From positions 1,732 to 65,731 of the forward strand of contig DASXOE010000092.1 in assembly GCA_036494575.1 (NCBI GenBank): a DNA stretch of 64,000 bases. The letters run 5' to 3'. The notes under the pieces are model-generated. The model ran no database searches. It saw only the letters and a list, made by a program, of their open reading frames with translations, and had not been told where the DNA came from. Of this stretch, positions 1 to 64,000 are shown piece after piece. Position 1 is the stretch's first letter. The number at the start of each line of letters is the position of its first letter. The stretch is from Polyangia bacterium (GTDB taxonomy: Bacteria; Myxococcota_A; Polyangia; Fen-1088). A program made the position numbers and the translations under genes.

Positions 1-32
1 GCCAACCTGCAGGAGGCCGTTCGACGCCCGGC

Positions 33-869
33 TCACTCGCCGGCTCTCCAGAGCGGCTCGACTTCCTCGGACCCGCGCGCGGCCACCTGGCCTTCCCGCG
101 CCGGGTCGTGGGCGCCGGCCTCGAGGTCGGCCTGCGCCATGGCCTTGCGCCGCTCCTTGACGAGGTAGCGCTTGAGCAAGGAGATCGAGATCTCGGCGAT
201 GCACGGCAGCTCATGGCCGACGCGCCAGCCCGGGTTCCTGCGCTCGAAGTAGTTGATGATCGGGTTGTGCAGGCGCATCTCGGCGGTGATGGGCGCCACC
301 TCCTCGCGCAGGCGTTGAGACCCCTCGCCGAAGTCGAGGACGCCGCGCCGCTCGTCGTACTTTCCCGGGAACAGCTGCTCGGAGTAATCGCGCACGAGCA
401 GCTCCAACTTCGGATCGACGGCCCCATCGGGGCGCGGGTGATAGTTCACGAAGTTGTTCACGAGCAACATGTACGTCTTGTAGCCCTTCGAGATGAGCAG
501 CCAGTAGAGCGGCCGACCCCACGAGGTGAGCCACAGGTAGAGCAGGTGGCGCGTGAAGGCGTCCTTGAGCGCGCGATCGCCCCAGCAGGAAGGATCGAGG
601 ACCGTGTCGCCGCTGAAGACGCCGATGGCGCGCCGCCGGCCGTCCCCGAGCGGCACCTTCTTGATGGTCGTGAAGCCGCAGATCTCCTTGGTGCGCTTGT
701 CGCGCACGAGGATGGCGCCGTCCTTCTTGGACAGATCGCGCAGGAACGTGGGGACGTCGGCGTTCTCGTAGATCGTCGAGAACAGCTTGTGCATCCGCTC
801 GATGTCCTCCACCGAGATGGCTCGCAGCGGGCGGTACCGGGCCGTGAGCTTGCGCGCGGTCGTGGTCAT
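33..869 (-). CDS. conserved hypothetical protein (possibly an acyltransferase-fold enzyme; function not established)
   Basis: ORF 33..935. The preferred start is the ATG at 869 (MTTTARKL...), with GAGGAGGAG about 6 nt upstream on the coding strand. Amino-acid composition is balanced, unlike the Arg/Ala-biased overlapping + strand ORF. I can name no diagnostic motif with certainty. Confidence 0.6.
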   Translation of the reverse strand: MTTTARKLTARYRPLRAISVEDIERMHKLFSTIYENADVPTFLRDLSKKDGAILVRDKRTKEICGFTTIKKVPLGDGRRRAIGVFSGDTVLDPSCWGDRALKDAFTRHLLYLWLTSWGRPLYWLLISKGYKTYMLLVNNFVNYHPRPDGAVDPKLELLVRDYSEQLFPGKYDERRGVLDFGEGSQRLREEVAPITAEMRLHNPIINYFERRNPGWRVGHELPCIAEISISLLKRYLVKERRKAMAQADLEAGAHDPAREGQVAARGSEEVEPLWRAGE

Positions 870-987
870 CAAGTTCTCCTCCTCACGAAAGCGCCCACGA
901 AGCTGGCCACCAAGCGTGGCCACGAAGCTGGCCACGAAGAGTGGCTAGGAAGCGTGACTATACAGCTATTGACCACGATTTAATACG

Positions 988-2820
988 GTGCTAGACGGAA
1001 GGCGCGTGTCCGGTTCGGGGGCCATCGCGTCATTGGTGGACCTCCTCGAGGCGAGCCGCGCGCGCTTCGGCGCACGGCCGCTCTTCGCGACCAAGAAGGC
1101 CCAAGACGGAGCGGCCGCGCGCTGGCAGGAGACGACGTACGAGGGCTTCGGCGCGCTCGTCGATCGCCTGCGCGCTGGTCTGTCGACGCTCGGCGTCGGC
1201 GCGGGAGATCGCGTGGGGATCATCTCGGCCAACCGCGTCGAGTGGGCCGTAGCCGCCTACGCGACCTATGGCCTCGGCGCGGCCTTCGTGCCCATGTACG
1301 AGTCGCAGCTCGAGAAGGACTGGGCCCACATCGTGCGCGACTCGGGCATGAAGATCCTCTTCGTCTCGAGCCCCGCCGTGCGCGACAAGGTCGCGCCGCA
1401 CGTGGCCGCCATCTCGACGTTCGAGCAGCTCGTGCCGCTCTGGGACGAGGCCGCGGTCGCCACCTTCAATTCGCTCCTCGCGGCGCGGCCGCCCGTGCCC
1501 GCGGTGCACCCAGCCGGGAGCGACGTCGCGGCGCTGCTCTACACCTCGGGGACCACGGGGGAACCGAAGGGCGTGGTCCTCACGCACGGCAACATCGTCT
1601 CGAACGCCCTCACGCTGCGCGAGCTCATCCTCGCGACGGAGACGGCTGAGGACCACCGCTCGCTCTCCTTCTTGCCCTGGGCGCACGCCTTCGGCCACAC
1701 GGCCGAGCTGCACATGCTGCTCGCCTCGGGCGCCTCGATGGCCATCGCCGAGAGCGTCGAGAAGATCGCGGACGACATCAAGGATGTCAGGCCCACGGTG
1801 CTGTTCGCCGTGCCGCGCGTCTTCAACAAGATCTACGCGGGCGTGCAGCGGCTCATGGCGCTCGAGAGCGCCCCCATCCGCTGGCTGTTCCGGCGCGGCC
1901 TCGCCGCCGCTCGGAAGCGTACGCGGCGCCAAAGGCTCGGGCTCGGCGAGCGCCTCGTGCTCTTCCTGGCCGACGAGCTCATCTTCTCCAAGGTGCGCGC
2001 CCGCTTCGGCGGCCGCCTCAAGTTCGCCATCTCGGGCGCCGCCTCGCTCGCGCGGGAGGTGGCGGAGCTCATCGACGCCATCGGCATCGCCGTCTACGAA
2101 GGCTACGGCCTCACCGAGACGAGCCCCATCGTCGCGGCCAACGTGCCCGGACACCGCAAGATGGGCAGCGTGGGCCGCGTCCTCCCCGGCGTGCGCGTGG
2201 CGATCGACGGCGCGCTCACGGGCGATCCGGGGCAGGGCGAGATCGTCGTCTACGGCCCCAACGTCATGCGCGGCTACCACCGGCGCGACGACGAGACGCG
2301 CGCCGCCCTCACGTCGGACGGCGGCCTCAAGACCGGCGACATGGGCTACCTCGACGACGATGGCTACCTCTTCATCACGGGCCGCTTCAAGGAGCAGTAC
2401 AAGCTCGCGAACGGCAAGTACGTCGTCCCGTCGCTGCTCGAGGACAGGCTCAAGCTCTCGCCCCTCATCGCCAACGTCATGATCTACGGCGACAACAAGC
2501 CCTACAACGTCGCGCTCGTCGTTCCGAGCGGCGAGGGGCTGGGCGACGCGCGGGAACCGGGGCGGATCCGCAAGAAGCTCGAGGACGAGATCGCGCGGCT
2601 GTCGGAGGAGTTCAAGCGCTACGAGCGCGTGCGGGCGATCGTCGTCCTCGGCGAGGACTTCACGCAGGAGAGCGGGATGCTCACGCCGTCGCTGAAGTTA
2701 CGGCGCCACAATATTTTGCGACGGTGGCGGGGGGAGCTGGACGGGCTTTATGGGGCGGAGGAGTGCGGGATCGAGGCGGTGGCGAAGGGACGCGGTTCCG
2801 CGGCTCAGTCTCCTGACTGA
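988..2820 (+). CDS. long-chain fatty-acid--CoA ligase (ANL/AMP-binding superfamily, FadD-like)
   Basis: Contains LYTSGTTGEPKGVVLTH (AMP-binding P-loop), GYGLTETSP and TGDMGYLDDDGYLFITGRFKEQYKLANGKYV, the typical acyl-CoA synthetase motifs. GTG start at 988. Confidence 0.9.
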   Translation: MLDGRRVSGSGAIASLVDLLEASRARFGARPLFATKKAQDGAAARWQETTYEGFGALVDRLRAGLSTLGVGAGDRVGIISANRVEWAVAAYATYGLGAAFVPMYESQLEKDWAHIVRDSGMKILFVSSPAVRDKVAPHVAAISTFEQLVPLWDEAAVATFNSLLAARPPVPAVHPAGSDVAALLYTSGTTGEPKGVVLTHGNIVSNALTLRELILATETAEDHRSLSFLPWAHAFGHTAELHMLLASGASMAIAESVEKIADDIKDVRPTVLFAVPRVFNKIYAGVQRLMALESAPIRWLFRRGLAAARKRTRRQRLGLGERLVLFLADELIFSKVRARFGGRLKFAISGAASLAREVAELIDAIGIAVYEGYGLTETSPIVAANVPGHRKMGSVGRVLPGVRVAIDGALTGDPGQGEIVVYGPNVMRGYHRRDDETRAALTSDGGLKTGDMGYLDDDGYLFITGRFKEQYKLANGKYVVPSLLEDRLKLSPLIANVMIYGDNKPYNVALVVPSGEGLGDAREPGRIRKKLEDEIARLSEEFKRYERVRAIVVLGEDFTQESGMLTPSLKLRRHNILRRWRGELDGLYGAEECGIEAVAKGRGSAAQSPD

Positions 2821-3073
2821 GCCCGCATAGCGAATCCGTCAAAGAGCTAAATGAAACTCGACAGTTGAGGTGCGATGTCGCCCCCCGCTGGCGGCTCCGC
2901 TTCCGGGGCTGTGAGGGGAATGATTCCGTCAATGGCGATTTGGCGCCCGCGTGACATAAGGTCTTGAGGCATCATCCCTCACCGCTCTGCGCCGACCTGT
3001 TCTTTCTCATCGGCTCGGTACAAAGGCTCGAAGAGACCGGTCTGGGTTCAACCTGTAGACTGCGAAGCACTCT

Positions 3074-4279
3074 ATGTTCCTGACAAATCCCGCACCTTCG
3101 ACGTTCATCCATCGCGTTCAGGTGAAGAACTATCGCAGCATCGCAGCGTGCGATGTACAGCTCGGTGCGCTCACGTTCCTCGTCGGACAAAACGGTTCTG
3201 GGAAGAGCAACTTCCTAGATGCGCTTCGATTGACGGCAGATGCGCTCGTTCAGACGCTTGATCACGCGCTTCGAGACAGGGGAGGCATTGCAGAAGTTCG
3301 CCGCCGGTCAGGAGGACATCCGACCCATTTCGGGATTCGCCTCGACTTCTCGTTGCCGGACGGCCAAGCGGGTCACTACGCTTTTGAAGTAGGTGCCCGG
3401 CAAGGCGGCTCGTTTGTGGTCCGGGTGGAGGAGTGCGGGGTTGGGTCGCACTCGTATCGTGTGGAGGACGGCAATGTCGTTCGCTCATCGATGGCGACGC
3501 TTCCTGCGGCCAGTGAAGACCGCCTGTATCTCGTTACAGCTTCCGGTATCGCCGAGTTCCGAGCGGTGTACGACGCCCTATCGATGATGGGTTTCTACAG
3601 CTTGAACCCCGCAGCGGTACGCGCTCTTCAGACACCAGATCGTGGCGAGATCTTGAAACGAGACGGTGCAAACTTGGCCAGCGTTGTTGAGAGGATTGCT
3701 CACGCAAACGGAGGAGCTCTCCAGCAGAGAATTGAGGAATATCTCGCTCAGGTTGTGCCAGGGATCGAGGGAGTGGAGACCAAGAAATTTGGGCACATGG
3801 AGACGATCGAATTTCGCCAGCGCGTACAGGGAGCCGACAAGCCGTGGCGATTCCCTGCCATCAATATGTCTGATGGCACTCTGCGCGCTCTGGGCATATT
3901 GGTGGCGCTTTTTCAAAAGCCGGAACGCGGCAGGATTCCTCTGGTCGGGATCGAGGAACCGGAAGCGGCCCTTCACCCAGCCGCCGCAGGAGTCTTGCGG
4001 GATTGCCTCCGCGAGGCTAGCCGAAATACGCAGGTTATTGTGACGAGCCACAGCCCCGACCTCCTCGACGATCGCGACTTACCCGAAGATTTCCTCCTGG
4101 CTGTCGTTTCCGAGTTGGGTACAACGCACATCGGTCGGGTTGACGAGGTAACTCGATCCGCGTTACGCGAACACCTCTTCACGGCCGGAGAGTTGCTCCG
4201 TTCGGATCAGTTGCGGCCCGGCGATACGGCCAGGCGCACACCTGAACAGCTCCGTCTCTTCGATGGTTCGGCGCCTTGA
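3074..4279 (+). CDS. ABC/SMC/OLD-type ATPase (AAA_15/AAA_21-like)
   Basis: Walker A GQNGSGKSN near the N-terminus, Walker-B-like LVGIEEPEAALHP, and H-loop-like VIVTSHSPDLL. ATG start at 3074. The gene is visibly more A/T-rich than flanking genes. Confidence 0.85.
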   Translation: MFLTNPAPSTFIHRVQVKNYRSIAACDVQLGALTFLVGQNGSGKSNFLDALRLTADALVQTLDHALRDRGGIAEVRRRSGGHPTHFGIRLDFSLPDGQAGHYAFEVGARQGGSFVVRVEECGVGSHSYRVEDGNVVRSSMATLPAASEDRLYLVTASGIAEFRAVYDALSMMGFYSLNPAAVRALQTPDRGEILKRDGANLASVVERIAHANGGALQQRIEEYLAQVVPGIEGVETKKFGHMETIEFRQRVQGADKPWRFPAINMSDGTLRALGILVALFQKPERGRIPLVGIEEPEAALHPAAAGVLRDCLREASRNTQVIVTSHSPDLLDDRDLPEDFLLAVVSELGTTHIGRVDEVTRSALREHLFTAGELLRSDQLRPGDTARRTPEQLRLFDGSAP

Positions 4280-4842
4280 GACTGGGCTCAATCGTGGAAG
4301 GACATGGAGAGGTCCGAGCACTCCCAGTACTTCTCCGTCGTCTGTTGCCGGCGACTATAGAACTGCTTCCTCCCTTTCGTGTTCCGCGTATGCGCATCGT
4401 TAAGGACGGCGAACTCGAACGCACCGTCGAATTGGTGGCACGACAGGTTGGGCCCGGCGGCGCGATCCTCATCTTGCTCGACGCAGACGACGACTGCCCG
4501 GCGACGCTGGGCCCTCAATTGCGAGCACGAGCGCTCGCTCATCGATCTGATCGCCTTGTGTTCGTCGTGCTGGCCAAGCGAGAGTTTGAATCATGGTTTA
4601 TAGCGGCGGCTGAATCTCTCGCCGGAAAAAGAACCCTTAACACTGTCTTGCCATGGGTGCCCGAGCCCGAGAATATCCACGGGGCAAAGGAGTGGTTAGG
4701 GGTGAATATGGCGCCCGAGCGAGGCTACTCAGAGACGTTGGATCAGCCTGCGTTTGCCGCGGAAATGGACATCGAGATGGCCGCGCGAGCACCATCCTTT
4801 GCAAAGCTACTGAAGGATCTGAAAGGGTTGACCCCTGACTGA
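4276..4842 (+). CDS. DUF4276-like protein with TOPRIM-type acidic motifs
   Basis: The TTG start overlaps the ATPase stop (TTGA at 4276-4279). Has N-terminal IVEGHGEVRALP and central ILILLDADDDCP (TOPRIM-like Glu and DxD), then VLAKREFESWF. This pattern is as I remember the DUF4276 family that pairs with AAA_21-type ATPases. Confidence 0.7.
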   Translation: MRLGSIVEGHGEVRALPVLLRRLLPATIELLPPFRVPRMRIVKDGELERTVELVARQVGPGGAILILLDADDDCPATLGPQLRARALAHRSDRLVFVVLAKREFESWFIAAAESLAGKRTLNTVLPWVPEPENIHGAKEWLGVNMAPERGYSETLDQPAFAAEMDIEMAARAPSFAKLLKDLKGLTPD

Positions 4843-5706
4843 CTCTGTGGGAAGAGGCGCCGATCGAAAGGTTGTTCTTCTTTGCGTGTGCCCCGCGCGG
4901 TCGTTCAAAGAGGCGCCGAGGGCATCGGCGATCTTCATGACGGTGGACAGCTTGATGTCGGCTTTCCGTCGTGAGCGAGGCCTTGCAGATGCGCTTGAGC
5001 TTTTTCGGAGCGTCGCTGTACCAGAGGCTGCCCGATTCGTCGAAGGCGAAGCCGGCCGTGCCCGTCGAGACGTTGTCGACGAGCGCGTCGGTGAGATCGG
5101 CCGTGGTCATTTCTTGGGCCGGCGTGAAGTCACGAGCTCGTCGAGGAAGCCCACCCAGAGGTTCACGGCCTGGTCGAACGCGACGCCATTCGGGTGGTCG
5201 TAGGTCGAGGCGACGGGGCGCCTGCGGGCGTCTTCGGGCCGAGGATGACGTCGGGAGGCGCCATCGTCGACGCGCGGAGGTGCGCGGGCGTTTGAAACGC
5301 ACGGCCTTGCCCGGCGAGCGCCACTGCGGCGCGCACGCTCCAAGACGTGTTGCTCCTGTATCCTCTCGAGCAGCCCTTCGATCAATGGCGTTCTCGCCGC
5401 GTCGTCGATCGCAAAAAAACGTCGACGTTGCATGACGACGCGCCGTGATGCACAGGTCCGTATCTTCATCGCGTAGCCGAGATACGGTCGCTGGGTATCT
5501 CGCGCTCAATGGGGTACGGAATGCCCCGCCAATCTCGCGACGGTCTCGCGCTTGCACAAGGCGCCGCGTTGAAAGACCCAGCGCAAAGCCTATCGTTCGA
5601 AACTGTGTGCTGGTCGACGGTGAGCAAAACCTTTGACGGATATGTCGAGAGCGCGCACTAACCGGTTGAATCGCACGTCGGTACTTTTGCGGCGAGGACA
5701 AGGGAC

Positions 5707-6780
5707 ATGAGGAGTCGTGTTGTTGCAGCAGTTGTTGGAATCGGGTTCGCGTGCGTCACGATGCCGGCGCATGCGCGACATGCCGCTTGGACGCGCGTCG
5801 AGAGCCCGGCGTGCACGGCGGCGCACCGGCAGGCGCTCGAGCGCGTTCAAGAGGCACGCCTTCAGGAGGCGCACGAGCTGTTTGCCACCTGCGCGCGCGC
5901 GGCCTGCAGCGAGCTGACGCGCCGCGAGTGCACGGCCCGGCGCACGCGGCTCGAGTCCGACATCCCGTCGGTGGTCCCGCTCGTGACCGACGGCGCGGGC
6001 CAGCCCCGCGTCCTCGTGGAGATGCGCATCGACGGCCGCCTCGTGACGGCGCGCCTCGACGGAAGAGCGGTCCCGATCGATCCGGGCAAGCACCAGGTCT
6101 CGTTCAGCAACGACGACGGCGTGTTCGCGACGCGAACCATCGTGATCGTGCAGGGCGAGCGAAACCGCCCGATCCGCGTCGTCCTCCGGGCCTTGAAAGC
6201 GGACGGCCTGCCGACTGAGGCCCGCGCCACCGAGACGCCGCCAGTCGACGAATCGTCGAGCAGCGCTGAATCGTCGAGCAAGGCTGCTAAGGAGACAGCG
6301 GCGCCCGACGACGACGCCGCTACCAGCGCGCCATCGGTGGCGCGTCAGCACGCGCTCGACGAGTCCCCCGCCGCTTCGACGACGCGCGTGGTCTATCGAG
6401 AAGGCTCGCGCTCGCCGTTTGCGTACATCCTCGGCGGGCTCGGGGTGGCGGGAGTGGGCGGGTACGTCCTGCTCAGCACCTGGGGAAGGAAGGACAACGA
6501 CCTCATCGCTTCGCACTGCGGGATGACCCAAGACTGCCTGCCCGCGAGCATGGCGCACATACGCAAGCTCTATCTCGAGGCCGACATCTCGGGAGCCGCG
6601 GGAGCAGTCGCCCTCGCCGCAGCGACCTGGCTCTTCTTGAGGAAGCCAGTCGTGGAGGAGAGGCCCGCGGACAACGGTGTCTCGCTCCGATCGAAGTCGA
6701 AGCGACGAGTGTCGATCCAGACGCTCGATGTCCGGGCCAGCGCGTCTGGCGCCGCGGCAATGGTCGGAGGCACCTTTTGA
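5707..6780 (+). CDS. secreted/membrane-anchored hypothetical protein
   Basis: ATG at 5707. Signal-like N-terminus (VVAAVVGIGFACVTMPAHA), an acidic Ser/Ala-rich linker, and a predicted TM segment FAYILGGLGVAGVGGYVLL. Its stop overlaps the next start (TTGA at 6777-6780). Confidence 0.7.
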   Translation: MRSRVVAAVVGIGFACVTMPAHARHAAWTRVESPACTAAHRQALERVQEARLQEAHELFATCARAACSELTRRECTARRTRLESDIPSVVPLVTDGAGQPRVLVEMRIDGRLVTARLDGRAVPIDPGKHQVSFSNDDGVFATRTIVIVQGERNRPIRVVLRALKADGLPTEARATETPPVDESSSSAESSSKAAKETAAPDDDAATSAPSVARQHALDESPAASTTRVVYREGSRSPFAYILGGLGVAGVGGYVLLSTWGRKDNDLIASHCGMTQDCLPASMAHIRKLYLEADISGAAGAVALAAATWLFLRKPVVEERPADNGVSLRSKSKRRVSIQTLDVRASASGAAAMVGGTF

Positions 6781-7991
6781 GGCGCCGGGCGGCACTGTGT
6801 TCGTGCGTCGGGCCTGCGCTGCTCGCGCTCTCCGCGATCGGCTGCGCTCAACCCTTGGACTCCACGGCGACGCAGAGATCGGCGAGCACGGCCGACGGAG
6901 GGTCGGGAGCTTGCCCGCACCTCGACTATGGGAACGTGCCCAACCAAGGGCCCCAGGCGGGGATTCCCGCGCAGACCGTGACTCCTGGGATTCTGCTCCC
7001 TGGCGGGAGCCTCGCCTGCGATCCGACCACCAACGATCCGTGCGTCCAGACCGGCCTTCAAGCGATGGCCATCCTCGAGCAAGACTGCAGCAATTGCCAC
7101 GGCGAACAGGCTGGCGTCGCGAGTGGAGCTCCCCAGTGGAATTTTGTGCTGAACATAGACGAGATGGAGACGAGCACGATCGACACGGCTATCAACCCAG
7201 ACACGAACCAGCCCTGGAGGTTTCTGATCGCGGGCGACCCCGACAATTCGAGGATCTACGCCCGCATCGCGGCGGGCGCCATGCCGCCAGGCGATCAAAA
7301 TGGCGAGGCTCCCAAGCCGCGGCCGACGCTGAGCGACGTGTCGGTGCTTCGCCAATGGATCTCGAGCTGCCTCGGCGGGGGCACCGGTGGGCGGGCGGTC
7401 GGCACAGGCGGTCCCGACGCGATGGACGCCGGTGGTGAGGATGCGAAGGGCTCGGCGGCTGGAGCGGCGGGTGGACGAGCCGCGCCGGATGCCAATGTCC
7501 CTGGCGGCGGGGGGGCTGGCGGCTCGGGCGGATCCGGCGTCGTCGTCGACGGAGGTGCGCGCGACGCTGGCGCGGAGGCGCCCCTGTCGCAGCCTTACGG
7601 CGCGGCCAATTGGAGGCCAACGGCGTCGATCTCGGCGGCCGGCACCGCGCCACTGAACGCCTTCGACGGGTTGATCGCGACGCGTTGGACCACGGGCCAG
7701 AATCAAATGGGAAGTGAATCGTTCCTCGTCGACATGGGCGCCATTCTTCCGATCGCGCGGGTCGTTCTAGACGACACGATGGATCCTCAGGACTTCCCCG
7801 TGGCGTATACGCTCGAGGTCTCGACCAACAACAGGACCTTCAGAGTGGTCGCGATGGGCGCGGGCTCAACGGTGACCGACATCAGCTTTGCCCAGCTCGC
7901 GGCCCGCTACATTCGGATTAGTCAAACCGGTATGACACCCAGTCCGTCGGGCGGTTGGTGGTCCATCGACGAGCTCCGAATCTACCCCTGA
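6777..7991 (+). CDS. lipoprotein with PSCyt1-like CxxCH domain and C-terminal F5/8 type C (discoidin) domain
   Basis: Lipobox LSAIGC. CSNCHGEQ ... AGAMPP ... LRQWISSCL resembles the planctomycete-type cytochrome c domain. C-terminal NAFDGLIATRWTT ... ARYIRISQ ... WWSIDELRIYP is discoidin-like. Confidence 0.75.
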   Translation: MRRRAALCSCVGPALLALSAIGCAQPLDSTATQRSASTADGGSGACPHLDYGNVPNQGPQAGIPAQTVTPGILLPGGSLACDPTTNDPCVQTGLQAMAILEQDCSNCHGEQAGVASGAPQWNFVLNIDEMETSTIDTAINPDTNQPWRFLIAGDPDNSRIYARIAAGAMPPGDQNGEAPKPRPTLSDVSVLRQWISSCLGGGTGGRAVGTGGPDAMDAGGEDAKGSAAGAAGGRAAPDANVPGGGGAGGSGGSGVVVDGGARDAGAEAPLSQPYGAANWRPTASISAAGTAPLNAFDGLIATRWTTGQNQMGSESFLVDMGAILPIARVVLDDTMDPQDFPVAYTLEVSTNNRTFRVVAMGAGSTVTDISFAQLAARYIRISQTGMTPSPSGGWWSIDELRIYP

Positions 7992-7998
7992 GCATCGC

Positions 7999-9765
7999 GT
8001 GGCGAAGACGACTGCACACGCACGAGCGCACCTCTGCAGCCGCTGGAGCTGGGCGTTGAGCTACACGCTCTGCATCATGACCGTCGCGTCGTGCAAGGAT
8101 CCGACCAAGATCAATGTCGCTTCGACGAATCAACCTGACCCCGCGGGCGCCGAGCTCGAGGACTGCCCCGCGAGCGCCAATTGGCTGCCTACGACTCCTC
8201 AACTGATGCTTTTCAAGCCGAACGCGCACCCCGTCACGGAGTGCGCTTTCTATCGGGGTGGCTGGCAGAACTTCTTGATCGCGCTGCAGCCCGACGCCAA
8301 CGGGCAGCCGGCCCTGCTGTCGTATCCGACGATCGACGAGGTCTTCGACAGCTCTTTGCCGCCCGTCGCCAAGCGATCTTATCTCGGCGACATCAAGCAA
8401 GCGGGCGGCCGCCAGGTCCTCATCGACCAGAACGGCAACGCCGTCTATTACGGCATCCAGGTGAGCCAGTCATATGTCGACTTCATCGCGCAGAATGATC
8501 TGCGAACGCTCGACAAGGTCGTCAACGTCGGAACCGATAAACCGCGGCTCTTCTTCCCCGCCGGCATCGTGGAGTTCAAGGACGCTTGGCAGGTTTACGA
8601 CAAGAACAATCCCCCTGCGGACATAGACACCTTCGTCACCGCGGACACCACGATTCCGACGCTCTCCGTGGATCCGAGCACGGGACTGCTCGTCGAAGAC
8701 AGAAGCAAACCGATTCCCGCCTCCGTCAGGCTGCTTGCCATCCATGTCGTGTACACGTACCCGGGGCATCCGGCGTTCATTTGGGCCAGCTTCGAGCACA
8801 CCGGCGTGCCTGACGGTCAATCGGATACGGCGGCTACGGACAACTGGCGAGATCTGGCGCCCATTCGTCAGGACGACAAGATCCCTGATCTTCTCAACGA
8901 CCCGTCGGAACGAAAGGACTCGACCGTTATCAATGCAGATGGTGTCCATGGAGCCCCGGCCCACGCCTTCGTTCTCTATCACGCGGGCGTGACGGCGCAG
9001 GACGCCAATAGCCCACCGCAGGAAGCCGTGCTCGCGAAGCACTTCAACGCCGCGACGCAAAACTTCGGGGCCGATCAGGCAACCTCCATTTTTCGGTTGT
9101 TTCCCGCCTCGAAATCGAACGACCCGCAGCCGGACGGCGCGATTACGTCCTTGAACAGCAACGTCCAGCACATATTCGCGGCCGCCAAAGCCTCCCTTGC
9201 CCCCACCGACCGGCGCGGTCACTATCGACTGGTCGGTGCGCAATGGATGGACAAGCCGGAGTTTTTCGGCCTGGGCGAGACGCTCGAGAACGACGCGACC
9301 AGCCCGCTCTTCCAAGATCCGACGTCCGACATATACAAGGCGGCCGACGCGATGGTTGGCCAATCCGCGGAACGGCAGGCTGCGTTTGATGCAGCGAAGG
9401 CGGCGGGCCAAGATCCGCTCGGCGTTGCCAAAACCGACGTAGGCGCGAACGGGTCAGACAGCGTCTTTTCGATACTCGCGGGCGAGGATCGAATGTCGAG
9501 CGCCGCGATGGAATCGTTCACCCAGGACACCGGCGCGTTCCCGAATTGTTTCTCTTGTCACAACACACAGGATGTCGTCGCGAAGGGCGTCCCTTACGCG
9601 CATGACACGAGCCAAAAGATCATCTTGAAGAAGTCGCTCTTGAACGTGAGCCACATTTTCTCGCAGTTCGTGCTCGACGAGTGTCCGGACTCCGCGCCAG
9701 CGGTCTCAATGTCGTGTCCGCAGTGTCAGGACACGCCGCGCCCGAAGCAGTGCACCTTGCCGTAG
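7999..9765 (+). CDS. secreted hypothetical lipoprotein with C-terminal CxxCH motif
   Basis: GTG start at 7999 (the exact start is uncertain). Lipobox-like IMTVASC. Normal protein-like composition over 588 aa. FPNCFSCHNTQD near the C-terminus. Confidence 0.7.
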   Translation: MAKTTAHARAHLCSRWSWALSYTLCIMTVASCKDPTKINVASTNQPDPAGAELEDCPASANWLPTTPQLMLFKPNAHPVTECAFYRGGWQNFLIALQPDANGQPALLSYPTIDEVFDSSLPPVAKRSYLGDIKQAGGRQVLIDQNGNAVYYGIQVSQSYVDFIAQNDLRTLDKVVNVGTDKPRLFFPAGIVEFKDAWQVYDKNNPPADIDTFVTADTTIPTLSVDPSTGLLVEDRSKPIPASVRLLAIHVVYTYPGHPAFIWASFEHTGVPDGQSDTAATDNWRDLAPIRQDDKIPDLLNDPSERKDSTVINADGVHGAPAHAFVLYHAGVTAQDANSPPQEAVLAKHFNAATQNFGADQATSIFRLFPASKSNDPQPDGAITSLNSNVQHIFAAAKASLAPTDRRGHYRLVGAQWMDKPEFFGLGETLENDATSPLFQDPTSDIYKAADAMVGQSAERQAAFDAAKAAGQDPLGVAKTDVGANGSDSVFSILAGEDRMSSAAMESFTQDTGAFPNCFSCHNTQDVVAKGVPYAHDTSQKIILKKSLLNVSHIFSQFVLDECPDSAPAVSMSCPQCQDTPRPKQCTLP

Positions 9766-9995
9766 GCCTGCGGTGGCGCCGCTGCGATACGCGCGTCGGT
9801 ATCGCCACGAACGACGACGATACCGATCGTGGGTATCGACGGCGAGCGTGGCGTCGCCATACGGGCATCGCGCGGGTGAGCGGTCCGGGTAACCTGCACC
9901 GTCCAGCGTTGGTCCTGACCTTGCACGGTGGCGACGCGATTGAGGGTAGCGCTCGAGGGTTCTATTGATCATTGCATTGCGTGGAGGAGGTTCGA

Positions 9996-10808
9996 ATGAA
10001 CGTGCGCGCGCGGTTGGTTGTGGTCGCATTGTCACTTCTGGGCGGAATCTGGGCCGTGGACTGTGGGGGAGGCGACGAGCCGACCAAGGTGCCGGTCTAC
10101 ACTGCGGGAAATGGCGGCACGCAGTCGGGCGCAGCGGGTGAGTCAAGCACGGCCGGTTCGAGTGCGACCGGCACGGCGGGCGCGGCCGGTGAACATGGCG
10201 AGGCGGGAAGGACAGGCGAAGCGGGCAGCGCCGAGGCAGGGACCACGGGCGCGGCGGGACGCGACGCCGGCAGCTCAGGCGAGGCGGGCAAGGGCACGAC
10301 GGGCGCCGCGGGCAATGGCGCCACGGGAGCCGCCGGCAGCCACACCACGGGCGAGGCCGGCACGACGGGCGCGGCGGGCAGTGGCACGACCGGCGCGGCC
10401 GGCGTCGGCAATCCAGGCTCCGCCGGGAGCGGCACGACGGGCGCCGCGGGCAAAGGCGTGGGGGGGGCAGGTGGCACGACCGGAGGGGCTGGCAGCGGCG
10501 GTGGCGCGACGCGCGCTGAGGTGCAGGCCATCCTCAACTCCAACTGCATCGTCTGCCATGGCACGTCGGGGGGAATGAGCCTGGCCGACGTCTCGGGCAT
10601 CGTGGGCGTTGCCTCGAGCGAGTGCGGCGCGAAGATGCGCGTCAGTGCCGGAGCGCCGACGACGAGCTACATCGTCGACAAGCTGATGGGCGCTTCGCAG
10701 ATGACGGGCGGCTGCTTCTCAGGGATGCGGATGCCGCGCGGACGGCGGGCGCTCTCGGCCGCGAACATCGCGACGATCGTGTCCTGGATCCGCGCGGGCG
10801 CGAACTAG
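9996..10808 (+). CDS. lipoprotein with Gly/Ala/Thr-rich repeat linker and C-terminal PSCyt1-like CxxCH domain
   Basis: The ATG at 9996 is preceded by GGAGGAGG. Lipobox WAVDCGGG. Repeated G(T/S)TGAAG units. C-terminus LNSNCIVCHG ... MRMPRG ... IVSWIRAGAN matches the PSCyt1 pattern. Confidence 0.75.
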   Translation: MNVRARLVVVALSLLGGIWAVDCGGGDEPTKVPVYTAGNGGTQSGAAGESSTAGSSATGTAGAAGEHGEAGRTGEAGSAEAGTTGAAGRDAGSSGEAGKGTTGAAGNGATGAAGSHTTGEAGTTGAAGSGTTGAAGVGNPGSAGSGTTGAAGKGVGGAGGTTGGAGSGGGATRAEVQAILNSNCIVCHGTSGGMSLADVSGIVGVASSECGAKMRVSAGAPTTSYIVDKLMGASQMTGGCFSGMRMPRGRRALSAANIATIVSWIRAGAN

Positions 10809-10838
10809 GGTCGAGACGCGTCTGCGCTGTTTCGGGCG

Positions 10839-12020
10839 TCAATAAACGCCTGGGCGCGCGAGGCGGACGCGGTAGAGCTTCGAGACCGCGGAGATGTAGA
10901 GCGTCTTCGCGTCGGCGTCGGCGAAGGCGCATTCAGACACGCGGTCGCCAGGTCCGAGGCCGGGCAACGTGATCACGCCCCAGAGATTGCCCGAGCGCGG
11001 ATCGAAGACCTGAACGCCCGCCACAGTGCCGACGTAAAGGTTTCCGTCCAGGTCGACGCACATTCCGTCCGGCGTCGATTCGGTCATGGCGACGACCGTG
11101 CGCATCCCGGTGAGCCCGCTCGGCTGGACGTCGAACGCACGGATGAGACGCTGGACGTTGTAGCCGACGTAGAGGACCTCCTTCCTCGGCGAGAGCGTGA
11201 TTCCGTTCAGACCCGTGTCGACGCCCGTGTCGGTGGGCAGCGCGTACGAGAGCGCCCCTTGCGGGTCGACTCGAAGGAGCTGATGGGCGACGCCCGTATC
11301 TGAAAAAACGAGCGACCCGTCGGGGAGCGCCGCGATGTCGTTTGGATTCTGGATGGCGAGGCCTCGATAGTCCTTGATCGCATCAGACCACGTGCCGTCA
11401 TCTCCCCTGCGCGTGACGGCGCCCTTGACTTGACACTGCATGGCTCCGCATTCGGCCGTGACGAGGTGACCGGTGGAATCCAAGTCGAGCGCGTTGGCGC
11501 CGTTGCTCATCATGCGGAATGGATCGAATTGGCTCGGCGGGGTCAGCATGTAGATCGTCACTCCGTAGGGATCCGAAAGAAGGTACGACGAAAGAGCCGG
11601 CACCCATCGCGCGCCTTCGACGAAGTCAAAGCCGCCGCGCACGAGCTCGACGGTGCCCATGCCCTCGAGCGGCGACGTATGCGGCGCGTCCTCGGGCGCT
11701 TCGGCGGGCCCGTCCGCCGCGTCGGCGCTCGGCGCCGGCCGATCGGGGGTTTCGGCTGCAGTGCCGGTCCCTCCCTCGGCTGCGTCCACGGGCGCGGGCG
11801 GCCCGCCTCCGGCCGGCCCACCCTCGGGGCCGCCGTGCATCGGTGAGGAGCCGTCCGCCGCGCCGGTTCCCGACGACGGGCGCGCAGGCGCGTCATTGCA
11901 GCTCGCGGCCTGCGCGGCGAATACGATCACCAGCACCTCGATCAATCGGGAGACGTCTTTCAGCCCGCCCTGCGCGCCGCGCTGGCGCAACGTGAGAGGA
12001 CCGTCGCTGAGCTTGCCCAA
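10839..12020 (-). CDS. SMP-30/gluconolactonase/LRE-like beta-propeller lipoprotein
   Basis: Lipobox AAQAASC. Repeated propeller-blade motifs: NGANALDLDSTGHLV, PNDIAALPDGSLVFSD, LNGITLSP, PDGMCVDLDGNLYVG and TLYISA. Confidence 0.8.
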   Translation of the reverse strand: MGKLSDGPLTLRQRGAQGGLKDVSRLIEVLVIVFAAQAASCNDAPARPSSGTGAADGSSPMHGGPEGGPAGGGPPAPVDAAEGGTGTAAETPDRPAPSADAADGPAEAPEDAPHTSPLEGMGTVELVRGGFDFVEGARWVPALSSYLLSDPYGVTIYMLTPPSQFDPFRMMSNGANALDLDSTGHLVTAECGAMQCQVKGAVTRRGDDGTWSDAIKDYRGLAIQNPNDIAALPDGSLVFSDTGVAHQLLRVDPQGALSYALPTDTGVDTGLNGITLSPRKEVLYVGYNVQRLIRAFDVQPSGLTGMRTVVAMTESTPDGMCVDLDGNLYVGTVAGVQVFDPRSGNLWGVITLPGLGPGDRVSECAFADADAKTLYISAVSKLYRVRLARPGVY

Positions 12021-12088
12021 GGATCACCAATACACTAGGGATGCTGTCCTTCGCCAGCGCTGGCCCCTCCCGACGGCACAAGATGCGG

Positions 12089-13408
12089 TCAGTCGCCCGC
12101 CAACGAGCGCCACAGCTCGCCAAGCTCAGGGTCCGAGAGCGCGAGCCGCAGCTCGACGATCGAGGTGGCGCGATCGACGGAGGCGTTCTCGAGGACCCTG
12201 ATCCAAGGCGCGAGCTCCCGCCCCGCGGCCAGCGCGCGCTGCCGAAGGCGCGGCAAGGCCGATGCCCACCTTTGCGCCGGAATCTCACCGGACAAGGAAG
12301 CGCGCACCACGATCGAGGGCTCGCCCGGGCTCTGTACGACGACGCTGATCGCGTGGGGCGCCTCGTTGGAGCCGAGCGAGAGGGCTTGCCGCGCCCATGG
12401 CTCGTTCAAGTCCACGCCGCTCACGATCGCGAGATCGTCAGCGCCGAGCGCCTCGCCCTGGGCGTCCAGGCGCAGGCGCAAGGACAGGCCATCGAAGGCG
12501 ATCGCGGGCGGCTCGGCATCGCCACCTGCGTCGCGCGCGGCAGCGGGCTGCGCCGACGCGGCGGTCAGCAGCGAACCGTAGGCGCGCGGCGCCACGACGA
12601 CCAGCCCGGGCGCGGCCATCATCACCAAGCGGGTGTCGTCTTCGGCGGCCGTGGAGCCGTCCGAGCCGAACTCATCGGTTCGCGCCCGGCGCTCGGCGAT
12701 CGGATGCCCGTCCTCTACGCGCCAAGCCAGCCGCTGACCGGCGGCCTCTGCGCCGCGATTCAGGGCCGCGCGCATGTCGTCCTCGGCGAGATGATGACGC
12801 GCGGCCAGGAACGTCGACGCGGGCGAGCGCGGGTCGGGCGTCGCGATCACGAGGGTGTCGAAGGCATCGTAGAGATCGAGCTCGGTGCCCCGCAGAAGGT
12901 CGCTCATTCCTGGCACGCGCACGATGAGATCGCGCGCCGCCTGCGCGAACGGCGTGGCTTTCAGGCGATCGAGCCTGATGAAGAGCGTCAGTCGTGACCC
13001 CTCGGGACCGAAGCCCACGAGCTGCGTGACCTCTGCGGGGACGTCCGATCGTTCCGGCGGAGTCTTCGGGCCGCTCTTCGCGGGCGCTTCTTCGCTCTCG
13101 CGCGGGTGAGCCCGCGGCGCGGAGCGCGGACGCGGGGGCGCGCGCGGCGGAACCCGTGAGCGATTCTCGTGGTCGCGCGCCGCTCTCGAGGACGCGCGAT
13201 CGAGCTCCGCGCCCACCGTGGGCGCTCCGGCGAGGATCGTGACCTCGACCGGACCGCTCGTGGGCGCGCGGCGGAGCGTGACGGCGAGCGGCACCGCGTG
13301 AAGCGCCACCGACACGAGGACGCCCGCGCCCCAAATCCATCGTTGCTTGTGACGCCAATGAAATATTCGAGGCGTCACGCGTTCATCCTGTCGCGCGTCG
13401 GTATGCAT
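12089..13408 (-). CDS. membrane-anchored hypothetical protein
   Basis: Preferred ATG at 13408 (MHTDARQ...). N-terminal TM segment WIWGAGVLVSVALHAVPLAV, a Pro/Arg-rich linker, then a ~330-aa domain of ordinary composition. No family recognised. Confidence 0.6.
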   Translation of the reverse strand: MHTDARQDERVTPRIFHWRHKQRWIWGAGVLVSVALHAVPLAVTLRRAPTSGPVEVTILAGAPTVGAELDRASSRAARDHENRSRVPPRAPPRPRSAPRAHPRESEEAPAKSGPKTPPERSDVPAEVTQLVGFGPEGSRLTLFIRLDRLKATPFAQAARDLIVRVPGMSDLLRGTELDLYDAFDTLVIATPDPRSPASTFLAARHHLAEDDMRAALNRGAEAAGQRLAWRVEDGHPIAERRARTDEFGSDGSTAAEDDTRLVMMAAPGLVVVAPRAYGSLLTAASAQPAAARDAGGDAEPPAIAFDGLSLRLRLDAQGEALGADDLAIVSGVDLNEPWARQALSLGSNEAPHAISVVVQSPGEPSIVVRASLSGEIPAQRWASALPRLRQRALAAGRELAPWIRVLENASVDRATSIVELRLALSDPELGELWRSLAGD

Positions 13409-13620
13409 TCTGTTCACATTTCGGAGCGACAAAACGCCGCACCTCTTCGGGGCGACATTCCAATGCGACAAATCGCCGCAACGCTTTCGAAAAAATACCA
13501 TTGCACGTCGACTTCGCTTGCCACGGTTGTTTTCCGATCGCAGTATGCACACCACGTCGCTGTCGTTCAATCCGGTTCCAAACGAAGTTTGGGCCCAACG
13601 CCAAAGGTTGCGAGGTCGCA

Positions 13621-16600
13621 ATGAAAAGTCCAGGTTTGTCCCGGTGGGTGGTTTTGGCAGGTGTCATCTCGACGGCAGGCTTGACGGCCAGCGCGGCCCT
13701 CGCGTCGCCGCTGCTGATTTACACGCGGTGGGTCGGCGATCCCGAGCTCGACCCGCGTAATCCCCCCGGCGGTTTCATCTCGTATTGCGACTTCGGAACA
13801 CAGGGAAACGCGAGCGTCTACAACTGCGTTCCAAACCAGAAGTTCGACTCCCCGGACGGCGCGGACGACATTCCGTCGCTCCCCGATCCTCTCGGGGGCA
13901 TCGGCGCGCTGGATCTCAACGGCGACGGGAAGCAGGACTTCCTGGCGCTCACTGGCGTGGAAGCCGGACAAATGTGGGCGCTCGCCGGCTCGGTGGAGTT
14001 CACGCCGGGATTCGGCTCGGTGGCCGTGCACGTCCCGCCCGCGTTGTTCCCGGACGCCAGCGCCGATCTGGGCAGCAAGACCAACGCCGTGGGCTTCACG
14101 GTGGCCTCGGGCTCCGATAAGAAGCCGAAGCTCTTCGTCGCGCGAACGACGAACGGCACGGATCTGATTGTCGACATCTTCAATGTCAACGGCGGCGTGC
14201 CCACCTCCGTGCTGCTGACGGTTCCCGGCATGAGCACGGTGTCGCGCTCGGCCGGCGCCGACTTCCTGGGCTTCACGGCGGACGACGAGGACGGCGACGG
14301 CGTCGCCGAGCTGATGGTGGCGCACGCGGCGCCGCCCGGCACGGACCACACGCTCATCAACGTCTTCGACATCAATGGCGCGCCCCTTCACACGGTGACG
14401 CTGAACCTGGATCCGGTCGCGAGCGACAGGGCAGTCTCGACCTTCGACGAGACCTACGTGGGCGGGTTCGCCCGCACGCAGATCGTCAACGGCAGCGGGC
14501 GGGAGTTCGTCATCCTGACGGTCGACCATTCGCCGACGACGCTCGGACCCCGGCCGGGGTTCCCCATGAAGTTCACGCTGTGGCGGTTCGACGGCAACGG
14601 GGCGCTCGTGGCCAGCTTGCCCAACCTCCTCAGCGTGCCGTTCTTCTCGGGCGCCGTCGTCATGGGCATGACCGGCATGACCGGCAATGACGACAACTGC
14701 AATGGCATAGACGAAGACGGCAACGGCAAGATCGACGACGGCTACGTGGTTAAGACGTCGACCTGCGGAGTCGGCAGTTGCCAGGTGACGACGAGGTCCT
14801 CTTGCGTCGGCGGCGTCGAGACCCCGGCGGCCGTCTGTCAACCGAGACCGCCGTCGCCGGAACGGTTGAACGGGTTGGACGACGATTGCGACGGCGTCGT
14901 CGACGACCTTCCCGATCTCGCGGACTGCAATCCGGGCCAGACCGATTGGTGGTGTTGCCCGGGCGGCGCGGACGTCCATTTCGTCGTCAACTCGACGAGC
15001 GACACGCAGGACGAGGCCACGGCCGCCACGAGCTGCCTCCCCGTGGGCGTCGCGCCAGCCAACGCGCTCTGTAGCCTGCGCGGCGTCGTGCGGCGCGCCG
15101 AGCAGCTGCGCCAGCGTGACAACCATCGGCCGGCGTGCCGCGTGGTCGCCCAGCTGACCCCGGGCGACTACCAGATGAGCCGAAACGATGGCAGCTCGTT
15201 CCTCAACTTCGGCGGGGGCATCCTGACGCTCGAGGGCGCGGGAACCGCCGCCAATTCCACCGTGATCGAGCCGGCGCCAACGGCCCCGGCGGGGCGGCTC
15301 ATGTGGACCGGCCTTCAGGTCAGTGAAGCCGTCGCCAACCAGCTCGGCGAGCACAGCCCGCAGCTGACGATACAAAACCTCAGGATGCGCGGCGGAGACA
15401 GCGGGGACGTCTCGCAAGCGGGCGGCGGGGCGGTTGCGATGCTCGCCCCCCAGACCGGAGCCGTGCTCACGATCCAGGATTCAATCTTCGATCAGAATCA
15501 ATCCCGACAAGAGGGGGGCGCCGTCCAGTTCTGGACGAGGGGTACGCTGACCGTCCAGCGCAGCGTGTTTCGGAACAACGAGACGAGCGCGGCGCTCGTC
15601 AACGCCCGCGGCGGCGCCATCTCGGCGGCCGTTGGCGCCATCGTGCACATTGAAGACTCGACGTTTGTCGGCAACTTCGGCAAGTTTGGCGGTGCGATCG
15701 CGCTCGACCAGGTCTCGTCGACTCTCGTCAACGACACCGTCAGCCAGAACGCCGGCGGCGTCGATGGCGGGGGCGTGTTCGCGAATGGAGGGACTCTGTC
15801 GTTGCGATTCAACACCCTCTTCAACAATGCCATGGTTTCGACGGACGACGGTCCGCGCGCCGGCGCAGGTCTATTCACCATCGACACGACGCTGAGCGCG
15901 TTTGGCAACATCATCGCCGGCAGCGACTTCTTTCCGGTGCCGGGCTTCGACACGGCCACCTCTCCGGATTGCTCCGTGAGCTTCGTCAGCGTCCCGCGCG
16001 CCGTGACGTTCGGATCGAACTTGATTGGTGCCGGCGGCGGCGACTGCGCGTTGATCGGCGCGCCCAACGGGCTTCTGATCGGCAGCGCGACGGCGCCGGT
16101 CAAAGCGCAGGTCAACCCGTTGCCGGCTCTACGCGGGCCGAACGACATCCTCTGCAAGGCCGGCTTCCCGAAGGGAAGCAACGCCAACTGCGTTCCAATC
16201 TGTAACGGCATGGCGACCTCCGCGAGCTGCGTCAACGTGCCCCAAACCACCGCGCCCTTGAGCCCGGCCATCGCGGCCTTCCCCACGGGGGCGTCGCCCA
16301 GCGGCGCGGACGACAGCTGTCCGCTCGATGATCAGCGCCTCTTTTCGCGCCCCGACGCGCGTTGCACGCTGGGAGCGATCGACACGAATGCCACGATGTT
16401 GGCTCTCGGCAACGGCAACATTCAGTTCTCGATTCGGCTTCCCGGGCCCGCGGCAGCCTACGTCGAGGCCTTCGCGCGCCAGAACGGCGTCCAGAACGTC
16501 TCGGGCGACATCCGGTCGAGTCAAGTCGCCAACGCCGACGGCAGCTTCACCTACAGCAAGATCGTGTCGGGCAGCAGCTACCACACGGGCGATCACGTCG

Positions 16601-17034
16601 ACGTGAGGTTCTACTACTATCGAGCCAATTCGCCGGGCATCTTCGTGCCCGGACCGAGCAGCACGGTCTGGTACCCGGCGACCACGTACCGGCGGACGAC
16701 GGCTACGCCCATCCCGACCATTTGTCGGCAGACGAATGGCGACATGCGGTTCGCGTTGACGCTGGGCTCGCACCAGGCCTATGTCGAGGCGTTCGCCCAG
16801 CAGAACGGCGTCCAGACGGTCTCCGGCGCGATCACGAGCTCGGCGGTCGTCAATGTCAATGGCACGGTCACCTACACGCGCTTCGTGCCCGCGAAGAGCT
16901 TCAAGTCGGCCGACGTGATCCGGGCGCGCTTCTATCATTACGAGGCGAACGCCGCGGGGACCTTCGAGCCGGGGCCAGGAGAGCAGATCTTCTATCCGAG
17001 CGTCGTTTACAGCTCGGCGCCCGTCTGTCCGTAG
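13621..17034 (+). CDS. large secreted mosaic protein (FG-GAP/VCBS-like, MopE-like metal-binding motifs, parallel beta-helix repeats, duplicated C-terminal domain)
   Basis: ATG at 13621 with signal peptide MKSPGLSRWVVLAGVISTAGLTASAALA. Has DLNGDGKQDF and DEDGDGVAELMV (FG-GAP-like), then NDDNCNGIDEDGNGKIDDGY and LDDDCDGVVDD (myxobacterial putative metal-binding motif). GGAV/GGAI-containing beta-helix turns recur. Two ~94-aa tandem repeats lie at 16408-16689 and 16732-17010. Confidence 0.85.
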   Translation: MKSPGLSRWVVLAGVISTAGLTASAALASPLLIYTRWVGDPELDPRNPPGGFISYCDFGTQGNASVYNCVPNQKFDSPDGADDIPSLPDPLGGIGALDLNGDGKQDFLALTGVEAGQMWALAGSVEFTPGFGSVAVHVPPALFPDASADLGSKTNAVGFTVASGSDKKPKLFVARTTNGTDLIVDIFNVNGGVPTSVLLTVPGMSTVSRSAGADFLGFTADDEDGDGVAELMVAHAAPPGTDHTLINVFDINGAPLHTVTLNLDPVASDRAVSTFDETYVGGFARTQIVNGSGREFVILTVDHSPTTLGPRPGFPMKFTLWRFDGNGALVASLPNLLSVPFFSGAVVMGMTGMTGNDDNCNGIDEDGNGKIDDGYVVKTSTCGVGSCQVTTRSSCVGGVETPAAVCQPRPPSPERLNGLDDDCDGVVDDLPDLADCNPGQTDWWCCPGGADVHFVVNSTSDTQDEATAATSCLPVGVAPANALCSLRGVVRRAEQLRQRDNHRPACRVVAQLTPGDYQMSRNDGSSFLNFGGGILTLEGAGTAANSTVIEPAPTAPAGRLMWTGLQVSEAVANQLGEHSPQLTIQNLRMRGGDSGDVSQAGGGAVAMLAPQTGAVLTIQDSIFDQNQSRQEGGAVQFWTRGTLTVQRSVFRNNETSAALVNARGGAISAAVGAIVHIEDSTFVGNFGKFGGAIALDQVSSTLVNDTVSQNAGGVDGGGVFANGGTLSLRFNTLFNNAMVSTDDGPRAGAGLFTIDTTLSAFGNIIAGSDFFPVPGFDTATSPDCSVSFVSVPRAVTFGSNLIGAGGGDCALIGAPNGLLIGSATAPVKAQVNPLPALRGPNDILCKAGFPKGSNANCVPICNGMATSASCVNVPQTTAPLSPAIAAFPTGASPSGADDSCPLDDQRLFSRPDARCTLGAIDTNATMLALGNGNIQFSIRLPGPAAAYVEAFARQNGVQNVSGDIRSSQVANADGSFTYSKIVSGSSYHTGDHVDVRFYYYRANSPGIFVPGPSSTVWYPATTYRRTTATPIPTICRQTNGDMRFALTLGSHQAYVEAFAQQNGVQTVSGAITSSAVVNVNGTVTYTRFVPAKSFKSADVIRARFYHYEANAAGTFEPGPGEQIFYPSVVYSSAPVCP

Positions 17035-17105
17035 TCGCAGACGTATCGCCCCGACCATCGGACGATCGACTATCGGACGATGGACGATATGATTGTCTTG
17101 GCCGC

Positions 17106-17579
17106 ATGAGCATGTCGATCACGAGGGTCACGTTGTTGGGCGCCCTGGCATCCGGGCTGGGGCTCCTCGTCACCACGACACAAGGGTGTGACGGCACTGC
17201 TGGGTCTGGGGGCCCCGCCATGGAAGCGGGCTTCGCCGGCGCGACCGACGCGAGCGCGACGGACGCCGGCGCGACGGACGCCGGCGCGATGGACGCCGGC
17301 GGCGGGGACACGACCGATGCGGGCAACGCCGGCGCGGCCGGCGTTGCGGGCGGGACCTCGGGCACGGCTGGCTCGACGCCGGCGACCTGTGACACGACGT
17401 GCGCCAAGGCCGACGCGTGCTGCAACGCGATCAACGTCACCTACGACCACGGTGCGGACAAGTGCGCGTACGCGACGATGTGCGCGGCCGGGCAGGGAGC
17501 GGATGCCTGCGCGATGTATTTGCAAGTCCTGCCGCAGCTTCTGCTGCCCGGAATGCCGTTGCCGGCCGCGTGTGAGTGA
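17106..17579 (+). CDS. small Cys-rich lipoprotein, hypothetical
   Basis: ATG at 17106. Lipobox TTTQGC, a repeated (T/M)DAGA linker, and a Cys-rich C-terminus TCDTTCAKADACCNAINV...CAAGQGADACAMY. Confidence 0.6.
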   Translation: MSMSITRVTLLGALASGLGLLVTTTQGCDGTAGSGGPAMEAGFAGATDASATDAGATDAGAMDAGGGDTTDAGNAGAAGVAGGTSGTAGSTPATCDTTCAKADACCNAINVTYDHGADKCAYATMCAAGQGADACAMYLQVLPQLLLPGMPLPAACE

Positions 17580-18180
17580 TCGTCAGGCCTGGTCAGTCGG
17601 GCTCAGTTGCCCTTGCTGATCGAGTACTTGATCTTGAACGGCGCCGCGGCGTTGGCGGCGGGCGTGATGGTCAAGGGGTACGCGTCGGTGCCCGAGAGCG
17701 TCCGTTCGTCCTGCCGCTCCGGCTAGGCCAGCGCCGCTCTGCCCGCCGGCGCCGGCCCCCGCATGGCCGCTGCCGGCGCCACAACCGATGGCGCCGATGA
17801 CGAGGTGCGCCAGGATGATCCGAGCCACGCGGGTTCATGCCATCCGTACGACACACTAGACGAACCCCGCGGACGTGAGACGCCGCTCAATCCGATCGAC
17901 AGGCGTTGAATCTGACGTTTGACACACGGCAGAGGTGTGGAATAGAAGGATTCCGACCTTCATCGGGAAAAAATTGCTCGTTCCCGGGCTTCCCAGACCA
18001 CTAAACAGAGATGAGCTTAGCCCGCGAACCTTGGCCGCGGTCGCGGGAGTTACGATTCGGCCATCGCGGACAAACAAGACAAGACCAGACAGATAAAGAA
18101 AAGACGCGACGCGTGCCTGCCCGGAGCATCTCGAATCGCCCGGTTTAGTACGTAGCTCGTCCTTAGAAGGAGTGCCCCCT

Positions 18181-20754
18181 ATGCGCTTGCGTAATCTTCG
18201 ACACCTCCCGTCTTCCTTCGTGCTCCCGTCGCCCTTCGTGGCAGGGCTCGTGGCCGCGCTCCTCGTCTTGCCGGAGATCGGCTGCGGGCACCCCGCGGTT
18301 CCCGGTGGGAACGGCGCCGGGACGGCCGGTAGCGGCAGCGGAAACGCTGGCTCGTCGGTGACCGGAGAAGGCAGCGGCAACGCCGGGTCGAGCGGCGGCG
18401 ACACGACGGGCGCGGGCGGGAACCCGACGGGCAGCGGCGACGCGGGCTCCACGGGCAGCGCCGGGACGGGCGTCATCATATTGCCGCTCCCCGACGCAGG
18501 CGCCGACGCCCCGGCCATGCCGGTGATGAAGGTCGCTTGCATGGACGATCCGAACCAGCAGGCGGCGCTGCCTTACTCTCCCGGCCAGCAAATCAGCACG
18601 CAGGTCAAGCAGCTCGCGATGAGCACGGTTCAGTCCCTGAGCCTCACGAACAAGGCCGCCCAGCTGCGCGGGCCCAACACGAGCGGCTATCAGGACATCT
18701 TTCGCACGGCGGACGCCGGCGGCGTGAGGGGCTTCCAGTTCCGCGACGGCCCGCGCGGCGTCAACTACGACGCCGTCAAGCCCGCCGGGTCGCAGGGCTA
18801 CTCGACGGTCTACCCGGTGGCGTCGGGGCGCGGCGCGACCTTCGACGTCGATCTCGAGAACAAGATCGGAGAGGCCGAGGGCGACGAGCTCATCTCGTCG
18901 GGCGCGACCATGCTGCTGGCGCCGACGGTCAACATCCTGCGCAACCCGGCTTGGGGCCGTGCCCAGGAGAGCTACGGCGAGGACTCCTTCATGCTGGGCC
19001 GCATGGGCTCGGCGCACGTCGTCGGCGTGCAGGAGTTCGCGCCCGCCTGCGTGAAGCACTACGCGGCGAACAACATCGAGCGGAACCGCGCGAACCTCAA
19101 CGCCTCGATGGACGAGGCGACCCTGCAGGAGGTCTACGCGCGTCACTTCGGGATGATCATTCAGGACGGCGGCGTCGCCTGCGTCATGGCGGCCTACAAC
19201 CTCGTCAACGGGACCAAGTGCACGCAGGACGCGCACCTCCTCAACGACATCTTGCGCGGCGAGTTCGGCTTCCAAGGCATGGTCCTCTCCGACTGGTGGG
19301 CCATGCCCGGCGGGCAAAGCCCCAGCCAGAACGACAAGCTCTCCAACGCCACCGGCGCCATCAACGCCGGCATGGACATGGAGCTGCCCTGGAACTTGAA
19401 CTACAGCGTGCTCGAGAACATCCCCAACGGCGAGGCCGCCATCACGCAGTCGGCCTTGCGCGTGATCGAGACGAAGGTCCGCTTCAAGGTGAACGCGCCG
19501 GGCGCCGGCGCCGTCGGGCTCAAGGTCCCGACGACGTCGCTCAACCAGAGCAGCTTCTCGGTCACCAACAATGCCGCCCACATCGCGCTCGCGCAGCAGG
19601 CGGCCCTCGAGGGCGCCGTGCTCCTCAAGAACGACGGCAACGTCCTGCCGATCCCCGCCAGCGCCCATACCGTCGCCGTCGTCGGGCCCACCGTGGGCTG
19701 GACCCTCAAGGGCGTGGGCTCGAGCGGCAGCATCAACTTCGCGACCGACGCGCGCATCGGCGACCTCGGCAGCAGCCGCGTCAACAACGATCCCTCGAAG
19801 ACGGTCGGTCCCTTCGCGGGCATCAAGGCCGCGGCGCCGGCCGGCGTGAACGTCGTCAGCGCGAACGGCGACAACGCCGCGACGGTCGCGGCCGCGATGG
19901 CCGCCGACTTCGTCGTCGTCGTGGCGGGCCTGACGCCGCAGGACGAGGGCGAGGAGTACACCATCACGCCGGACGACGCCGATCGGGACGCGAGCCTGGC
20001 CCTCGACGGCAAGACGGGCGGCACGGCCCAGAACTCCTTCATCTCGAAGATCGCGGCGCTCAACAAGCCCATGGTCGTCATCCTCGAGGGCGGCGGCGCC
20101 ATCGACGTGCGCCCGTGGCTCTCCTCCGTCAAGGCGCTCGTGATGGCTTGGTATCCCGGGCAGGCCGGCGGCACGGCGCTCGGGCAGCTCGTCTTCGGCA
20201 AGGCCAACTTCAGCGGCAAGCTGCCCGTGACCTGGCCCGCCTCGCTGGCCGACCTGCCGACCTTCAGCGGCGGTAACGGCACGACGACGATGGGCTACAA
20301 TCTCGGCTACCGCTGGTTCGACACGCAGAATAAGACCCCGCAGTTTCCCTTCGGAGCCGGTCTGTCGTACACGAGCTTCGCGTACAGCAACGTTCAAGTT
20401 CCTTGTTCGACCGCGACGGCCAAGAGCGTCGTGAAGGTGACAGTCGACATCCGCAACATGGGGACGATGGACGGCGACGAGACCGCGATGCTGTTCGTCT
20501 CGTACCCCGACTCCAAGGACCCCAACCGCACGGCAATGAACTACAAGGAGCTCAAGGGCTTCGTTCGCGTGCACATCGCCGCCGGACAGGGCGCCCGGGT
20601 GACGATTCCGCTGCGCGTCTCGGACCTGACCCACTACGACATGGCCTCCAAGACCCTCAAGGTCGAGTCCGGCACGGTCAAGGTCATGGTCGGTCCCAAC
20701 GCCGGCAACGACAAGCTCGTTAGTGACGCGACCACGACGTTCATGGTTCAGTAG
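18181..20754 (+). CDS. glycoside hydrolase family 3 beta-glucosidase-like exported enzyme
   Basis: GGAG lies 8 nt before the ATG at 18181 (the ORF opens at 18172). Has KHYAANNIE, GFQGMVLSDWWA (nucleophile Asp context) and a C-terminal FnIII-like segment (VKVTVDIRNMGTMDGDETAMLFV). Confidence 0.9.
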   Translation: MRLRNLRHLPSSFVLPSPFVAGLVAALLVLPEIGCGHPAVPGGNGAGTAGSGSGNAGSSVTGEGSGNAGSSGGDTTGAGGNPTGSGDAGSTGSAGTGVIILPLPDAGADAPAMPVMKVACMDDPNQQAALPYSPGQQISTQVKQLAMSTVQSLSLTNKAAQLRGPNTSGYQDIFRTADAGGVRGFQFRDGPRGVNYDAVKPAGSQGYSTVYPVASGRGATFDVDLENKIGEAEGDELISSGATMLLAPTVNILRNPAWGRAQESYGEDSFMLGRMGSAHVVGVQEFAPACVKHYAANNIERNRANLNASMDEATLQEVYARHFGMIIQDGGVACVMAAYNLVNGTKCTQDAHLLNDILRGEFGFQGMVLSDWWAMPGGQSPSQNDKLSNATGAINAGMDMELPWNLNYSVLENIPNGEAAITQSALRVIETKVRFKVNAPGAGAVGLKVPTTSLNQSSFSVTNNAAHIALAQQAALEGAVLLKNDGNVLPIPASAHTVAVVGPTVGWTLKGVGSSGSINFATDARIGDLGSSRVNNDPSKTVGPFAGIKAAAPAGVNVVSANGDNAATVAAAMAADFVVVVAGLTPQDEGEEYTITPDDADRDASLALDGKTGGTAQNSFISKIAALNKPMVVILEGGGAIDVRPWLSSVKALVMAWYPGQAGGTALGQLVFGKANFSGKLPVTWPASLADLPTFSGGNGTTTMGYNLGYRWFDTQNKTPQFPFGAGLSYTSFAYSNVQVPCSTATAKSVVKVTVDIRNMGTMDGDETAMLFVSYPDSKDPNRTAMNYKELKGFVRVHIAAGQGARVTIPLRVSDLTHYDMASKTLKVESGTVKVMVGPNAGNDKLVSDATTTFMVQ

Positions 20755-20761
20755 CCCGGAC

Positions 20762-22147
20762 ATGGCCCCCATTCCGTTTGGCCCCAAATTACGACGGGTG
20801 ACGTCTACCCTGATTCCGCTCGCGCTCCTGCTCGTCTCTACGGGGGCGCGCGCGGCGGAAGATCCCGGCTCCGACGAGGACGCGGACTCCAGCGACGAGT
20901 CGAAGCCCACGCGCGGCGCCAAGGGCGTCGCGCACGAGTCGCTGCCGGCGCCCAAGGTCGCGCTGCCCGAGGAGCCGCCGCCCATCGGGCCGGTCGAGCG
21001 GCTGCCCCCGACGGCGTATCCAGAGTGGAAGACGCGCGGCCTCCACGGCGGTTCCCTCTGGCTCACCATGCACGGCATGCCCTGGCCGTACTACCCGAAG
21101 ACCGGCATCGGCGTCTCGGGCTCCGCCTGGCTAGACACGGGCTACGAGTCGATCATTCGCGGCAACAATACCGAGGGGAACAGCAAGTACCTCCTCAACC
21201 AGGGGCGCGCCGTGTTGCGCATCACGCCGACCTATTCGGCCGACTCCTGGTACGTGCAGACCCAGGTCGAGCTCGTGGGCAACAAGGACCAGTCGATCGC
21301 GCAGCCGGCCGTCGCCGATCTCGACGATCTCTGGATCCGCACCGGCCAGTGGAAGAAATGGGACCTGCAGGTCGGCCGCTTCGAGGCCTTCGAGGTCTAT
21401 CACTTCGGCATGGGCCTCGACCTCAACACGCTCGAACGGCAAGGGCCCGCCGACCAGAAGCGCACGATCCCGGACGTCTACGGGTTGCAGACCATCGTCT
21501 ACCGCCAGAGCGGCGTGGGCAACGTCGCGTTTCACTACTACATCTCGGACTACTTGCGGATCGAGCTGCTGGGCCAGGCCGGCTTCGATACGGTCAACGC
21601 CATCAACACCTATGGTGGCCGACCCGCCATCGTGCTCGACACGGGCGTCCTCAAGGTGAAGGTCGCCGTCGACGCCAGGAAGCAGTTCCCCGTCGTCAAC
21701 GTGTCGAAGGAGAGCCGGTACCAGCGCGGCGCCACCGCCGCCCTCCAGATCGTGCTCGATCCCTTCATCGAGCTCGGCGCCAACGTCGCGTACGGCCTCG
21801 TCGACCACTACAACCCTCAGAACGTGACCAACCCGAACGCGTCGATGGGCGACTTCGACGGCGCCGGCAGCGTCACCGACATCAGCGCGGGCGGCTTCGT
21901 GAACGCGCGCATCGTCGAGGACTTTCTCCTCGGCGTCGGCGCGAACTACACCGACGAAAAGGATCAGGTCCAGGGCGACTTCACCAACCTGCAGGCCTTC
22001 GGCGCGCTGCAGTACCTCGTCGGCAAGCAGCTCTTCGTGAAGTTCGTGGGCGCCTATGGCAAGGCGCACATCGCCCAGGGAGGCGGCGTGCCGGCCTGGG
22101 ACAACACGATGACCAGCGGCCGCCTCCGACTGATGTATCTGTTCTGA
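20762..22147 (+). CDS. outer-membrane beta-barrel (porin-like) protein
   Basis: ATG at 20762 with signal peptide (LIPLALLLVSTGARA). Alternating beta-strand pattern rich in aromatic girdle residues. C-terminal RLRLMYLF ends in Phe. Lies directly downstream of the GH3 gene. Confidence 0.75.
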   Translation: MAPIPFGPKLRRVTSTLIPLALLLVSTGARAAEDPGSDEDADSSDESKPTRGAKGVAHESLPAPKVALPEEPPPIGPVERLPPTAYPEWKTRGLHGGSLWLTMHGMPWPYYPKTGIGVSGSAWLDTGYESIIRGNNTEGNSKYLLNQGRAVLRITPTYSADSWYVQTQVELVGNKDQSIAQPAVADLDDLWIRTGQWKKWDLQVGRFEAFEVYHFGMGLDLNTLERQGPADQKRTIPDVYGLQTIVYRQSGVGNVAFHYYISDYLRIELLGQAGFDTVNAINTYGGRPAIVLDTGVLKVKVAVDARKQFPVVNVSKESRYQRGATAALQIVLDPFIELGANVAYGLVDHYNPQNVTNPNASMGDFDGAGSVTDISAGGFVNARIVEDFLLGVGANYTDEKDQVQGDFTNLQAFGALQYLVGKQLFVKFVGAYGKAHIAQGGGVPAWDNTMTSGRLRLMYLF

Positions 22148-22219
22148 GCTTCTGAGCCTTCGGTTCTGAGCCTTCGGTTCTGAACCTTCAGCTCTGAACC
22201 TTCAGCTCTGAACCTTCGT
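22142..22219. repeat. 14-bp tandem repeat, about 5.5 copies (TTCTGAGCCTTCGG / CTCTGAACCTTCAG variants)
   Basis: Read directly: ttctgagc ttctgagccttcgg ttctgagccttcgg ttctgaaccttcag ctctgaaccttcag ctctgaaccttcgt. It begins at the porin stop codon (22145-22147). Confidence 0.9.
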
Positions 22220-22266
22220 GGACGGACGCCCGCGCGACTTGTCTGGGAGCTGGCAGGCCCCAAGCT

Positions 22267-22731
22267 TTGGGCATGCCAACGAAGAGCACGGTCGATAAGG
22301 CCAAACGCGACCTCGCCGAGGGCAAGAAGCCGTCGACGGCGTCGGGCGAGTTCGTGCGCGAGGAAATCGAGCACGTCCGCGAGGGGCGTCACGGGGCGCG
22401 CTCGCCTCAGCAGGCGATCGCCATCGGGCTGTCGAAGGCGCGTCGCGCCGGCGTTCCCCTTCCACCACCCGCGCCCGGTCGGACGTCCGCGCGGACGCGC
22501 CGGTCCGCCGCCCAGGCGTACGCGGCCGGCCAGGGACGAAGAAAGCCGCGCGCGCCCTCGCCGAAGCGCAGCCGGGCCACCGAGCGCGCGCTCCAGAGAG
22601 AGACGGAGCAGTCTGTCTCGCGCGACGCCCTCGCCAAGCAAGGCAAGCGTGCCGCCGCCCGGCGCACGGCTGCCGATCGCTCACGGGCCGCGAAGAAGGC
22701 CGCGGCGACCCGGCAACGACGCCGGGCCTGA
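22267..22731 (+). CDS. DUF6496-like small basic protein
   Basis: The N-terminus KRDLAEGKKPSTASGEFVREEIEHVREGRHGARSPQQAIAIGLSKARRAGVPL matches my memory of the conserved DUF6496 core. The C-terminal half is a Lys/Arg/Ala-rich tail. Confidence 0.7.
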   Translation: MGMPTKSTVDKAKRDLAEGKKPSTASGEFVREEIEHVREGRHGARSPQQAIAIGLSKARRAGVPLPPPAPGRTSARTRRSAAQAYAAGQGRRKPRAPSPKRSRATERALQRETEQSVSRDALAKQGKRAAARRTAADRSRAAKKAAATRQRRRA

Positions 22732-22845
22732 AATTTCGCCCAAAGACGCGCTCGGCCCTGTTCACGCGTCGGGTCAGATCCGGAGGCCCTTTTCGCCCCC
22801 GCTTCGGGATAGATTGCGTCCGGGGGGGAGATTGGAGCTTGTTCG

Positions 22846-24786
22846 TTGCAGGGCGACCCGCGAGCTGACAGCAATCTTTCCAGTATTTTACAGACGACGT
22901 TGGACGCCATCTCTGATGGCATCCAGATCATCGACAGCGACTGGCGTTACGTCTATTTGAACCAGACGGCATGCCGGCACGGCAGACGCCATCGCGACGA
23001 GCTCGTAGGACGCTCGATGGTGGAGTGCTACCCGGGGATCGCACAGACGCCCCTGTTCGGGATCCTCACGGCATGCATGAAGGATCGAACGGCGCGCGTC
23101 CTCGACAACGAGTTCTCCTTCGCCGATGGAACGCGCGCGCTGTTCGAGCTGCGCGTGGAGCCGTGCCCGCAGGGCATCTTCATCCTCTCGGTCGACATCT
23201 CGGAGCGCAGGCGCCTCGAAGGCGAGCTTCGCCAGGCCCAGAAGATGGACGCCATCGGCCAGCTCGCGGGCAGCGTGGCCCATGACTTCAACAACATGCT
23301 CACCGCCATGCAGGGCTTCGCCGGGTTCGCGCTCGACGAGCTCGGCGCCTCCCACCCGGTGGCGGGGGACCTGCGCGAGGTGCTGGCCGCCGTCGATCGC
23401 GCGACCGCCCTCACGAAGCAGTTGCTGGCGTTCTCTCGCCACACGCCCTTCGCGGCGCGCGTGCTAGACGTCAACGCCCTCGTCGAGTCGCTCGATCGGT
23501 TGCTGCGGCGGCTCATCGGAGAGGACATCGAGCTCGAGACCAAGCTCGCGAGCGAGTCGTGGCGCGCGCTCATCGACTCGGGCGCCTTCGAGCAGCTGGT
23601 CGTCAACCTCGTGGTGAACGCCCGTGACGCGATGCCGGACGGCGGGTGTCTCACGATCGAGACGCAGAACGTTTCCATGGACGAGCCTCAGGCGCTGTCG
23701 CACGCCGAGGTCATCCCGGCCGGCGACTACATCGTGCTGGCGGTCACCGACGAGGGAATGGGGATGGAGCCGGCCGTCCTCGAGAAGATCTTCGATCCGT
23801 TCTTCACGACGAAGCGAGAGGGGAAGGGCACGGGGCTGGGATTGTCGACGTGCTACGGAATCGCGCGCCAAGCGGGCGGCTACATTTGGGTGTACAGCGA
23901 GCCGGGAAGCGGGTCGACCTTCAAGATCTATTTGCCGCGGGCCAATGGTCCCGTGAGCGAGAACGCCATAGCGGCCGCCGGTCGCGCCGTGGGCGGGCGC
24001 GAGACCATCCTGCTCGTCGAGGACGACCCCCAGGTGCGCGAGGTGACCGAGCGCATCCTCCAGCGCCTCGGGTACGTGGTCCTCGTGGCGGGGAGCCCCC
24101 AAGAAGCGATCGACATCGTCATCGCGCACGGCCGCGCGCCAGATCTCCTGCTCACCGACATGACGTTGCCCGGGGGCAGCGGTCACGAGCTGGCCCTGCG
24201 TCTGCGCGGCCGCCACCCCCAGCTTCGGGCGCTCTACATTTCGGGGTACACGGAGGCCTCGCTCGCGCGGCGGGGTGGGGTGCCGGTCGGAACGTCGATG
24301 CTCGCGAAGCCGTTCACGTCGGCCGCGCTCGCCCGCCGCGTGCGCCAGGCGCTCGACGACTCGGGGCCCTCGGTGCCCCTTCAACCGGTCACCGACCGCA
24401 GGCCGCTCGTGCTGATCGTGGACGACGAGGATACGCTCCGCCGTTCGCTCAAGCGCCAGTTGGTGGCCCTCGGCTGCGACGTCCTCGAGGCGTCCGAGGG
24501 CGCGAACGCCATCCAGGTGGCGTCCGACGCCGGCCCGTCCGTGATCTTCCTCGACCTGCACATGCCAGGGGTCGACGGTCACACGTTGCTGCGGCGCCTC
24601 CCCATCTCCGGCGTCCGCTCGACGATCGTCATCATGAGCGGCGGCGGCGACATCGACGACGTGATCTCGGCCCTGCGGAACGGCGCTTGCGACTACCTCA
24701 AGAAACCCTGGTCGGCCGAAGACCTCGCGTCCGCGCTGCGGCGCGCGCTCGAGGTCTACCGCGTCGCCGAGGGCTCGCCCGCCTGA
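22846..24786 (+). CDS. hybrid sensor histidine kinase (PAS-HisKA-HATPase_c-REC-REC)
   Basis: PAS-like N-terminus, H-box GSVAHDFNNMLTAM and G-boxes GTGLGLSTCYGIARQAGG. Two receiver domains are present (ILLVEDDP...LLLTDMTLPGGSG...KPF and LVLIVDDE...IFLDLHMPGVDG...KKPW). A TTG start is assumed, so the exact start is uncertain. Confidence 0.9.
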   Translation: MQGDPRADSNLSSILQTTLDAISDGIQIIDSDWRYVYLNQTACRHGRRHRDELVGRSMVECYPGIAQTPLFGILTACMKDRTARVLDNEFSFADGTRALFELRVEPCPQGIFILSVDISERRRLEGELRQAQKMDAIGQLAGSVAHDFNNMLTAMQGFAGFALDELGASHPVAGDLREVLAAVDRATALTKQLLAFSRHTPFAARVLDVNALVESLDRLLRRLIGEDIELETKLASESWRALIDSGAFEQLVVNLVVNARDAMPDGGCLTIETQNVSMDEPQALSHAEVIPAGDYIVLAVTDEGMGMEPAVLEKIFDPFFTTKREGKGTGLGLSTCYGIARQAGGYIWVYSEPGSGSTFKIYLPRANGPVSENAIAAAGRAVGGRETILLVEDDPQVREVTERILQRLGYVVLVAGSPQEAIDIVIAHGRAPDLLLTDMTLPGGSGHELALRLRGRHPQLRALYISGYTEASLARRGGVPVGTSMLAKPFTSAALARRVRQALDDSGPSVPLQPVTDRRPLVLIVDDEDTLRRSLKRQLVALGCDVLEASEGANAIQVASDAGPSVIFLDLHMPGVDGHTLLRRLPISGVRSTIVIMSGGGDIDDVISALRNGACDYLKKPWSAEDLASALRRALEVYRVAEGSPA

Positions 24787-24788
24787 GC

Positions 24789-26150
24789 TCAGTCCTTCGC
24801 GGAAGCTTGCGCCGACAGACGACGGCCGACGGTCCGATCGAGGGCGAGCCAGGCCCGATAGCACGCGAGCCGCAGGTCGACGTAGGTGCTGCGGCTGCGC
24901 AGGATGACGTCCTCGGCCGTCGTGAGCGCGACCACGTCCAGCTGACCGCCGGCGACCGCCGCCGCGAGCAGCTTCTCCTGGGCGGCGAGATCGGGCAGCA
25001 CCTGCGCCTCGTAGCGGCGCAGCGTCTCGCCGCGGAGCGCGATCTCGTCGCGCGCGCTCGTGAGATCGCGCCGGATGCCGCCCACGAGCTTGGCGAACGC
25101 CTCGCGCTCCTGATCGCGGGTGGCCTCGGCGATCTGGATGGGGCCGCCGTTGAGGTTGAGGATCGGCACCGTGAGCTCGAGGCCGGCCGAGAAATCGCTC
25201 GGGTGCACATCCGAGCCGTCCGAGCGGTAGCGCGGCATGGCCGTCAGGCGGAACCAGGGCCAGCGGCGCGCCATCTCGAGGCGCACGGTCTCCTCGCGCT
25301 GGTGGTAGCGGCGCTCCTCGGCCGCGAGCGCCGGGCGCGTCGCGAGCGTGGCCTCGACGAGGGCGTCGAGCGCTGGTGGCGGGCTCGTCTCGGCGCCCAG
25401 CCGCCCGGCGACGTCGCGCGCGGGCGTCGTCCCGAGGAGCAGCCCCAGATCGGCGGCCGCCCCGATCTGCTGCGTCGCCAGATCGTCGCGCTCGCGCTCG
25501 ACCTCGGCGACGGCCAGCTGCGCGAGGCCGAGGTCGAGCCTGGTCGACGCGCCACCCGCGAGGCGCTTGCGCACGAGGTCGAGGATGCGCCGGCGCGTCT
25601 CGAGATCCTTGTCGACGAGCGCGCCCTTCTCGCTGATGGCGAGGAGCGTGGCGTGAGCGGCGCGCACGGCGGTCGCGACCTGCCACTCGGCTTCGGCGAT
25701 GTCGGCTTCGACGGCCGCCGCGCCCGCGCGCGCAGCGGCGCGCCCCGCCGCGTAGATGCCGGGCTGGGGCGGCGCCCAGCCGAGCGTGATGGCCCAGCCG
25801 ACCTGCGAGGGCCAGTCTTCCAGATGAATCATGTCGAAGCCCACGGTGGGGTTGGCGAGCGCGCTCGCCGCCACGATCTGCCCCTCGGCGATGCCGCGCT
25901 GTTGGCGCGCGGCGCGCAGGTCGGGGTTCCCGCGCAGCGCGAGCTGGACGGCGGCGTCTTCCGTCAAACCCGCGGGTGGCGTGAGCGCGGGGCGGGAGCC
26001 GGGCCCCGGGGCCGCGCCCGCGGGCTCTCGCGCGAGGTCGTTCATGACGGCGCGCGCGTCGAGGGGCCGCGGCTGGTAGCAGCCCGCGGCGAGGGCGAGC
26101 CCGAGCAGCGTCGGGCCCGCCGGCGGACGCCCGCGCCCGGCGCGGCTCAT
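24789..26150 (-). CDS. TolC-family outer-membrane efflux lipoprotein
   Basis: The preferred ATG at 26150 overlaps the upstream stop (ATGA at 26147-26150). Lipobox LALAAGC. Has the OEP-type opening LTEDAAVQLALRGNPDLRAARQQRGIAEGQ and a two-fold coiled-coil repeat organisation. Confidence 0.85.
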   Translation of the reverse strand: MSRAGRGRPPAGPTLLGLALAAGCYQPRPLDARAVMNDLAREPAGAAPGPGSRPALTPPAGLTEDAAVQLALRGNPDLRAARQQRGIAEGQIVAASALANPTVGFDMIHLEDWPSQVGWAITLGWAPPQPGIYAAGRAAARAGAAAVEADIAEAEWQVATAVRAAHATLLAISEKGALVDKDLETRRRILDLVRKRLAGGASTRLDLGLAQLAVAEVERERDDLATQQIGAAADLGLLLGTTPARDVAGRLGAETSPPPALDALVEATLATRPALAAEERRYHQREETVRLEMARRWPWFRLTAMPRYRSDGSDVHPSDFSAGLELTVPILNLNGGPIQIAEATRDQEREAFAKLVGGIRRDLTSARDEIALRGETLRRYEAQVLPDLAAQEKLLAAAVAGGQLDVVALTTAEDVILRSRSTYVDLRLACYRAWLALDRTVGRRLSAQASAKD

Positions 26151-27157
26151 TTGGCCCCCGGCGCGGGCAGCGGCCAGCGCGTCCACAGAGGAGGCCCGGT
26201 GTTCGCGTCGAAGACGATGACGATCTCGCGGCCGTCCTTGGCCAGCGTCACGCCCTCGGGGTGAAGGCCCGACCATTGATGCACGAACGTCACCGCGCCC
26301 GTGGCGGGGGCGTACCAGTAGAGCGAGCCGCCGCCGTCCTTCTCGCGGCCCTTGGGCGAGTTCGCGAGCACGGCGAGCCGTCCGTCGGGCAGGCTCGTCA
26401 AATCGGCGATGCCCTCGGGGATGCCGCCCGCGTCGCCGCGCAGCGGGAGCTCCCAGTGCCGCGTCACCGCGCCGGGCGGCAAACGGCCCGCGCGCAGCGC
26501 CTCGACCGGCGAAGCGAGGCGCAGCACGACGGCGCCACCCGCCGCCGTGAGCGGCGACTTGAGGCCGACGAGTAGCGCGTCATCGCGGTACGTGATGGCC
26601 TCGATGTCGAGCCGGCCGTCCGGAGGCAGCCCCGCGATCGACAGCAGCGAGCCGCCGCCGTCGGCGGCGCGCGCCGTCGTGAGATCGGCGCGGCCGAGGA
26701 CGCGCAACGCGCGGCCCTCGAGGCCGAGCAGCAACAGCATGTCGCGCGGCGCGCGCTCGCGGCCGCGCTTGTTGAGCGAGTGCGAGGTCGTGAGGAAGAA
26801 GCGCCCGCCCGGGGCCGCGCAGATCGACTCGGCGTCATTGAGCGCGTCGACGCCGAGCAGCGGCACGGGCGTCTCGTCGAAGGCGCCCGCGACGCTCATG
26901 GCGAGCACCCAGGGCTGGTGATGGTCTCCAGCCTGGCCGGTGTCGTCGCTCACGACGAGGTATCGGTCGAGCGCGGTGGCCCACACGACCCCCGACGGCT
27001 CGAGCGTCGCCGAGCGCCGCGCCAGCCCCTCGGGCACGGCGATGCGCGTCGGCGCGGGCGGCGCGACGGGCGCGGCGGTCGCCGCGATCGGCGCCACGGC
27101 GCAGGCCGCGCACAGCCACGCGAGGAGCGGCGGCAGGGCCCGCTCAGAAACGAACAT
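26147..27157 (-). CDS. exported hypothetical protein, beta-propeller/phytase-like repeats suspected
   Basis: ATG at 27157 (MFVSERALPPLLAWLCAACAVAPIAATA signal). Recurrent blade-like motifs: LEPSGVVWATALDRYLVVSDD, EAITYRDDALLVGLKSPL, EGIADLTSLPDGRLAVLANSP and PEGVTLAKDGREIVIVFD. It overlaps the HlyD gene end by 14 nt. Confidence 0.65.
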   Translation of the reverse strand: MFVSERALPPLLAWLCAACAVAPIAATAAPVAPPAPTRIAVPEGLARRSATLEPSGVVWATALDRYLVVSDDTGQAGDHHQPWVLAMSVAGAFDETPVPLLGVDALNDAESICAAPGGRFFLTTSHSLNKRGRERAPRDMLLLLGLEGRALRVLGRADLTTARAADGGGSLLSIAGLPPDGRLDIEAITYRDDALLVGLKSPLTAAGGAVVLRLASPVEALRAGRLPPGAVTRHWELPLRGDAGGIPEGIADLTSLPDGRLAVLANSPKGREKDGGGSLYWYAPATGAVTFVHQWSGLHPEGVTLAKDGREIVIVFDANTGPPLWTRWPLPAPGAK

Positions 27158-28172
27158 GCACGGCCTCGCCGAGCACGAGGGGACGCGACGGCCAGCTCTC
27201 GATCTCGACACGCCGGCCCCAGGCGGGGACCTGCGGCGCGACGCGCGCCCGGATGGGCACCTCCTCGATCTCGGGCGCGATGGCGGCGACGCGCCCGTCC
27301 CAGCGCCCGCTGAAGAACGCCTGCCCGCGCAGCCGCACGGCGCGCCCCACCTCGACCTTGGCGATCTCCCGCTCCGGGACCCAGCACAGCACGCGGCCCG
27401 GCCGGCCGGTCGCGATGCGCACGAGCTCGGTCGCCGCGGGGACGACGTCGCCCGCGTGGTGCAGGATGAGCGAGACGACGCCGTCGGCGCGCGCGCGCAC
27501 CGTCGCTTCGTCGAGCGCGAGCTGCGCGAGCTTGACCGACTCCTCGCTCATGCGCGCGGCCTCGCGCAGCGGCGCCAGGCGGCGGTCGAGGTCGGAGGCG
27601 GCGGTCGCGCCGCCCTGGGTCCGGCCGAGGCCGGCGCGGCGCGCCTTCGTGGCCGAGTCGAGCACGGCGAGGCCGGCGTTCAGGCCGGCCTCCTTGAGCT
27701 TCTCCTGCTCGACGTCGCGCGCCTGGACGAGCTGCTCGCTCTCGAGCTTCTGGAGTCGCTCGAGCTGGCGGTGGACCTCGGCGAGCTGCGCGCGGTCGCG
27801 CGTCTGAGTCGACTGCAGACGCAGCACGAGCAGCTCGGCGCGCGCCGTCGCCGCGATGGCGACGACCTCCCCGGCGCCGAGCTCGGCCTGGGCGCGCGCG
27901 AGCGCGAGCCGGGACGTCTCGAGCTGAATCTGCAGCGCTTTAGTGTCCATGACGGCGACGACGTCGCCCGCCTTGACGGCCTGGCCGATCTCGACGGCGA
28001 CGCGGTCAACGCGCCCGGCCGCGAGTGTCGCCGCGGGCGCGTCGATGTCCTCCGTGTAGCCGCGCGCGCCGAGCGTCCCGGCGGCGCTGCCGCCGTGGGA
28101 GAGGACCCAGAACAAACCGCCCGAGGCGGCGATCGCCAGCGGGGCCGCGATGCGTGCGCGCGAGCGCGTCAT
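27144..28172 (-). CDS. HlyD-family periplasmic adaptor (membrane fusion protein)
   Basis: N-terminal TM anchor (IAAPLAIAASGGLFWVL) and a lipoyl-like hairpin (GRVDRVAVEIGQAVKAGDVVAVMD ... ADGVVSLILHHAGDVV). A long coiled coil lies between them, followed by a C-terminal beta-barrel segment. Confidence 0.85.
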   Translation of the reverse strand: MTRSRARIAAPLAIAASGGLFWVLSHGGSAAGTLGARGYTEDIDAPAATLAAGRVDRVAVEIGQAVKAGDVVAVMDTKALQIQLETSRLALARAQAELGAGEVVAIAATARAELLVLRLQSTQTRDRAQLAEVHRQLERLQKLESEQLVQARDVEQEKLKEAGLNAGLAVLDSATKARRAGLGRTQGGATAASDLDRRLAPLREAARMSEESVKLAQLALDEATVRARADGVVSLILHHAGDVVPAATELVRIATGRPGRVLCWVPEREIAKVEVGRAVRLRGQAFFSGRWDGRVAAIAPEIEEVPIRARVAPQVPAWGRRVEIESWPSRPLVLGEAVHVRF

Positions 28173-28196
28173 GGCGAGCAGCTCATGGCGAGCCTC

Positions 28197-28850
28197 TCAT
28201 GGCTCAAGCGACGAGTCCTGCATGAGAAGGGTGGCGCCCGTGAGGCCCGGCAGCGCGTTGAGCTCGCGCAGGAGCGCGGCCCCCGCCTTGGGATCCGCGA
28301 ACTGGACCTGGTACGAGTGCTCGTAGATGCCGTGCCCCGCCTCGCGGAGGTTCACGAGCAGGAAGCGCCGGCAGTGCTGTTCGAGCAGCTCGACGAAGGC
28401 CCGCTGCTCGGGCGAGCTCGCCGGCATGCGGATGCGCAGCACTGCGTCCGACTGGCGGTGCGTGCCGAACGACGTTACGTGCAGGAACCCGACGGCGGCG
28501 GCGAAGACGCCCGTGCCGATCACGGCGACGGCGTAGCTCTGCACGCCGCAGGCGACGCCCGAGGCCAGACCCGCGAAGACGAACATGAGATCGCGCGTGT
28601 CCTTGATCGTCGTCCGGAACCGCACGATCGTGAGGGCGCCCACGACGCCGAGCCCGCGCGCGACGTCGTCGCCGATGGCCAGCATCACTGACGCCGAGAT
28701 GATGCCCCCGAGCGCGAGGCTCTGGGTGAACCCGCGCAGGTAGGACAGGCCGGCGTGCGTCGCCGAGTACAACCAGGCGACGACCACCGAGAGCGCGAAT
28801 GCGAGCGAGAGCGAAGCGAGGGCCGTGTCCCAAGCGATGCGTTGTTCCAC
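28197..28850 (-). CDS. DUF4956-type integral membrane protein
   Basis: The GTG start at 28850 directly abuts the VTC stop codon (TAG at 28851-28853). Has about four hydrophobic segments, the hallmark GALTIVRFRTTIKDTRDLMFVF, and a ~80-aa soluble C-terminal domain. Confidence 0.75.
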   Translation of the reverse strand: MEQRIAWDTALASLSLAFALSVVVAWLYSATHAGLSYLRGFTQSLALGGIISASVMLAIGDDVARGLGVVGALTIVRFRTTIKDTRDLMFVFAGLASGVACGVQSYAVAVIGTGVFAAAVGFLHVTSFGTHRQSDAVLRIRMPASSPEQRAFVELLEQHCRRFLLVNLREAGHGIYEHSYQVQFADPKAGAALLRELNALPGLTGATLLMQDSSLEP

Positions 28851-29747
28851 CTAGTCGGTCTCCCCCGCGAGGTCCCAGGCCATGGCGTCCACCATGGGTT
28901 GATCGAGCAGCGTGCGCACGGCGGCGACGTACTTCGAGTAGCCCACGCGCCACATGTCGAGCCGGTTGACGAGGTGATTCATCCAGGCGGGCGCGACGCG
29001 CGGAAACTTGAGCTCAATCATCGTGTGGGCGCCATGTTGTCCGTGCTGGTCGTAGCCGTCGATGGGGATCCAGCCCTTGGGATCGCCGTGCAGCGACCAG
29101 CCGCGCGCGCGCTGGAAGCAGATCTCGCGGTCGAAGGTCAGGCGAACGTCCTCGCGCGGATCAGCCGTGCAGTACGACTCGCGATGCGCCCGCACGAGCA
29201 CACACGGCCGCGCGTCGGTGACCGTCTGGAGGTAGAGGAACGTCTCGAGGTGCCGCCGCTCGTCCCACGGCAGGCTGGCCGGCAAGGCGTCGTAGGTGCC
29301 CTCGAGGAGCGCGGCGGCGTCCACCATGGCGACGGCCGAGCGGGTCTTGACGGTGATGGCGTTGATCTTGCGCTTGGTCTCGAAGAAGGCCAGGTTGCCC
29401 GGCACCTCACCGTAGGCGCGCACGCGCAGCTTGTAGCGGTCGGCCGCCCCGTCGACGTGTGTCTGGTACGCGTCGAGGCGCGCCGTCTCGAGGTAGAGCG
29501 TCGTGTTGTACTGCTGGAGCAACCCGTCCCTGACGTTGAACGGGTCGACGACGAGGTACGGCCGCGCGTACTCGACGACCTCGCCGCAGATCTCGGTGGG
29601 CACCCAGTATTTGAGCTCGAACCGATCGAGCTCGCGCGCGTGGAAGTCGACGATCGCCCTCGAGAGGAGCTCGTCCTCCTCTCGGGTGGGCGCCGCGTCG
29701 GTCGCGCCGCGGGCGGCCGACCACACGAGGGCGAGCTTCGAGCTCAC
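28851..29747 (-). CDS. VTC-domain (polyphosphate-polymerase-type, CYTH-like triphosphate tunnel) protein
   Basis: The GTG at 29747 overlaps the upstream stop (GTGA at 29744-29747), with GGGAGG just upstream. No signal peptide. Tunnel-strand motifs present: RFELKYWV, TTLYLET, KLRVRAYG, FFETKRK, VKTRSAV, RESY, RLTFDREI and MIELKF. Confidence 0.75.
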   Translation of the reverse strand: MSSKLALVWSAARGATDAAPTREEDELLSRAIVDFHARELDRFELKYWVPTEICGEVVEYARPYLVVDPFNVRDGLLQQYNTTLYLETARLDAYQTHVDGAADRYKLRVRAYGEVPGNLAFFETKRKINAITVKTRSAVAMVDAAALLEGTYDALPASLPWDERRHLETFLYLQTVTDARPCVLVRAHRESYCTADPREDVRLTFDREICFQRARGWSLHGDPKGWIPIDGYDQHGQHGAHTMIELKFPRVAPAWMNHLVNRLDMWRVGYSKYVAAVRTLLDQPMVDAMAWDLAGETD

Positions 29748-31912
29748 GGGCCTCCCGTGTCGCTCGAGACATCCGAGCCGCGCCCCGGGTAGGGACGCGC
29801 CTGCTTGATGTAGAGCGTCGCCGGCTGGCCGGGCGCGGCCTCGTCGTCGAACTTGAACTCGCAGTCCATGGCGTAAAACCCGTTGTTGCCGGCCGCCGGC
29901 CCATAGGCGGCGGCGAAGCGCGTGTGGATCGCGTCGAGCGCGACACCCAGCTGGTGCGTCTGCGTCGTCGTGAGCACGGCGGTCGAGATGAGGTTGGAGT
30001 GCGCGATGAACGTGATGGGCTGGTTCGGCTCGTTGAAATAATAAATGAACTGATCGCTCGTGACGCCGGCGGGCGGATGCACGACCTCGGCGTCGCCGCC
30101 CGCCTGGACGTTGACGTAGAAGGCCGGGTCGAGCCCGCTGTCGTCGAAGGGGTTGGACGTGATGGCGACGCCGTTCGCCTCCTCGTCGGCGAAGTTGTGG
30201 TGAACGAGCAGCGCCATGCCCACGGCGTTGTGGTCGATGCCGTAGTAGCTGCGCTCCTCGAAGGTGCGGAAGAGCCACGCGCTCGCGTAGGCCTCGCGGA
30301 TGGCGTCGAGCACCGACGGCCATTTCGCCGGATCGCCCGTATGCGACTCGTAGCAGCCCGCGCACGGGAAGCCGTCCAGGTCCTCGCTGTTCGTGCTCGT
30401 GCGGAAACGCATGGTCGTGCCCGGGTAGTCCGCCGCGAGCTTCGCCATGAGGGTGGTCTGGAAGGCGGCGTCGATCGGGGCCGCGAGCATCGCCGTACGC
30501 AAGTCTGTGAGCTTCTGCTCCCGCACCGTGGCGTCGCTGCTGAACGCGGGGTCCGCGATGAGCGCCGTGACGCGGTCGTAAAAGCCGTTCTGCTTCATGA
30601 ACTGGTCGTAATAATAGATCGGAATTGCAAACGCTTTGAGGATGGGGACGTCCGGAGTCCGGACGAGGATCGAATATTGTGCCGCCTTGCCGCCAAAGGC
30701 CTGTACGGAGGTCTTGATGGCGTCACGAAGAGAACCGCCCGCCGGGGGCTCGGGCGTGACGTCCTCGACGTTCGTCAGCGCGGTCACGTCCAGGTTCACG
30801 AGCGGCAGCGTGATGGGGGCCGGCTTGTGCGCCGCCCAAAACGCCTCCGCGTCGGCCTCGGTGACCTCGCGCACGCTCCAGGCCGAAGCCCCGACCTGCA
30901 GCTCGACCAGCTTTCCCTCTAGGGCGCGGAGCTCCGGGTTCGTCACGGCGTTGCGCAGCCCCATGTTCGGCGTGTGGCGATTGGCCGACAGGACGTTGAC
31001 GTGCGACAGCGGCGTCTGGAACTCCTGCGTGATGAGACCCTGCACGACGGTGATGTCGTTGGGCGCCTCGTCGAGGACGGCGATGTCCTGAAAGGACAGC
31101 GTCGCCGTGTCGAGGTTGGCCGTCTGGACGAAGCGCAGGCGGCCGATCCCCGAGGCGAGCGTCAGCGGCTGGTAGTCGATCTTGGCGTAGAGGTCGTCCG
31201 TCGTCGCGATCTTGACGGCGGCCGGAAGGAGCTTTGCTTGCTGGCTCACGGCCTCGGACGTCGGGTGCACGACGAGGGCCGGGCCGAAGAACGCCTTGGC
31301 TTTGACGGCGTCGTAGAGCGTCTGGATCATGGCGGCCGAGGCCGTGTCGTAGGGGGCGAGCTCGAGCGCCCAGACGTCGGGCTCCTCGTAGTAGGTGACC
31401 GCGCCCAGGATGAACCGCCGGTCGGGTTTGTAGTACTCGGTGGCGTTGAAGTCGGCGAGGGCGCCGACGATGGGGAGCCCGTTCCCCGACAGGTGCGTCG
31501 ACGCGAACTGGTAGTGGACCTGGTAAAGGACGCTGTTCTGGAAGTAGATGGCGTTGCCGTCCGCCTGGTCGAGCACGACCTTGACGGAGCGGGCGCCCGG
31601 CAAGCTGACGTCGAGCGGCGCCGAGGCGAGCGCTTGGAAGTCAGAAGTGCAGCCGATCTCGCGCAAGAACTGGGTGGCCGAGGCGGCCTTCGCGCCCGCG
31701 TCGCCGGTGTCGCCGGCGTCGCCCGCAGCGTCGGCGTCGGCGTCATTTTGGCCGGCGTCCAAGACACCGCCCGCGTCGGCGGCGATCTGGCAGACACCCT
31801 CGACGACGACTGGCTTGGCGGGCGCCGTGGCCTTGCCGCCGCCGCAGCCGACCAGCGCGCCGAGCGCGAAGGCGAGCCGAGTGAGCCGGTCATGCCGAGG
31901 AATCGTCGTCAT
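29744..31912 (-). CDS. lipoprotein with PEP-utiliser swivel-His-like domain followed by PPDK_N (PEP/pyruvate-binding ATP-grasp) domain
   Basis: The ATG at 31912 overlaps the upstream stop (ATGA at 31909-31912). Lipobox LGALVGCGGG. The central DIAVLDEAPNDITVVQGLITQEFQTPLSHVNVLSANRHTPNMGL resembles the phosphohistidine mobile domain. The C-terminal FGGKAAQYSIL ... RFRTSTNSEDL ... MALLVHHNF ... ANGVAITSNP is PPDK_N-like. Confidence 0.75.
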   Translation of the reverse strand: MTTIPRHDRLTRLAFALGALVGCGGGKATAPAKPVVVEGVCQIAADAGGVLDAGQNDADADAAGDAGDTGDAGAKAASATQFLREIGCTSDFQALASAPLDVSLPGARSVKVVLDQADGNAIYFQNSVLYQVHYQFASTHLSGNGLPIVGALADFNATEYYKPDRRFILGAVTYYEEPDVWALELAPYDTASAAMIQTLYDAVKAKAFFGPALVVHPTSEAVSQQAKLLPAAVKIATTDDLYAKIDYQPLTLASGIGRLRFVQTANLDTATLSFQDIAVLDEAPNDITVVQGLITQEFQTPLSHVNVLSANRHTPNMGLRNAVTNPELRALEGKLVELQVGASAWSVREVTEADAEAFWAAHKPAPITLPLVNLDVTALTNVEDVTPEPPAGGSLRDAIKTSVQAFGGKAAQYSILVRTPDVPILKAFAIPIYYYDQFMKQNGFYDRVTALIADPAFSSDATVREQKLTDLRTAMLAAPIDAAFQTTLMAKLAADYPGTTMRFRTSTNSEDLDGFPCAGCYESHTGDPAKWPSVLDAIREAYASAWLFRTFEERSYYGIDHNAVGMALLVHHNFADEEANGVAITSNPFDDSGLDPAFYVNVQAGGDAEVVHPPAGVTSDQFIYYFNEPNQPITFIAHSNLISTAVLTTTQTHQLGVALDAIHTRFAAAYGPAAGNNGFYAMDCEFKFDDEAAPGQPATLYIKQARPYPGRGSDVSSDTGGP

Positions 31913-32925
31913 GGCGTCAGCGAGAAGCAGAAAAAGCCGCCGTACCCGCCACCCGCGCCCACCGTGATCGTTCCCTTGGGCGGGCCTCCCATCTCGACGA
32001 GGTTGACGCCCGGCGCGCAACCCGCCTCGTCGAGAGCAGACATCCAGCCGACGCCGCTCCCCTGGCGCGGCCACGAGTGGCCGACGCGCGGCTTCCCCTC
32101 CGTGCCGGTCGCGGCCGTCCAGTCTGCGCACGTCGCGGTCGCGCCGTAGAGCTGCCCCATGTTGTTCGTGCCCGTGAGGAAATCGTGGTTGTCGACCTGG
32201 CCCTTCGTCGGATCCGGCGCGTGGTTGGGAACGCCGTCCTCGTTGGGAAAGTCATTGGCGATCGCGGGATCGGCGTTGTGCGGGCGATCGAAGAGCAAGT
32301 CGGCCTTCGTGAGCGCGAACGTGCGCCCCAGCCGGTCGTACCAGGGCCCGTTGCCGACCCGATCGACGGCGTTGACCTGCTTGCCGTCGTCTCCTTTGAC
32401 CGCGCTCAGGAAGGCGCGCCATGGCTTGCCCCCGGCGCCCGGCATGCTCGTCTCGGCGATCGCCGCGCAGATCTTGTCGGCGCCGCGCAGGCCGGCGCCC
32501 GCGCCGGTTTCGCCGAAGCGGAGGTCGCCGCCGAAGCCGACGTCACTCTTCGAGAGCGCCTGGAGCGCCGCGAGGCTCGTGACGAAGAAGCTGAACTTCG
32601 CCGTCGGGATCGCCGTTTCCGCGCCGACGTCCGCGCGCGCGTCCACCGGATCGACCCCGCCACCCGCGCGCCCGCTCGCCGCGCCGGCCAGCCCGCTCGT
32701 TCCGCCGCCCGCGCCCGCGCCACCCGCCGCGCCGGCTGCGCCCATGGAGCCGGCGGCGCCTGCGGCGCCGCCCGTTCCGGCGGCCTGCATGCCCGCCGCA
32801 CCCGCCGCGCCTGCGCCTCCCGTGGCACCGCCGCCGCTGGGTCGAGAGGTCGCGCCTCCGACGCACGCGGCCGGTACGAAGAAGCCCATGCTGACCGAGA
32901 ACACGATGCTGAGATTCCGGCTCAT
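31909..32925 (-). CDS. DUF1554-like (lectin-fold-like) lipoprotein, paralog A
   Basis: ATG at 32925, lipobox-like VPAACVGG, and a Gly/Ala-rich linker. The core FSFFVTSLA...GGDLRFGE...GADKICAAIAETSMPGAGGKPWRAFLS...GNGPWYDRLGR...NEDGVPNH...GGGYGGFFCFSLTP is clearly homologous to the 36948-37946 product. Confidence 0.7.
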   Translation of the reverse strand: MSRNLSIVFSVSMGFFVPAACVGGATSRPSGGGATGGAGAAGAAGMQAAGTGGAAGAAGSMGAAGAAGGAGAGGGTSGLAGAASGRAGGGVDPVDARADVGAETAIPTAKFSFFVTSLAALQALSKSDVGFGGDLRFGETGAGAGLRGADKICAAIAETSMPGAGGKPWRAFLSAVKGDDGKQVNAVDRVGNGPWYDRLGRTFALTKADLLFDRPHNADPAIANDFPNEDGVPNHAPDPTKGQVDNHDFLTGTNNMGQLYGATATCADWTAATGTEGKPRVGHSWPRQGSGVGWMSALDEAGCAPGVNLVEMGGPPKGTITVGAGGGYGGFFCFSLTP

Positions 32926-32960
32926 CAGAATCGTCGGGGCTCGTCGCGGCGGCCCGGCGC

Positions 32961-34016
32961 CTACTTGCATTGCAGATCCGTCTGGCAGGTTTGCCCGGTC
33001 GGGCAGTCGCCATCCGCCGTACAGGACGTGAGCCCAGGTATCTGGACATTGCGGTCGAGGGACTCCGACAGCTCGAGCTCGACGCGCCCCGGGGCGATGA
33101 GGGTCGAGCCCACGGAGATGCGCGTGAACGTGAACGACGGGTAGCCCGCGTAGCCGAGGTTCAAGAGCTGTGTCACGAGCGCCGCCGAGATCGTCAATGA
33201 GCCCGAGTCGGCGGCGTCGCAGTCGATCTCGCCCTTGAGCCCGCCGTGGTGGCTGATGTCCACCCGCAGGTGAACGGTCGACGTGGCGCCCGCGCCCGCC
33301 GCCGCCCAGGTCAACGTGAAGCTCTGGTTCTTCTCGAGGGTGAAGACGTTGCCCGTGAGCGCGAGCGGCGCGATGCCCTTGGCGTGGGTCGAGAACGGCC
33401 CGTACGCGCCGCCCGTCGCCGAAACGGCGATGTCATCTCCTTCGGCAAACGGTGGGTAAGCCGGCGTCTGATCGGCCGGCGGCTGATACGTCTTGTTGAC
33501 GTACGTCAACGTGAGCGGGGGGGCGCCCGCCTGCTTCGCCACGCCAGTCAGGGTCACGGCGCCGACGTCTTGGTTGGTTCCGTAGCTCGCGCAGGTGTCG
33601 TCGGCCACGCAGACCCCTTGTCCGCACGACGTCGCGCAGAAAGGAACGTGCGGCTTGAAAAGCGCGCAGTCGCCGTCCTTGGCGGCCTGGACGAGCGGCA
33701 CCATGACCGGATCCGCGTGGTCCTTCACGCTGCCGATGATCGCCGTGTAGGCCGGGCTGCCGTTCAATGGTTCCTTGAGCGCGACGACGAACGTTCCGAC
33801 GACGGCGTTGCCGTCGCCGGACGTCGCGCCGTCGTTGGACGCCATCGCGCCAGCGGCCCCGTCCATTCCCGCGCCCGTCGCACCCGCGGCACCGGCGGCC
33901 GGGCCTGCTCCAGCGCCCCCAGAGCAGCCCGCGCCGACCGTCCACCCGGCGAAAAGGATGGCGGCGAGGATTCCCTTCCCGGCGCGGGGAAGAGCGTCAC
34001 AAAAGGCGGGTGACAT
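32961..34016 (-). CDS. hypothetical lipoprotein
   Basis: ATG at 34016. Lipobox TVGAGCSGG, a Gly/Ala linker, a ~270-aa beta-rich domain, and a Cys-rich tail CTADGDCPTGQTCQTDLQCK. Confidence 0.65.
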   Translation of the reverse strand: MSPAFCDALPRAGKGILAAILFAGWTVGAGCSGGAGAGPAAGAAGATGAGMDGAAGAMASNDGATSGDGNAVVGTFVVALKEPLNGSPAYTAIIGSVKDHADPVMVPLVQAAKDGDCALFKPHVPFCATSCGQGVCVADDTCASYGTNQDVGAVTLTGVAKQAGAPPLTLTYVNKTYQPPADQTPAYPPFAEGDDIAVSATGGAYGPFSTHAKGIAPLALTGNVFTLEKNQSFTLTWAAAGAGATSTVHLRVDISHHGGLKGEIDCDAADSGSLTISAALVTQLLNLGYAGYPSFTFTRISVGSTLIAPGRVELELSESLDRNVQIPGLTSCTADGDCPTGQTCQTDLQCK

Positions 34017-34148
34017 CTTGGTAACAACTCTGTGCCGCGAACGTGGCGTACGTCGACGAAAAAAACGGCCCCCCGACCCTGAAATGACGATTCTCAGAGA
34101 GAATCCAGGCACCTGACCGCCCGTGGGAGCCGATCCGGGGCCGCGAGC

Positions 34149-34667
34149 CTAGAGGTTGGCCTTGCCCTCGGTGGGGGTCGTCCGGACGAAGCTGCCGGTC
34201 CCGTCGGGCAGGCGCCCCCACGACTTGTCGGCGGGGACGTCGGTCCCGAAGATCGTCGAATCGATCTCGGTGCCGCTCCGGTCGAGGAGGTGAACCTCGT
34301 CTCCTTTTTTCGAGCTGAGCTTCCACGGCACGTGCACGCCGCCGTCGACGCCGCCGTCGGCCTGGTCGTCCGCGTAAATGACGAGGTAGCCGCCAGCGTC
34401 GATCGACGCGCCCCCCGGGAGCGCGAAGAGGTCGGCGAGGGCCTGGTCGCGCACGCGGTAGCCCGACAGGTCGACGGCCGCGCCCGTCAGATTCTTGAGC
34501 TCGACCCAGTCGGGATCGGAGACCGACGTTCCGTTCGGGAACGCCTCGTTGATGACGACGGCCTTGCCGGCCGTGCCGTTACCCGCGTCCTGCGTGCCCG
34601 AGGCGCTCGAGCAGCCCGCGCCGCAGCCCAAGGCGATCGTGATGACAGCCACCGCCAGCCTGCTCAT
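34149..34667 (-). CDS. lamin-tail-domain (LTD) lipoprotein
   Basis: ATG at 34667 with lipobox ALGCGAGC. VVINEAFPNGTSVSDPDWVELKNLTGAAVDLSGYRVRD ... GGYLVIYAD ... GDEVHLLD is the classic LTD pattern. Confidence 0.8.
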   Translation of the reverse strand: MSRLAVAVITIALGCGAGCSSASGTQDAGNGTAGKAVVINEAFPNGTSVSDPDWVELKNLTGAAVDLSGYRVRDQALADLFALPGGASIDAGGYLVIYADDQADGGVDGGVHVPWKLSSKKGDEVHLLDRSGTEIDSTIFGTDVPADKSWGRLPDGTGSFVRTTPTEGKANL

Positions 34668-34735
34668 GCGCTGCACAGTGCTGTCTGTACCGCGAACCAC
34701 GGCCCATGTTGCAAAAAAGTTTCGGAGGCCCCGGT

Positions 34736-35728
34736 TCAAGGCCACAGGGGCACCACCGTGCCGTCGCGGCGCACGACGGCCGCCGCGGCCGTGGCGCCGC
34801 GCGTGATTCGGAGCAGGGCGCCATCCGAATACCCGACGGCGTACGACATGCCGACGTCGGCGAGGAACAAGCGGCCGCCGTAGCGCGCGGCGAGCTCGCC
34901 CTTCGCGCGCGCACCTAGAACGTCGCCCGGAAAATCGAGCGCGCCGGGGTCGTGGCCGAACACGACGTGCTGAGCCGGCAGGGCCGTGAGGTTGTCCTCG
35001 ACGCGGGCCGTGGCGCCGGCGTCGCCCGCGTTTTGCCACCATGCATTGGCCTCGAGGATGCTGCCCATGCCGACGAGGAAGTCGTCGCCGTACCCGCTCG
35101 CGCCCTGGACGGCGTTGCGAAACTTCTTGCCGATCGAGGTGACGCTCAGCCCGTCGCTGTCACCCGAGTGGCAGAAGAACCAGTCGTCGATGAGCGCCGC
35201 GACGGGCAGGTTGCGCAGCCACGCGCCGTACGGCGCCGCGCCCGCGGCGACGGCGGCGGCGTCGAGCCCGGCGGTGGTCAGCTCGGCCTGGAACACGGCG
35301 GTCTTCGCGTCCGAAGGGCTGGCGAGGAACTCCGCCTCGTGATTCCCCAGCGTCACGATGACGCCGCCGCCCGCGGCGCGCGCCGCGGGCTCGAGCGCGA
35401 TGAGCAAGTCGATGATGGGCAATGCCGAGGAGCCCTTGTCGATCACGTCGCCCGTCACGACGAGGATCTTCGCGCCTCCTTTCCACGCCACGGGCGTTGT
35501 CGTCGTGATGAGCCCTGCGGCGGCGAGCACGTGGAAGGCGGCGTCGGGATCTCCGTGCGGATCCCCGAGGACGTCGATCTCCTGGGCGCCGTTCATCGTG
35601 ACGACGGCGGGGTGCGCCGACCAGTCGCGCGCGAAGCCGCCGCCGCCGGAGCCGCCGTGGCAGCCCGCGTGCATCGTCGCCAGCATCGTCGCGAGCGCGA
35701 GAGCCTGGATGGACCGAGGAACCTTCAT
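34736..35728 (-). CDS. calcineurin-like metallophosphoesterase lipoprotein
   Basis: ATG at 35728 with lipobox MHAGCHGG. Has the motifs DVLGDPHGD, VVTGDVIDKG, GNHE, FFCHSGD and VVFGHDPG. Confidence 0.85.
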   Translation of the reverse strand: MKVPRSIQALALATMLATMHAGCHGGSGGGGFARDWSAHPAVVTMNGAQEIDVLGDPHGDPDAAFHVLAAAGLITTTTPVAWKGGAKILVVTGDVIDKGSSALPIIDLLIALEPAARAAGGGVIVTLGNHEAEFLASPSDAKTAVFQAELTTAGLDAAAVAAGAAPYGAWLRNLPVAALIDDWFFCHSGDSDGLSVTSIGKKFRNAVQGASGYGDDFLVGMGSILEANAWWQNAGDAGATARVEDNLTALPAQHVVFGHDPGALDFPGDVLGARAKGELAARYGGRLFLADVGMSYAVGYSDGALLRITRGATAAAAVVRRDGTVVPLWP

Positions 35729-35807
35729 TCGGCGCCAGCTTCGATTGTAGCGGAGATCGCGCGGAGGCCGGACGGTCCGCATATAACGAAGCGTCGAATG
35801 CGGTAGC

Positions 35808-36926
35808 ATGCGAGCCATGCGCCGCGGTTGCATGGGGCCCGCGCTCGTCGTCCTCGTGGCCGCCGCACACGGCTGCGGCGCCGGCGTCGGCGCGAAGAGC
35901 GATGGGTCGCCCGTCGGCGCCGGAGACACTGCGGGCGACGCGGGCCCGGCCGAGAGTGGTCCCTCGACGCCCGACGCGAGCGTCGACACGTCGTCCGGAG
36001 GCGCCGGCGCGAGCGCCGATGCGCTGACCGGTGCTCCCGCGGACGCGGCGCCAGTTTCCGTCGACGCGCCGCCGGAGGCCTCCGCAGGCGAGGTCCCGAG
36101 CGCCTGCGCGCCGTGCACCGACTACGCGCCGGCGGCCGAGAGCGGCCGCGTGACGGCCGCCGCGTTGGACCAGCTCTCGGGCGTGGCTGCGAGCCGGCGC
36201 AACCCCGGCGTGCTGTTCGTGCACAACGATCACAGCACGCCGGAATTTTGGGCGCTGGGCCAGGACGGCGCGCTGAGGGCGTCATTCACGTACTCGGGCG
36301 CCACGGTGCGGGACGTCGAGGACATCGCCGTGGCGGCGTGTCCCTCTGGGACCTGCGTTTTCCTGGCCGACATTGGGGGCAACCTCGCGGCGCGCCCCGA
36401 CTACACGATCGCGCGCGTGCCGGAGCCCGTCGTCGCCCTCGGGGGCGCGCCGACGTCGGTCGCGCTCGCCGCCGACCGCCTCGTCTTCACGTATCCCGAC
36501 GCCGCCCAGCACAACGCCGAGTCGCTCATGATCGATCCGCGCAGCGGCACCCTGTACGTGATTGACAAGGTCGCCGCCGGTGCGCACAGCACGGTCTACC
36601 GACTGGCCGCGACGTTCGGCGGCGCCACCGTCATCGCGACGAAGGTCGTCGAGCTGCCGGTCCCGATGTCCGGCGACCAGCCGGCTACCGCGGCGGACGC
36701 CCATCCCTGCGGTACGGGCTTCATCTTGCGCACCTACAACACGGCGTACGAGTTCCGCATCGCCGCGACGGCGCCCTTCGAAGACGCCTTTCGCGCGCCG
36801 CCAGTCGCCGTCCCCGTCGCGCAAGAGCGACAAGGCGAGGGGATCGCCTACCAGCCCGACGGGCGCGGATTCTTCACGAACAGCGAAGGCGCGATGCAGC
36901 CCATCAATCACACCGGCTGTCGTTGA
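35808..36926 (+). CDS. hypothetical lipoprotein (propeller/phytase-like motifs suspected)
   Basis: Lipobox AAAHGCGAG and an Ala/Asp/Ser-rich linker. Also VFLADIGGN, NAESLMIDPRSGTLYVIDK and GEGIAYQPDGRGFFTNSEG. It is divergent from the phosphoesterase gene. Confidence 0.65.
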   Translation: MRAMRRGCMGPALVVLVAAAHGCGAGVGAKSDGSPVGAGDTAGDAGPAESGPSTPDASVDTSSGGAGASADALTGAPADAAPVSVDAPPEASAGEVPSACAPCTDYAPAAESGRVTAAALDQLSGVAASRRNPGVLFVHNDHSTPEFWALGQDGALRASFTYSGATVRDVEDIAVAACPSGTCVFLADIGGNLAARPDYTIARVPEPVVALGGAPTSVALAADRLVFTYPDAAQHNAESLMIDPRSGTLYVIDKVAAGAHSTVYRLAATFGGATVIATKVVELPVPMSGDQPATAADAHPCGTGFILRTYNTAYEFRIAATAPFEDAFRAPPVAVPVAQERQGEGIAYQPDGRGFFTNSEGAMQPINHTGCR

Positions 36927-36947
36927 CGCCGCGGTCCGCGCGCGAGC

Positions 36948-37946
36948 TCAAGGCGCGTCGGCGAAGCAGTAGATCGCGCCGTACCCGCCGCCCGAGCCCA
37001 CGATCGGATTGTTGGGGTTGGAGCCGCCCGTCTCGACGATGTTGACCCCGGCGCCGCAGCCGCCCTCGTCTTGTCCCGAGATCCAGTTCACGCGGTCAGC
37101 CTCGATCCACGAGAACCCGATGCGCGGGCGGCCCGAGGTCGTCGCGGCGCTCGTCCAGCCCATGCACGTCGAAGTCGCGCCGAAGAGCCGACCCTGGTCA
37201 TTCGAGCCCGTGAGGACGTGATGATTGTCGACCGCGGGCATGCTCGGGTCGGGCCGGTGGTTCGGGAGGCCGTCCTCGTTCGGAAGGTCGTTGAGGATGA
37301 CCGGGTCGGCGCCCAGGGGTCGCGTGTTCAGAAGAGCGCTCTTGCTGAGCGCGACGACGCGTCCAAGGCGGTCGTACCAGGGACCGTTGCCGATGCGATC
37401 GACGGCGTCGACGGCAGGACCGCCCGCGCCGGCGGGCACGCTCAGGAACGCGTGCCAACCCTTGGCGCCGGCGCCCGGCATCGACGTCTCCGCGACCTCC
37501 GTGCAGATCTTGTCGGCGCCGCTGAGGCCGTTGGCCTGGCCGTAACGCAAATCGCCCCCGAAGCCGTTCTGACTCTTCGAGAGGCGGCGCATGGCGACGA
37601 GGCTGGTCTCGAAGAAGCTGAAATGCGCGAGCGCGGCGTCGGTGGCGGGCGCGCCATCCTTCGGGCCGTCCGTCGTCGGCCCGTTCGAATCCGCGCTCGC
37701 GTCCGGGACCGCGCCGGCCGCGCCGCTCGCTCCTCCTTGCCCGCCTCCGGCCGCGCCGGCGAGGCCCGCGCCGGCCGCTCCAGCCGCGCCGGTCGCGCCA
37801 CCCGCAGCTCCCGCGCTCCCGGACACCGTCGCTCCAGAGGCGCCCCCGACACCGGCGCTTCCCGGTCGCGGGTTGCTCCCGGAACAGGCCGCCGCCGCCA
37901 GAAGAAACGCAATCGAGGTCGTGGCCGCGGAATTGGCGTGCACCAT
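36948..37946 (-). CDS. DUF1554-like (lectin-fold-like) lipoprotein, paralog B
   Basis: ATG at 37946 with lipobox LLAAAACSGS. The core FSFFETSLV...GGDLRYGQ...GADKICTEVAETSMPGAGAKGWHAFLS...GNGPWYDRLGR...NEDGLPNH...GGGYGAIYCFADAP is collinear with 31909-32925. Confidence 0.7.
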   Translation of the reverse strand: MVHANSAATTSIAFLLAAAACSGSNPRPGSAGVGGASGATVSGSAGAAGGATGAAGAAGAGLAGAAGGGQGGASGAAGAVPDASADSNGPTTDGPKDGAPATDAALAHFSFFETSLVAMRRLSKSQNGFGGDLRYGQANGLSGADKICTEVAETSMPGAGAKGWHAFLSVPAGAGGPAVDAVDRIGNGPWYDRLGRVVALSKSALLNTRPLGADPVILNDLPNEDGLPNHRPDPSMPAVDNHHVLTGSNDQGRLFGATSTCMGWTSAATTSGRPRIGFSWIEADRVNWISGQDEGGCGAGVNIVETGGSNPNNPIVGSGGGYGAIYCFADAP

Positions 37947-38044
37947 TGGCTCCTGTCCTGCTGCTCGCAGGTCGACTCCACAATAGCGAAAACCAGCACC
38001 GCGGTTGGAAAATCGCCGTGGTTCGTCGAAAGGTGGGCGTAGCT

Positions 38045-38770
38045 CTACAGGCGCTCGATCTTGATGTGCCGGACACCGGCGTCCTGCTCGATGGCTCGTG
38101 CGAGCTCGTGGTTCTGCAGGGGCATCACCGTTCGGACCTCGAGCGTGAGGCGTGTGCAGCCCTCGCCCGCCGTGCGCTCGTATTCTTCCTGAGAGACCTT
38201 TGCGCCGGAGCGCGAGAACGCGTCGATGACTCCTGATACGGACGACAGCTTGTCGTCGAGCAGGACCGTGATCCGCTGCCGCGGAAGGAGCTCGCCGCGG
38301 TCCTCGAACCGGCGCAAGAGGGTCAGCGCCGCGAGCCCGACGACCGTGACGAAGATGGCGATCGCGTACATGGCGCCGCCCGCCGCCATTCCGATGGCTG
38401 CCACGAGCCATAGACTCGCAGCCGTCGTCAGGCCCTTGACCGTGATGCCGGTTCTGAGGATCGCGCCTGCGCCCAGAAAACCGATCCCGGACACCACCGA
38501 AGCGGCGATGCGCGACGCATCGACCTCGACGAGGTCACCCGCGGCGTAGTGTTGGTAGAACACGAATCGCGTCGACACGACCATGAAGGTCGCCGAGGCG
38601 AGCGCGACGATCGTGTGCGTGCGCAACCCCGCTGGTCGGCCGTGAAGGTCGCGCTCGAGGCCGATCGCGGCCCCGAGGCCGGCCCCAAGCAAGATGCGGA
38701 GCAAGAGGTTGGCGTATGACACGACCGCAGTATAGGGCCCGATTCGGTTCCAAGGCGCGCTCGTCGTCAC
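38045..38770 (-). CDS. MgtC/SapB-family membrane protein
   Basis: LLRILLGAGLGAAIGLERDLHGRPAGLRTHTIVALAS ... SGIGFLGAGAILR ... GLTTAASLWLVAAIGMAAG, plus a C-terminal ACT-like soluble domain. GTG start at 38770. Confidence 0.85.
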   Translation of the reverse strand: MTTSAPWNRIGPYTAVVSYANLLLRILLGAGLGAAIGLERDLHGRPAGLRTHTIVALASATFMVVSTRFVFYQHYAAGDLVEVDASRIAASVVSGIGFLGAGAILRTGITVKGLTTAASLWLVAAIGMAAGGAMYAIAIFVTVVGLAALTLLRRFEDRGELLPRQRITVLLDDKLSSVSGVIDAFSRSGAKVSQEEYERTAGEGCTRLTLEVRTVMPLQNHELARAIEQDAGVRHIKIERL

Positions 38771-38776
38771 GTTGCC

Positions 38777-39439
38777 CTAGCCGCCGAACAAGTCCGCGGC
38801 GTTCGGCGTCGACGGCGCCGACGGCGCCGATGTCGTTGCCGGCCCCGCCCGCCGGATCGCCCGCGTCGATGACCGGGCTGCCGGGCTGGGGCGTGTAGCG
38901 CGTGCGATAGAGCTTGAGAATCTGCCCGACCGTCGTGGTGCGCCTCCAGATGCCGACGTCGTCGAGATCGAAGGGAACCGTGGGCGGCGGCATGGCCAGC
39001 ATGGGGTCGAGCTCGCCGTTGGCCCCGCCGACGTCGTGAGCGGGCATGCGGTTGTCCGAGTAGTTGGTGGCCTGGGGGTCGAAGAAGAGGTTGTAATCCG
39101 CCGCCAGCGTGCCGCTCGTGACGTCGACGCTGGGCGCCTTCGGGACGTTCATGATCAAATTCGAGCTGACGGTGAAATCGGCGCCGTCGCTCACGAGGAT
39201 CGCCGCCGTCATGATGGGCCCGTTCTGCCCGTCGAAGGTGTTGTTGGTGATGCGGACGTTCATGGGCTTGTAGATGCCGAGGATGTCGCCGATGTCGTGT
39301 CGCCGCCCACGAGCCAGTTGGATACGCCCTGGAACGAGGCCCAGCCGGCGGCGACGTTGTTGCCCTGGACCAGGACGACGGAGACGAGCCAGAGGGCAAA
39401 TTGACGGCGCCGCGAGATCCCCACAGGCGCCCGTGTCAC
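38777..39439 (-). pseudogene. frame-disrupted right-handed beta-helix-type protein remnant
   Basis: Three collinear reading-frame pieces. The first is ...QFALWLVSVVLVQGNNVAAGWASFQGVSNWLVGGD. The second is DIGDILGIYKPMNVRITNNTFDGQNGP...VIDAGDPAGGAGNDIGAVGAVDA. The third is a short ...PNAADLFGG-stop (TAG at 38777-38779). Removing 2 nt in gcgacacgacatc (around 39290) fuses the first two pieces. Confidence 0.45.
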
Positions 39440-39530
39440 CTCCGCTTCATTTCCTTACAGGAAGCTTTTGACGCCCGGTGGCAACGTCAGAATCCCGTCG
39501 GTGAGCCCGGGCGCGGTCTCTCGGCGCGGG

Positions 39531-41144
39531 TCAGTCGCCGCCGCCGCCGCCCTTGCACTTGCCGCCGGCGCACTTGCCGAGCGGCAGGCAGCTCACGGCG
39601 CAGGCGCCACAGTTGAGGTCGTCCTTCATCGTCGACACGCAGACGCCGCCGCAGCGGGTCTGGCCGCCAGGGCACGCCGTCAGACCGAGGCACGTCCCCA
39701 AGACGCAGGCCTGCCCGGGGGAACACGCCTTGCCGCAGGCGCCGCAGTCGGCCGAGCTCGTCTTCAGATCGACGCACGCGTTGCCACACGGGGTCTGTCC
39801 CGCGCCGCAATTGAGGTGACAGGCGCCCGCGCCGCAGGTCTGGCCCGCGGGGCATCGCCGGCCGCAGCCGCCGCAGTTGGCTCCATCCTGCTGGAGGTTC
39901 ACGCACGCTCCTGCGCAGAGCGTGGCACCACCGACGCACGCGCAGCTGCCGCTCATGCAGGTCGTGCCGCCCGTGCACGCGAGCCCGCACGCGCCGCAGT
40001 TCGAGGGATTGCGCGTGACGTCGACGCAGCTGCCCGCGCACAACGTCGTTCCCGCGGCGCACGTGATCTTGCAGACGCCGCCGCTGCAGACCTGGCCGGA
40101 CGCGCACGCGGTGCCACAGGCGCCGCAGTGCCGGGGGTCGGTCGCGGTGGCCACGCAGACGCCGCCGCAAAGTTGTGCGTCGCCCGGGCAGACGCACTTT
40201 CCCGCCGCGCAGGTCGTGCCGCCCGTGCAGACGACGCCACAGGCGCCGCAGTTCCGGTCGTCGTCGCCGACGTCGACGCAAGCGGCGCCGCAGGTCGTCT
40301 GGCCGGCGAGACAAGTCACGACGCACTTTCCGAGCGAACAGATCTGCCCTTTCGCGCAAGAGGTGGCGCAAGCGCCGCAGTGGGCGGGATCGCTGTGAAG
40401 ATCGACGCAGCTTCCGCCGCACGCCGTGCGCGCGCCGCTGCAGGCGCACTGACCGGACAGACACGTCGTGGCGCCGCTGCAAGCGGTCTCGCAGGTCCCG
40501 CAGTGGGCGCCGTTGCTTCGCGTGTCGACGCAGGAGTCGCCACACTTCGTGAGGCCGGTGCCGCACGTCATCGTGCAGGCGCCGCCGTTGCAGACGAGGC
40601 CGGCGCCGCAGGCCGTCCCGCAGGCACCACAGTTCTTGGCGTCGCTGTCGAGGGAGGCGCACGCGCCGGCGCAGGACGTCTGGGCCGACGGGCACACGCA
40701 CGCGCCGCCGCTGCAGATCGTTCCGCCGGCGCACGCCGCGGCGCAGGCGCCGCAGTTCGTGGGGTCGGAAGCGAGCTCCACGCACGCGCCGGCGCAAGGC
40801 ATGAGGCCCGGCGCGCACGAGGCGGCGCAAACCCCGAGATCGCACACCTGGTCCGTCTGGCAGGCCTGACCGCAGGCGCCGCAGTTGGTGGCGCTCGTGC
40901 CCGTGTCGACGCACGTCCCTTTGCACGACGTCGTTCCCTCCGCGCACACGGCGATCGAGCAATCGCCGGCCGTGCAGCCGCTCGACCCGCGCGACGGTCC
41001 GCCGTTCGCGTTGTCCGGGTCCGCGTTCGCGGGCGCGCTGCCGCCCGCTCCGCCATCGGGGCCGGACGACTGAAGGGTCATCGAGCCACAGCCGGAGGCC
41101 GCGAGCGTGCTCACCGCCAAAAACAATCCAAATATCGATTTCAT
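39531..41144 (-). CDS. STIG1-like cysteine-rich repeat lipoprotein (11 repeats)
   Basis: ATG at 41144 with lipobox LAASGCGS. Eleven ~36-37-aa units follow the pattern C-x-x-x-C-V-D-x5-(N/H/D)CG(A/G/T)C(G/A/E)xxCxxGxxCxxGxCxxxC. Ends in a poly-Gly tail. Confidence 0.85.
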   Translation of the reverse strand: MKSIFGLFLAVSTLAASGCGSMTLQSSGPDGGAGGSAPANADPDNANGGPSRGSSGCTAGDCSIAVCAEGTTSCKGTCVDTGTSATNCGACGQACQTDQVCDLGVCAASCAPGLMPCAGACVELASDPTNCGACAAACAGGTICSGGACVCPSAQTSCAGACASLDSDAKNCGACGTACGAGLVCNGGACTMTCGTGLTKCGDSCVDTRSNGAHCGTCETACSGATTCLSGQCACSGARTACGGSCVDLHSDPAHCGACATSCAKGQICSLGKCVVTCLAGQTTCGAACVDVGDDDRNCGACGVVCTGGTTCAAGKCVCPGDAQLCGGVCVATATDPRHCGACGTACASGQVCSGGVCKITCAAGTTLCAGSCVDVTRNPSNCGACGLACTGGTTCMSGSCACVGGATLCAGACVNLQQDGANCGGCGRRCPAGQTCGAGACHLNCGAGQTPCGNACVDLKTSSADCGACGKACSPGQACVLGTCLGLTACPGGQTRCGGVCVSTMKDDLNCGACAVSCLPLGKCAGGKCKGGGGGD

Positions 41145-41280
41145 GAAGCGGAGGGAACGTGGGGCTCGACTGCGTTCGTTGCAATGGTCAGCCCGCGGCA
41201 CGGGGCGCTGTTGGTCGTTACCGCTCAGGGACATCATGCCGCGCCAGCATAGCGCGCGGGCGCTGCGTGGGCCGAGGTCG

Positions 41281-42579
41281 TCATGGAAATGCGCCGGTCG
41301 CCACGATGAGATCGAGCCGCGCCTGGCGGGCGGCGTCCTCGGCGAGCGCCACCTGTGATTCGGCGTCTCGCGCTTGTCGTTCGGCGTCGATCACCTCGAT
41401 GTTGGTGCTGGCGCCGGCGCGATACGACTTGTCGGCGAGCGTCGCCGCCGTGAGGGCGGCGGCCGCGGCGGCGCGCGCCGATTGCAGGCTTTCATCCGAG
41501 TTGCGCACGACCGCGACGGCGGTGCGGACATCGACGCTCACCTCGCGCAGCAGACCCTCGAGCTGGGCGCGCGCCTCTTCGTCGGCCGCCTGTCGCTCCC
41601 TCTGAACGCCGTAACGAAGGCCGCCGTCGTAGAAAGGTATCGAGAGGACGAGCCCGGCCTGCCACCCGCGGCCCGGCTGCAGGGGCGTCCGCGTCTGCTC
41701 GAAGGCCTGGGCTTGCGCGAGCAGCGACGGCGCGTAGTAGACCCAGTCGTCTTGGCGCAGGTGCGCCGTCGCGGCGCGACGGGCCTGGAGGGCGCGCACG
41801 TCGGCCCGGTTCGCGCGCGCGACGGCCACGGCGTCGGCGGGCGTGGACGCCTGTGTCAGCGTGACCTCGTCCGCCGCGTCGACGAGATCCTCCTCCGACA
41901 GCAGGATCGCGAGGGCGCTCTGCGCCCGCACGAGCGCCGTCTGGGCGTTCTTGACCTCGGCCTCGGTCGTGCGCAATTGCTGCTCCGCGCGGGCGTCGTC
42001 GACGGCGTTGCCGAGGCCGGTGACCAGGCGCGTGTGGGCGTAGTCGTAGTGCGCGAACGCAGTTTTCTGGGCCCGCGCCACGACCTCGAGCTGCCTGTGC
42101 TGGAGGATCACCGTGAGATAGGCGCGCGCCACGGCCGTCGCGAGCTGGCGGCGCGTGTCGGCGGCGCTCAGGCGCGCGACCTCGCGGTTGTCGCGCGCGT
42201 GCGCGTCGTTGGCCCAAGCCGTGGGCGCAACGAGCGGCACGTTGAGCTGAAGGTTCCCGTTCCACTGGCTGATGGGCGTCGTCGTCGTGCCCGCGAAGGT
42301 CCTCGGGGAGTCGAGCCGGACGTACGTGCCGTTGCCGGTCAGCGTCGGCAGCCAACCCGCGCGCGCTTCCTGGACCAAGGCCGAGGCGCGCTCGATCTCC
42401 TGCCGCGCGACGACGATGGTCGGATTGCGCGCGAGCGCACGGTCGAGCGCCTGCTGCCACGTGACCTTCAGCAGGGGCGCCGTCGTGTCGGCGGAGACAC
42501 GAGTGGCAACCTCGGCGCGCGCGGCCGTCGAGACGAGGAGAATCCCGCAGGCGAGCCATCGGACGCGAGCGGCACGCAT
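41281..42579 (-). CDS. TolC-family outer-membrane factor of RND system
   Basis: The ATG at 42579 overlaps the AcrB-like stop by 1 nt (TGATG). Signal peptide VRWLACGILLVSTAARA. Has the OEP-type LKVTWQQALDRALARNPTIVVARQEIERA and a duplicated coiled-coil architecture. Confidence 0.85.
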   Translation of the reverse strand: MRAARVRWLACGILLVSTAARAEVATRVSADTTAPLLKVTWQQALDRALARNPTIVVARQEIERASALVQEARAGWLPTLTGNGTYVRLDSPRTFAGTTTTPISQWNGNLQLNVPLVAPTAWANDAHARDNREVARLSAADTRRQLATAVARAYLTVILQHRQLEVVARAQKTAFAHYDYAHTRLVTGLGNAVDDARAEQQLRTTEAEVKNAQTALVRAQSALAILLSEEDLVDAADEVTLTQASTPADAVAVARANRADVRALQARRAATAHLRQDDWVYYAPSLLAQAQAFEQTRTPLQPGRGWQAGLVLSIPFYDGGLRYGVQRERQAADEEARAQLEGLLREVSVDVRTAVAVVRNSDESLQSARAAAAAALTAATLADKSYRAGASTNIEVIDAERQARDAESQVALAEDAARQARLDLIVATGAFP

Positions 42580-45500
42580 CAATCGACCGACGTCAAATGG
42601 TGCCGAATGGCGTCGCCGGCGCCGGTCGCCGGCACCTCGACGGGCAATGGCTCGCCGGGCTCGCGCCTGGCACCGCCGCGGCCGGCGAGCCGTTCGAAGA
42701 AAACGAAGAGCGCGGGAACGAAGAAGATGCCGAGCACGGTCGCCGCCAGCATCCCGGTCACGACGGTCGTGCCGAGCATGCGGCGGGCGGCCGCGCCCGC
42801 GCCCGCGGCGCCCCACAGCGGGAGGCATCCGAAGATGAAGGCGAACGAGGTCATCAAGATCGGGCGCAGGCGCAGACGGGCGCCCTCGAGGGCGGCGTCG
42901 ACGAGCGGCCGGCCTTGCTCGAGCCGCGCCTTGGCGAACTCGACGATGAGGATGGCGTTCTTAGCGGTGAGCCCGACCAGCATGACGAGCCCGATCTGCG
43001 CGTAGACGTTGCTGTCGAAGCGCCGCGCCAGGAGGCCGAGGAACGCGCCCAGCACGGCCACGGGCGTGCTCAGAAGGACGCTGAACGGCAGCGACCAGCT
43101 CTCGTAGAGCGCCGCCAAGATCAGGAAGACGAAGATCAACGACAGACCGAGGACCTTCACGGTGCCGCCTTGCGCGGCCTTCTCCTGGTAGGAGAGCGCG
43201 TTCCAGGCGTAGCCCATCTCGGGCGGCAGCGTCTCGGCCGCGACCTCCTCGAGCGCGGCGAGCGCCTGTCCCGAGCTGTACCCCGGCGCGGCCGCGCCGA
43301 TGATCTCAGCCGAGCGGAACAGGTCGAAGCGGACGGTGTACTCGGGGCCGGTCGTCGTGCGCACGCGGACGAACGCCGAAAGCGGGACCATCTCGCCCTT
43401 GGCGTTGCGGACGTAGAAGTCCTTGAGGTTGTCCGGATCGCGCCGGTACGTGGGCTCCGCCTGCACGAAGACCTTCCACTGGCGCGAGAAGCGCGTGAAG
43501 TCGTTGACGTAGGCGCCGCCCATGAACGCCTGGAGGCCGGCGTAGACGTCGGCGATGGGGACGCCCTGCTTCATGACCTTCTCCTTGTCGACCTCGGCGA
43601 AGATCTGCGGGACCGAGGGCGAGAAGTTCGGGTTGATGTTTTGCAGCTCGGGGCGCTTGCGGGCGGCGTCGACGAAGCGCTTGACGTTCTCGGCGAGGAA
43701 CGCCACGGTGCCGCCGCTGCGGTCCTGCAGGAACATGCTGAAGCCGCCCGCGGCGCTGATGCCGGGGATGGCGGGCGGCATGAGCGCGAAGACGCGCGCC
43801 TCGGGGATCTTCGCGAACGCCGCGTTGAGCTTGCCGACGATGGCCTTGGCCGTGAGATCGGGCCGCTCGCGCTCGCTCCAGGGCTTGAGGCCGATGAAGC
43901 CGGTGCCCGAGTAGCTCGCGGCCGAGCGCGTGAAGAAGCTGTATCCGGCGATCGTGTTGTACGTGCGGATCCCCTCGGTGCGGCCGAGGATGGCCTCGAT
44001 CTTCTTGAAGACGGCCTTCGTCCGCTGCAAGGAGGCGGCGTCGGGGAGCTGCACGCCGATGAGGGCGTAGCCGTTGTCCTCGTCGGGCAAGAACCCCGTG
44101 GGCAGCTTGCGGCCGATGGCGGCCGAGGCCACGCCGACGCCCACGAGCAGCACGAGCGGGATGGCGAGCTTGCGCACGAGCCGCGCGTTCGTGCTGATGT
44201 AGCCGTTCGTGACGCGCTCGAACGCGCGGTTGAAGCCGCGGCCGAGGCGGCCGAGAGGTCCTTTGGGCTCGCGGCGCGGACGCAGGAGCATGGCGGCCAG
44301 CGCCGGGCTGAGGGTGAGGGCGTTGAAGGCCGAGATGAGGACCGAGAACGCGATCGTGAGCGCGAACTGCTGGTAGAGCCGGCCCGTGATCCCCGCCATG
44401 AACGCCACCGGGATGAACACGGCCGCGAGGATGAGCGCGATGCCGATGACGGGCGCCTGGACCTCCGACATGGCCTTGAGGGTCGCCTCCCGCGGAGGCA
44501 TGCCCTCCTCGATGTGGTGCTCGACGGCCTCGACGACGACGATGGCGTCGTCGACGACGAGGCCGATCGCGAGCACGAGCGCGAAGAGCGACAGCGTGTT
44601 GATCGAGAAGCCCAGGAACGGAAACACGGCGAAGACGCCCACGAGCGAGACCGGCACCGTGAGCAGGGGGATCAACGTCGCGCGCCAGCTCTGCAGGAAG
44701 ATGAAGACGACGAGGACGACGAGGCCGATGGCCTCGGCCAGCGTGATGAGGATCTCCTCGATGCCCGCCTTCACGGGCGCGGTCGTGTCGAGCGAGATCT
44801 GGTAGTCCATGCCGGGCGGGAAGTGTGTCTTGAGCGTCTCCATCGTCGCGCGAACGGACGTCGCGACGTCGAGCGCGTTCGAGCCAGGCAGCTGGAAGGC
44901 CGCCACGACGCCCGCGGGCCGGCCGTTGAAGGCGCCCTCCTGCGCGTAGTTCAGCGAGCCCATCTCGATGCGCGCGACGTCGCGCACGCGCACCAGCGAG
45001 CCGTCGGTGTTCTCGCGCACGATGACGTCGCCGAACTCCTCGGGCGTCACGAGCCGCCCCTGCGCGCGCACGGTGTAGGTGAACTGCTGGCCGGGGGGCG
45101 CGGGCTCGGCGCCGACCTGGCCGGCCGGGTTGACGACGCTCTGGGCGCGCACGGCGTTCTCGACGTCGGTCACCGTGAGGCCGAGGCGCGCGAGGACGTC
45201 CGGCTTGAGCCAGATCCGCATGGCGTAGTCCGAGGCGCCGAGGTTGCGGATGTCGCCCACGCCGCGGATGCGCAGGAGCGCGTCGTTGACATTGATCGTC
45301 GCGTAGTTCGTCAAGAAGGAGGCGTCGTAGCGGCCGTCCGGCGAGTACAGCGAGATGACGATGAGCGGGAACGCCAGCGACTTCTTGATCGTGACGCCGA
45401 AGTTCTTGACGTCCTGGGGCAGGAACGTCTGCGCCTGCGAGAAGCGGTTCTGCACGAGGACGTTGTCGATGTCGATGTTGGTGCCGACGTCGAACGTCAC

Positions 45501-45776
45501 CTGCTGGGTCATGGTGCCGTCGTTGGCGTTCGTCGACTGGATGTAGAGCATGTTGTCGACGCCGTTGACCTGCTGCTCGATGGGCGTTGCCACCGATTGC
45601 TCGATCGTCGTCGCGTCGGCGCCGGTGAAGGTCGTCGTGAGGATGATCTGCGGCGGGATGATCTGCGGGAACTGGGCGATGGGCAGCCCCACGAGCGACA
45701 CGGCGCCCAGCATGACGGTCACGATCGCGATCACGATCGCGACGATGGGGCGGCGGATGAAGAATGCCGAGATCAC
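42579..45776 (-). CDS. RND multidrug efflux permease (AcrB/HAE1 family)
   Basis: 1065 aa with the canonical N-terminus ISAFFIRRPIVAIVIAIV. Has 12-TM organisation with two large periplasmic loops, plus the motifs GLVVDDAIVVVE and AKNAILIVEFA. Confidence 0.95.
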   Translation of the reverse strand: MISAFFIRRPIVAIVIAIVTVMLGAVSLVGLPIAQFPQIIPPQIILTTTFTGADATTIEQSVATPIEQQVNGVDNMLYIQSTNANDGTMTQQVTFDVGTNIDIDNVLVQNRFSQAQTFLPQDVKNFGVTIKKSLAFPLIVISLYSPDGRYDASFLTNYATINVNDALLRIRGVGDIRNLGASDYAMRIWLKPDVLARLGLTVTDVENAVRAQSVVNPAGQVGAEPAPPGQQFTYTVRAQGRLVTPEEFGDVIVRENTDGSLVRVRDVARIEMGSLNYAQEGAFNGRPAGVVAAFQLPGSNALDVATSVRATMETLKTHFPPGMDYQISLDTTAPVKAGIEEILITLAEAIGLVVLVVFIFLQSWRATLIPLLTVPVSLVGVFAVFPFLGFSINTLSLFALVLAIGLVVDDAIVVVEAVEHHIEEGMPPREATLKAMSEVQAPVIGIALILAAVFIPVAFMAGITGRLYQQFALTIAFSVLISAFNALTLSPALAAMLLRPRREPKGPLGRLGRGFNRAFERVTNGYISTNARLVRKLAIPLVLLVGVGVASAAIGRKLPTGFLPDEDNGYALIGVQLPDAASLQRTKAVFKKIEAILGRTEGIRTYNTIAGYSFFTRSAASYSGTGFIGLKPWSERERPDLTAKAIVGKLNAAFAKIPEARVFALMPPAIPGISAAGGFSMFLQDRSGGTVAFLAENVKRFVDAARKRPELQNINPNFSPSVPQIFAEVDKEKVMKQGVPIADVYAGLQAFMGGAYVNDFTRFSRQWKVFVQAEPTYRRDPDNLKDFYVRNAKGEMVPLSAFVRVRTTTGPEYTVRFDLFRSAEIIGAAAPGYSSGQALAALEEVAAETLPPEMGYAWNALSYQEKAAQGGTVKVLGLSLIFVFLILAALYESWSLPFSVLLSTPVAVLGAFLGLLARRFDSNVYAQIGLVMLVGLTAKNAILIVEFAKARLEQGRPLVDAALEGARLRLRPILMTSFAFIFGCLPLWGAAGAGAAARRMLGTTVVTGMLAATVLGIFFVPALFVFFERLAGRGGARREPGEPLPVEVPATGAGDAIRHHLTSVD

Positions 45777-45786
45777 GCCGCCGCCC

Positions 45787-46986
45787 TCAATGCCGCTCCG
45801 CCGAAGCGGCGGCCGACGCGGGCGCGAGCTCGGCGACGACGGTCGTGCCGTCGCTGACCTTCTGCACGCCGTCGACGACGACGCGCTCGCCGGCCTCGAC
45901 GCCCGAGCTCACGATCCTCGACCCGCCCGCCGCCGGGCCCACCTCGACGCGCCGGAGCTTCACCTTGCTGTCGGCGCCGACGACGGCGAGCGAATACGTC
46001 CCCTGGACCTGGATGAGCGCGTTTTCCGGGACGACGAGGGCGTTCGTGCCCACGTCGCGGCGGCGTATGCGCACGCGGCCGAACTGACCGGGCCGCAGGA
46101 AGTTGTCCGGGTTGGGGAACAGCGCCTGCAGTTGGATCGTGCCGGTCGTCGTGTCCACCTGGCGGTTGACCGCCACGATGACCCCGCGGTGGGGGTAGAC
46201 GCTGCCGTCCGAGAGCAGCAATTCGATGGTGTCGTCGAGCTTCTCGCCGCGCGCCATCCGCGCGAACTGCGCCTCGGCCCACGACCGATCGCGCCCGTCG
46301 AGCTGCTTGAGCCGATCGGCCGCCCTGACGTAGTCGATCTCGCTCATGGGGAAGCTCACGCGCAGGGGATCGACCTCCGACACGGTCGTCAGCAGCGTGG
46401 GGCCGTCCTGGCCGACGAGGTTCCCGACACGCACGAGGGCCAGGCCGGCGATCCCCGCGACCGGAGAGCGAATCTCCGTGTACGAGACGTTGAGCTCGGC
46501 CTGCCGGAGCTGCGCGGTGGCGGCGCGCACCTGATCGGCGGCGTCGCGCGCCGCGGCCTCGGCGTCCTCCAGCTCCTGGCGGCTGACGACGCGCGCGGCG
46601 CTCAGGTCCTGCCGCCGCTCGAGCTGAGCCTTGTTGTGGGCCGCGGCCGTCTCGGCGCGCGCCAGCGCCGCCTTCGCCGAGTCGAGCGCCGCTTGATACT
46701 CCGCGCGGTCGATCGTGAAGAGGAGCTGGCCCTGCTTGACGAACGCGCCGTCCTTGTACCGCTGCGCCCGCAGCAGCCCGCGAACGCGCGCGCGGATCTC
46801 GGCGTTGACGTAGCCGTCGAGGCTCCCCACGGCGTCGAGGTAGAGCGCCACGTTCTTGCGAAGGACAGGCGCGACGGTCACCGTCGGGGTCGGCGGCGGC
46901 GCCTTCGCCTTGGTCTCGGCGCACGCGGCGCCGAGCAGGGTCAGGCCCGCCAGCGCGAGGCCCGTCACGGCGTCGCGGCCTGGCAT
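45787..46986 (-). CDS. RND efflux periplasmic adaptor (AcrA-like MFP)
   Basis: ATG at 46986 with lipobox LLGAACAE. Lipoyl hairpin (GQLLFTIDRAEYQAAL ... SPVAGIAG), a coiled coil, and a beta-barrel C-terminus. Lies 10 nt upstream of the permease gene. Confidence 0.9.
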   Translation of the reverse strand: MPGRDAVTGLALAGLTLLGAACAETKAKAPPPTPTVTVAPVLRKNVALYLDAVGSLDGYVNAEIRARVRGLLRAQRYKDGAFVKQGQLLFTIDRAEYQAALDSAKAALARAETAAAHNKAQLERRQDLSAARVVSRQELEDAEAAARDAADQVRAATAQLRQAELNVSYTEIRSPVAGIAGLALVRVGNLVGQDGPTLLTTVSEVDPLRVSFPMSEIDYVRAADRLKQLDGRDRSWAEAQFARMARGEKLDDTIELLLSDGSVYPHRGVIVAVNRQVDTTTGTIQLQALFPNPDNFLRPGQFGRVRIRRRDVGTNALVVPENALIQVQGTYSLAVVGADSKVKLRRVEVGPAAGGSRIVSSGVEAGERVVVDGVQKVSDGTTVVAELAPASAAASAERH

Positions 46987-47005
46987 CCGTTGTTTCTCGT
47001 ATCGC

Positions 47006-47608
47006 TTACAGGGCATGGTCATCTCGAACGCCGAGCGCGGCGACGACGGTCTCGCACGTCGTGACCGTGGCCTGGCGAGGAAAGATCTTCTCGACGAGCA
47101 CCCTGTGGATCTCGGGGTCCGCGTCGACGCAGCCGTCCTCGACGACGAAGAGGCGATAGTCGGCGTCCGCGGCGTGACGGACCGTGGAAAGAATGACCCC
47201 GCTCGTCGAGATGCCCAGGAGGACGAGCGTGTCGATGTCGCGTGCGCGCAGGAGCATCTCGAGGTCCGTGCCGGCGAAGGCGCTCACCCGATGCTTGATC
47301 ACCGTGGGCTCTCCGTCCCGGGCCGCCAGCGTGTCGTGAATGGCCCCGTCTTGGGACCCCGGCAAGAACTTGCCGGAGCTCTTGATGGTGCCAAACGACT
47401 GATTGCGCGCGCTGATCTCGGGGTGGCCGGCCCGGAACCCGACGTTGACGTGCGCGACGAAGACGCCCGCGGCGCGGGCCGCCGCGAGCACCTCGGCCGC
47501 GCGCGGCAAGACCGGCGCCGCCCGTTCGGGCATACGCGCGACGATGCCATTCTGAAAGTCCATGAAGAGCACGGCACTCGAGCGGCGATCGAACGCTGCG
47601 ACGCTCAT
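47006..47608 (-). CDS. isochorismatase-family cysteine hydrolase
   Basis: AVLFMDFQNGIV, KHRVSAFAGTDLEMLLRARDIDTLVLLGISTSGVILSTVRHAADADY (family core). ATG at 47608. Confidence 0.85.
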   Translation of the reverse strand: MSVAAFDRRSSAVLFMDFQNGIVARMPERAAPVLPRAAEVLAAARAAGVFVAHVNVGFRAGHPEISARNQSFGTIKSSGKFLPGSQDGAIHDTLAARDGEPTVIKHRVSAFAGTDLEMLLRARDIDTLVLLGISTSGVILSTVRHAADADYRLFVVEDGCVDADPEIHRVLVEKIFPRQATVTTCETVVAALGVRDDHAL

Positions 47609-47756
47609 GGGCGGTTTCCGGCGGTGACTGACGACACGGTGAGCGGTTCCTAGCACGATTCAACCGGGGGTGATCGACCGGAGTCGCACCCTGAGGTGTT
47701 CGCCCCCTTACGGGGGGCCGCGGCTGCTCGTAGGATACGTTCAGCGGGAGGCAGCC

Positions 47757-48608
47757 ATGCGCAGACAGGTACAGAGGATCGTGAAGAGCAGCCAGGTCAT
47801 GGAGGGGGCGGGCGTTCACTTGCACCGGGCCATCGGGTTCGAGGCGCCCGAGCGTCACGACCCGTTTCTCCTGCTCGACGACTTTCGCTCGGATCTCCCC
47901 GACGACTACCGGCGCGGGTTCCCGTGGCATCCGCACCGAGGCATGGAGACCATCACCTACGTGCTGCGCGGCCAGGTCGAGCACGGGGACAGCCTCGGGA
48001 ACCGCGGCGTCATCGGGCCGGGCGACGTGCAGTGGATGAGCGCGGGCAGCGGGATCATTCATCAAGAGATGCCGAAGGGCGAGGCGAGCGGCGCCATGTA
48101 TGGCTTTCAGCTGTGGGCCAATCTGCCGGCCGCGCACAAGATGTCGGCGCCGCGTTACCGCGGCATCTCGGCGCGTGACATCCCCGAGGTGACGGACCAC
48201 GGCGGCGCCATCGTCAAGGTCATCGCGGGCACGGTGGCGGGCGTCACCGGGCCCGTGCGCGACGTCGTCACCCGCCCCGAGTACCTCGACGTGACGATCC
48301 CGCGCGGCGCTTCCTTCACCCACGCGACGCCACGCGGACACACCGTCTTCGCCTACGTCTTCGAAGGCGAGGGCCGGTTCGACGCCCCCGCCGGGAACCG
48401 CAGCCTCGTCGAGCTCGGCGACGGCACGTTCGTGACTGTCGCCGCCGCCGACGGCGCGGCGGTGCGCTTCCTCCTCGTGTCCGGCAAACCCATCGGCGAG
48501 CCCATCGCCTGGCGCGGTCCCATCGTCATGAACACGCAGGAAGAGCTGGAGACGGCCTTCGCGGAGCTCGAGACGAACACGTTCGTCAAGACGAAGGGCG
48601 CGCGGTGA
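47757..48608 (+). CDS. pirin-family protein
   Basis: The ATG at 47757 is preceded by GGGAGG. FPWHPHRGMETITYVLRGQVEHGDSLGNRGVIGPGDVQWMSAGSGIIHQEMP is the pirin cupin signature. Confidence 0.9.
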   Translation: MRRQVQRIVKSSQVMEGAGVHLHRAIGFEAPERHDPFLLLDDFRSDLPDDYRRGFPWHPHRGMETITYVLRGQVEHGDSLGNRGVIGPGDVQWMSAGSGIIHQEMPKGEASGAMYGFQLWANLPAAHKMSAPRYRGISARDIPEVTDHGGAIVKVIAGTVAGVTGPVRDVVTRPEYLDVTIPRGASFTHATPRGHTVFAYVFEGEGRFDAPAGNRSLVELGDGTFVTVAAADGAAVRFLLVSGKPIGEPIAWRGPIVMNTQEELETAFAELETNTFVKTKGAR

Positions 48609-49024
48609 CCACGGCCAGGGATGCGGCGACGACGCTGGTCGTGGCCGCCCACCTCGACGGCGGCGCCGCGCCGTATCTGCAGACGATCAAGGTCGGTCAC
48701 CACGTCGTGTCGTGCGACGAGCCCGCCTCGCGGGGCGGCGCCGACCTGGGGCCGTCTCCCTCGGGCCTGCTGGTCGCGGCCCTCGCGGGCTGCACGTCCA
48801 TCACGCTCGGCATGTACGCCGGGCGCAAAGGCTGGCAGCTGGGCGCCGTTCAGGTCGACGTCGAGTGGTTCCGCGGCAGCGACGGCGAACACATCGAACG
48901 GACCATTCACCTCGGCCGGGAGCTCACGGCCGAGCAGACGGCGCGCCTGCTCGAGATCGCCGAGAAGACGCCGGTCACGAAGACCCTGAAGCAAGGGGTG
49001 CCCATCGCGACGCGCCTCGGGTGA
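48605..49024 (+). CDS. OsmC-family protein
   Basis: The GTG start overlaps the pirin stop (GTGA at 48605-48608). GPSPSGLLVAALAGCTSITLGMYAGRKGW ... TPVTKTLKQG is typical of OsmC/Ohr-like proteins. Confidence 0.8.
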   Translation: MTTARDAATTLVVAAHLDGGAAPYLQTIKVGHHVVSCDEPASRGGADLGPSPSGLLVAALAGCTSITLGMYAGRKGWQLGAVQVDVEWFRGSDGEHIERTIHLGRELTAEQTARLLEIAEKTPVTKTLKQGVPIATRLG

Positions 49025-49061
49025 CAGATCGCCGGCTCAGTCGGGCTACACTGCGGCCCGC

Positions 49062-49607
49062 GTGGCCAAGGCCGAGAAACAGGCGTCGGACATCGTGCGC
49101 GCGGCGCAAGCCCTCGAGGACGAGATCGTGCGGCTCGAGGCCCTCTCGCGATCGGTGCGCAAGATTCGACTGAGCTCGGACAAGGCCCTCGCGCGCGCCG
49201 CGGCCGAGCTCAACGAGACGCTCGCGCTGCCGGACCAGCTGGCCCAGCGTCTCCAGGCCGTGGCCGCGGCGCTGGGCCGCATGCAGGAGCGCCAGCAGGC
49301 GGCGCTCGCGCCGCTGGCGGCGTTCGCCGGCGAGCTGCAACAGCGCGCGCAGCTCTTCGGAGAGCACATGCAGCGCTTCGGCGCGCTCGGACAGGCGGCG
49401 GGCGAGCTCAACGCCGAGCTCGCGGCGAGCCAGGGCGACCGCGCCGGTTTCGCTCGGGCCGAAGCGCGGCTACAGGAGCTCTCCGACGGCTCGCGCGCCG
49501 TCTTCGAGGCCGCGCGCGCCGCTGATTTTCCCGAGATCGCCCGCGAGGCCGACGTCTTGAAGCAGCGTATGGCCGCGCTGCGCAAGCGCCTCGCTCGGCC
49601 CGCGTAG
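49062..49607 (+). CDS. coiled-coil hypothetical protein
   Basis: GTG start. A 181-aa Ala/Leu/Glu/Arg/Gln-rich heptad-like sequence with no signal peptide and no recognised family. The coding call rests on length and on composition relative to the overlapping frames. Confidence 0.5.
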   Translation: MAKAEKQASDIVRAAQALEDEIVRLEALSRSVRKIRLSSDKALARAAAELNETLALPDQLAQRLQAVAAALGRMQERQQAALAPLAAFAGELQQRAQLFGEHMQRFGALGQAAGELNAELAASQGDRAGFARAEARLQELSDGSRAVFEAARAADFPEIAREADVLKQRMAALRKRLARPA

Positions 49608-49673
49608 GCTTGCGTATCATCAAAGGCCCTGCCTGCGAAATCGGACGGAAAGCGTCATGGACCTTCGAATGAA

Positions 49674-51185
49674 ATGGTGACTTCGCGCCTAGCTTCGATC
49701 TTGCCCTTCCCCCTGGTTGTCGCGCTCGCACTGGTCACCGGCGCGGGGGGCTGCTCCACGTCGGGGACCGCTGACCGACAGCCGCCCACGGGTGGTTCGG
49801 GCGGCGGAGGCGCCGCTGCTGGTCAGGCCGGTGGCGCCCCCGGTCAGGCTGGCGCCGCCGCCGATGGGTCGACGTCGAGCGGTGGCAGCCTCGGGACCGC
49901 CGGAACGTCTCCGCTCCCTCCATCGCCCGACGCCGGCCTGAGTGACGCGGGCACGGGCCAGGACGCGGAGGTCGTTCGCCCCGTGCTCGGCTCGCGGCCG
50001 GCGGATCCCGCATTTCAGTTCGACACGACCATCACCCAGGCGGTCCTCGAGCGGTATCTCTCGCGCTCGATCTCCTTCACTGAGCTCCTGCAAGACGACA
50101 TCACGCAGCCGGTCAGCGCCCGGGGCGTCGACCCGCTCGACAACGCGCGCATGCTCTTCGACAGCAAGGCCAAGTTCGTCGGGCGCGCCGTCTTCGTCTT
50201 TGGCGGGGAGTCCAATCTCGCGAGGAACCTGCAGCGGGCCAAACCCTTCGCGGACCTCTTGCACCAGGCGGATCCCGACATCATCTTCCAGGCCGGGGCG
50301 TTCGAGATCGTCACGACGCAGGTGGGGGCGATCGCCGTCCCCCCGAGCGTGCTGACCGAGTTCGGGCAGCCCGTCACCGCTCGCAACTTCGACTACACGG
50401 GCATGCTCTTCGCGAGCGGCAAGTTCGTGAACAACTGGGGCGCAGGCGGCTCGGTCCCGGACATGAGCCGGATCGAGACGCGCATGTGGTTCTACTTCCT
50501 TGCGACGAGCTACATCGACGCCGGCGCCGAGGCCATTCACTTCGGCCAGGTGAGCCTCATGGATCAAAACGATCCCGGGCACGTCGGGTGGTTCGACATG
50601 CTCGGCCGCGTGCGGGCCTACGCCCGCCTGCACGCGCGCAGGCACATGGTCCTGTGCGACGCGCACACGCCCACGGGCGGGATCGTCGAAGGCGGCAAGC
50701 TCTTGTTCGACAGCCACGCGTTCCCGCTGCGCATCGAGGAGGTGGCGGGGATGCCGTTCAAGGGCCAGCTGCGCGTCGGATACGCCGACTCGCTCTACAC
50801 GAAGAGCAAGGGTGGCGTGACGCCGAGCGGCTGGTCGTGCGCGCACCTGCCTTACATGGTGGAGTTCGACAACTTCGGGCGCAGCAACCCCGGGCACACG
50901 AGCAACGCTCCGTTCATCTGGGGTTGGGACGAGATCACGTGGTTCGCCCAGCAGGCCGTCGCCGATCGCAACGCCTGGCTGCAGTACGCCTGGCAGTGGG
51001 TTCCCGCGCACGATCCCGTGGGCCACCTCGAGATGCCCGGCAGCCGCGTGCTGTCCCCGGGAGCCGAGGGGGGACCGACGTGGTATTGGGCCAACACGAA
51101 GAGCGCGGCGTGCCCGACGGGGTTCGACACCGAGGCGACCATCCGCGCGCTGTGGAGCGGCGGCGGTCCCGACGGCGGCGTATAG
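49674..51185 (+). CDS. hypothetical lipoprotein (possibly TIM-barrel glycosidase-like)
   Basis: ATG at 49674. Lipobox TGAGGCSTSG, a Gly/Ala/Ser linker, and a ~400-aa Trp/aromatic-rich domain (WFYFLATSYIDAGAEAIHFGQVSL ... FIWGWDEITWF). The fold suggestion is a guess. Confidence 0.7.
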   Translation: MVTSRLASILPFPLVVALALVTGAGGCSTSGTADRQPPTGGSGGGGAAAGQAGGAPGQAGAAADGSTSSGGSLGTAGTSPLPPSPDAGLSDAGTGQDAEVVRPVLGSRPADPAFQFDTTITQAVLERYLSRSISFTELLQDDITQPVSARGVDPLDNARMLFDSKAKFVGRAVFVFGGESNLARNLQRAKPFADLLHQADPDIIFQAGAFEIVTTQVGAIAVPPSVLTEFGQPVTARNFDYTGMLFASGKFVNNWGAGGSVPDMSRIETRMWFYFLATSYIDAGAEAIHFGQVSLMDQNDPGHVGWFDMLGRVRAYARLHARRHMVLCDAHTPTGGIVEGGKLLFDSHAFPLRIEEVAGMPFKGQLRVGYADSLYTKSKGGVTPSGWSCAHLPYMVEFDNFGRSNPGHTSNAPFIWGWDEITWFAQQAVADRNAWLQYAWQWVPAHDPVGHLEMPGSRVLSPGAEGGPTWYWANTKSAACPTGFDTEATIRALWSGGGPDGGV

Positions 51186-51200
51186 ATCCAGGCGTCCGCG

Positions 51201-51563
51201 TCAGTTGTCGGGCGCGTCGCAGTAGAGCCAGCCGAGGAGGGTCGTGAGCTCGTCCACCGACAGCGGCGGCGATCCCACCCGCGGCATTCGACAGTCGCGC
51301 ACCTGCAGGAGGATGTCGATCTGGACCTTCTTCACGTCGGCATAGGTCTGATACGGGCGGCTCGGCTCGATGCCCGTGGGGGAGTGGCATCCAGCGGCGC
51401 AGCGCTGCTGGATGATGGGCGCCACGTCGGTGGCGTAGCTCGGCGCGGGGGTGGGGCACGTCGACGAAACCACCGGACAATTCGGGGCCGGCGCCGCGCC
51501 GCCGCAGCCGGCGCCCAGGGCGGCCACGCCGGCGACGAGACACCCGAGGAGTCGACGCCGCAT
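51201..51563 (-). CDS. small lipoprotein with PSCyt1-like CxxCH domain
   Basis: Lipobox ALGAGCGG. VAPIIQQRCAAGCHSP ... CRMPRVGSPPLSVDELTTLLGWLYCDAP matches the CxxCH ... MP ... L..W pattern. Confidence 0.7.
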   Translation of the reverse strand: MRRRLLGCLVAGVAALGAGCGGAAPAPNCPVVSSTCPTPAPSYATDVAPIIQQRCAAGCHSPTGIEPSRPYQTYADVKKVQIDILLQVRDCRMPRVGSPPLSVDELTTLLGWLYCDAPDN

Positions 51564-51674
51564 GCCTGCAGTGTGGCACAGGCGAAAGCCTCGAATTCTT
51601 CTGACCGCGTGATTCGGCGTCGTGCGAAAATTTTATGCAGCGTGCTCGGCCTCCCGACGCACTAGGCTCCGTGT

Positions 51675-52421
51675 ATGTCGATCCCTCAGAGGAGGATTCT
51701 TTCGTCGTCCGCCTTCGTCTGGGCGCTCGCCCTCGTGGCGCCGTCCGGCGCCGGCTGCGGCGGCAGCGACTCGCAGCCGCCGACCTCCACGGCCGCCGCG
51801 GTCACCGGCCCGGCCGACATGCACTGCATCGACAACGGCGTCGAGATCAATCAGGCCATCGGAATGTGCCTCGTCGACGACGGCGGCACGACTGCGGCGC
51901 TCTCGGCTGACGACGGCGGCGCCGACGCAGCCTCGACGGACGCCGCCGCAGCCGCAGCCGACGCCGGCTCGTCGGGCGTCGACACCGGCGGTTCGGACGA
52001 CGGAGGCGCCGGCGATGGCGATGGCGGGGATGACGGTGGCGGTACCACGAGTGACTATGGACCCACGCTGTACAACGCCGAGGGCGACGACGACGACTGC
52101 AAGTACCACGTGACGTGGACGTCGACGGCGGTCAAGGAAAACGTCGGCGTGACGTTCTATGTGACAGCCATTCGTCGAGCAGACGGCGAGCCCGCGACGG
52201 GCGCCGACGTGGTGCTCGAGGTCTACCGCACCACCACGCACCCGACGCCATCGCTGGACATTCCGAACACAGAGTCGGCCGGCGGCAAGTACAAGGTCGG
52301 TCCCGTGATCTTCGACGAGCCAGGAATCTGGACCGTGCGTTTTCACTTCTACGAGACCTGCTCCGACGAGCCGGCAGATTCACCGCATGGTCACGCAGCG
52401 TTCCGAGTCAACGTTCCGTGA
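51675..52421 (+). CDS. YtkA-like (Ig-fold) lipoprotein
   Basis: Lipobox PSGAGCGG and an acidic Gly/Asp linker. C-terminal CKYHVTWTSTAVKENVGVTFYVTAIRRADGEPATGADVVLEVY ... GKYKVGPVIFDEPGIWTVRFHFYE ... PHGHAAFRVNV. Confidence 0.65.
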   Translation: MSIPQRRILSSSAFVWALALVAPSGAGCGGSDSQPPTSTAAAVTGPADMHCIDNGVEINQAIGMCLVDDGGTTAALSADDGGADAASTDAAAAAADAGSSGVDTGGSDDGGAGDGDGGDDGGGTTSDYGPTLYNAEGDDDDCKYHVTWTSTAVKENVGVTFYVTAIRRADGEPATGADVVLEVYRTTTHPTPSLDIPNTESAGGKYKVGPVIFDEPGIWTVRFHFYETCSDEPADSPHGHAAFRVNVP

Positions 52422-52537
52422 ACGCTCCGCAGGATGATCCGATGAGCCCGCACGCCCACGTCACGTTCAAGCTCGACGTTCTATGAGCCGACGGCGTCGC
52501 CCTCGGGCGGCGCTCGTGACATGATGAAGCGGCAGCG

Positions 52538-53998
52538 ATGACCGCGGATCTCACGCTCCTCACGCGCGCTGTGCTCTGCATGGGCGCGGCGGCCGTCTTG
52601 TGCGGCGGCTGCAACCCACCGCCCGCCGTGGCCCTGCTGCCGCCGTCCTCGCTGCAAGATCCCGCGACCTGCCGGGAGTGCCACCCGGCGCAGTTCAAGC
52701 AGTGGGCGGGCAGCATGCACGCGTACGCGTCGGAGGACCCCGTGTTCCTCGCCATGAACAAGCGCGGCCAGCGCGAGACGAACGGCGCGCTCGGCGATTT
52801 TTGCGTGCAGTGCCACGCGCCCGTGGCCGTCCAGCAGAAGCTCACGACCGACGGCCTGAACCTGGCGCAGGTGCCAGCCGCCGCCAAGGGAGTGACGTGC
52901 TTCTTCTGTCACTCGGCGGCCTCGGTGGACGGGACCCACAACAACCCGCTCACCCTCGCGGCGGACGGGGAGAGCCTCTTCGGGCCCTTTTCCGATCCGG
53001 TTCCGGGTTCGCCGCACAAGGTGAGCCATTCGAATCTCCTCGACGACCTGAGGCCGGAGTCCGCCGCGGCCTGCGGGAGCTGCCACGACATCGTCAATTC
53101 GCACGGCGCGGCGATCGAGAGGACCTTTCAGGAGTGGCAGGGGACCCTCTTCGCGATTCCGCCGAACGGCCAGACCTGCGCGGCCTGCCACATGCCGGGA
53201 CAGGACGCCCCCGCCGCCGCGACGACGACGAAGGTGCGGCGCATTCACGACCACAGCCTGCCGGGCGTCGATCTGGCCCTGACGCCTTTCCCTGACACCG
53301 ACGCGCAGAAGCAAGCGGTCCAGACGCTCATCGATCCGACGCTGCTGACCTCCGTGTGCTTTCGGCCCGGAGCGGGCGACATCGAGGTCGATCTCGACAA
53401 CGCAGGCGCGGGCCATGGTTTCCCGAGCGGCGCCAGCCAGGATCGCCGCGTCTGGGTCGAGGTCACGGCGTTCGCCGGCGGAGAGGTCATCTACGAGAGC
53501 GGCGTGCCGGCCGCGGGTCAGACGGTCGAGTCGGCGCCGGATCCTGATCTCTGGATGATCCGCGACTGCATGTTCGGCGACGACGGGAGCCCGGTGAACA
53601 TGTTCTGGCAGGCGGCGTCGTTCACGACGAACGAGCTGCCGGGGTCGGTGATGTTGACGGTGACCGATCCGACCTCGTTCACTAAGACGCACATCAAGAA
53701 CGTCTATCCCGGCGGCGGCGCCAAGCTCAGCCAGACGCCCGATCGCATCTCCGTGAAGGTTCACATCAAGGCGATCGCCGACGAGGTGCTCCAGGACCTC
53801 GTGGCGAGTGGCGATCTGGACGCGAGCTTCATGGGGCCATTGCCCACGCTCACGCCGGCGAGTGGAACCATCGAGTGGACCTCGAACGCCCGGACCGTTC
53901 CTGGCATCGATCCGCCCATCTCCTGCGTCGTCGGCGGCGGAAATCCCTTCCGCGAATCGCCGAACGTCGCGAAGAGCAACGCCCGCTGCGTCCGCTGA
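52538..53998 (+). CDS. pentaheme c-type cytochrome lipoprotein
   Basis: Lipobox VLCGGC. Five CxxCH motifs: CRECH, CVQCH, CFFCH, CGSCH and CAACH. CRECHPAQFKQWAGSMHA is typical of multiheme cytochrome families. Confidence 0.85.
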   Translation: MTADLTLLTRAVLCMGAAAVLCGGCNPPPAVALLPPSSLQDPATCRECHPAQFKQWAGSMHAYASEDPVFLAMNKRGQRETNGALGDFCVQCHAPVAVQQKLTTDGLNLAQVPAAAKGVTCFFCHSAASVDGTHNNPLTLAADGESLFGPFSDPVPGSPHKVSHSNLLDDLRPESAAACGSCHDIVNSHGAAIERTFQEWQGTLFAIPPNGQTCAACHMPGQDAPAAATTTKVRRIHDHSLPGVDLALTPFPDTDAQKQAVQTLIDPTLLTSVCFRPGAGDIEVDLDNAGAGHGFPSGASQDRRVWVEVTAFAGGEVIYESGVPAAGQTVESAPDPDLWMIRDCMFGDDGSPVNMFWQAASFTTNELPGSVMLTVTDPTSFTKTHIKNVYPGGGAKLSQTPDRISVKVHIKAIADEVLQDLVASGDLDASFMGPLPTLTPASGTIEWTSNARTVPGIDPPISCVVGGGNPFRESPNVAKSNARCVR

Positions 53999-54041
53999 CG
54001 AACGCTGCTCGCCGATGGCACGAAAAGAGGTGGCACGATAG

Positions 54042-54233
54042 GACATCCTGTCGCGATCGGGCGAGGCGTTTCGCTACGAGACGATCGAGTCCGAGGGCGT
54101 CATCCTCGATGGCATCCGAGTGCGTGTCGCGACGCCTCGGATGCTCTATCGCATGAAGAAGGACACTGTTCGGCCGCAGGCTCGCTTGGACGCCGAGACC
54201 ATTCGCCGGCAATTCGGCCTCACGGAGGAATGA
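54042..54233 (+). pseudogene. 5'-truncated fragment of a small nucleotidyltransferase-like (TA-type) gene
   Basis: A 63-codon open frame (DILSRSGEAFRYETIESEGVILDGIRVRVATPRMLYRMKKDTVRPQARLDAETIRRQFGLTEE) begins immediately after an in-frame TAG and has no start codon. Its stop overlaps the next ATG (ATGA at 54230-54233). Confidence 0.4.
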
Positions 54234-54424
54234 TGGGCGTTCGCAAATTTCGATCGGTTGCGGACATGCCCGGCCCGCCGGTCCTCGCGCGACTCGACCC
54301 GGAGAACCTGCGCATGGCCTTCGGGCTCTCGTCGGTCGCGACGGCCTTCCGCCCGATCCGCCTGCAGCCCGGCGTCCGTAAGTTTCGATCGTGGGACGAG
54401 CTCCAGGTGGCCCGGCGGCGATAG
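54230..54424 (+). CDS. small hypothetical protein with internal GVRKFRS duplication
   Basis: A 64-aa ORF coupled by ATGA to the upstream fragment, with GGAGG just upstream. GVRKFRS occurs at both ends of the protein. Confidence 0.4.
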   Translation: MMGVRKFRSVADMPGPPVLARLDPENLRMAFGLSSVATAFRPIRLQPGVRKFRSWDELQVARRR

Positions 54425-54474
54425 CGGGAGTGTGGCTGTGCTAGAGGTTCGGGGCGGGGTTCAGGTCGACGCGG

Positions 54475-55041
54475 TCAACCGGGGATGCAGACGTTGAAGA
54501 CGACGCTGTCAGGGTGCAGCTGCGAGCTCGAGCCGCCGTCGGAGTCCGGTGCGCTGAGGTTCAGCGTGATCTGCCAGAAGCCGCTCATGTAAAGGTAGAG
54601 CGGGCTGATGACGTAGCGACCACCACCCGCGTCGGTCGTCACCGGCGTGATGGACGTGCCGTGTCCGTGATCGGGCATTTTCGGCACCGCTTCGATCGTC
54701 AAGCCGTCGACGACCTGGCCGGAGGCGTCGCGGACCTCGAGATCCCAGGTGTTCGAGCCCCGGACCCACGAGCCGGGGGGATTCTGCGCGTCGGCCGCGC
54801 CTGGCCGGTTGTCGATCAGGGTCACGGCAAGCTGGCCAGTGCGCTCGGGCGTGCCCGGCGCGTACGGCGTCGCGCGTGTCTCCTTGGTGCAGTCGACGAA
54901 CTGCGAGAGCGAGCTCGAGCCGTCGGTCGAATCGGAGCCGGCGCTGCATCCGGCGCTCCCGAGCCAACCCGCCGCCAAGAGCAAGGCGGCCAGCCCGTGC
55001 GCTTGTCGAAGAACCAAAGAGCGCATCCATGAACTATACAC
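54475..55041 (-). CDS. YtkA-like (Ig-fold) lipoprotein
   Basis: Lipobox LGSAGCSAGS (the start may be 55041 or 55026). NTWDLEVRDASGQVVDGLTIEAVPKMPDHGHGTSITPVTTDAGGGRYVISPLYLYMSGFWQITLNL is the YtkA-like pattern. Confidence 0.7.
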   Translation of the reverse strand: MYSSWMRSLVLRQAHGLAALLLAAGWLGSAGCSAGSDSTDGSSSLSQFVDCTKETRATPYAPGTPERTGQLAVTLIDNRPGAADAQNPPGSWVRGSNTWDLEVRDASGQVVDGLTIEAVPKMPDHGHGTSITPVTTDAGGGRYVISPLYLYMSGFWQITLNLSAPDSDGGSSSQLHPDSVVFNVCIPG

Positions 55042-55327
55042 GGGCCACGGCCGCGAGGTTACGCAGAGGCGAATCTGCCCGGCCTGAAACGAGCTAGAGG
55101 TAGGGAGAGGAAGCAGATCCGCGAGGAGCGGCGTGCCCGTTTTTTTCGGGCAGGGTTGGGGGGCCCGGCACCACTCCTCGCGAATCCATCATCCTGCTCC
55201 TTGTCACTGCAAGTCGTCGGCCAGCTTTCAAAGCCCGGAGAACTGCGGTTTTGCCGGTGAAGTGACGGCATTCCGTCGGCCCGGCGGGGCCGCGGCCGTC
55301 GGATCGTCTCGCGCGTGTCCGGTAGCC

Positions 55328-55840
55328 TCAGTGTGACGATCGCCGCCAGAGGTCCTGCATGGCGACGCCCATGTCGACGAGCGTCTGGTCGGCTTGGCGC
55401 AGGCGGCGGCTGATCTCGCGCGCAATGTTCAGCATCAAGAGCGTGTAAACCTCGAGGTCGGTCTTGTAGAGGCGCGTGATGGCCGCCTGATCCAGGACGA
55501 AGAGAGTCGCAGCGCCCAGCGCGCGCACGGTGGCCGAGCGGGCCTGAACGTCGATGAGCGACATCTCGCCGACGCAGTCGCCCCGCTTCATGACGGCCAG
55601 GCAGAACTCGGCGCCGTTGCGACCGCGCTTGCAGATCTCGAGCTCGCCGTCGCAGAGGACGAAGACGCCCACGGAGAGGTCGCCTTCCTCGATCACGCTC
55701 TGCCCGGCCTCGATGCGAATGATCCGCGCCGCCGCGAAGATCTTCTCGAGAACGGCGTCCGACAGGCCGGCGAAGATCGCGGTCTGCGCCAGGAGCGCGC
55801 GATCCACCGCCTCGACCGTGATCACGCCCGAGCCGTCCAT
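55328..55840 (-). CDS. cyclic-nucleotide-binding domain protein
   Basis: GDLSVGVFVLCDGELEI ... GDCVGEMSLIDVQARSATVRA is the cNMP-binding beta-barrel with its phosphate-binding-cassette-like segment. No output domain is present. Confidence 0.8.
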   Translation of the reverse strand: MDGSGVITVEAVDRALLAQTAIFAGLSDAVLEKIFAAARIIRIEAGQSVIEEGDLSVGVFVLCDGELEICKRGRNGAEFCLAVMKRGDCVGEMSLIDVQARSATVRALGAATLFVLDQAAITRLYKTDLEVYTLLMLNIAREISRRLRQADQTLVDMGVAMQDLWRRSSH

Positions 55841-55876
55841 GGGCCCAATCCTACGCCCGCGGGCGGGGCGCCGAAA

Positions 55877-57031
55877 TCAGGTCGAGCGTGCCGCCTTTGG
55901 CTGCGACGCGCCCACGGGCGTGGCGACGATCTGGAAGAGGTTGTGCTGCCGGGCGCGGAAATACGCGGCGCTCGTCAGCAGGTAGTATTTCCACATGCGA
56001 TAGAACCGATCGCCGTAGCGCGCGCGCAGCGAGGGCCACGCGGCGTCGAAGCTCTCCCACCACGCCATGAGCGTCCGATCGTAGTGCTCGCCCAGGTTCT
56101 GCACGTCCTCGGTGACGAGGATGTCCTCCATGGACGTCGCGAGCTGACCGAGGGTTGGGATGGCGGCGTTGGGGAAGATGTATTTCTCGAAGAAGGGATC
56201 GATGCGCGCGCGCGGGCGATTGCCGCCGATCGTGTGAATGAACACGACGCCGCCGGGCGCGAGGAGGCGCGCCGCCAGCTCCATGTAGCCCCTGTGGTTC
56301 TTGGGGCCGACGTGCTCCATGAGCCCGATCGAGACCACGGCGTCGTACGTGCCGGTGGCGTTTCGGTAGTCGTCGAGGCGGATCTCGACGGGCAGCGACG
56401 CGTAATGCTCGGAGGCCCACGCCGCCTGCTCCTTCGACACGGTGTACCCGACGACCTTGGCGCCCGTGCGCTCGGCGGCGAACGCCGCGAAGCCGCCCCA
56501 TCCGCAGCCGAGATCGAGGATCCTCATGCCGGGCCGAAGACCGATCTTGCGGCAGACGAGATCGAGCTTGGCCTCTTGCGCGGCGTCCAGCGTGTCCGCG
56601 TTCTTCCAGTAGGCGCATGTGTACGCCATGCGAGAGCCCAGCATGGCCCGGTAGAGATCGTTGCCAACGTCGTAGTGACGCTCGCCCACCTCGAAGGGAC
56701 GCGCGACTTGCAAGTTGAAGAGGCGCGCCTTGACGGCCTGGGCGAGCAAGACCCAGCTGTCCTCGACGACGAGGTTGGCCCGCGAGAGCACGAGCTTCGT
56801 GACCATCTGGTCGAGGGACGCGCAGTCCCACCAACCATCGACGTAGGATTCGCCCACGCCGAGGGTGCTGTCGCGCAACACGCGCGCGTACGTCCGCGCG
56901 TCGTGGATCTGGATATCCCAGGGCGCGTCGCCGCCCACGGCGATGCCGGCGTTCGCGAGGATCTCGCGCATCACGTCGGCGGCGCGCCGATCGTCGAACG
57001 TGGAGAGCAGCTTTCGCGCGGCGCCGTTCAC
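55877..57031 (-). CDS. cyclopropane-fatty-acyl-phospholipid synthase-like SAM-dependent methyltransferase
   Basis: HYDVGNDLYRAMLGSRMAYTCAYW and ILDLGCGWGGFAAFAAE (SAM motif I). The preferred GTG start at 57031 overlaps the upstream stop (GTGA at 57028-57031); the ORF opens at 57067. Confidence 0.85.
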   Translation of the reverse strand: MNGAARKLLSTFDDRRAADVMREILANAGIAVGGDAPWDIQIHDARTYARVLRDSTLGVGESYVDGWWDCASLDQMVTKLVLSRANLVVEDSWVLLAQAVKARLFNLQVARPFEVGERHYDVGNDLYRAMLGSRMAYTCAYWKNADTLDAAQEAKLDLVCRKIGLRPGMRILDLGCGWGGFAAFAAERTGAKVVGYTVSKEQAAWASEHYASLPVEIRLDDYRNATGTYDAVVSIGLMEHVGPKNHRGYMELAARLLAPGGVVFIHTIGGNRPRARIDPFFEKYIFPNAAIPTLGQLATSMEDILVTEDVQNLGEHYDRTLMAWWESFDAAWPSLRARYGDRFYRMWKYYLLTSAAYFRARQHNLFQIVATPVGASQPKAARST

Positions 57032-58239
57032 GCGGGGCCCGCCTGCGGGGCGCGGCGGCGCAGCCACTTCTCCGCGACGTCGAGCCCGAGATCGACCAGA
57101 CGCGGCGCCGGCATCCGGGCGCCCGAGAACATCCAGGCGAAGCCCTTGGAGACGGCGCGCCCGCGCAGGCGCGCCACCGAACGCGCGGCGCGGCCCGCAG
57201 GCGGACGGCCCCGTCGCGGTCGATGAACGAAGGAGGTCGCCGCCTCCCTCAGGCGGAAGATGCGCCTGTAGTCCTCGATTACGGCGTGGGCGCCGAGGCG
57301 GGCCGGGTAGCTGGCCGGGTCACCGGCGAGGATGGCCTCGGCCAGCACGCGGCCCGACACCACGGCTGGCAAGATGCCCTCGGCCGTCAGCGGCTGGGCC
57401 AGGCCCAGGCTGTCACCGCAGAGATAGGCGCCGCCCTTGCCGTCGTCGTCCACCCGCGCGGCGCCCTCGAGGTGAGCCGGGTCGTAGAGGAAATAGGAAT
57501 GGCCCTTCATCGCCTTGGGCTCGAGCTCGGGAGCGGTCTCGGCGGGTACGTGCCCGGTGGCCTGGAAATGCGCGCGCGCCATCTGCCAAGCGGCGCGCAC
57601 CTCGGTGGGATCGACGGTGCCGGTTCCCACGTTGAGCCAGTCGGTCTTGGGCACATTCCAGGAGTAACCGCGGAGGTCGTCGTGCAGGAGCAGCTCGGGC
57701 TCGCCGTCGCCGCCGACGCGGGTGCGGGCGATGGCGGCGGCGTCGGCGCGAAACTCGTGCTCCTGCGCGCCCACGGCGGCGCTCGGCCGCCGCGGGGCGT
57801 AGAGGCGGGCCACCGGGCAGTGCGTCCCGGCCGCGCCGACGAGGTGACGCGCGCGCAAGCCGGCGACGGACCACAGGCCGTCGGCGTCACGCTCGAGCTC
57901 GCGGATCGCCGTTCCGACACGGAGCTCGGCGCCGCTCCGTCGCAGGAGGAAGTCGTCGAGCTCGAAGCGCCGGATGAACCAACCGCGGCAGCGCAGCGCC
58001 CGCTCCTCGCCCCCGTAGCGGACATGGCAGGTGTTCCACTCCCAAAGACCGCCCGAGTATTCGCGCGGCGACAGCGCGAGCGCGTCCCAGATCGGCGTCG
58101 ACAGCCAGCCGCCGCACAGCTTTACGCGGGGGAACTCCGCCCGATCGACGATGGCCACGCGGGCCCCGCCGCGCGCGAGGAAGCGCGCGCACGTGCTGCC
58201 CGCGGGCCCCCCTCCGACGACGATGACGTCGCAGACCAT
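57028..58239 (-). CDS. FAD-dependent oxidoreductase (geranylgeranyl-reductase/FixC-like)
   Basis: The N-terminal CDVIVVGGGPAGSTCARFLARGGARVAIVDRAEFPRVKLCGG is a dinucleotide-binding GxGxxG fold of the GG-reductase type. Confidence 0.8.
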   Translation of the reverse strand: MVCDVIVVGGGPAGSTCARFLARGGARVAIVDRAEFPRVKLCGGWLSTPIWDALALSPREYSGGLWEWNTCHVRYGGEERALRCRGWFIRRFELDDFLLRRSGAELRVGTAIRELERDADGLWSVAGLRARHLVGAAGTHCPVARLYAPRRPSAAVGAQEHEFRADAAAIARTRVGGDGEPELLLHDDLRGYSWNVPKTDWLNVGTGTVDPTEVRAAWQMARAHFQATGHVPAETAPELEPKAMKGHSYFLYDPAHLEGAARVDDDGKGGAYLCGDSLGLAQPLTAEGILPAVVSGRVLAEAILAGDPASYPARLGAHAVIEDYRRIFRLREAATSFVHRPRRGRPPAGRAARSVARLRGRAVSKGFAWMFSGARMPAPRLVDLGLDVAEKWLRRRAPQAGPA

Positions 58240-58277
58240 CTGCGGGGGAAGGTAGCCCGCCTCGGGGCCGCGCGGAC

Positions 58278-58306
58278 AAAAAAAGGGGGCTTCGGAAGGC
58301 CGCCCC
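58278..58306 (-). terminator. putative rho-independent terminator
   Basis: On the minus strand, an imperfect GC-rich hairpin (GGGGC ... GCCCC) is followed directly by TTTTTTT (A-run at 58278-58284 on the + strand). It lies downstream of the small ORF/ftsH unit and just before the next gene start at 58239. A second perfect 10-bp hairpin lies at 58327-58351. Confidence 0.45.
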
Positions 58307-58356
58307 GAGGGGCCTCGAGGTGCAAGCCCCGCCGGCTCTCGGCCGGCGGGGATGCC

Positions 58357-58539
58357 TCAGTGCTGCCCGTGGCCGTGGTGCCAGTTGACGACTACGGCCT
58401 TGGCCGCCAACGCTGCCAGGCCCACGAGCATGAGCAAAGTCGCCGTCGGTCCTGCACCGTGAGCGAACCGAAAGCCTGCCAGGTCGAGGCAGACCATCAG
58501 TATCGACGCACTAAAGAAAACCAGCGCGGCATACAGCAT
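58357..58539 (-). CDS. small two-TM membrane protein with His-rich tail
   Basis: The ATG at 58539 is preceded by GGAGGGG. The 60-aa product is MLYAALVFFSASILMVCLDLAGF...LLMLVGLAALAAKAVVVNWHHGHGQH. Confidence 0.5.
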   Translation of the reverse strand: MLYAALVFFSASILMVCLDLAGFRFAHGAGPTATLLMLVGLAALAAKAVVVNWHHGHGQH

Positions 58540-58654
58540 GAATCCCCTCCTCTCGTAAGGAGAGTTACGCATACGCAGTGCCAAGCCAAAGTGGCGCGAA
58601 CGATGGGGGGTTGGGCCCGACGACGTCACGGCGGGGTAACGTCATGACACCGTC

Positions 58655-60583
58655 TCAGATTCGACCGATCGGCTCGGGCGGCGGCGCTGGAGGATCCTGG
58701 GTCGGGAGGCGCGGGCCGAGCAGCGCGGTGAGCTCCTCGCGATCCAACGATTCGTGCTCGAGGAGGCTCGCACAGAGTCTGTCGAGCTCGGCGCGATGCG
58801 CATCGATCGTCTTCGTCGCCTCGTCGAGCGCCCGACTGAGGACCTTGCGCGCCTCCTCCTCGATGGCGGCCGCCGTCGCGGCGCTGACTCCTCCGTCGAC
58901 GGCCATGCGCCGCCCCAGAAACGGATGCTCGGCGTCTTGCTCGTAGTACACCGGGCCGAGACGGGCGCTCATGCCGAAGTTGGCCACCATGCGAGAGGCC
59001 AGCCGCGTGGCTTCCTTCAGATCGTTCTCGGCGCCCGTCGAGAGGCTCTCGAGCACGACCCGCTCGGCCGAATAGCCTCCCATGAGCACGCGGATGCGCG
59101 CGACGAGCTCCGGCTCCGACATGACGTGGCGATCGCTGCCGGGATTCTGGTGCGTGGCGCCGAGAGTCATGCCGCGCGGGATGACGCTGACCCTCTGCGG
59201 CGGCTCCACGTCGGACGAGAAGTGCGCGACGACGGCGTGACCGGATTCGTGGATGGCGACCCGTCGCTTCTCTTTCGGCTCGAGCCTCGCCTCGCTGGGA
59301 TCGCCGAGCACGATCTTGTCGAAGGCGTCGGAGAAATCAGCCGCCGTGATCTGCTCCCGGTCGGCGCGCGTCGCCGCGAGCGCGGCCTCGTTCACGAGGT
59401 TCGCGAGGTCCGCGCCCGAGAAGCCGGCGGTTCTCTCGGCGAGGGCGTTCGAGTCGATGTCGGGCGCGAGCGGCTTGCCCCGCGTGTGCACGCCGAGGAT
59501 GGCCTTGCGAGCGGCCAGCTCGGGTCGGTCGACGAGGATGCGGCGATCGAAGCGTCCGGGGCGCAGGAGGGCAGGGTCGAGGACGTCCGGACGGTTCGTG
59601 GCGGCCATGACGACGACCAGCTCGGAGCGATCGAAGCCGTCCATCTCGGAGAGGAGCTGATTGAGCGTCTGCTCGCGTTCGTCGTTCCCGCCGCCGAGAC
59701 CCGCGCCCCGGGAGCGGCCAACGGCGTCGATCTCGTCGATGAAGACGATGGCGGGCGCGCTCTTCTTGGCTTCGGCGAACAGCTCCCGGACGCGGGAGGC
59801 GCCGAGTCCCACGAAGAGCTCGATGAACTCGGAGGCGCTTATGGAGATGAACGGGACGCCCGACTCTCCTGCCACGGCGCGCGCCAGCAGGGTCTTCCCG
59901 GTCCCGGGCGGACCGACGAGCAGCACCCCGCGCGGCGCTTTGCCTCCGAGGCGCCGAAATCGTGCCGGCTCCTTGAGGAACTTCACGATCTCGAGGAGGT
60001 CGTTCTTGGCCGCCTTGAGGCCGGCGATGTCGTCGAACGTCACGTTCACGGACGTCGCCTTGTCGAACTTGCGCCCCGGGCTCTTGAGGAATCCGCCCAG
60101 CGGCCCACCCGTGCTCAGCATCCCGCGCGCGCGACGGGACATCCACGCCCAGGCCGCGAGGATGAGCACCCAAGGCAGCAGCGTCAGCACGACCTGGACG
60201 GCGAAGGGCTGCCGCTGGCTGTTGACCGTGACGCGCACGCCTTTGTCGCGCAGGAGGGGCAACCAAGCGGCGTCGTTCGCGGGCAGGTTCGTACGGAACG
60301 TCTGGACGGTCTTGCCGTCGAGAGTCTCGGGTTTCGCGAGGGTCGTGGAGGCGGTGTCCCCCGCGAGCACGATCGACTTGACCTTGCCCTGCCGTACCCA
60401 GTCGAAGAGCTGCGAGTAGGCGACGGCCGCTTCTTCTTGGCCCTCCATCGTGCTCTTCCAGAACCACATCGCTCCGATCATCAGCGCCAGGAGGAGCAGC
60501 GTCCGGCGCGAGGTGCTCGGCTCGGATCCGCCGGGCGCCGGAGGGGGCGTGGCCGGGGTGGGCCTGGGTGACGGTGACGGCAT
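58655..60583 (-). CDS. ftsH: ATP-dependent zinc metalloprotease FtsH
   Basis: Two N-terminal TM segments, AAA+ Walker [18 protein letters not shown], Walker [10 protein letters not shown], the SRH region, and the zinc site HESGHAV. Confidence 0.95.
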
Positions 60584-60667
60584 GTTGGGTCCTCGCGAGG
60601 TCCCGGCCGAGCGCCCGTGCGCATGGCGGAAGACCCCCCTGAACCCTAAACACTCGCCGCGGCGTGG

Positions 60668-62887
60668 CTACCTCGGGCTCGACGACGCGTGCCCGAGAGG
60701 CTTGGGCTCGAGCAGGCGCGCGTAATCCCGCAGGATCATGAGCGACTCGCTCAGCACGAGATTCTCGGCCGCGCCGAGCTCGCCCGACTCGTGGTCGTGC
60801 GGTGGCGCCACACCCCCGTCGGGCGCGACGGGCTTCGCCACGGCGACCTCGGGCGGCGGAAGACCCGGCTTGGCGGCATTCTTCACCGTGATGGCGTAGC
60901 GCGTGCCCGTGGCGGCGGTGACGCGAGCGACCCGCTCGATCTCCTTCTCGCGGGCCTCCGTGGCGGCGATCTCGCGGCGACGCTGCGCCTCGTTCAGGGA
61001 CACCTGGCCCGCTGCGATCCTCGCCTTCAGTGTCGCGATCTCTGCGCGCAGGTCGGAAAAGCCCCGGTCGGCCTCGACGCGACGGCTGGATTGCGTCCGC
61101 AGGGTGGCGAGCCAAGGCTCGACGCGATTGACGCGCTCATAGCGGGCGGCTGCGACGGTGTCCCAGGGCAAGGGATCCTTGAGCTCGCCCTCGCCCACCT
61201 TGGCGACGTCGCTGCGCGATGGAAGGACGATGTCCGAGGCCACGCCGCGTAGCTCGGTCGAGGCGCCGCTCGGCCGGTAGAACTTGCTGATCGTGATCTT
61301 GAGCGCGCCCGGATCGTAGGTGTGCGAGGCCTTGACCCGATCCATGACGGTCGCGAGGGGCAAGATCGACTGCACGGTGCCTTTCCCGAAGGTCGTCGAG
61401 TCGCCCACGATGACGGCGCGCCCGTAGTCTTGCAGCGCGCCGGCGGCGATCTCGGAGGCGGAGGCGCTGAAGCGGCTCGTGAGCACGACGAGCGGCCCAT
61501 CGTAGATGACGCCGGGATCGGGATCGGTGTCCACCTGGACGACGTTGTTCGAGTCGCGCGTTTGAACGACGGGCCCGCTCTTGATGAAGAGCCCCGTGAG
61601 CTTGATGGCCTCTTCGAGAGACCCACCGCCGTTGCGGCGCAGGTCGAGGACCACGCCGCGCACCCGCTCGGACTTGAGCTTGGCGAGCAGCTTCGCGACG
61701 TCGGCCGTCGCTCCGCTCGCGCCGCCATCGCCTGAATAGAAGGACGCCAGGTCGATCACGCCGAGCCGGACCGTCGAGCCATCGGGCTCCGGCTTCTCGA
61801 TGATCTGCGCCTTCGCTTGCTGGTCCTCGAGCTTGATCTCCGCGCGCACGAGCCTGACCGTCCGCGGCGGCCCCGCCGATCCGACGGGCGGCAGGACGGT
61901 GAGCGTCACCACCGACCCCTTGGGGCCGCGGATGAGGCCCACGATGCGCGTGAGCGGCATGTCGGTGACGTCGACCGGCTCGCCCGCGTCCTGCGCGACG
62001 GCGGTGATACGGTCACCCGGCTTGAGGAGGCCGCTCTTCTCGGCGGGGCTGCCGGGCACGAGCTCGTGCACGGTGCAGGCGCCTTCGTCGCTGCTCAGCG
62101 ACGCGCCGATCCCGAACAGAGACAGGTTCATCGCGATCGACAGCGATTCCATCTCCTCGTGGCCGAGATAGTCCGAGTGGGGATCATAAACGTGTGTCAA
62201 GGAGTCGAGGTAGATCTCGAGGACCTCGTCCTGCCCGAGGGCGGTCATCATCCGGAGCTGCTGGGCGTGGCGACGCGTGAGCGTCTTGGCGATGTCGGCG
62301 GCTGGCGGCTTCTTGTCGCCGAGTTTTTCCTGCAGGACCTCCGCGCGCAGCTCCTCGCGCCAGATGGCGTGTGCGCTCGTGAGATCGCGCGGCCGGGCCG
62401 CGCGGTCCCGATCGAAAAGGAAGGTGTCGCGGCCGGTGAAATCGAAGGCGGCGGAGCGAAGAAGCTCGGTGTCGTAGGCCGCCTGCTGGCCCAGGCGTTC
62501 GAGGAAGCGTTTGAAGATGGTCTGGGCGGGCCGCGTGTCGCCCTCCATCCTCGTCGCGTAGGCCAACGTGCGGCGGTAGGTGGCGAGCTCGTCGACGTCG
62601 GTCTGGAGAAAGAGGGATCGCGATCCGTCGAGCGCCTCGAGGTACCGCTCGAGGAGCTTGCCCGCCAGCTGGTCGTCGAGCGGGTGATGCGCGAACTGAG
62701 ACCCCGCGAGGAGCGAGGTCACGACGCGCGTGATGTTCGCCGCCGTCGTGGCCTTGTCGGCCGCGATCGGCGCGGCGCCTTCGCCGACCCGCCAGCTGAG
62801 GGCGACGGCGACGACCGTGGCGGCCACCAGCGTCCTTCCGGTCCAGTTGGGGGCGCGCCTCGGCTTCGTGTCAGGTCGGCGGATCAT
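60668..62887 (-). CDS. S41-family carboxy-terminal processing (tail-specific, Prc-like) protease
   Basis: ATG at 62887 with a TM/signal segment. PDZ segment (GIGASLSSDEGACTVHELVPGSPAEKSGLLKPGDRITAV). Catalytic region LDLRRNGGGSL ... SRFSASASEIAAGALQD ... TFGKGTVQ. Has a long C-terminal extension as in Prc. Confidence 0.9.
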   Translation of the reverse strand: MIRRPDTKPRRAPNWTGRTLVAATVVAVALSWRVGEGAAPIAADKATTAANITRVVTSLLAGSQFAHHPLDDQLAGKLLERYLEALDGSRSLFLQTDVDELATYRRTLAYATRMEGDTRPAQTIFKRFLERLGQQAAYDTELLRSAAFDFTGRDTFLFDRDRAARPRDLTSAHAIWREELRAEVLQEKLGDKKPPAADIAKTLTRRHAQQLRMMTALGQDEVLEIYLDSLTHVYDPHSDYLGHEEMESLSIAMNLSLFGIGASLSSDEGACTVHELVPGSPAEKSGLLKPGDRITAVAQDAGEPVDVTDMPLTRIVGLIRGPKGSVVTLTVLPPVGSAGPPRTVRLVRAEIKLEDQQAKAQIIEKPEPDGSTVRLGVIDLASFYSGDGGASGATADVAKLLAKLKSERVRGVVLDLRRNGGGSLEEAIKLTGLFIKSGPVVQTRDSNNVVQVDTDPDPGVIYDGPLVVLTSRFSASASEIAAGALQDYGRAVIVGDSTTFGKGTVQSILPLATVMDRVKASHTYDPGALKITISKFYRPSGASTELRGVASDIVLPSRSDVAKVGEGELKDPLPWDTVAAARYERVNRVEPWLATLRTQSSRRVEADRGFSDLRAEIATLKARIAAGQVSLNEAQRRREIAATEAREKEIERVARVTAATGTRYAITVKNAAKPGLPPPEVAVAKPVAPDGGVAPPHDHESGELGAAENLVLSESLMILRDYARLLEPKPLGHASSSPR

Positions 62888-62937
62888 TTTCTTCCGTGAC
62901 GGTGGATCATCGGCGCGCCGCGCGCAACCGTCGCGGC

Positions 62938-63690
62938 TCACGCCTCGGGCGACCGAGCTGGCTCGACGGCGCGCGCGAGCGCCTGCCGCATCCCGCGCGC
63001 GGCACCCGCGATCGCCTCGGCGCCGCGTCCGAGTCGAAAAGGGTTGAGGCGCGGCAGGTCGGGGATGGCGACGACGTGCAGGTTCGCCCGCTCCGGCGCG
63101 CGCAGCGCAGGGCTGGCTCTTCGCCGCCACGGCGAGCGCGCCATCAAGTGGTGAAAGAGGACGCGCTCGCCCGCGTCCGCGCCCCCGAGGCCCGGGCGGT
63201 CGAGGATTCCGCCGTCCAGATAGAGGCGCCCGTCGATGCGGACGGGCTGAAACATCACGGGCGCGGCGCACGATGCGTGCACGGCGGGCGCGAGCTCACC
63301 GCTGCGGAGCACGGTGGTGCGCCTCGCGCCGACGTCGAACACCGACACGGCGAGCGGGACGCGACACTCTTCGAAGGTCTTCACGGGAGCGATCGATTCG
63401 AGGCGCGCGCGGAAGAGCGCCCCGCGCAGCAGCCCGAGGCCCGGGCGGACGTCCCAGAAGTGCTCGCGTCGCAGCAGAAGCAGCTCCTCGCAGAGGCGGC
63501 GCGCCGAGACGCCCGAAGCCCAGAGCCCCGCGACGAGCGCGCCAGCGCTCGAGCCGCAGACACGCGCCGGCACGAGCCCTTCGTCCTCGAGCGCGGACAG
63601 CGCCCCCGCGTGCGCGAAGAACCCGAAGAAGCCCGAAGACATCGCCAGCGTGAAGGGCGCCGACGACAGCCACTCTCGAAGCGTGGGCAT
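62938..63690 (-). CDS. patatin-like phospholipase
   Basis: Oxyanion-hole-like SSGFFGFFAHAG, nucleophile elbow GSSAGA (GxSxG), and a catalytic Asp context YLDGG. Confidence 0.85.
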   Translation of the reverse strand: MPTLREWLSSAPFTLAMSSGFFGFFAHAGALSALEDEGLVPARVCGSSAGALVAGLWASGVSARRLCEELLLLRREHFWDVRPGLGLLRGALFRARLESIAPVKTFEECRVPLAVSVFDVGARRTTVLRSGELAPAVHASCAAPVMFQPVRIDGRLYLDGGILDRPGLGGADAGERVLFHHLMARSPWRRRASPALRAPERANLHVVAIPDLPRLNPFRLGRGAEAIAGAARGMRQALARAVEPARSPEA

Positions 63691-64000
63691 CCGCTCAGCA
63701 TGCCGGCTTTTGGGCCTGCGACAAAAAGCAAACGGCGCCTAGGGCCGCAGGGAGTCGGATCCAGCATGTAACGCGGGGCGACGCCGGCGCTGTCGTTGAT
63801 CGATCGCGTCAACGATGTTTGCGCCGTTCCGGCGTCACGGGGGCAAAAGACAGCGCCGCGGGCCCACATGGCGATTCCTTGCCTCGTGGGAGCCACTTCT
63901 GCGGCTAATGCAAGTGTAGGGACTGTGTGGGGACGTGGTTGCTGACCGCAGTCGGAGGTGAGCCTTGACGAGAGTCTTCGCAAATGTCGCCCGGGTGAGC

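Follow-up and report, generated by a model that had tools for sequence, protein, structure and literature searches.

A standalone ABC ATPase–DUF4276 gene pair of the HEC-01 family on a low-GC islet of a Polyangia bacterium: a candidate horizontally acquired innate-immunity module

The window analysed here, 64,000 nucleotides of DNA from a bacterium of the Polyangia (Myxococcota), carries two overlapping genes near its left end, both on the forward strand. The upstream gene (gene A, 3074..4279) opens with ATG and encodes 401 amino acids, while the downstream gene (gene B, 4276..4842) opens with TTG and encodes 188. They share 4 nt, TTGA at 4276..4279, in which the stop codon of A runs into the start codon of B; the exact coordinates of the two open reading frames agree with the first-pass annotation of this DNA, which had the ATPase gene ending inside the start of the 188-residue gene. 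Translational coupling of A and B through this overlap is probable. The TTG start is itself supported by the alignment, since the homologues of B open with M-[KR]-L-x-x-IVEG at the equivalent position. As had also been noticed in the first pass, the pair forms an islet of lower GC content. Genes A and B have GC contents of 0.59 and 0.58, and GC at third codon positions (GC3) is 0.62 and 0.60, respectively, as compared with 0.78–0.94 in the neighbouring genes (0.93 for an acyl-CoA synthetase gene, then 0.83, 0.78, 0.78 and 0.92).

The islet is bordered by two stretches devoid of intact genes, originally put at about 250 and 860 bp and measuring 253 nt upstream (2821..3073, GC 0.585) and 864 nt downstream (4843..5706); the open reading frames listed in both of them lack the native coding GC3 signature. 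The upstream gap presumably contains the promoter. A sigma-70-type consensus was not found in it, sigma-70 promoter and intrinsic terminator signals did not rise above the shuffled expectation, and an Rfam search that included this gap returned no match. The downstream gap appears to hold the remnant of a gene on the minus strand. Along 4960–5320 the high-GC codon phase moves from 2 to 1 to 0, and such a shift between frames points to a frameshifted, decayed gene. Among the fragments on the minus strand is an XRE-HTH-like stretch, ADIKLSTVMKIADALGASL, which was matched by Pfam HTH_26 only at E = 0.14; the best Pfam match within the remnant had E ≥ 0.07, and tblastx against the fetched loci gave none. 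In homologous annotated loci gene B is followed by only 10–60 nt and, judged from such comparisons, the remnant is not a conserved component of the module. No tRNA gene was found in the window, and direct or inverted repeats or att-like sites bounding the islet were likewise absent, the only repeats being short and at chance level. Exact-sequence look-ups of the ATPase and of the neighbouring acyl-CoA synthetase returned no match.

The product of gene A was matched over residues 8–397 by the PADLOC model PDLC04178 (HEC-01A; positions 5–395 of 399) with E = 3.4e-168 and 557.8 bits. In Pfam it was recognized by AAA_21 (1e-28), whose description reads 'putative AbiEii toxin, Type IV TA system', by AAA_15 (2.4e-22) and by SMC_N (1.5e-14). 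Profile alignment with hhalign related it to the ATPase region of P2 Old with a probability of 96.9%, and a sequence search of the PDB retrieved 6P74 (E = 3.7e-8) and GajA (E = 1e-5). The hallmarks of an SMC/OLD-like head follow one another along the chain. The Walker A motif, GQNGSGKS (residues 38–45, 3185..3208, forward strand), lies in a region where 49 partner ATPases show no variation at G38, N40, G43, K44, S45, N46 and F47. It is followed by an ABC signature-like motif, MSDGT (residues 265–269, 3866..3880, forward strand), in which S266, G268 and T269 are invariant and M265 and D267 at least 90% conserved among the partner ATPases. The Walker B motif, IEEPE (residues 293–297, 3950..3964, forward strand), continues into ALHP and pairs in alignments with IDEPELYLHP of Old and IEEPEMYLHP of TsOLD; G292, E294, E295, P296, E297 and P302 are invariant in the partner proteins. 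Finally, the H-loop TSHSP (residues 324–328, 4043..4057, forward strand) aligns with STHSP of OLD, T324 being invariant and H326 and S327 at least 90% conserved. These catalytic motifs are kept across 49–54 partner ATPases. Gene A encodes an ABC/SMC-head-type ATPase whose Walker A, signature and Walker B motifs and H-loop are all intact.

The product of gene B was matched by PADLOC model PDLC04196 (HEC-01B; residues 1–184 on model positions 1–190 of 197) with E = 5.2e-68 and 226.9 bits, and by Pfam DUF4276 (PF14103; residues 7–182 on model positions 1–191 of 192) with E = 2.7e-14 and 54.3 bits, the cut-off being 30.2 bits. An AlphaFold2 model of the protein (pLDDT 93.1) displays the chain order β1-α1-(β2)-α2-β3-α3-β4, with a strand at residues 2–7, a helix at 10–23, short strands at 28–34, a helix at 46–58, a strand at 63–70, a helix at 75–89 and a strand at 94–101. 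Compared with all aligned homologues, the protein has a 5-residue deletion between helix 1 and strand 2. The motif IVEGHGE (residues 6–12, 4291..4311, forward strand) stands at the end of strand 1 and contains E8, the candidate catalytic glutamate of a TOPRIM domain; V7, E8 and G9 never vary among 44 sequences, and in a set of 137 sequences the conservation of E8 is 90% or more. At the end of strand 3, the motif DADDD (residues 69–73, 4480..4494, forward strand) supplies a candidate metal-binding DxD, D69-x-D71, of which D69 is invariant in the 137 sequences and D71 at least 90% conserved in alignment A1, with E in some members. A second acidic cluster, E103-F-E105-S-W107 (4582..4596, forward strand), lies just past strand 4; E105 and W107 show no variation among the 137 sequences, and for E103 conservation is 90% or higher. 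In the model, strands 1, 3 and 4 each end next to conserved acidic residues (E8; D69 and D71; E103 and E105, respectively). All the motifs quoted in the first pass are indeed present, seen here as GQNGSGKS, IEEPE and TSHSP in A and as IVEGHGE and LLDADDD (residues 67–73) in B.

Whether gene B encodes a TOPRIM nuclease, as had been proposed, is a question on which the present comparisons and the published assignments do not weigh equally. A glutamate past strand 1 and a DxD past strand 3 of a β1-α1-β2-α2-β3-α3-β4 fold are found in the right order along the chain. In contrast, the fold comparisons were not significant. A Foldseek search of PDB and BFVD with the model of B gave no match at E ≤ 1e-3, only generic α/β folds, and a chain of the PARIS complex, 8ux9_A, reached only E = 0.087; a DUF4276 profile HMM retrieved 0 matches from the PDB at E ≤ 10. 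With hhalign, DUF4276 alignment A2 and an alignment of 115 OLD TOPRIM sequences shared 23 columns at E = 0.02–0.04 and a probability of 1–2%, which is not significant (negative control E = 0.57; positive control, the ATPase, 96.9%). The sole segment aligned, however, places the Glu motif of gene B on LLVEGKTE of the Old TOPRIM domain. Nothing was obtained with the single P2 Old sequence, and the Old TOPRIM region used alone as query returned only five fragments. Weak Pfam cross-matches of DUF4276 to RloB and DUF3226, the former seen in 8 of 137 DUF4276 members, did not exceed in strength the noise matches to Glycos_transf_2. DUF4276 has nonetheless been placed in the Toprim superfamily in the literature; of two independent structure-based assignments to TOPRIM, one includes a superposition on the metal site of BpOLD. 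Because our own Foldseek and hhalign tests were not significant, the TOPRIM assignment of gene B leans mainly on the literature, the only features seen here that agree with such a domain being the placement of the conserved Glu/DxD and the modelled order of secondary structure.

The full-length matches of A and B to the two HEC-01 profiles, in adjacent genes on the same strand, identify the pair as a member of the candidate anti-phage system HEC-01. The PADLOC search suggested in the first pass has placed both proteins in an already catalogued defence candidate. HEC-01 stands for Hma-embedded candidate 01 of PADLOC-DB v2 (Payne et al. 2024, bioRxiv 10.1101/2024.01.29.577857), described by these authors as an ABC ATPase and TOPRIM pair that occurs within Hma systems and shares the BpOLD metal site. 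Since HEC-01 is already in PADLOC and in print, the pair is not a discovery; what had been put forward as a two-gene ABC-ATPase/TOPRIM-type nuclease module corresponds to this family as described in the literature. The present genes share with it the succession, on one strand, of an ABC ATPase of approximately 400 residues and a TOPRIM-like DUF4276 protein of approximately 190–200 residues. They differ in standing alone, outside any Hma/MADS locus, in their host, a Polyangia myxobacterium, and in their distance from the nearest database homologues, which are only about 60–64% identical.

Several better-known systems combine an ABC ATPase with a TOPRIM protein, and it had been suggested that the pair is split-OLD or PARIS-like. 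The architecture bears this out, but the effector does not. Like PARIS (Nature 2024, PMC11464382), the pair is split into a putative sensor ATPase and a TOPRIM-like effector, with co-evolving partners and occasional fusions; gene B, however, is a DUF4276 protein of about 190 residues, whereas AriB is a DUF4435 protein of about 300. Of the domains for which an HMM search had been proposed, AAA_15, AAA_21 and DUF4276 were all matched, whereas neither DUF4435 (Pfam) nor AriB (PADLOC) matched gene B at E ≤ 0.1, DUF4276 and HEC-01B being the only models to do so. The best AriA model reached 1.2e-29 with gene A (304 positions, a match of generic AAA_21 type) as compared with 3.4e-168 for HEC-01A; no AriA chain appeared among the PDB sequence matches at E ≤ 0.01, and carriage by viruses or satellites, a further difference, was not detected for relatives of the pair. 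P2 Old (class 1), TsOLD, BpOLD and GajA have a homologous ATPase head and likewise associate an ATPase with a Glu/DxD nuclease, but they are single chains with the OLD-like_TOPRIM domain PF20469, while here there are two open reading frames and no PF20469 match (P2 Old, as a control, gives 1.2e-17); even the fused relative P0142 differs from OLD in having DUF4276 as its C-terminal domain. A GajB/UvrD-like helicase, as expected for Gabija, was not found among the neighbours with Pfam or PADLOC.

The Mad3–Mad4 pair of MADS (MADS3-4), which a published list places among the ABC ATPase plus TOPRIM systems alongside OLD, Gabija and PARIS, also combines an AAA_15/21 ATPase with a DUF4276 partner and has genetic evidence for phage defence: deletion of mad3 or mad4 lowers MADS defence in P. 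aeruginosa, and mad5 can be deleted only if mad2 or mad3 is deleted as well (bioRxiv 10.1101/2023.03.30.534895). With the NCBIfam equivalog antiphage_MADS3, whose cut-off is 420 bits, the ATPase of the window reached 98.8 bits, and with PADLOC mad3 only 5.8e-28; neither the mandatory components MAD6-8 nor the methyltransferase is present in the vicinity. AbiL (AbiLi/AbiLii), RloA/RloB-type systems and Menshen NsnB/NsnC again join an AAA_15/21 ATPase to a small TOPRIM-like partner, and some NsnC proteins contain DUF4276. The AbiLi match (2.3e-22 in PADLOC) fell far below that of HEC-01A and was accompanied by neither an AbiLii nor an RloB partner, and NsnB likewise reached only 2.3e-22 (PADLOC), with no NsnA or NsnC nearby. 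On the basis of these comparisons, the pair falls outside PARIS, OLD, Gabija, MADS and Menshen as strictly defined.

The association of the two genes extends well beyond this locus. A homologous ATPase gene lies immediately upstream of the DUF4276 gene, on the same strand, in all 79 loci with upstream sequence, and in seven annotated homologous loci A and B overlap by 1–4 nt or directly abut. The two proteins diverge in step (Mantel r = 0.74, a value reached by 0 of 2000 permutations), and P0142 is a natural ATPase–DUF4276 fusion. Homologues are distributed patchily across phyla at about 50–60% identity, the best being only about 60–64% identical, and a viral-contig scan found none of them on viral contigs. 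A different situation prevails in a Thermoanaerobaculia-type lineage, where the pair occupies a fixed one-strand row, Radical_SAM, Metallophos, Pyr_redox_2, the pair and ferrochelatase, with gaps of 10–50 nt; the flanking proteins in these loci are only 70–91% identical to one another, and sequence divergence is quicker in the pair than in the genes on either side.

In the Polyangia bacterium the surroundings of the pair are variable. The closest available relative, a Polyangia metagenome-assembled genome (contig DATKFB010000098.1), matches positions 1–2785 of the window at 92.4% nucleotide identity, continues with about 250 unmatched nt and then matches positions 17590–17666 and 17747–17836. 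A segment of about 14.8 kb (2786..17589), with the pair at its left edge, is thus absent from that site in the relative, and the comparison of synteny called for in the first pass found just the presence/absence difference between a 92%-identical genome and the window that it had envisaged. Foreign composition and absence from the closest relative together support horizontal acquisition of the pair by this bacterium, as had been proposed. Pair GC is also below flank GC in all seven long loci examined. A Pfam and PADLOC survey reaching about 12 kb from the pair revealed neither a further defence gene nor an integrase or transposase; PADLOC gave no match at E ≤ 1e-5 for 10 neighbouring proteins, and neither this locus nor the seven annotated loci displayed a plasmid, transposon or integrase context.

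With a probability that we put at about 0.6, the pair would be a standalone two-gene innate-immunity module of the abortive-infection type, belonging to the HEC-01 family and horizontally acquired. In such a module the A and B proteins would form a complex, the ATPase acting as sensor and regulator and keeping a TOPRIM-type metal-dependent nuclease inactive until a sign of infection is sensed, perhaps a protein of the phage or nucleic acid of aberrant structure. Once ATP was bound or hydrolysed, the nuclease would be activated or set free; it may cut DNA, as do OLD and Gabija, or tRNA, as does PARIS, and in this way stop phage replication, possibly at the expense of the cell.

The defence role proposed in the first pass has met with divided results. 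That annotation had left open whether the DUF4276 variant had been assayed; HEC-01 has in fact been tested, once with a negative and once with a modest positive outcome. In E. coli MG1655 dRM, one representative failed to protect against any of the phages used, and most HEC candidates show no enrichment near defence systems (Payne et al., bioRxiv 10.1101/2024.01.29.577857). Another representative, on the other hand, conferred on E. coli B protection from one or more of T4, T5 and T7 (Nat Commun 2026), although this is a modest result, the text giving neither a fold-protection value nor mutant controls. Besides the negative test, the non-significant fold comparisons, the lack of defence neighbours, the lack of relatives on viral contigs and the housekeeping-looking row of one lineage, in which the pair is stably inherited, were counted against a defensive nuclease module.

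This row is one reason to consider that the pair might instead serve genome maintenance, an SMC/RecF-like ATPase acting in DNA repair or processing with a TOPRIM-like partner, much as RecF acts with the TOPRIM protein RecR. Gene A does match SMC_N, RecF and Rad50 models, the pair is fixed beside ferrochelatase in that lineage, the window locus lies outside any defence island, and the report by Payne et al. on HEC candidates in general, and on HEC-01 in particular, fits a function other than immunity. A housekeeping gene pair would hardly, however, be missing from a 92%-identical relative, show a strongly foreign codon composition, have a GC content below that of its flanks in seven of seven long loci, occur patchily across phyla and outpace its flanks even where its context is fixed. 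Moreover, relatives inside Hma/MADS immune loci contribute to defence and one representative is phage-protective, so that we consider a housekeeping function unlikely. Alternatively, the pair may be a selfish addiction module of toxin–antitoxin type, or a weapon in competition between mobile elements, with the nuclease as a toxin restrained by the ATPase; it would then persist by post-segregational killing or by plasmid targeting rather than by protecting against phages. The AAA_21 annotation as a type IV toxin–antitoxin component, the tight coupling of a horizontally moving two-gene unit and the inconsistency of the published phage-protection results would all suit such a module. The behaviour of mad5, deletable only when mad2 or mad3 is lost, further suggests that an ATPase of this kind contributes to a self-toxic activity. 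This possibility is nevertheless an unlikely one, since neither the window nor the seven annotated loci offer a plasmid, transposon or integrase context, and stable vertical inheritance in one lineage needs no addiction; mechanistically, it overlaps with abortive-infection defence and is only partly distinct from it.

The remaining doubts concern the activity of the proteins. DUF4276 could be a TOPRIM-like or Rossmann-like adaptor, or a metal- or nucleotide-binding subunit, rather than a nuclease, in which case the pair would work differently, for example by using ATP to bind or sequester nucleic acid. The generic α/β folds returned by Foldseek, the hhalign score against the OLD TOPRIM alignment and the RloB and DUF3226 cross-matches, no stronger than Glycos_transf_2 noise, could be read in this way, and a literature search found no nuclease assay of a DUF4276 protein. 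Yet the invariant acidic residues occupy the canonical TOPRIM positions past strands 1 and 3, the segment picked out by hhalign is the correct Glu motif, and the two published structure-based assignments, including the superposition on BpOLD, are independent; a non-nuclease therefore seems quite improbable. We think it very improbable that a variable segment carries the pair along as a passenger that has lost its function and is decaying. It does adjoin an 864-nt decayed gene remnant, has no recognizable promoter and carries the 5-residue deletion in gene B, but both open reading frames are intact and full length relative to the profile HMMs, their coupled overlap is preserved, and every invariant catalytic residue is retained in A and B.

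Taken alone, the finding adds little, since PADLOC already recognizes this candidate family, of which the pair is a divergent representative from a myxobacterium. It does, however, provide a further natural example of HEC-01 existing on its own, as two mobile genes with no Hma/MADS locus around them, and shows gain or loss of HEC-01 between 92%-identical genomes. Confronting the myxobacterial copy with native myxophages might resolve the inconsistent results obtained in E. coli. It is tempting, though rather speculative, to suppose that DUF4276-type pairs constitute a distinct class of OLD-like ABC-ATPase/TOPRIM systems, whose effector is minimal, at about 190 residues, and whose role may extend beyond phage defence. 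Were this unlikely proposal true, the pair fixed next to ferrochelatase in at least one lineage would point to a domesticated function in nucleic-acid surveillance or repair, and this could also explain why phage assays in heterologous hosts have been inconsistent.

The two genes are overlapping forward-strand ORFs, gene A (3074..4279, ATG start, 401 aa) and gene B (4276..4842, TTG start, 188 aa), the start codon of gene B and the stop codon of gene A overlapping within the four nucleotides TTGA (4276-4279). Initiation at TTG is credible, since homologues begin with M-[KR]-L-x-x-IVEG at the same position. The first-pass annotation had placed both ORFs and their overlap correctly, and every ATPase and TOPRIM-type motif that it quoted is present. 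The gene A product carries GQNGSGKS (residues 38-45), MSDGT (265), IEEPE (293) and TSHSP (324), and the gene B product IVEGHGE (residues 6-12) and LLDADDD (67-73). In Pfam, the former matches AAA_21 (1e-28) and AAA_15 (2.4e-22), as well as SMC_N, and the latter, along its entire length, DUF4276 (54.3 bits; cut-off, 30.2). The PADLOC search that had been suggested identified the system as HEC-01: the two products match HEC-01A (PDLC04178, E=3.4e-168) and HEC-01B (PDLC04196, E=5.2e-68) end to end. Other PADLOC-DB matches of the gene A product are far weaker, namely AriA (1.2e-29, to a model of the same length as AAA_21), mad3 (6e-28), Old (4e-23), NsnB and AbiLi (2e-22) and GajA (4e-19), and no NCBIfam model reached its cut-off (MAD3, 98.8 versus 420). 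Given the full-length matches to both components and the far weaker rivals, the pair belongs to HEC-01, all testable features of which were found; it is a divergent new example of an already catalogued system.

Payne et al. [quoted passage not shown] Protection of E. coli B, from one or more of the phages T4, T5 and T7, has been reported for one representative of HEC-01 (Nature Communications, 2026), the text giving neither the magnitude nor mutant controls. These published tests answer the question, raised in the first-pass annotation, of whether the DUF4276 variant had been studied experimentally. A 2025 NAR study placed DUF4276 and RloB in the Toprim superfamily and recognized Mad4 of MADS as a DUF4276 protein. 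In MADS (bioRxiv 10.1101/2023.03.30.534895), deletion of mad3 or mad4 lowers defence, both being accessory to the MAD6-8 core.

The pair had been proposed to be a split-OLD or PARIS-like system. The split ATPase/TOPRIM logic of that proposal stands, and the pair works alike in this respect; however, the defining features of the named systems are lacking. PARIS was rejected, as the pair has neither DUF4435/AriB nor an AriA-family match, and OLD and Gabija because it is not a single chain and has no PF20469 and no GajB. MADS was rejected because the gene A product falls under the MAD3 cut-off and MAD6-8 are absent, and Menshen because its remaining components are missing at the locus.

DUF4276 is a large family (4,393 matches in a 90%-clustered set, 3,339 clusters at 50% identity), and the best non-self homologues of the gene B product, about 60% identical, come from unrelated phyla. 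An ATPase homologue lies directly upstream, on the same strand, in 79/79 DUF4276 loci having any upstream sequence; the 6 exceptions among the 85 loci with a DUF4276 relative have less than ~160 nt upstream. The two genes abut, or overlap by 1-4 nt, in each of seven annotated loci. The distances between A proteins are correlated with those between their B partners (Mantel r=0.74, reached by 0/2000 permutations), which implies that partner swaps are rare. In P0142 (609 aa), one of the representatives, an AAA_21/AAA_15 ATPase (residues ~9-340) and DUF4276 (419-598) are naturally fused in a single chain, a parallel to OLD and to the merged AriAB forms of PARIS. The catalytic motifs of the ATPase are invariant or nearly so among 49-54 partners, and in DUF4276 G9, D69, E105, W107, K138 and S174 are invariant over 137 sequences; E8 and E103 reach at least 90% conservation over the same set, as does D71 in the nearer 44-sequence alignment. 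The intact ABC ATPase and its small partner with the acidic pocket are inherited together as an obligate pair, coupled in translation and foreign to this genome.

The assignment of protein B to TOPRIM, also made in the first-pass annotation, agrees with motif placement, and the fold and profile searches gave no significant match. The AF2 model (pLDDT 93.1, pTM 0.88) consists of strand 2-7, helix 10-23, short strands 28-34, helix 46-58, strand 63-70, helix 75-89 and strand 94-101. E8 directly follows strand 1 and D69-x-D71 lies at the end of strand 3, as is canonical for TOPRIM domains. A Foldseek search of PDB and BFVD gave no match at E<=1e-3 and mainly generic alpha/beta folds, the PARIS chain 8ux9_A scoring E=0.087 and DnaG-type TOPRIM proteins E 0.3-0.5; the DUF4276 profile matched no PDB chain. 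With hhalign, DUF4276 (137 sequences) and the OLD TOPRIM (115 sequences) aligned over 23 columns at E 0.02-0.04 and a probability of 1-2%; these columns nevertheless pair the correct Glu motif (IVEGhGEv..P.L with LLvEGKTE..Lp.i), and the controls gave the expected results (Old ATPase with the ATPase, 96.9%; Old ATPase with DUF4276, E=0.57). Weak Pfam cross-matches of DUF4276 members to RloB (8) and DUF3226 (8) did not exceed noise matches to Glycos_transf_2 (12). We accept protein B as TOPRIM on the basis of motif placement and two independent published structural analyses, not of our own significance values. At residues 25-27 (window 4351-4356 region), the protein has a five-residue gap relative to each of the 43 homologues aligned; the deletion sits between helix 1 and short strand 2 and spares the catalytic residues.

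The lower-GC islet reported earlier is real: GC is 0.57-0.60 over ~2800-5000 as compared with 0.65-0.72 to both sides, and third-position GC is 0.62 and 0.60 in the pair versus 0.93, 0.83, 0.78, 0.78 and 0.92 in five neighbouring genes. The pair also falls below its flanks by 2-8 points in 7/7 long homologous loci (L081, L082, L084, L085, L166, L167 and L168; pair at ~6700-8600 in each), the gap being largest in the window; the bias accordingly goes with the module in its various hosts. Judged by the flanking acyl-CoA synthetase, the window comes from a Polyangia (Myxococcota) bacterium. Its closest relative, L001 (Polyangia MAG DATKFB010000098.1), is 92.4% identical in nucleotides to window 1-2785 and, after ~250 unmatched nt, matches 17590-17666 and 17747-17836, where a small convergent gene has its 3′ end. 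Therefore window 2786-17589 (~14.8 kb), with the pair at its left edge, is missing there, a comparison limited by the end of the L001 contig 149 nt beyond the match. This absence accords with the horizontal acquisition proposed for the pair.

If OLD, Gabija and PARIS are a guide, and in view of the MADS genetics, the ATPase would act as sensor and regulator, and the DUF4276 protein as a metal-dependent nuclease effector switched on upon infection, the substrate of which could be DNA or tRNA. We put the probability of this sensor-effector arrangement at roughly 0.6. Alternatively, the pair might be a selfish toxin-antitoxin-like or anti-plasmid module, which seems unlikely. As to the genomic setting, no integrase or transposase domain occurs in the other genes of the 14.8-kb segment, which encode secreted-type proteins of higher GC (F5/8 type C, cytochrome c, SMP-30/SGL, FG-GAP), no relative of the pair was found in viral contigs, and none of the 10 neighbouring proteins matched a PADLOC model at E<=1e-5. 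Neither tRNAs, bounding repeats nor Rfam matches were detected, and promoter and terminator signals did not exceed background. The pair is a standalone accessory module, outside Hma/MADS and any recognizable defence island or mobile element. That protein B is a non-nuclease adaptor is quite improbable, and decay into a mere passenger is the least probable of these readings.

A housekeeping, RecF/RecR-like role is improbable as well, and draws its support from one Thermoanaerobaculia-type lineage. There the order Radical_SAM, Metallophos_2, Pyr_redox_2, ATPase-DUF4276, ferrochelatase, DUF2911 is fixed (L082-L085, L166 and L167, at ~3600-10700 in each, and the short L088, L089, L091, L096, L118 and L124), with all genes on one strand, gaps of 10-50 nt and identities of 70-91% among the flank proteins of different loci. 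The pair, with identities of 70-79% for A and 64-72% for B, evolves somewhat faster than the flanks (74-85%). Defence modules are not usually found so stably lodged, operon-like, between housekeeping genes, and HEC-01 may possibly have been domesticated in this lineage. In L166, Type_ISP_C restriction-type and reverse-transcriptase (RVT_1) genes (9795-12646) directly follow the pair-plus-ferrochelatase block, no other sampled context having further possible defence genes close by.

The flanks of the pair lack intact genes, as had been noted, no ORF with a native coding signature being found at 2821-3073 (253 nt) or 4843-5706 (864 nt). In the latter gap, the codon phase of high GC switches frames, shifting 2>1>0 along 4960-5320, as expected of a frameshifted, decayed gene. 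This remnant (4843-5706, -) comprises frame-shifted pieces including an XRE-type HTH-like stretch, ADIKLSTVMKIADALGASL (Pfam HTH_26 at just E=0.14), and no homologue of it was found among the fetched loci. Segment 2786-17589 is compositionally heterogeneous (GC 0.58-0.77) and may have come together in more than one event. It includes a 588-aa ORF (7999-9765, +) of GC 0.61, below most of the window, with no match in Pfam or PADLOC. In the compared part of L001 (7105-7506), the homologue of the small convergent gene, which in the window ends at ~17590, comes ~250 nt after the acyl-CoA synthetase gene. The N-terminus of the window copy (17583-17860, -) resembles that of a lipoprotein (…LVIGAIGC…), and its C-terminus is conserved (…FKIKYSISKGN*). 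Comparison with L001 suggests that an ~80-nt indel and a frame change interrupt the gene, which may be a pseudogene in the window.

Follow-up and report, generated by a model that had tools for sequence, protein, structure and literature searches.

A VTC-DUF4956 operon coupled to a HlyD-type adaptor and a TolC-like channel in a Polyangia bacterium: a candidate machine for polyphosphate export

Introduction

Adaptors of the HlyD family and TolC-like outer-membrane channels are found here in one gene cluster with a VTC-type tunnel enzyme and a DUF4956 membrane protein, within a 64,000-nucleotide stretch of Polyangia bacterium DNA (contig DASXOE010000092.1; hereafter the window). The question raised by this locus is what such an adaptor and channel might carry. 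An earlier note on this DNA proposed that the cluster may make polyphosphate, or another phosphorylated polymer or product, and extrude it across both membranes. We followed up that proposal by family searches, structural modeling and a survey of homologous loci. None of the computational checks that the note had named as able to overturn the proposal did so. Our preferred but tentative reading, with a probability of about 0.45, is that polyphosphate is exported across the envelope as it is polymerised. A phosphate-polymer export machine of this kind is new in the literature that we searched.

Organization of the operon

A re-check of the open reading frames and their junctions confirmed that positions 24789-32925 contain seven tightly packed genes on the minus strand, joined exactly as the earlier note had described. 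The DUF1554-like and dikinase genes share an ATGA overlap (31909-31912) and the dikinase and VTC genes a GTGA overlap (29744-29747), while the TAG of the VTC gene abuts the GTG of the DUF4956 gene (28851/28850). The DUF4956 and HlyD genes are spaced by 24 nt (28173-28196), the HlyD and phytase-like genes overlap by 14 nt (27144-27157), and the phytase-like and outer-membrane factor (OEP) genes overlap by ATGA (26147-26150). The extent proposed for the operon was probably too short, however, because three further lipoprotein genes lie upstream on the same strand, so that the unit probably comprises ten genes and reaches to 35728. The first of these (32961-34016) has its stop 35 nt before the start of the DUF1554-like gene. 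The genes are as follows:

24789-26150, minus strand: lipoprotein of the outer-membrane factor type, TolC-like, 453 aa (Pfam OEP)
26147-27157, minus strand: exported protein with a phytase-like domain, probably a beta-propeller, 336 aa (Pfam Phytase-like)
27144-28172, minus strand: periplasmic adaptor (membrane-fusion protein) of the HlyD family, anchored by an N-terminal TM helix, 342 aa (Pfam HlyD_D23, HlyD_3)
28197-28850, minus strand: DUF4956 inner-membrane protein, MgtC-like, 217 aa (Pfam DUF4956)
28851-29747, minus strand: cytoplasmic triphosphate-tunnel enzyme with a VTC domain, resembling polyphosphate polymerases, 298 aa (Pfam VTC)
29744-31912, minus strand: dikinase lipoprotein, GWD-like layout, 722 aa (Pfam PPDK_N)
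31909-32925, minus strand: DUF1554-like lipoprotein, 338 aa (weak Pfam DUF1554)
32961-34016, minus strand: lipoprotein without a Pfam family, 351 aa (lipobox; conserved next to PPDK_N)
34149-34667, minus strand: lamin-tail-domain (LTD) lipoprotein, 172 aa (Pfam LTD)
34736-35728, minus strand: calcineurin-like metallophosphoesterase lipoprotein, 330 aa (Pfam Metallophos)

The claim that the unit encodes no ABC, RND or MFS transporter also holds, as a Pfam search of the unit and its upstream genes found none. The window has a single RND pump, which is part of a distinct and complete system that includes an adaptor and an OEP of its own.

The tunnel enzyme and its membrane partner

The identification of the 28851-29747 product as a VTC protein was borne out: it matched Pfam VTC over its full length (E = 9.4e-33) and no other Pfam family at E<=0.01, and the family profile matched the catalytic domain of yeast Vtc4 (3g3q; E = 1.5e-11). 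Residues K46, R108, R110, E245, S271 and K272 align with Vtc4 K200, R264, R266, E426, S457 and K458, and alignment of the bacterial family showed all of these Vtc4 catalytic residues to be invariant. The triple substitution R264A/R266A/E426N has been used to inactivate VTC (PMC9911596). The bacterial protein may likewise polymerise polyphosphate from NTP. It is without the SPX and TM domains of Vtc4, and the bacterial proteins have an invariant glutamate (E44, motif RFELK) where Vtc4 has threonine. The ExExK motif is a feature of hydrolytic tunnel enzymes, and most bacterial triphosphate-tunnel enzymes are hydrolases. Since E44 is closer to that motif than the threonine of Vtc4, we count it against export.

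The neighboring protein was correctly assigned to DUF4956 (Pfam E = 5.9e-11). It additionally had a weak match to Pfam MgtC (E = 0.038, under the Pfam MgtC threshold) and aligned collinearly with the window's own MgtC (hhalign probability 64%, E = 6e-5, 142 columns). An AF2 model (pLDDT 76) predicted five helices and a C-terminal ACT-like domain, and Foldseek searches with this model matched ACT domains, including the C-terminal domain of MgtC (2lqj). This agrees with an independent description of the Streptococcus intermedius DUF4956 protein as an MgtC-type TM domain with an intracellular ACT domain (PMC12345266). We rejected the candidate assignment of DUF4956 as a Vtc1-like channel subunit, based on its MgtC-like character, five helices and cytoplasmic ACT-like domain, and its lack of relationship to Vtc1/DUF202.

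The DUF4956 family alignment revealed an invariant basic loop (R77, F78, R79, K83, R86 and D87; pattern RFRxxxKDxRD), which the AF2 model and the loop charges place in the cytoplasm together with the ACT-like domain. This placement supports the export reading because it is on this side that the exit of the VTC tunnel would dock, and in yeast VTC a positively charged path leads from the tunnel exit to the channel (PMC9911596). In this reading DUF4956 would act as the channel. Its resemblance to MgtC counts against export, since the role known for MgtC is regulatory rather than that of a channel. To our knowledge, no MgtC-family protein is a polymer channel.

The adaptor, the phytase-like protein and the outer-membrane channel

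Both envelope components named in the earlier note were upheld. The HlyD protein has an N-terminal TM helix in its translation and matched Pfam HlyD_D23 (3.1e-13) and HlyD_3 (2e-12); its NCBIfam matches to RND_mfp (1.6e-21), EmrA (1e-17) and DevB (4e-16) were all below cut-off. The channel protein has the lipobox LAAGC and two OEP repeats (Pfam E = 2.8e-26). Its NCBIfam matches to the TolC and NodT subfamilies were both below cut-off, and its best named NCBIfam match, to the divalent-metal exporter subunit IhpA (E = 5e-16), was far below.

The 26147-27157 product had been described as an exported repeat protein. Export is supported by a Sec-type signal peptide at its N-terminus, but its identity is that of a Phytase-like domain protein (Pfam E = 2.7e-7; 31.2 bits versus a gathering score of 27.6). 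In four other loci (L036, L039, L042 and L062) the HlyD adaptor carries this domain as a C-terminal fusion, and a locus of Nannocystis (L097) likely has a fifth such fusion.

Conservation across phyla

To determine linkage we used counts from 80 genome loci of Myxococcota, Verrucomicrobiota, Planctomycetota, Kiritimatiellota and Lentisphaerota; the operon type is thus present in at least four other double-membraned phyla. VTC is followed by DUF4956 in 73 of the loci, and at least 67 have a HlyD-type adaptor in the cluster, which directly follows DUF4956 in 62, with four fusion forms and one rearranged locus in addition. An OEP homolog is in or near the cluster in 49/80. Inferred gaps within the VTC-DUF4956-HlyD clusters are short (medians 26 and ~42 nt). 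The proposed linkage is therefore conserved in most of the loci, and its recurrence across phyla places the arrangement far beyond chance. In a reciprocal check, the strong metagenome matches to the window HlyD all had VTC-DUF4956 upstream (3/3), while weak generic HlyD matches did not.

No ABC, RND or MFS family recurs in the flanks of the 80 loci, and in the PVC phyla (Planctomycetota and Verrucomicrobiota with their relatives) no transporter domains were found in the genes after HlyD. There are exceptions to the full arrangement: an OEP was not found next to seven of nine Planctomycetota clusters, and some VTC-DUF4956 pairs are without any adaptor. We count the Planctomycetota clusters against export, together with two types of loci, those that retain PPDK_N-VTC with no DUF4956, HlyD or OEP nearby (L003/L032 and L033) and those of the Sorangium So ce56 type, which have VTC-DUF4956 alone.

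The exported dikinase and the other lipoproteins

Lipoboxes are present in the translations of the DUF1554-like, PPDK_N and OEP proteins. As had been proposed, the 29744-31912 product is a dikinase-like lipoprotein, with a PPDK_N match (E = 5.4e-19) confined to residues 405-708. This C-terminal ATP-grasp domain follows an N-terminal 280 residues without a known fold and a candidate phospho-histidine domain. The layout resembles that of alpha-glucan water dikinase (GWD) and, more broadly, of PEP-utilising dikinases. The phospho-histidine assignment is weak: among 18 family members, 8 gave weak matches to GWD1_pHisD, with a best E of 0.0036, and 4 matched PEP-utilizers. H304 in the sequence TPLSHVNVL is invariant in the family alignment. 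Unlike GWD, the protein is a lipoprotein and hence extracytoplasmic, where ATP is not expected. Its homologs across myxobacteria are 65-80% identical, and most retain the lipobox.

For the 31909-32925 protein, the lipoprotein assignment made earlier is supported by the lipobox, but the DUF1554 match is weak (E = 1e-3; 19.3 bits, under the 27.5 cut-off). Its homologs accompany PPDK_N in most Myxococcota loci, forming a recurrent trio in which the 32961-34016-type lipoprotein comes first. The latter has a lipobox and no Pfam match, and is conserved beside PPDK_N in many loci, including two (L095 and L096) with no VTC gene nearby. A DUF1554-like paralog is encoded at 36948-37946. LTD genes (here Pfam LTD, 1.4e-18) are present in 36/80 loci; in those of the PVC phyla, the LTD is a domain within large CotH kinases that are secreted. 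The metallophosphoesterase (Metallophos, 2.6e-9) is kept at the same position in the closest loci (L001, L004-L007). Exported phosphotransferases thus lie beside the module both here (the GWD-like dikinase) and elsewhere (CotH kinases).

A proposed export machine and its alternatives

We propose that the unit may form an envelope-spanning machine for a phosphate polymer that works without a classical transporter. On the cytoplasmic side of the inner membrane, the VTC enzyme would make polyphosphate from NTP, and a DUF4956 oligomer would take the chain at its basic cytoplasmic loop and pass it across that membrane. The HlyD-type adaptor would link DUF4956 to the TolC-like channel, giving the chain a path to the cell surface, with the phytase-like propeller as its periplasmic partner or fusion domain. 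Extrusion would be driven by polymerisation itself, as in the eukaryotic VTC complex and synthase-dependent exopolysaccharide systems. The exported dikinase, metallophosphoesterase and LTD protein may trim, bind or use the polymer outside the cytoplasm, as CotH kinases may in other phyla. This reading is supported by the identity of the VTC enzyme with its invariant active site, the VTC-DUF4956-HlyD-OEP linkage in the 80 loci, the position of all three strong metagenome matches to HlyD beside VTC-DUF4956 and the lack of a recurrent ABC/RND/MFS partner. The phosphate-handling neighbors (Metallophos, Phytase-like, PPDK_N, CotH and PhoU_div by Pfam) also count in its favor, as does the fact that double-membraned phyla add an adaptor and channel, while for single-membraned Gram-positives cotH-VTC-DUF4956 is reported with neither (PMC7112168, PMC12345266).

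The MgtC-like features of DUF4956 would also fit an alternative in which it takes part in handling or regulating divalent cations, as do other proteins of the MgtC/YhiD/SapB family. With the adaptor and the outer-membrane factor it would then expel cations or metal-phosphate complexes, and the VTC enzyme would make or cleave a cytoplasmic polyphosphate buffer that is never exported. The IhpA match, although far below cut-off, and the PhoU_div genes near the L001 and L097 clusters are consistent with this explanation, as are deletions in Streptococcus intermedius, in which phenotypes were reported for the DUF4956 and CotH homologs and none for VTC (PMC12345266). These deletions are the only genetics on a homologous module, and we count the silent VTC deletion against export. 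Metal homeostasis nevertheless seems unlikely to us, as it leaves unexplained the strict VTC-DUF4956 adjacency, the recurrent exported kinases and dikinases and the adaptor-fused phytase-like domain, and transport alongside an adaptor is not known for any member of the MgtC family. Slightly less likely still, in our estimation, is that VTC is not a polymerase but a hydrolase or signalling enzyme (a triphosphatase or NTPase) by which a new exporter built on DUF4956 is gated or energised, the cargo being, for example, a small metabolite or surface polymer. Such a role would suit the prevalence of hydrolases among bacterial tunnel enzymes, the partial restoration of ExExK by E44 and the absence of the SPX and TM domains, but not the end-to-end fit to Pfam VTC alone or the invariance of the Vtc4 residues for polymerisation; moreover, no tunnel enzyme is known to supply the energy for transport.

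If VTC-DUF4956 delivered polyphosphate only to the periplasm or membrane surface, HlyD and OEP would have an unrelated export function and merely share the operon. The absence of OEP genes from many PVC-phyla loci and the adaptor-less pairs would then be expected, although outer-membrane factors are commonly encoded away from their partners, as TolC is in E. coli. We regard this as improbable because in five phyla the adaptor gene immediately follows DUF4956, across short gaps and without a further inner-membrane partner, and because the strong metagenome matches to the adaptor all lay next to DUF4956. Chance juxtaposition or an annotation artefact, for which only the high G+C content speaks, as it yields many spurious ORFs, is refuted by the conservation data: all seven genes have significant family matches or conserved homologs and their order recurs in dozens of genomes.

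Relationship to known systems

The proposed export machine has its closest enzymatic counterpart in the eukaryotic VTC complex (Vtc4/Vtc3/Vtc1) of vacuoles and acidocalcisomes, which has the same Pfam VTC fold, conserved catalytic Lys, Arg and Glu, and a cytoplasmic polymerase with a dedicated membrane partner, so that the proposed coupling of synthesis to passage is alike. However, the bacterial enzyme has no SPX sensor or fused TM domain, its partner is the MgtC-like DUF4956 rather than three-helix Vtc1/DUF202 subunits, and the proposed target is the cell exterior, reached across two membranes by the adaptor and TolC-like channel. In tripartite efflux and type I secretion systems, too, an adaptor of the HlyD family, anchored by an N-terminal TM helix, is paired with an OEP lipoprotein of two repeats, but these systems have an ABC, RND, MFS or AaeB-type pump, and no known pump is present in homologous loci or here, where the sole inner-membrane protein besides the anchored adaptor is the 217-aa DUF4956. 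The energy would come from polymerisation rather than from ATP hydrolysis or proton flow at a pump, and some lineages join a phytase-like domain to the adaptor in one protein. Synthase-dependent secretion of exopolymers (cellulose by Bcs, alginate, Pel and PNAG) shares the concept of a polymerase at the inner membrane that extrudes its product through a dedicated envelope path; here, in contrast, the polymer would be inorganic, with no glycosyltransferase, and the exit would be a TolC-like channel with a HlyD adaptor instead of a TPR-porin.

A VTC-DUF4956-CotH module is attached to Gram-positive pel operons (PMC7112168; Whitfield 2020). In S. intermedius (SIR_1592-1594) the same pair is beside an exported kinase-type enzyme, which there is CotH, with no adaptor or channel, and here is the GWD-like dikinase. 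The three-gene cotH-VTC-DUF4956 synteny was not found outside pel loci according to PMC12345266. Among our loci, both Planctomycetota and Verrucomicrobiota have CotH-VTC-DUF4956(-HlyD), and a survey of the flanks for recurrent families in general showed no conserved family other than those of the cluster genes. Proteins of the MgtC/YhiD/SapB family also have about five TM helices and, after these, an ACT-like domain in the cytoplasm, but DUF4956 differs in its own invariant RFRxxxKDxRD loop and in always being paired with a VTC enzyme. Many DUF4956 proteins are named YhiD in JGI's COG-based annotation.

Gene Content and Boundaries of the Cluster

Seven minus-strand genes occupy positions 24789-32925 in the order, from the 5' end, DUF1554-like protein, PPDK_N dikinase lipoprotein, VTC protein, DUF4956 protein, HlyD adaptor, phytase-like protein and OEP. 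These genes and all of the junctions described in the earlier note were reproduced exactly:

31909-31912, minus: ATGA overlap
29744-29747, minus: GTGA overlap
28851/28850, minus: TAG abutting GTG
28173-28196, minus: gap of 24 nt
27144-27157, minus: overlap of 14 nt
26147-26150, minus: ATGA overlap

Pfam searches agreed with the earlier assignments to VTC, DUF4956, HlyD, OEP and PPDK_N, and found ABC, RND and MFS transporter genes to be absent inside the unit, as had been claimed. Two of the earlier labels need revision. The gene at 26147-27157, then called an exported repeat protein, encodes a member of the Phytase-like family (PF13449) that scores over the gathering threshold (31.2 bits vs. 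27.6, E 2.7e-7), and the match of the first gene to DUF1554 (PF07588) is weak and under the Pfam cut-off (19.3 bits vs. 27.5, with 37 residues aligned).

The start of the unit probably lies further upstream than position 32925, and the cluster would then include three more genes:

32961-34016, minus: 351-aa lipoprotein gene, its stop 35 nt before the DUF1554-like gene
34149-34667, minus: LTD lipoprotein, upstream of the 351-aa lipoprotein gene
34736-35728, minus: calcineurin-like phosphoesterase lipoprotein, also upstream of the 351-aa lipoprotein gene

The downstream end is closed by a convergent gene for a hybrid PAS histidine kinase with two receiver domains (22846-24786, plus strand), which runs toward the 3' end of the cluster. 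This kinase is a possible regulator of the cluster; its position is not conserved elsewhere, one moderate match at the homologous locus L024 excepted. A promoter and terminator scan of 24.3-38.9 kb gave no more sites than shuffled sequence, so the operon boundaries are not set by that scan. The G+C content of the region is 66-77% and its closest relatives in a scan of 80 homologous loci (see below) are from uncultured Polyangia, a class of Myxococcota. An anti-phage defence system was ruled out as the identity of the cluster by PADLOC, which returned zero component-model matches for all seven proteins.

Just upstream of the cluster, on the opposite strand, is a gene for a lipoprotein with no Pfam match (35808-36926, plus). 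Its homologues adjoin the VTC cluster in four other loci (L008, L036, L039, and L042) and it may therefore be one more accessory protein. Two other genes in the window, which encode a multi-haem MtrC/c554-like cytochrome (52520-53998, plus) and a GH3 glycosidase carrying an Fn3-like domain (18172-20754, plus), showed no link to the cluster.

The VTC Protein

The 298-aa VTC protein has no signal peptide, SPX domain or TM segment, and VTC (PF09359) is its sole Pfam domain, matched over profile positions 2-234 of 235 (114.1 bits, cut-off 23, E 9.4e-33). Searching with a profile built from the bacterial proteins also recovers yeast Vtc4 through its catalytic domain (3g3q, E 1.5e-11). Once the residue numbers of chain 5iiq are shifted by three, Vtc4 residues K200, R264, and R266 align with K46, R108, and R110 of the window protein, E426 with E245, and S457-K458 with S271-K272, and all of these are invariant in VTC family alignments of 12 and 17 members. 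The tunnel-enzyme identity proposed in the earlier note is supported at the level of the catalytic residues. In yeast, the triple substitution R264A/R266A/E426N has been used to inactivate VTC (PMC9911596). Judged from these alignments, the bacterial protein appears to carry an intact polymerase-type active site.

The DUF4956 Protein and its Possible Relation to MgtC

The gene that follows VTC encodes a member of DUF4956 (PF16316; 42.8 bits vs. a cut-off of 30.6, E 5.9e-11), a family with 6244 representatives of 50%-identity clusters and with members nearly all of 215-250 aa. Among the closest relatives the DUF4956 protein is more strongly conserved (91% identity) than VTC (about 80%).

Several lines of evidence point to a possible remote relationship between DUF4956 and MgtC. 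The Pfam MgtC profile (PF02308) matches the window protein weakly, with a score under its cut-off (14.8 bits vs. 31.4, E 0.038), and hhalign aligns it with the MgtC protein encoded in the window at 38045-38770 over 142 collinear columns (probability 64%, E 6e-5). The AF2 model (pLDDT 76) has five helices and a C-terminal beta-alpha-beta-beta-alpha-beta domain, for which Foldseek returned ACT domains at E values of about 3e-3 to 1e-2, including the C-terminal domain of MgtC (2lqj). A PDB sequence search with the DUF4956 profile gave nothing significant. YhiD, a name of the MgtC family, is the JGI COG-based name of many DUF4956 proteins, and a streptococcal homologue has been described independently as an MgtC TM domain with an intracellular ACT domain (PMC12345266).

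The loop charges of DUF4956 agree with a protein whose N-terminus is outside and whose C-terminus is inside, which places its invariant loop (R77-F78-R79-x3-K83-x2-R86-D87) in the cytoplasm. This topology, together with the MgtC-like features, argues that DUF4956 is not a channel subunit of the Vtc1 type. We infer that it may serve as a conduit.

About 100 nt separate the canonical mgtC gene of the window (minus strand, Pfam E 4e-36) from a second gene for a DUF1554-like lipoprotein, a paralogue that lies downstream of it (36948-37946, minus). The proximity of mgtC to the cluster is curious given that the cluster's own DUF4956 protein is MgtC-like; the flanks of the 80 related loci yielded no canonical MgtC neighbor. 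In Bacteroides thetaiotaomicron, a DUF4956 gene is listed beside a DUF2490 gene (BT3498-BT3499) and is down-regulated on iron depletion (PMC10434189).

The Adaptor, the Phytase-Like Propeller and the Outer Membrane Channel

A short cytoplasmic tail rich in Arg, a single TM helix and HlyD barrel-sandwich domains make up the adaptor, which matches HlyD_D23 (49.9 bits vs. 30, E 3.1e-13) and HlyD_3 (48.2 bits vs. a cut-off of 22.2, E 2e-12) and resembles the adaptors of ABC- and MFS-type systems. The OEP match is strong (92.9 bits vs. 22, E 2.8e-26) and covers two repeats. A PDB sequence search with the profile of the phytase-like protein between them gave nothing significant. In four further loci the adaptor and the phytase-like protein are encoded in a single reading frame, and a fifth gene, situated between those for DUF4956 and OEP, is probably another such fusion:

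L039:10731-13544: HlyD::phytase-like fusion, Sorangium sp. So ce1078
L042:10767-13562: HlyD::phytase-like fusion, Sorangium sp. So ce1014
L062:11522-13600: HlyD::phytase-like fusion, Myxococcota MAG
L036:5942-8716: HlyD::phytase-like fusion, a second Myxococcota MAG
L097:22-2091: 689-aa gene, Nannocystis radixulma (probable fusion)

These fusions argue for a periplasmic propeller that belongs to the adaptor's assembly.

The window also encodes a separate, complete tripartite efflux system (41281-47283, minus) with its only RND pump:

41281-42828, minus: OEP of the RND system
42579-45776, minus: AcrB-family pump
45787-47283, minus: membrane-fusion protein

The possibility that the HlyD and OEP proteins of the cluster serve this pump (42.6-45.8 kb) was ruled out, since an adaptor and OEP of its own accompany the pump and since, in other genomes, the RND system does not recur next to the VTC cluster.

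Exported Phosphotransferases and Lipoproteins

PPDK_N is matched over residues 405-708 only of the 722-aa dikinase lipoprotein (69.1 bits vs. 27, E 5.4e-19) and by all 18 of the homologues aligned. The family is large in myxobacteria (>1900 matches at 65-80% identity) and most of its members retain the lipobox. Upstream of the ATP-grasp domain, H304 in the motif TPLSHVNVL is invariant, and the surrounding region recurrently matches two phospho-histidine domains under their cut-offs, GWD1_pHisD in 8 of the 18 members (best E 0.0036) and PEP-utilizers in four (best E 0.047). The invariant His and these weak matches ahead of the ATP-grasp domain suggest the layout of an alpha-glucan water dikinase (GWD), with a phospho-histidine domain tentatively assigned around H304 from the sequence. 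The AF2 model of the protein (pLDDT 57) is too poor for any claim.

The dikinase gene forms a trio with the genes for the DUF1554-like protein and the 351-aa lipoprotein. In Cystobacter fuscus and Sorangium cellulosum So ce26 (L095:7700-12046 and L096:7836-12061) the trio occurs with no VTC gene within 10 kb, so the operon of the window is best seen as a union of two modules. In PVC-phyla loci (those of Planctomycetota, Verrucomicrobiota and relatives) the place before VTC is taken instead by a gene for a large CotH kinase that is secreted and carries LTD domains and, at one locus, a CBM as well.

Conservation of the Linkage

In the neighborhoods of three VTC homologues of 69, 49, and 37% identity, two retain PPDK_N, VTC, DUF4956, adaptor, phytase-like and OEP genes, and the third just the lipoproteins and VTC. 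A wider scan of one genome per species, conducted with the 12-sequence VTC alignment (the 17-sequence alignment being too diverse for scanning), yielded 80 loci, which were annotated with profiles made from the ten proteins of the window. By their record titles, 44 are from Myxococcota, 14 from Verrucomicrobiota, nine from Planctomycetota, three from Kiritimatiellota and two each from Lentisphaerota and Acidobacteriota; the remainder are a few unplaced bins. DUF4956 lies directly 3' of VTC in 73 of the 80 loci, the HlyD-type adaptor is next in 62, to which the four fusion loci add, and an OEP gene is inside or near the cluster in 49, and so the linkage noticed in this single genome extends beyond Myxococcota. 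The inferred gaps between genes are short: the median is 26 nt from VTC to DUF4956 and about 42 nt from DUF4956 to the adaptor. A reciprocal scan of metagenome contigs with the HlyD alignment gave at least 11 loci and is usable as a small consistency check only: among the matches listed, all three strong ones have VTC-DUF4956 upstream and the weak generic ones do not.

There are exceptions. In one locus (L056) the adaptor and OEP genes are placed before VTC, a few loci have VTC alone, and loci of the Sorangium So ce56 type have VTC-DUF4956 alone, with no informative neighbors at the So ce56 locus. The LTD gene, the trio and VTC are present in L003/L032 (a Myxococcaceae MAG) and L033, where DUF4956, adaptor and OEP genes are not nearby, showing that the association of VTC with the dikinase persists in their absence. 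No VTC::DUF4956 or DUF4956::HlyD fusion was found in the 80 loci or in the top 150 DUF4956 representatives. Genes for PhoU_div, a phosphate-regulator-like family, were observed near the cluster in L001 (20363-20885) and N. radixulma (L097:18312-20054 and 20322-21959).

No ABC, RND, MFS or AaeB/PET pump was found by Pfam at 22.8-38.8 kb of the window, and no transporter domain in the genes following the adaptor in the PVC-phyla loci. Clustering of all unassigned flank ORFs of the 80 loci turned up neither a transporter nor any other family with a wide distribution.

Comparison with Known Systems

The cluster can be regarded as a variation on two known themes, the tripartite exporter and the VTC synthase-translocase. 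The catalytic subunit of the eukaryotic VTC complex has an SPX sensor and a C-terminal TM domain, both of which the window protein lacks, and the complex has Vtc1-type (DUF202) channel subunits, whereas the partner here is DUF4956 and Pfam found no DUF202 within the cluster. With tripartite efflux and type I secretion systems the cluster shares the HlyD-family adaptor and OEP/TolC factor; however, those systems have an ABC, RND, MFS or AaeB/PET pump, and neither the cluster nor the flanks of the 80 loci contain a recurrent one.

Genes of the form cotH-VTC-DUF4956 are located at pel loci of Gram-positive bacteria (PMC7112168) and C. perfringens also has such a locus (PMC2879425). Beyond the pel-locus papers and the C. 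perfringens locus description, the full-text literature searched contained no functional study of a bacterial VTC-DUF4956 pair, and it made no mention of a link of VTC or DUF4956 to HlyD or TolC. Bacterial polyphosphate synthesis is attributed throughout to PPK1 and PPK2, and VTC is regarded as eukaryotic in reviews (PMC10657179). Polyphosphate on the surface of bacteria or in their medium is known, and that of Mycobacterium tuberculosis blunts phagocyte killing (PMC10653871, PMC12772234); no dedicated export route for it was found in the literature searched.

A Candidate Polyphosphate Exporter and its Alternatives

We propose, with a probability of roughly 0.45 and from sequence comparisons, that the cluster encodes an exporter that couples polymerisation of polyphosphate to its passage through the envelope. 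VTC would make polyphosphate at the inner face of the inner membrane, an oligomer of DUF4956 would move the chain over that membrane, and the dedicated adaptor and propeller, followed by the TolC-like channel, would conduct it to the cell surface, with polymerisation as the pushing force. The exported phosphoesterase, propeller, LTD protein and kinase or dikinase would act on or with the polymer. The evidence that argues most strongly for export is the intact polymerase-type active site, the near-obligatory gene order across five phyla, the lack of any other inner membrane partner, the adaptor-propeller fusions in several lineages, and the fact that single-membraned bacteria have the pair with no adaptor or channel reported while double-membraned bacteria add both. 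The same gene order makes chance juxtaposition scarcely credible.

The MgtC-like nature of DUF4956 is a weak point of the export reading, as to our knowledge MgtC is not known as a channel. It is also the feature around which a device for cation or metal-phosphate homeostasis could be imagined, an explanation that we consider unlikely. Alternatively, the tunnel enzyme may not be a polymerase and may regulate a new exporter with other cargo. Here the residue to consider is E44, in the RFELK motif, which is an invariant Glu in the bacterial family and Thr in Vtc4, and which presumably resembles the ExExK motif of hydrolytic tunnel enzymes; the invariant equivalents of the Vtc4 catalytic residues point to polymerisation, and we judge this alternative quite unlikely. 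A second weak point comes from Streptococcus intermedius, in which no phenotype was reported for deletion of the VTC homologue, whereas deletions of DUF4956 and CotH reduced aggregation by >50% in artificial sputum medium and altered Pel levels (PMC12345266). Lastly, polyphosphate might go no further than the periplasm, and the adaptor and channel might have nothing to do with it; the VTC-DUF4956 loci that lack these genes would suit such an arrangement, and the adaptor's place next to DUF4956 in most loci makes it improbable.

Polyphosphate export might have a more specific purpose, although we think this rather doubtful: VTC-DUF4956, joined in double-membraned bacteria by the adaptor and channel, could supply polyphosphate as the phosphoryl donor of extracytoplasmic kinases. 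Phosphoanhydride energy would, on this speculative reading, be exported to where ATP is absent. Two unrelated kinases, CotH in Firmicutes, Planctomycetota, and Verrucomicrobiota and the GWD-like lipoprotein dikinase in Myxococcota, might conceivably have been recruited independently, and surface or environmental polymers could, with similar reservation, be their targets. The donor role fits the association with pel loci, the presence of CBM and LTD domains in the kinases and the polysaccharide-degrading habits of these organisms.

Implications of the Export Reading

If polyphosphate export is correct, the cluster would encode a third bacterial polyphosphate synthase and the first polymerase-driven tripartite exporter, and hence a new class of inner membrane partner for HlyD/TolC-type ducts. 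DUF4956, with its >6000 sequence clusters, would gain a function, as would cotH-VTC-DUF4956 on the pel biofilm loci of streptococci and clostridia, and there would possibly be an answer to what serves as phosphoryl donor outside the cell for exported ATP-type kinases such as CotH and the lipoprotein dikinases. The export idea is directly testable, since there are cultured carriers of the genes, Sorangium So ce1078, So ce1014, and N. radixulma. In the last of these, a CotH gene lies near the DUF4956-adaptor-OEP genes and the dikinase trio.

Follow-up and report, generated by a model that had tools for sequence, protein, structure and literature searches.

A predicted lipoprotein phosphotransferase with the domain order of glucan, water dikinase in a Polyangia bacterium

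In our study, the window, the whole stretch of 64,000 nucleotides that was analysed, was found to encode a 722-aa protein (the target) that is probably a Sec/Lol-exported lipoprotein and a histidine-relay phosphotransferase of the glucan, water dikinase (GWD) type. In the proposed cycle, the C-terminal ATP-grasp would bind an Mg-nucleoside polyphosphate, most simply ATP, and His304 on the small swivel domain would attack the bound nucleotide and become phosphorylated. The swivel domain would then move to the N-domain (residues 80–244), where the phosphate would be handed to an extracytoplasmic acceptor. The acceptor may be an envelope or matrix polymer, or the adjoining Cys-rich lipoprotein (partner A). 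We infer the catalytic activity, the direction of transfer, the donor and the acceptor from the observations described below. Neither the periplasm nor the exterior of the cell is expected to contain ATP, which makes an ATP-dependent cycle problematic for an exported enzyme. To our knowledge, all the characterised His-swivel/ATP-grasp dikinases, namely PEP synthase, PPDK, GWD/PWD, rifampin phosphotransferase (RPH) and Hpe kinase, work where ATP is plentiful. The energy source for phosphotransfer in the envelope and the identity of the phosphorylated substrate are the questions raised by this protein; if the enzyme simply uses leaked or prey-derived ATP, it would extend a known enzyme type by a new, exported branch. 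The gene and its parts are as follows.

29744..31912, minus strand: target gene, encoding a 722-aa lipoprotein, predicted GWD-like His-domain/ATP-grasp phosphotransferase
31844..31912, minus strand: predicted signal peptide with lipobox LVGC, residues 1–23, lipidated residue Cys23 (read from the sequence and from homologue conservation)
31676..31843, minus strand: Asp/Ala/Gly low-complexity tether, residues 24–79, containing the conserved Cys41 (pLDDT <50 at residues 53–67)
31181..31675, minus strand: N-domain, residues 80–244, presumed acceptor-binding or second active site (pLDDT >90 and conservation)
30818..31180, minus strand: phosphohistidine swivel-type domain, residues 245–365 (GWD1_pHisD matches, model, sub-threshold profile alignment and weak Foldseek matches)
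31001-31003, minus strand: candidate catalytic His304, motif EFQTPLSHVNVL..NR.TPNMGLR (conservation)
29783..30730, minus strand: PPDK_N-type ATP-grasp, residues 395–710 (Pfam, PDB profile matches and Foldseek)

The open reading frame at 29744–31912, listed in the first-pass annotation, was found to be a genuine gene of the minus strand, with a GC3 of 0.87 that was typical for the genes of the window. Its ATG at 31912 and the stop codon of the gene before it overlap in ATGA, which fixes the start and places it ahead of the lipobox. The N-terminus, MTTIPRHDRLTRLAFALGALVGC, contained a charged n-region and a hydrophobic core followed by the LVGC lipobox, in agreement with the bacterial-lipoprotein pattern (n-region, hydrophobic core and [LVI][ASTVI][GAS]C near the N-terminus, here LVG-C23), which was kept in the orthologues. 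The lipoprotein signal and the export proposed in the first-pass annotation were both borne out. A lipobox-like Cys was present at the same position in 113 of 120 close homologues, and Cys23 was kept in at least 90% of the close-homologue alignment (A1). Tat export was rejected because the n-region contained no twin-arginine motif. Signal peptides were judged by eye and with a simple script.

Export signals were also conserved across the family, which comprised at least 968 clusters at 50% identity (E<1e-30). A hydrophobic N-terminus was found in 209 of the 239 full-length members, and distant members possessed signal peptides of their own or RTX/T1SS modules. Some members were fused to extracellular partners, namely LTD, CarboxypepD_reg, RTX, LRR, fn3, Calx-beta and cadherin-like modules. 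Judged from these sequence features, the target protein is almost certainly exported. Family members embedded in giant adhesin-like proteins were also observed. The lineages represented were Myxococcota, Fibrobacteria, Acidobacteriota-like, Planctomycetes-like and probably Bacteroidota-like, and the orthologues across the myxobacterial families were 65–81% identical, a sign that strong selection acts on all three domains together and not on a binding pocket alone. By these features, export is systematic in a bacterial family of GWD-type layout that is both very large and strongly conserved; a literature search for an exported PPDK_N/GWD-like family returned nothing relevant.

The layout given in the first-pass annotation, a His domain followed by an ATP-grasp with no TIM barrel, agreed with the Pfam mapping and with the structure model. 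The model, built from 81 diverse sequences, reached a pLDDT of 91; an earlier one from 20 close homologues was poor (pLDDT 61) and was set aside. The PPDK_N model (PF01326) matched residues 405–708 with 69.1 bits (cut-off 27), and it was matched by all 73 relatives (73/73). Profile searches of the PDB matched the ATP-grasp to PEP synthase and RPH with E values of 1e-32 to 1e-24, and Foldseek matched it to RPH 5hv1 with an E value of 9e-15. The key residues of the ATP-grasp were K409 (GGK), R504 and S506 (RTSTNSEDL), S523, E685, and Q704 and R706 (KQARP), so that the phosphate and Mg ligands expected of a PPDK_N ATP-grasp (GGK Lys, RSS Arg, Thr/Ser, Glu and Q.RP) were present and conserved. K409, R504, S523 and E685 aligned with Lys22, Arg117, Thr136 and Glu297 of RPH, respectively, which were probed by mutagenesis in that enzyme. 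H304, K409, R504, S506, E510, D511, S523, E685, Q704 and R706 were each at least 90% conserved, at a mean column identity of 32–33%. C517 and C520 formed a clade-specific CxxC. The target ended at the ATP-grasp, and a TIM barrel was absent.

The His segment (residues 290–354) was matched in Pfam by GWD1_pHisD (PF22973) alone, and only weakly (E 0.052), the score of 13.6 bits being below the gathering score of 27. Hits to the same model at E<=0.1 were obtained for 18 of 73 family members, the best of them at 4.8e-5; no other family was seen repeatedly. In the PDB sequence and profile searches only the ATP-grasp was above threshold and the His domain was seen only sub-threshold; in that sub-threshold profile alignment, the LSH of the family aligned on the catalytic TSH/TCH of the PEP synthases. 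Whole-chain Foldseek, in which the search was dominated by the ATP-grasp, gave weak swivel-domain matches to 2fm4 (E 0.12) and 3t05. In the model, seven strands and three helices made up the His domain, and a short helix began at His304. This residue, singled out in the first-pass annotation as the candidate His of PLSHV, was invariant or nearly so in the family alignments.

The N-terminal region of about 250 aa, previously left without a family, was resolved into the tether (residues 24–79) and a folded domain (residues 80–244). The tether was disordered and differed in length between homologues; Cys41 and Cys88 of the target were conserved. The N-domain, of about 165 aa, was conserved and well folded in the model, with K111, H133, F136, F155, Y160, R165, E184 and D189 as near-invariant residues. 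It received no assignment from Pfam, NCBIfam or the PDB, and no Pfam match to it was found in the target or in the 73 relatives. Stand-alone lipoprotein paralogues of the N-domain were present in one locus (L087). As no known fold or family was matched by the N-domain, the second half-reaction is put forward purely as an inference.

The genes around the target, all on the minus strand, are listed from upstream to downstream.

34736-35728, minus strand: metallophosphoesterase lipoprotein gene
34149-34667, minus strand: LTD lipoprotein gene
32961..34016, minus strand: partner A, Cys-rich lipoprotein with a conserved DISHHGG.KG motif
31909..32925, minus strand: partner B, weakly DUF1554-like lipoprotein, its stop overlapping the target start (ATGA)
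28851..29747, minus strand: VTC-domain (polyphosphate-polymerase-like) gene without a signal peptide, its GTG start overlapping the target TGA stop (GTGA)
28197..28850, minus strand: DUF4956 membrane protein gene, abutting the VTC gene
27144-28172, minus strand: HlyD-type adaptor gene
26147-27157, minus strand: exported propeller-like protein gene
24789-26276, minus strand: TolC-like OEP gene

Five successive lipoprotein genes were found, with joins through ATGA and GTGA overlaps. Partner A was the most constant neighbour, adjoining the target orthologue in 72 of 85 loci, followed by partner B in 59 of 85. The homologues of partner A in Sorangium and Cystobacter were 44–47% identical, and all its homologues are annotated as 'hypothetical'. 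Partner A had no Pfam match; in NCBIfam it showed only a sub-cut-off match of its C-terminal Cys-rich repeat to Myxo_Cys_RPT (TIGR04201, 19.9 vs 25 bits), and in the PDB a single match with an E value of 0.57. The upstream order of LTD and metallophosphoesterase genes was repeated in 80%-identical relatives, and the downstream order of adaptor, propeller-like and TolC-like genes in the loci L003-L005, L008 and L038 as well as in more distant loci.

The link to the VTC neighbour, pointed out in the first-pass annotation, proved sound: the target gene is translationally coupled to the VTC/DUF4956 pair, the two genes are the only VTC and DUF4956 matches of the genome, and the adjacency recurred in other genomes. 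Among the 85 orthologue loci, VTC lay beside the family gene in 20 and DUF4956 in 26. Most of the loci had no VTC; those of Sorangium So ce26 and Cystobacter fuscus, which have none, rule out that VTC always adjoins the target. The linkage is far commoner than chance, yet facultative.

This linkage bears on the donor. With the architecture unchanged, the ATP-grasp might bind a chain of polyphosphate (or derived PPi) instead of ATP and charge His304 from it, the chain being made by the cytoplasmic VTC protein, passed across the inner membrane by DUF4956 and carried onwards by the adaptor and the TolC-like protein. We consider this donor and this route unlikely. The GTGA overlap, the presence of one VTC, one DUF4956 and no CotH gene in this genome, and the recurrence of both neighbours in the orthologue loci count for it. 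A family member was located within 10 kb of VTC in 8 of 121 sampled genomes of the phylum, where about 0.9% per genome is expected by chance (binomial p ~2e-9), and the odds ratio for co-occurrence of the two at genome level was 8.4, although phylogeny confounds this statistic. In at least 11 of these 121 genomes, VTC was adjoined by the CotH kinase, an unrelated exported fold, as it was at Gram-positive pel loci; two exported phosphotransferase folds therefore have a VTC partner in common. That most of the conserved residues of the ATP-grasp bind phosphate or Mg also counts for a polyphosphate donor. Every residue known from RPH at the phosphate, Mg and nucleotide sites is retained, however, and this agrees at least as well with ATP. 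Moreover, no PPDK_N-type domain using polyphosphate is known, bacterial VTC/DUF4956 has no characterised protein, and literature searches on the function of the pair and of DUF4956 returned nothing relevant. In most orthologous loci, and in 33 of the 41 sampled genomes having both a family gene and VTC, VTC was located elsewhere. Quite improbable, in our judgement, is the wider proposal that double-membraned bacteria power extracytoplasmic phosphorylation in this manner, with VTC/DUF4956 (and the adaptor and TolC-like protein) supplying polyphosphate or another phosphoanhydride to CotH kinases and to the GWD-like family in place of ATP; the target would then be a polyphosphate-charged dikinase for a surface polymer or for the Cys-rich partner. 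Besides CotH, the family nevertheless offers another, independent class of enzyme with which the VTC/DUF4956 module may be probed.

The lack of ATP for sustained turnover in the envelope, together with the frequent fusion of the family to adhesion-type modules, would also suit a non-catalytic or sensory protein, in which the dikinase fold binds or senses extracellular nucleotides or phosphate polymers without turnover. This is highly improbable, as near-invariance extended to the catalytic His and to the counterparts of all the probed ATP-site residues, in a family with a mean column identity of 32–33%, and the identity between orthologues points to selection on three domains. PPDK-type enzymes can run their nucleotide partial reaction in both directions, and exported phosphoesterase and phytase-like genes are present in the operon of the target; the phosphate of an extracytoplasmic phospho-compound might thus be passed through His304 to a nucleotide (AMP + PPi/Pi to ATP) or scavenged. 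Such a reversal is extremely improbable, since the gamma-phosphate is hydrolysed by GWD- and RPH-type enzymes, which makes the cycle effectively irreversible, and nucleotide synthesis found no support here. Finally, the characterised relatives are all cytoplasmic or plastidial, as would be the target if its signal peptide were an annotation artefact. An ordinary cytoplasmic dikinase is scarcely credible, given the start codon fixed by the ATGA overlap, the lipobox aligned in the close homologues, the signal peptides or RTX/T1SS modules of distant members, and the lipoproteins encoded by the flanking genes. The exported histidine-relay phosphotransferase of GWD type is therefore preferred, and it was compared with the known systems.

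PEP synthase and PPDK contain an ATP-grasp homologous to that of the target, but in these cytoplasmic enzymes the ATP-grasp is N-terminal, the His domain is central and a PEP/pyruvate TIM barrel, absent from the target, is C-terminal. The corresponding NCBIfam models matched only the ATP-grasp and stayed far below their cut-offs (NF005057, 56.8 vs 598; TIGR01418, 53.2 vs 739.75), which places the target outside both groups. In structure, the ATP-grasp was matched best by RPH-Lm (PDB 5FBS, 5HV1), which shares with the target three domains, a swivelling His and the absence of a TIM barrel. RPH is cytoplasmic, and its order is ATP-grasp, RIF-binding domain and C-terminal His domain, whereas the His domain of the target precedes the ATP-grasp; the RPH model NF041857 matched the ATP-grasp only (38.5 bits vs a cut-off of 999), so that the target is not classed as an RPH. 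At the Gram-positive pel loci (S. intermedius SIR_1592-1594), the accessory genes likewise place an exported phosphotransferase next to VTC, a cytoplasmic protein, and DUF4956, a membrane protein. The exported enzyme there has the CotH kinase fold, whereas the target has the GWD-like His/ATP-grasp fold in a genome without CotH, and its module is extended by the adaptor and the TolC-like protein.

The closest likeness in layout was to GWD, a type of enzyme that uses ATP to phosphorylate alpha-glucan by way of a beta-phospho-His intermediate. Potato GWD contains a central domain, followed by the His domain (aa 931–1050) and the C-terminal ATP-binding domain (aa 1069–1387) (PMC13553574). The first-pass annotation had taken the order of the target for a novel permutation; this premise was wrong, as the His domain of GWD also stands before the ATP-binding domain, and with an identical order in GWD1 a novel permutation is ruled out (PMC13553574). 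As in GWD1, and also in PWD, the N-domain (80–244), in the place of the central domain, was followed by the His domain (245–365) and the PPDK_N-type ATP-grasp (395–710), and a TIM barrel was absent. The His domain contained the same number of secondary-structure elements as reported for GWD1, a short helix bearing the His in both, and GWD1_pHisD was the sole Pfam model recognising it, with a score below the cut-off. Starch-binding modules (CBM45 or CBM20) were absent from the target and, in Pfam, from the 73 relatives. The N-domain has about 165 aa, whereas the central domain of GWD1 has 444 aa; homology between the two is unproven, and no GWD1 central-domain structure was found among the whole-chain Foldseek matches in the PDB (entries to April 2026), in a search dominated by the ATP-grasp. 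GWD1 is a plastid enzyme, whereas the target is a bacterial lipoprotein; the family provides bacterial relatives that share the GWD architecture, which is otherwise that of plants and algae.

The target gene was found on the minus strand with a third-position GC of 0.87, similar to other genes in the window, whose overall GC is about 70%.

29744..31912, minus strand: target open reading frame, 722 aa

The start ATG at 31912 shared bases with the upstream gene's stop codon, TGA (ATGA). The N-terminus, MTTIPRHDRLTRLAFALGALVG-C23-GGG, was read from the sequence as a charged n-region, a hydrophobic core and an LVGC lipobox, and no twin-arginine motif was present in the signal region. In Pfam, PPDK_N matched residues 405–708 with 69.1 bits (cut-off 27) and GWD1_pHisD matched residues 290–354 weakly (E 0.052). 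The NCBIfam models of PEP synthase and rifampin phosphotransferase (RPH) covered only the ATP-grasp part, far under their cut-offs. The lipobox, His segment and PPDK_N region described in the first-pass annotation were each located in the target, and the absence of a TIM barrel was borne out, since the protein stops at the end of the ATP-grasp.

The first model of the target, from a shallow alignment, was poor (pLDDT 61); the model based on A2, a family alignment of 81 sequences, was confident (mean pLDDT 91.1, pTM 0.89).

Layout of the target in the A2-based model
N-terminus: signal helix
to residue about 79: disordered tether
residues 80–244: N-domain, alpha/beta fold
residues 245–365: His domain, 7 strands and 3 helices, with His304 starting helix 304–312
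residues 366–394: linker
residues 395–710: ATP-grasp

The top PDB matches of this model in Foldseek were rifampin phosphotransferase (5hv1, E 9e-15), HpeI, PEP synthase and PPDK, all running through the ATP-grasp. Swivel-type domains came up weakly as well: the phosphoryl-carrier domain of PPDK (2fm4, probability 0.91) and pyruvate kinase from S. aureus (3t05). Profile searching of the PDB sequences gave sub-threshold second domains that paired the family "tpLSH" with the catalytic "TSH/TCH" in three PEP synthases. When 73 members were scanned singly against Pfam, PPDK_N was found in all 73, GWD1_pHisD in 18 (best E 4.8e-5), PEP-utilizers in two and any other family in one member each. From the GWD1_pHisD matches, the swivel-type matches and the LSH–TSH/TCH alignment, we judge the His segment to be a true phospho-carrier domain, its sequence apparently nearest to the one in glucan, water dikinase (GWD).

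A word-indexed search gave about 1,900 relatives, of which the best 120 showed 63–81% identity. Nearly all of these were from Myxococcota (Polyangia MAGs, Polyangium, Sorangium, Nannocystis, Cystobacter, Hyalangium), annotated just as "PEP/pyruvate-binding domain-containing protein" or "hypothetical". When 1.84 billion representatives were searched exhaustively with HMMER, 3,223 proteins passed E<=0.001 and 968 passed E<=1e-30; the alignments mostly spanned residues about 80–708, which makes the three-domain core the unit that the family conserves. In alignment A1 (20 sequences), the lipobox Cys was present in at least 90%, and Cys41, Cys88, the His304 block EFQTPLSHVNVL..NR.TPNMGLR and RFRTSTNSEDL.GFPCAGCY were invariant. 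Mean column identity was 32–33% in A2 and A3 (73 sequences), where at least 90% conservation was found for H304 in the His domain, K409, R504, S506, N508, E510, D511, S523, E685, Q704 and R706 in the ATP-grasp, and K111, H133, F136, F155, Y160, R165, E184 and D189 in the N-domain. The myxobacterial clade contained an invariant C-A-G-C (C517/C520, window about 30353–30364) where PPDK_N enzymes have F-A-G-Q and the wider family has G-A-G-L; these cysteines may form a disulphide or redox switch beside the ATP site.

In RPH-Lm, mutagenesis pointed to a role of Lys22, Arg117 and Thr136 in placing the ATP phosphates and of Glu297 in Mg binding (PMC4844700). In the profile alignment to RPH, these corresponded to K409 (Lys of the family GGK), R504 (R of R-S/T-S), S523 (Ser of G-A-G-x-Y-x-S) and E685 (Glu of D-x-E-F/W), respectively, and the family ATP-grasp therefore looks catalytically competent. 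Because the four residues bind phosphates and metal, they alone cannot tell ATP from another phosphoanhydride donor.

A lipobox-like Cys was found in 113 of 120 close homologues. A strongly hydrophobic stretch lay within the first 60 residues of 209 of the 239 full-length members, the remainder being mostly truncated gene calls or an RTX protein. Distant members were fused to LTD, CarboxypepD_reg, RTX nonapeptide repeats or LRR, and some were embedded in proteins of 2,000–3,200 aa that also contain fn3, Calx-beta, cadherin-like and Ig modules. Judged from these N-termini and extracellular-type fusions, the extracytoplasmic location is a family trait, not an accident of annotation. Four such giant proteins (P0139, P0203, P0256, P0269) carried the His/ATP-grasp module once or twice each, with the His motif variant VPQTPLSHVNLRA.QD. 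The second family member in the window's genome was an LTD-fused lipoprotein of about 1,000 aa (contig C36, about 2140–5185, plus strand; 35% identity), with the LTD-like segment N-terminal and no partner genes nearby.

The minus-strand order was metallophosphoesterase lipoprotein, LTD lipoprotein, partner A, partner B, target, VTC, DUF4956, HlyD-type adaptor, propeller-like protein and TolC-like OEP. The VTC start GTG shared bases with the target TGA stop (GTGA), and the ten-gene order was identical in relatives with 80% identity.

31909-32925, minus strand: partner B, weakly DUF1554-like lipoprotein, core FSFFVTS...GGDLRFGE...GLRGADKICA...WRAFLS
32961-34016, minus strand: partner A, Cys-rich lipoprotein of about 350 aa, conserved DISHHGG.KG and C-terminal CPxGQTCQxDLxC repeat
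34736-35728, minus strand: exported metallophosphoesterase lipoprotein, weak ApaH-type bis(5'-nucleosyl)-tetraphosphatase likeness (NF001204, E 2e-4, far under cut-off)

The core of partner B may resemble an endostatin/C-type-lectin-like domain. All partner A homologues were 'hypothetical' and none had a Pfam domain.

Neighbours at 85 loci (≥50% identity in the matched segment)
partner A: 72/85
partner B: 59/85
DUF4956: 26/85
HlyD: 25/85
LTD: 23/85
VTC: 20/85
propeller: 19/85
OEP: 18/85

The partner A loci included Fibrobacteria, Thermoanaerobaculia and Phycisphaerae MAGs. In Sorangium cellulosum So ce26 and Cystobacter fuscus the partners were present and the VTC module was not adjacent. From these counts and loci, the core unit is partner A (with or without partner B) plus the dikinase-like lipoprotein, and the VTC module is a frequent, facultative addition.

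The genome that holds the window (4.5 Mb, completeness 88%) contained a single VTC and a single DUF4956 gene, both beside the target, and no CotH gene. Among 121 genomes sampled from across the phylum, VTC was found in 57, the family in 56 and both in 41 (odds ratio 8.4, Fisher p 9e-8, confounded by phylogeny). VTC and family genes lay within 10 kb in 8 of the 121 (chance about 0.9% per genome; binomial p about 2e-9), and CotH was beside VTC in at least 11. The VTC/DUF4956 partner thus recurs with exported phosphotransferases of two unrelated folds, which is suggestive of a supply relationship and does not prove the chemistry; polyphosphate export by the VTC module has a low probability. In another genome of the phylum, VTC, CotH and a GWD-like member of the family lay together on one contig, all within 10 kb (G040:C230:15429-24651). 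The CotH-VTC-DUF4956 trio occurs in Gram-positive pel loci, where deletion of the CotH or DUF4956 gene reduced Pel-dependent aggregation.

The target is probably an outer-leaflet or periplasmic lipoprotein with a GWD/RPH-like two-site cycle that phosphorylates an envelope acceptor. The ATP-grasp would charge His304, the swivel domain would move the phosphate to a site in the N-domain, and the phosphate would then pass to the acceptor. Candidate residues for this site are K111, H133, R165/R166, E184 and D189, chosen by analogy with an Arg-Glu pair of RPH, which positions the phospho-His there. The N-domain is an independent module, since two stand-alone copies precede a full-length gene at a distant AT-rich locus (L087:7958-9979). 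These tandem lipoprotein genes, directly upstream of the homologue, corresponded to target residues about 82–240, each behind a lipobox and a long Ser/Glu-rich linker.

The finding is real, and the family-level puzzle of exported dikinases is more interesting than a "permuted" enzyme. That reading was rejected: the first-pass annotation had placed the ATP-grasp before the His domain in glucan-water dikinases, which is wrong, and the target order is that of GWD, whose linear arrangement "differs dramatically" from PPDK and RPH (PMC13553574). The target cannot be filed as a GWD, because it is without CBM modules and its N-domain, far smaller than the central domain of GWD, shows no detectable resemblance to known domains. 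It resembles GWD in domain arrangement and in the number of elements in the His domain, and is predicted by analogy to work like GWD.
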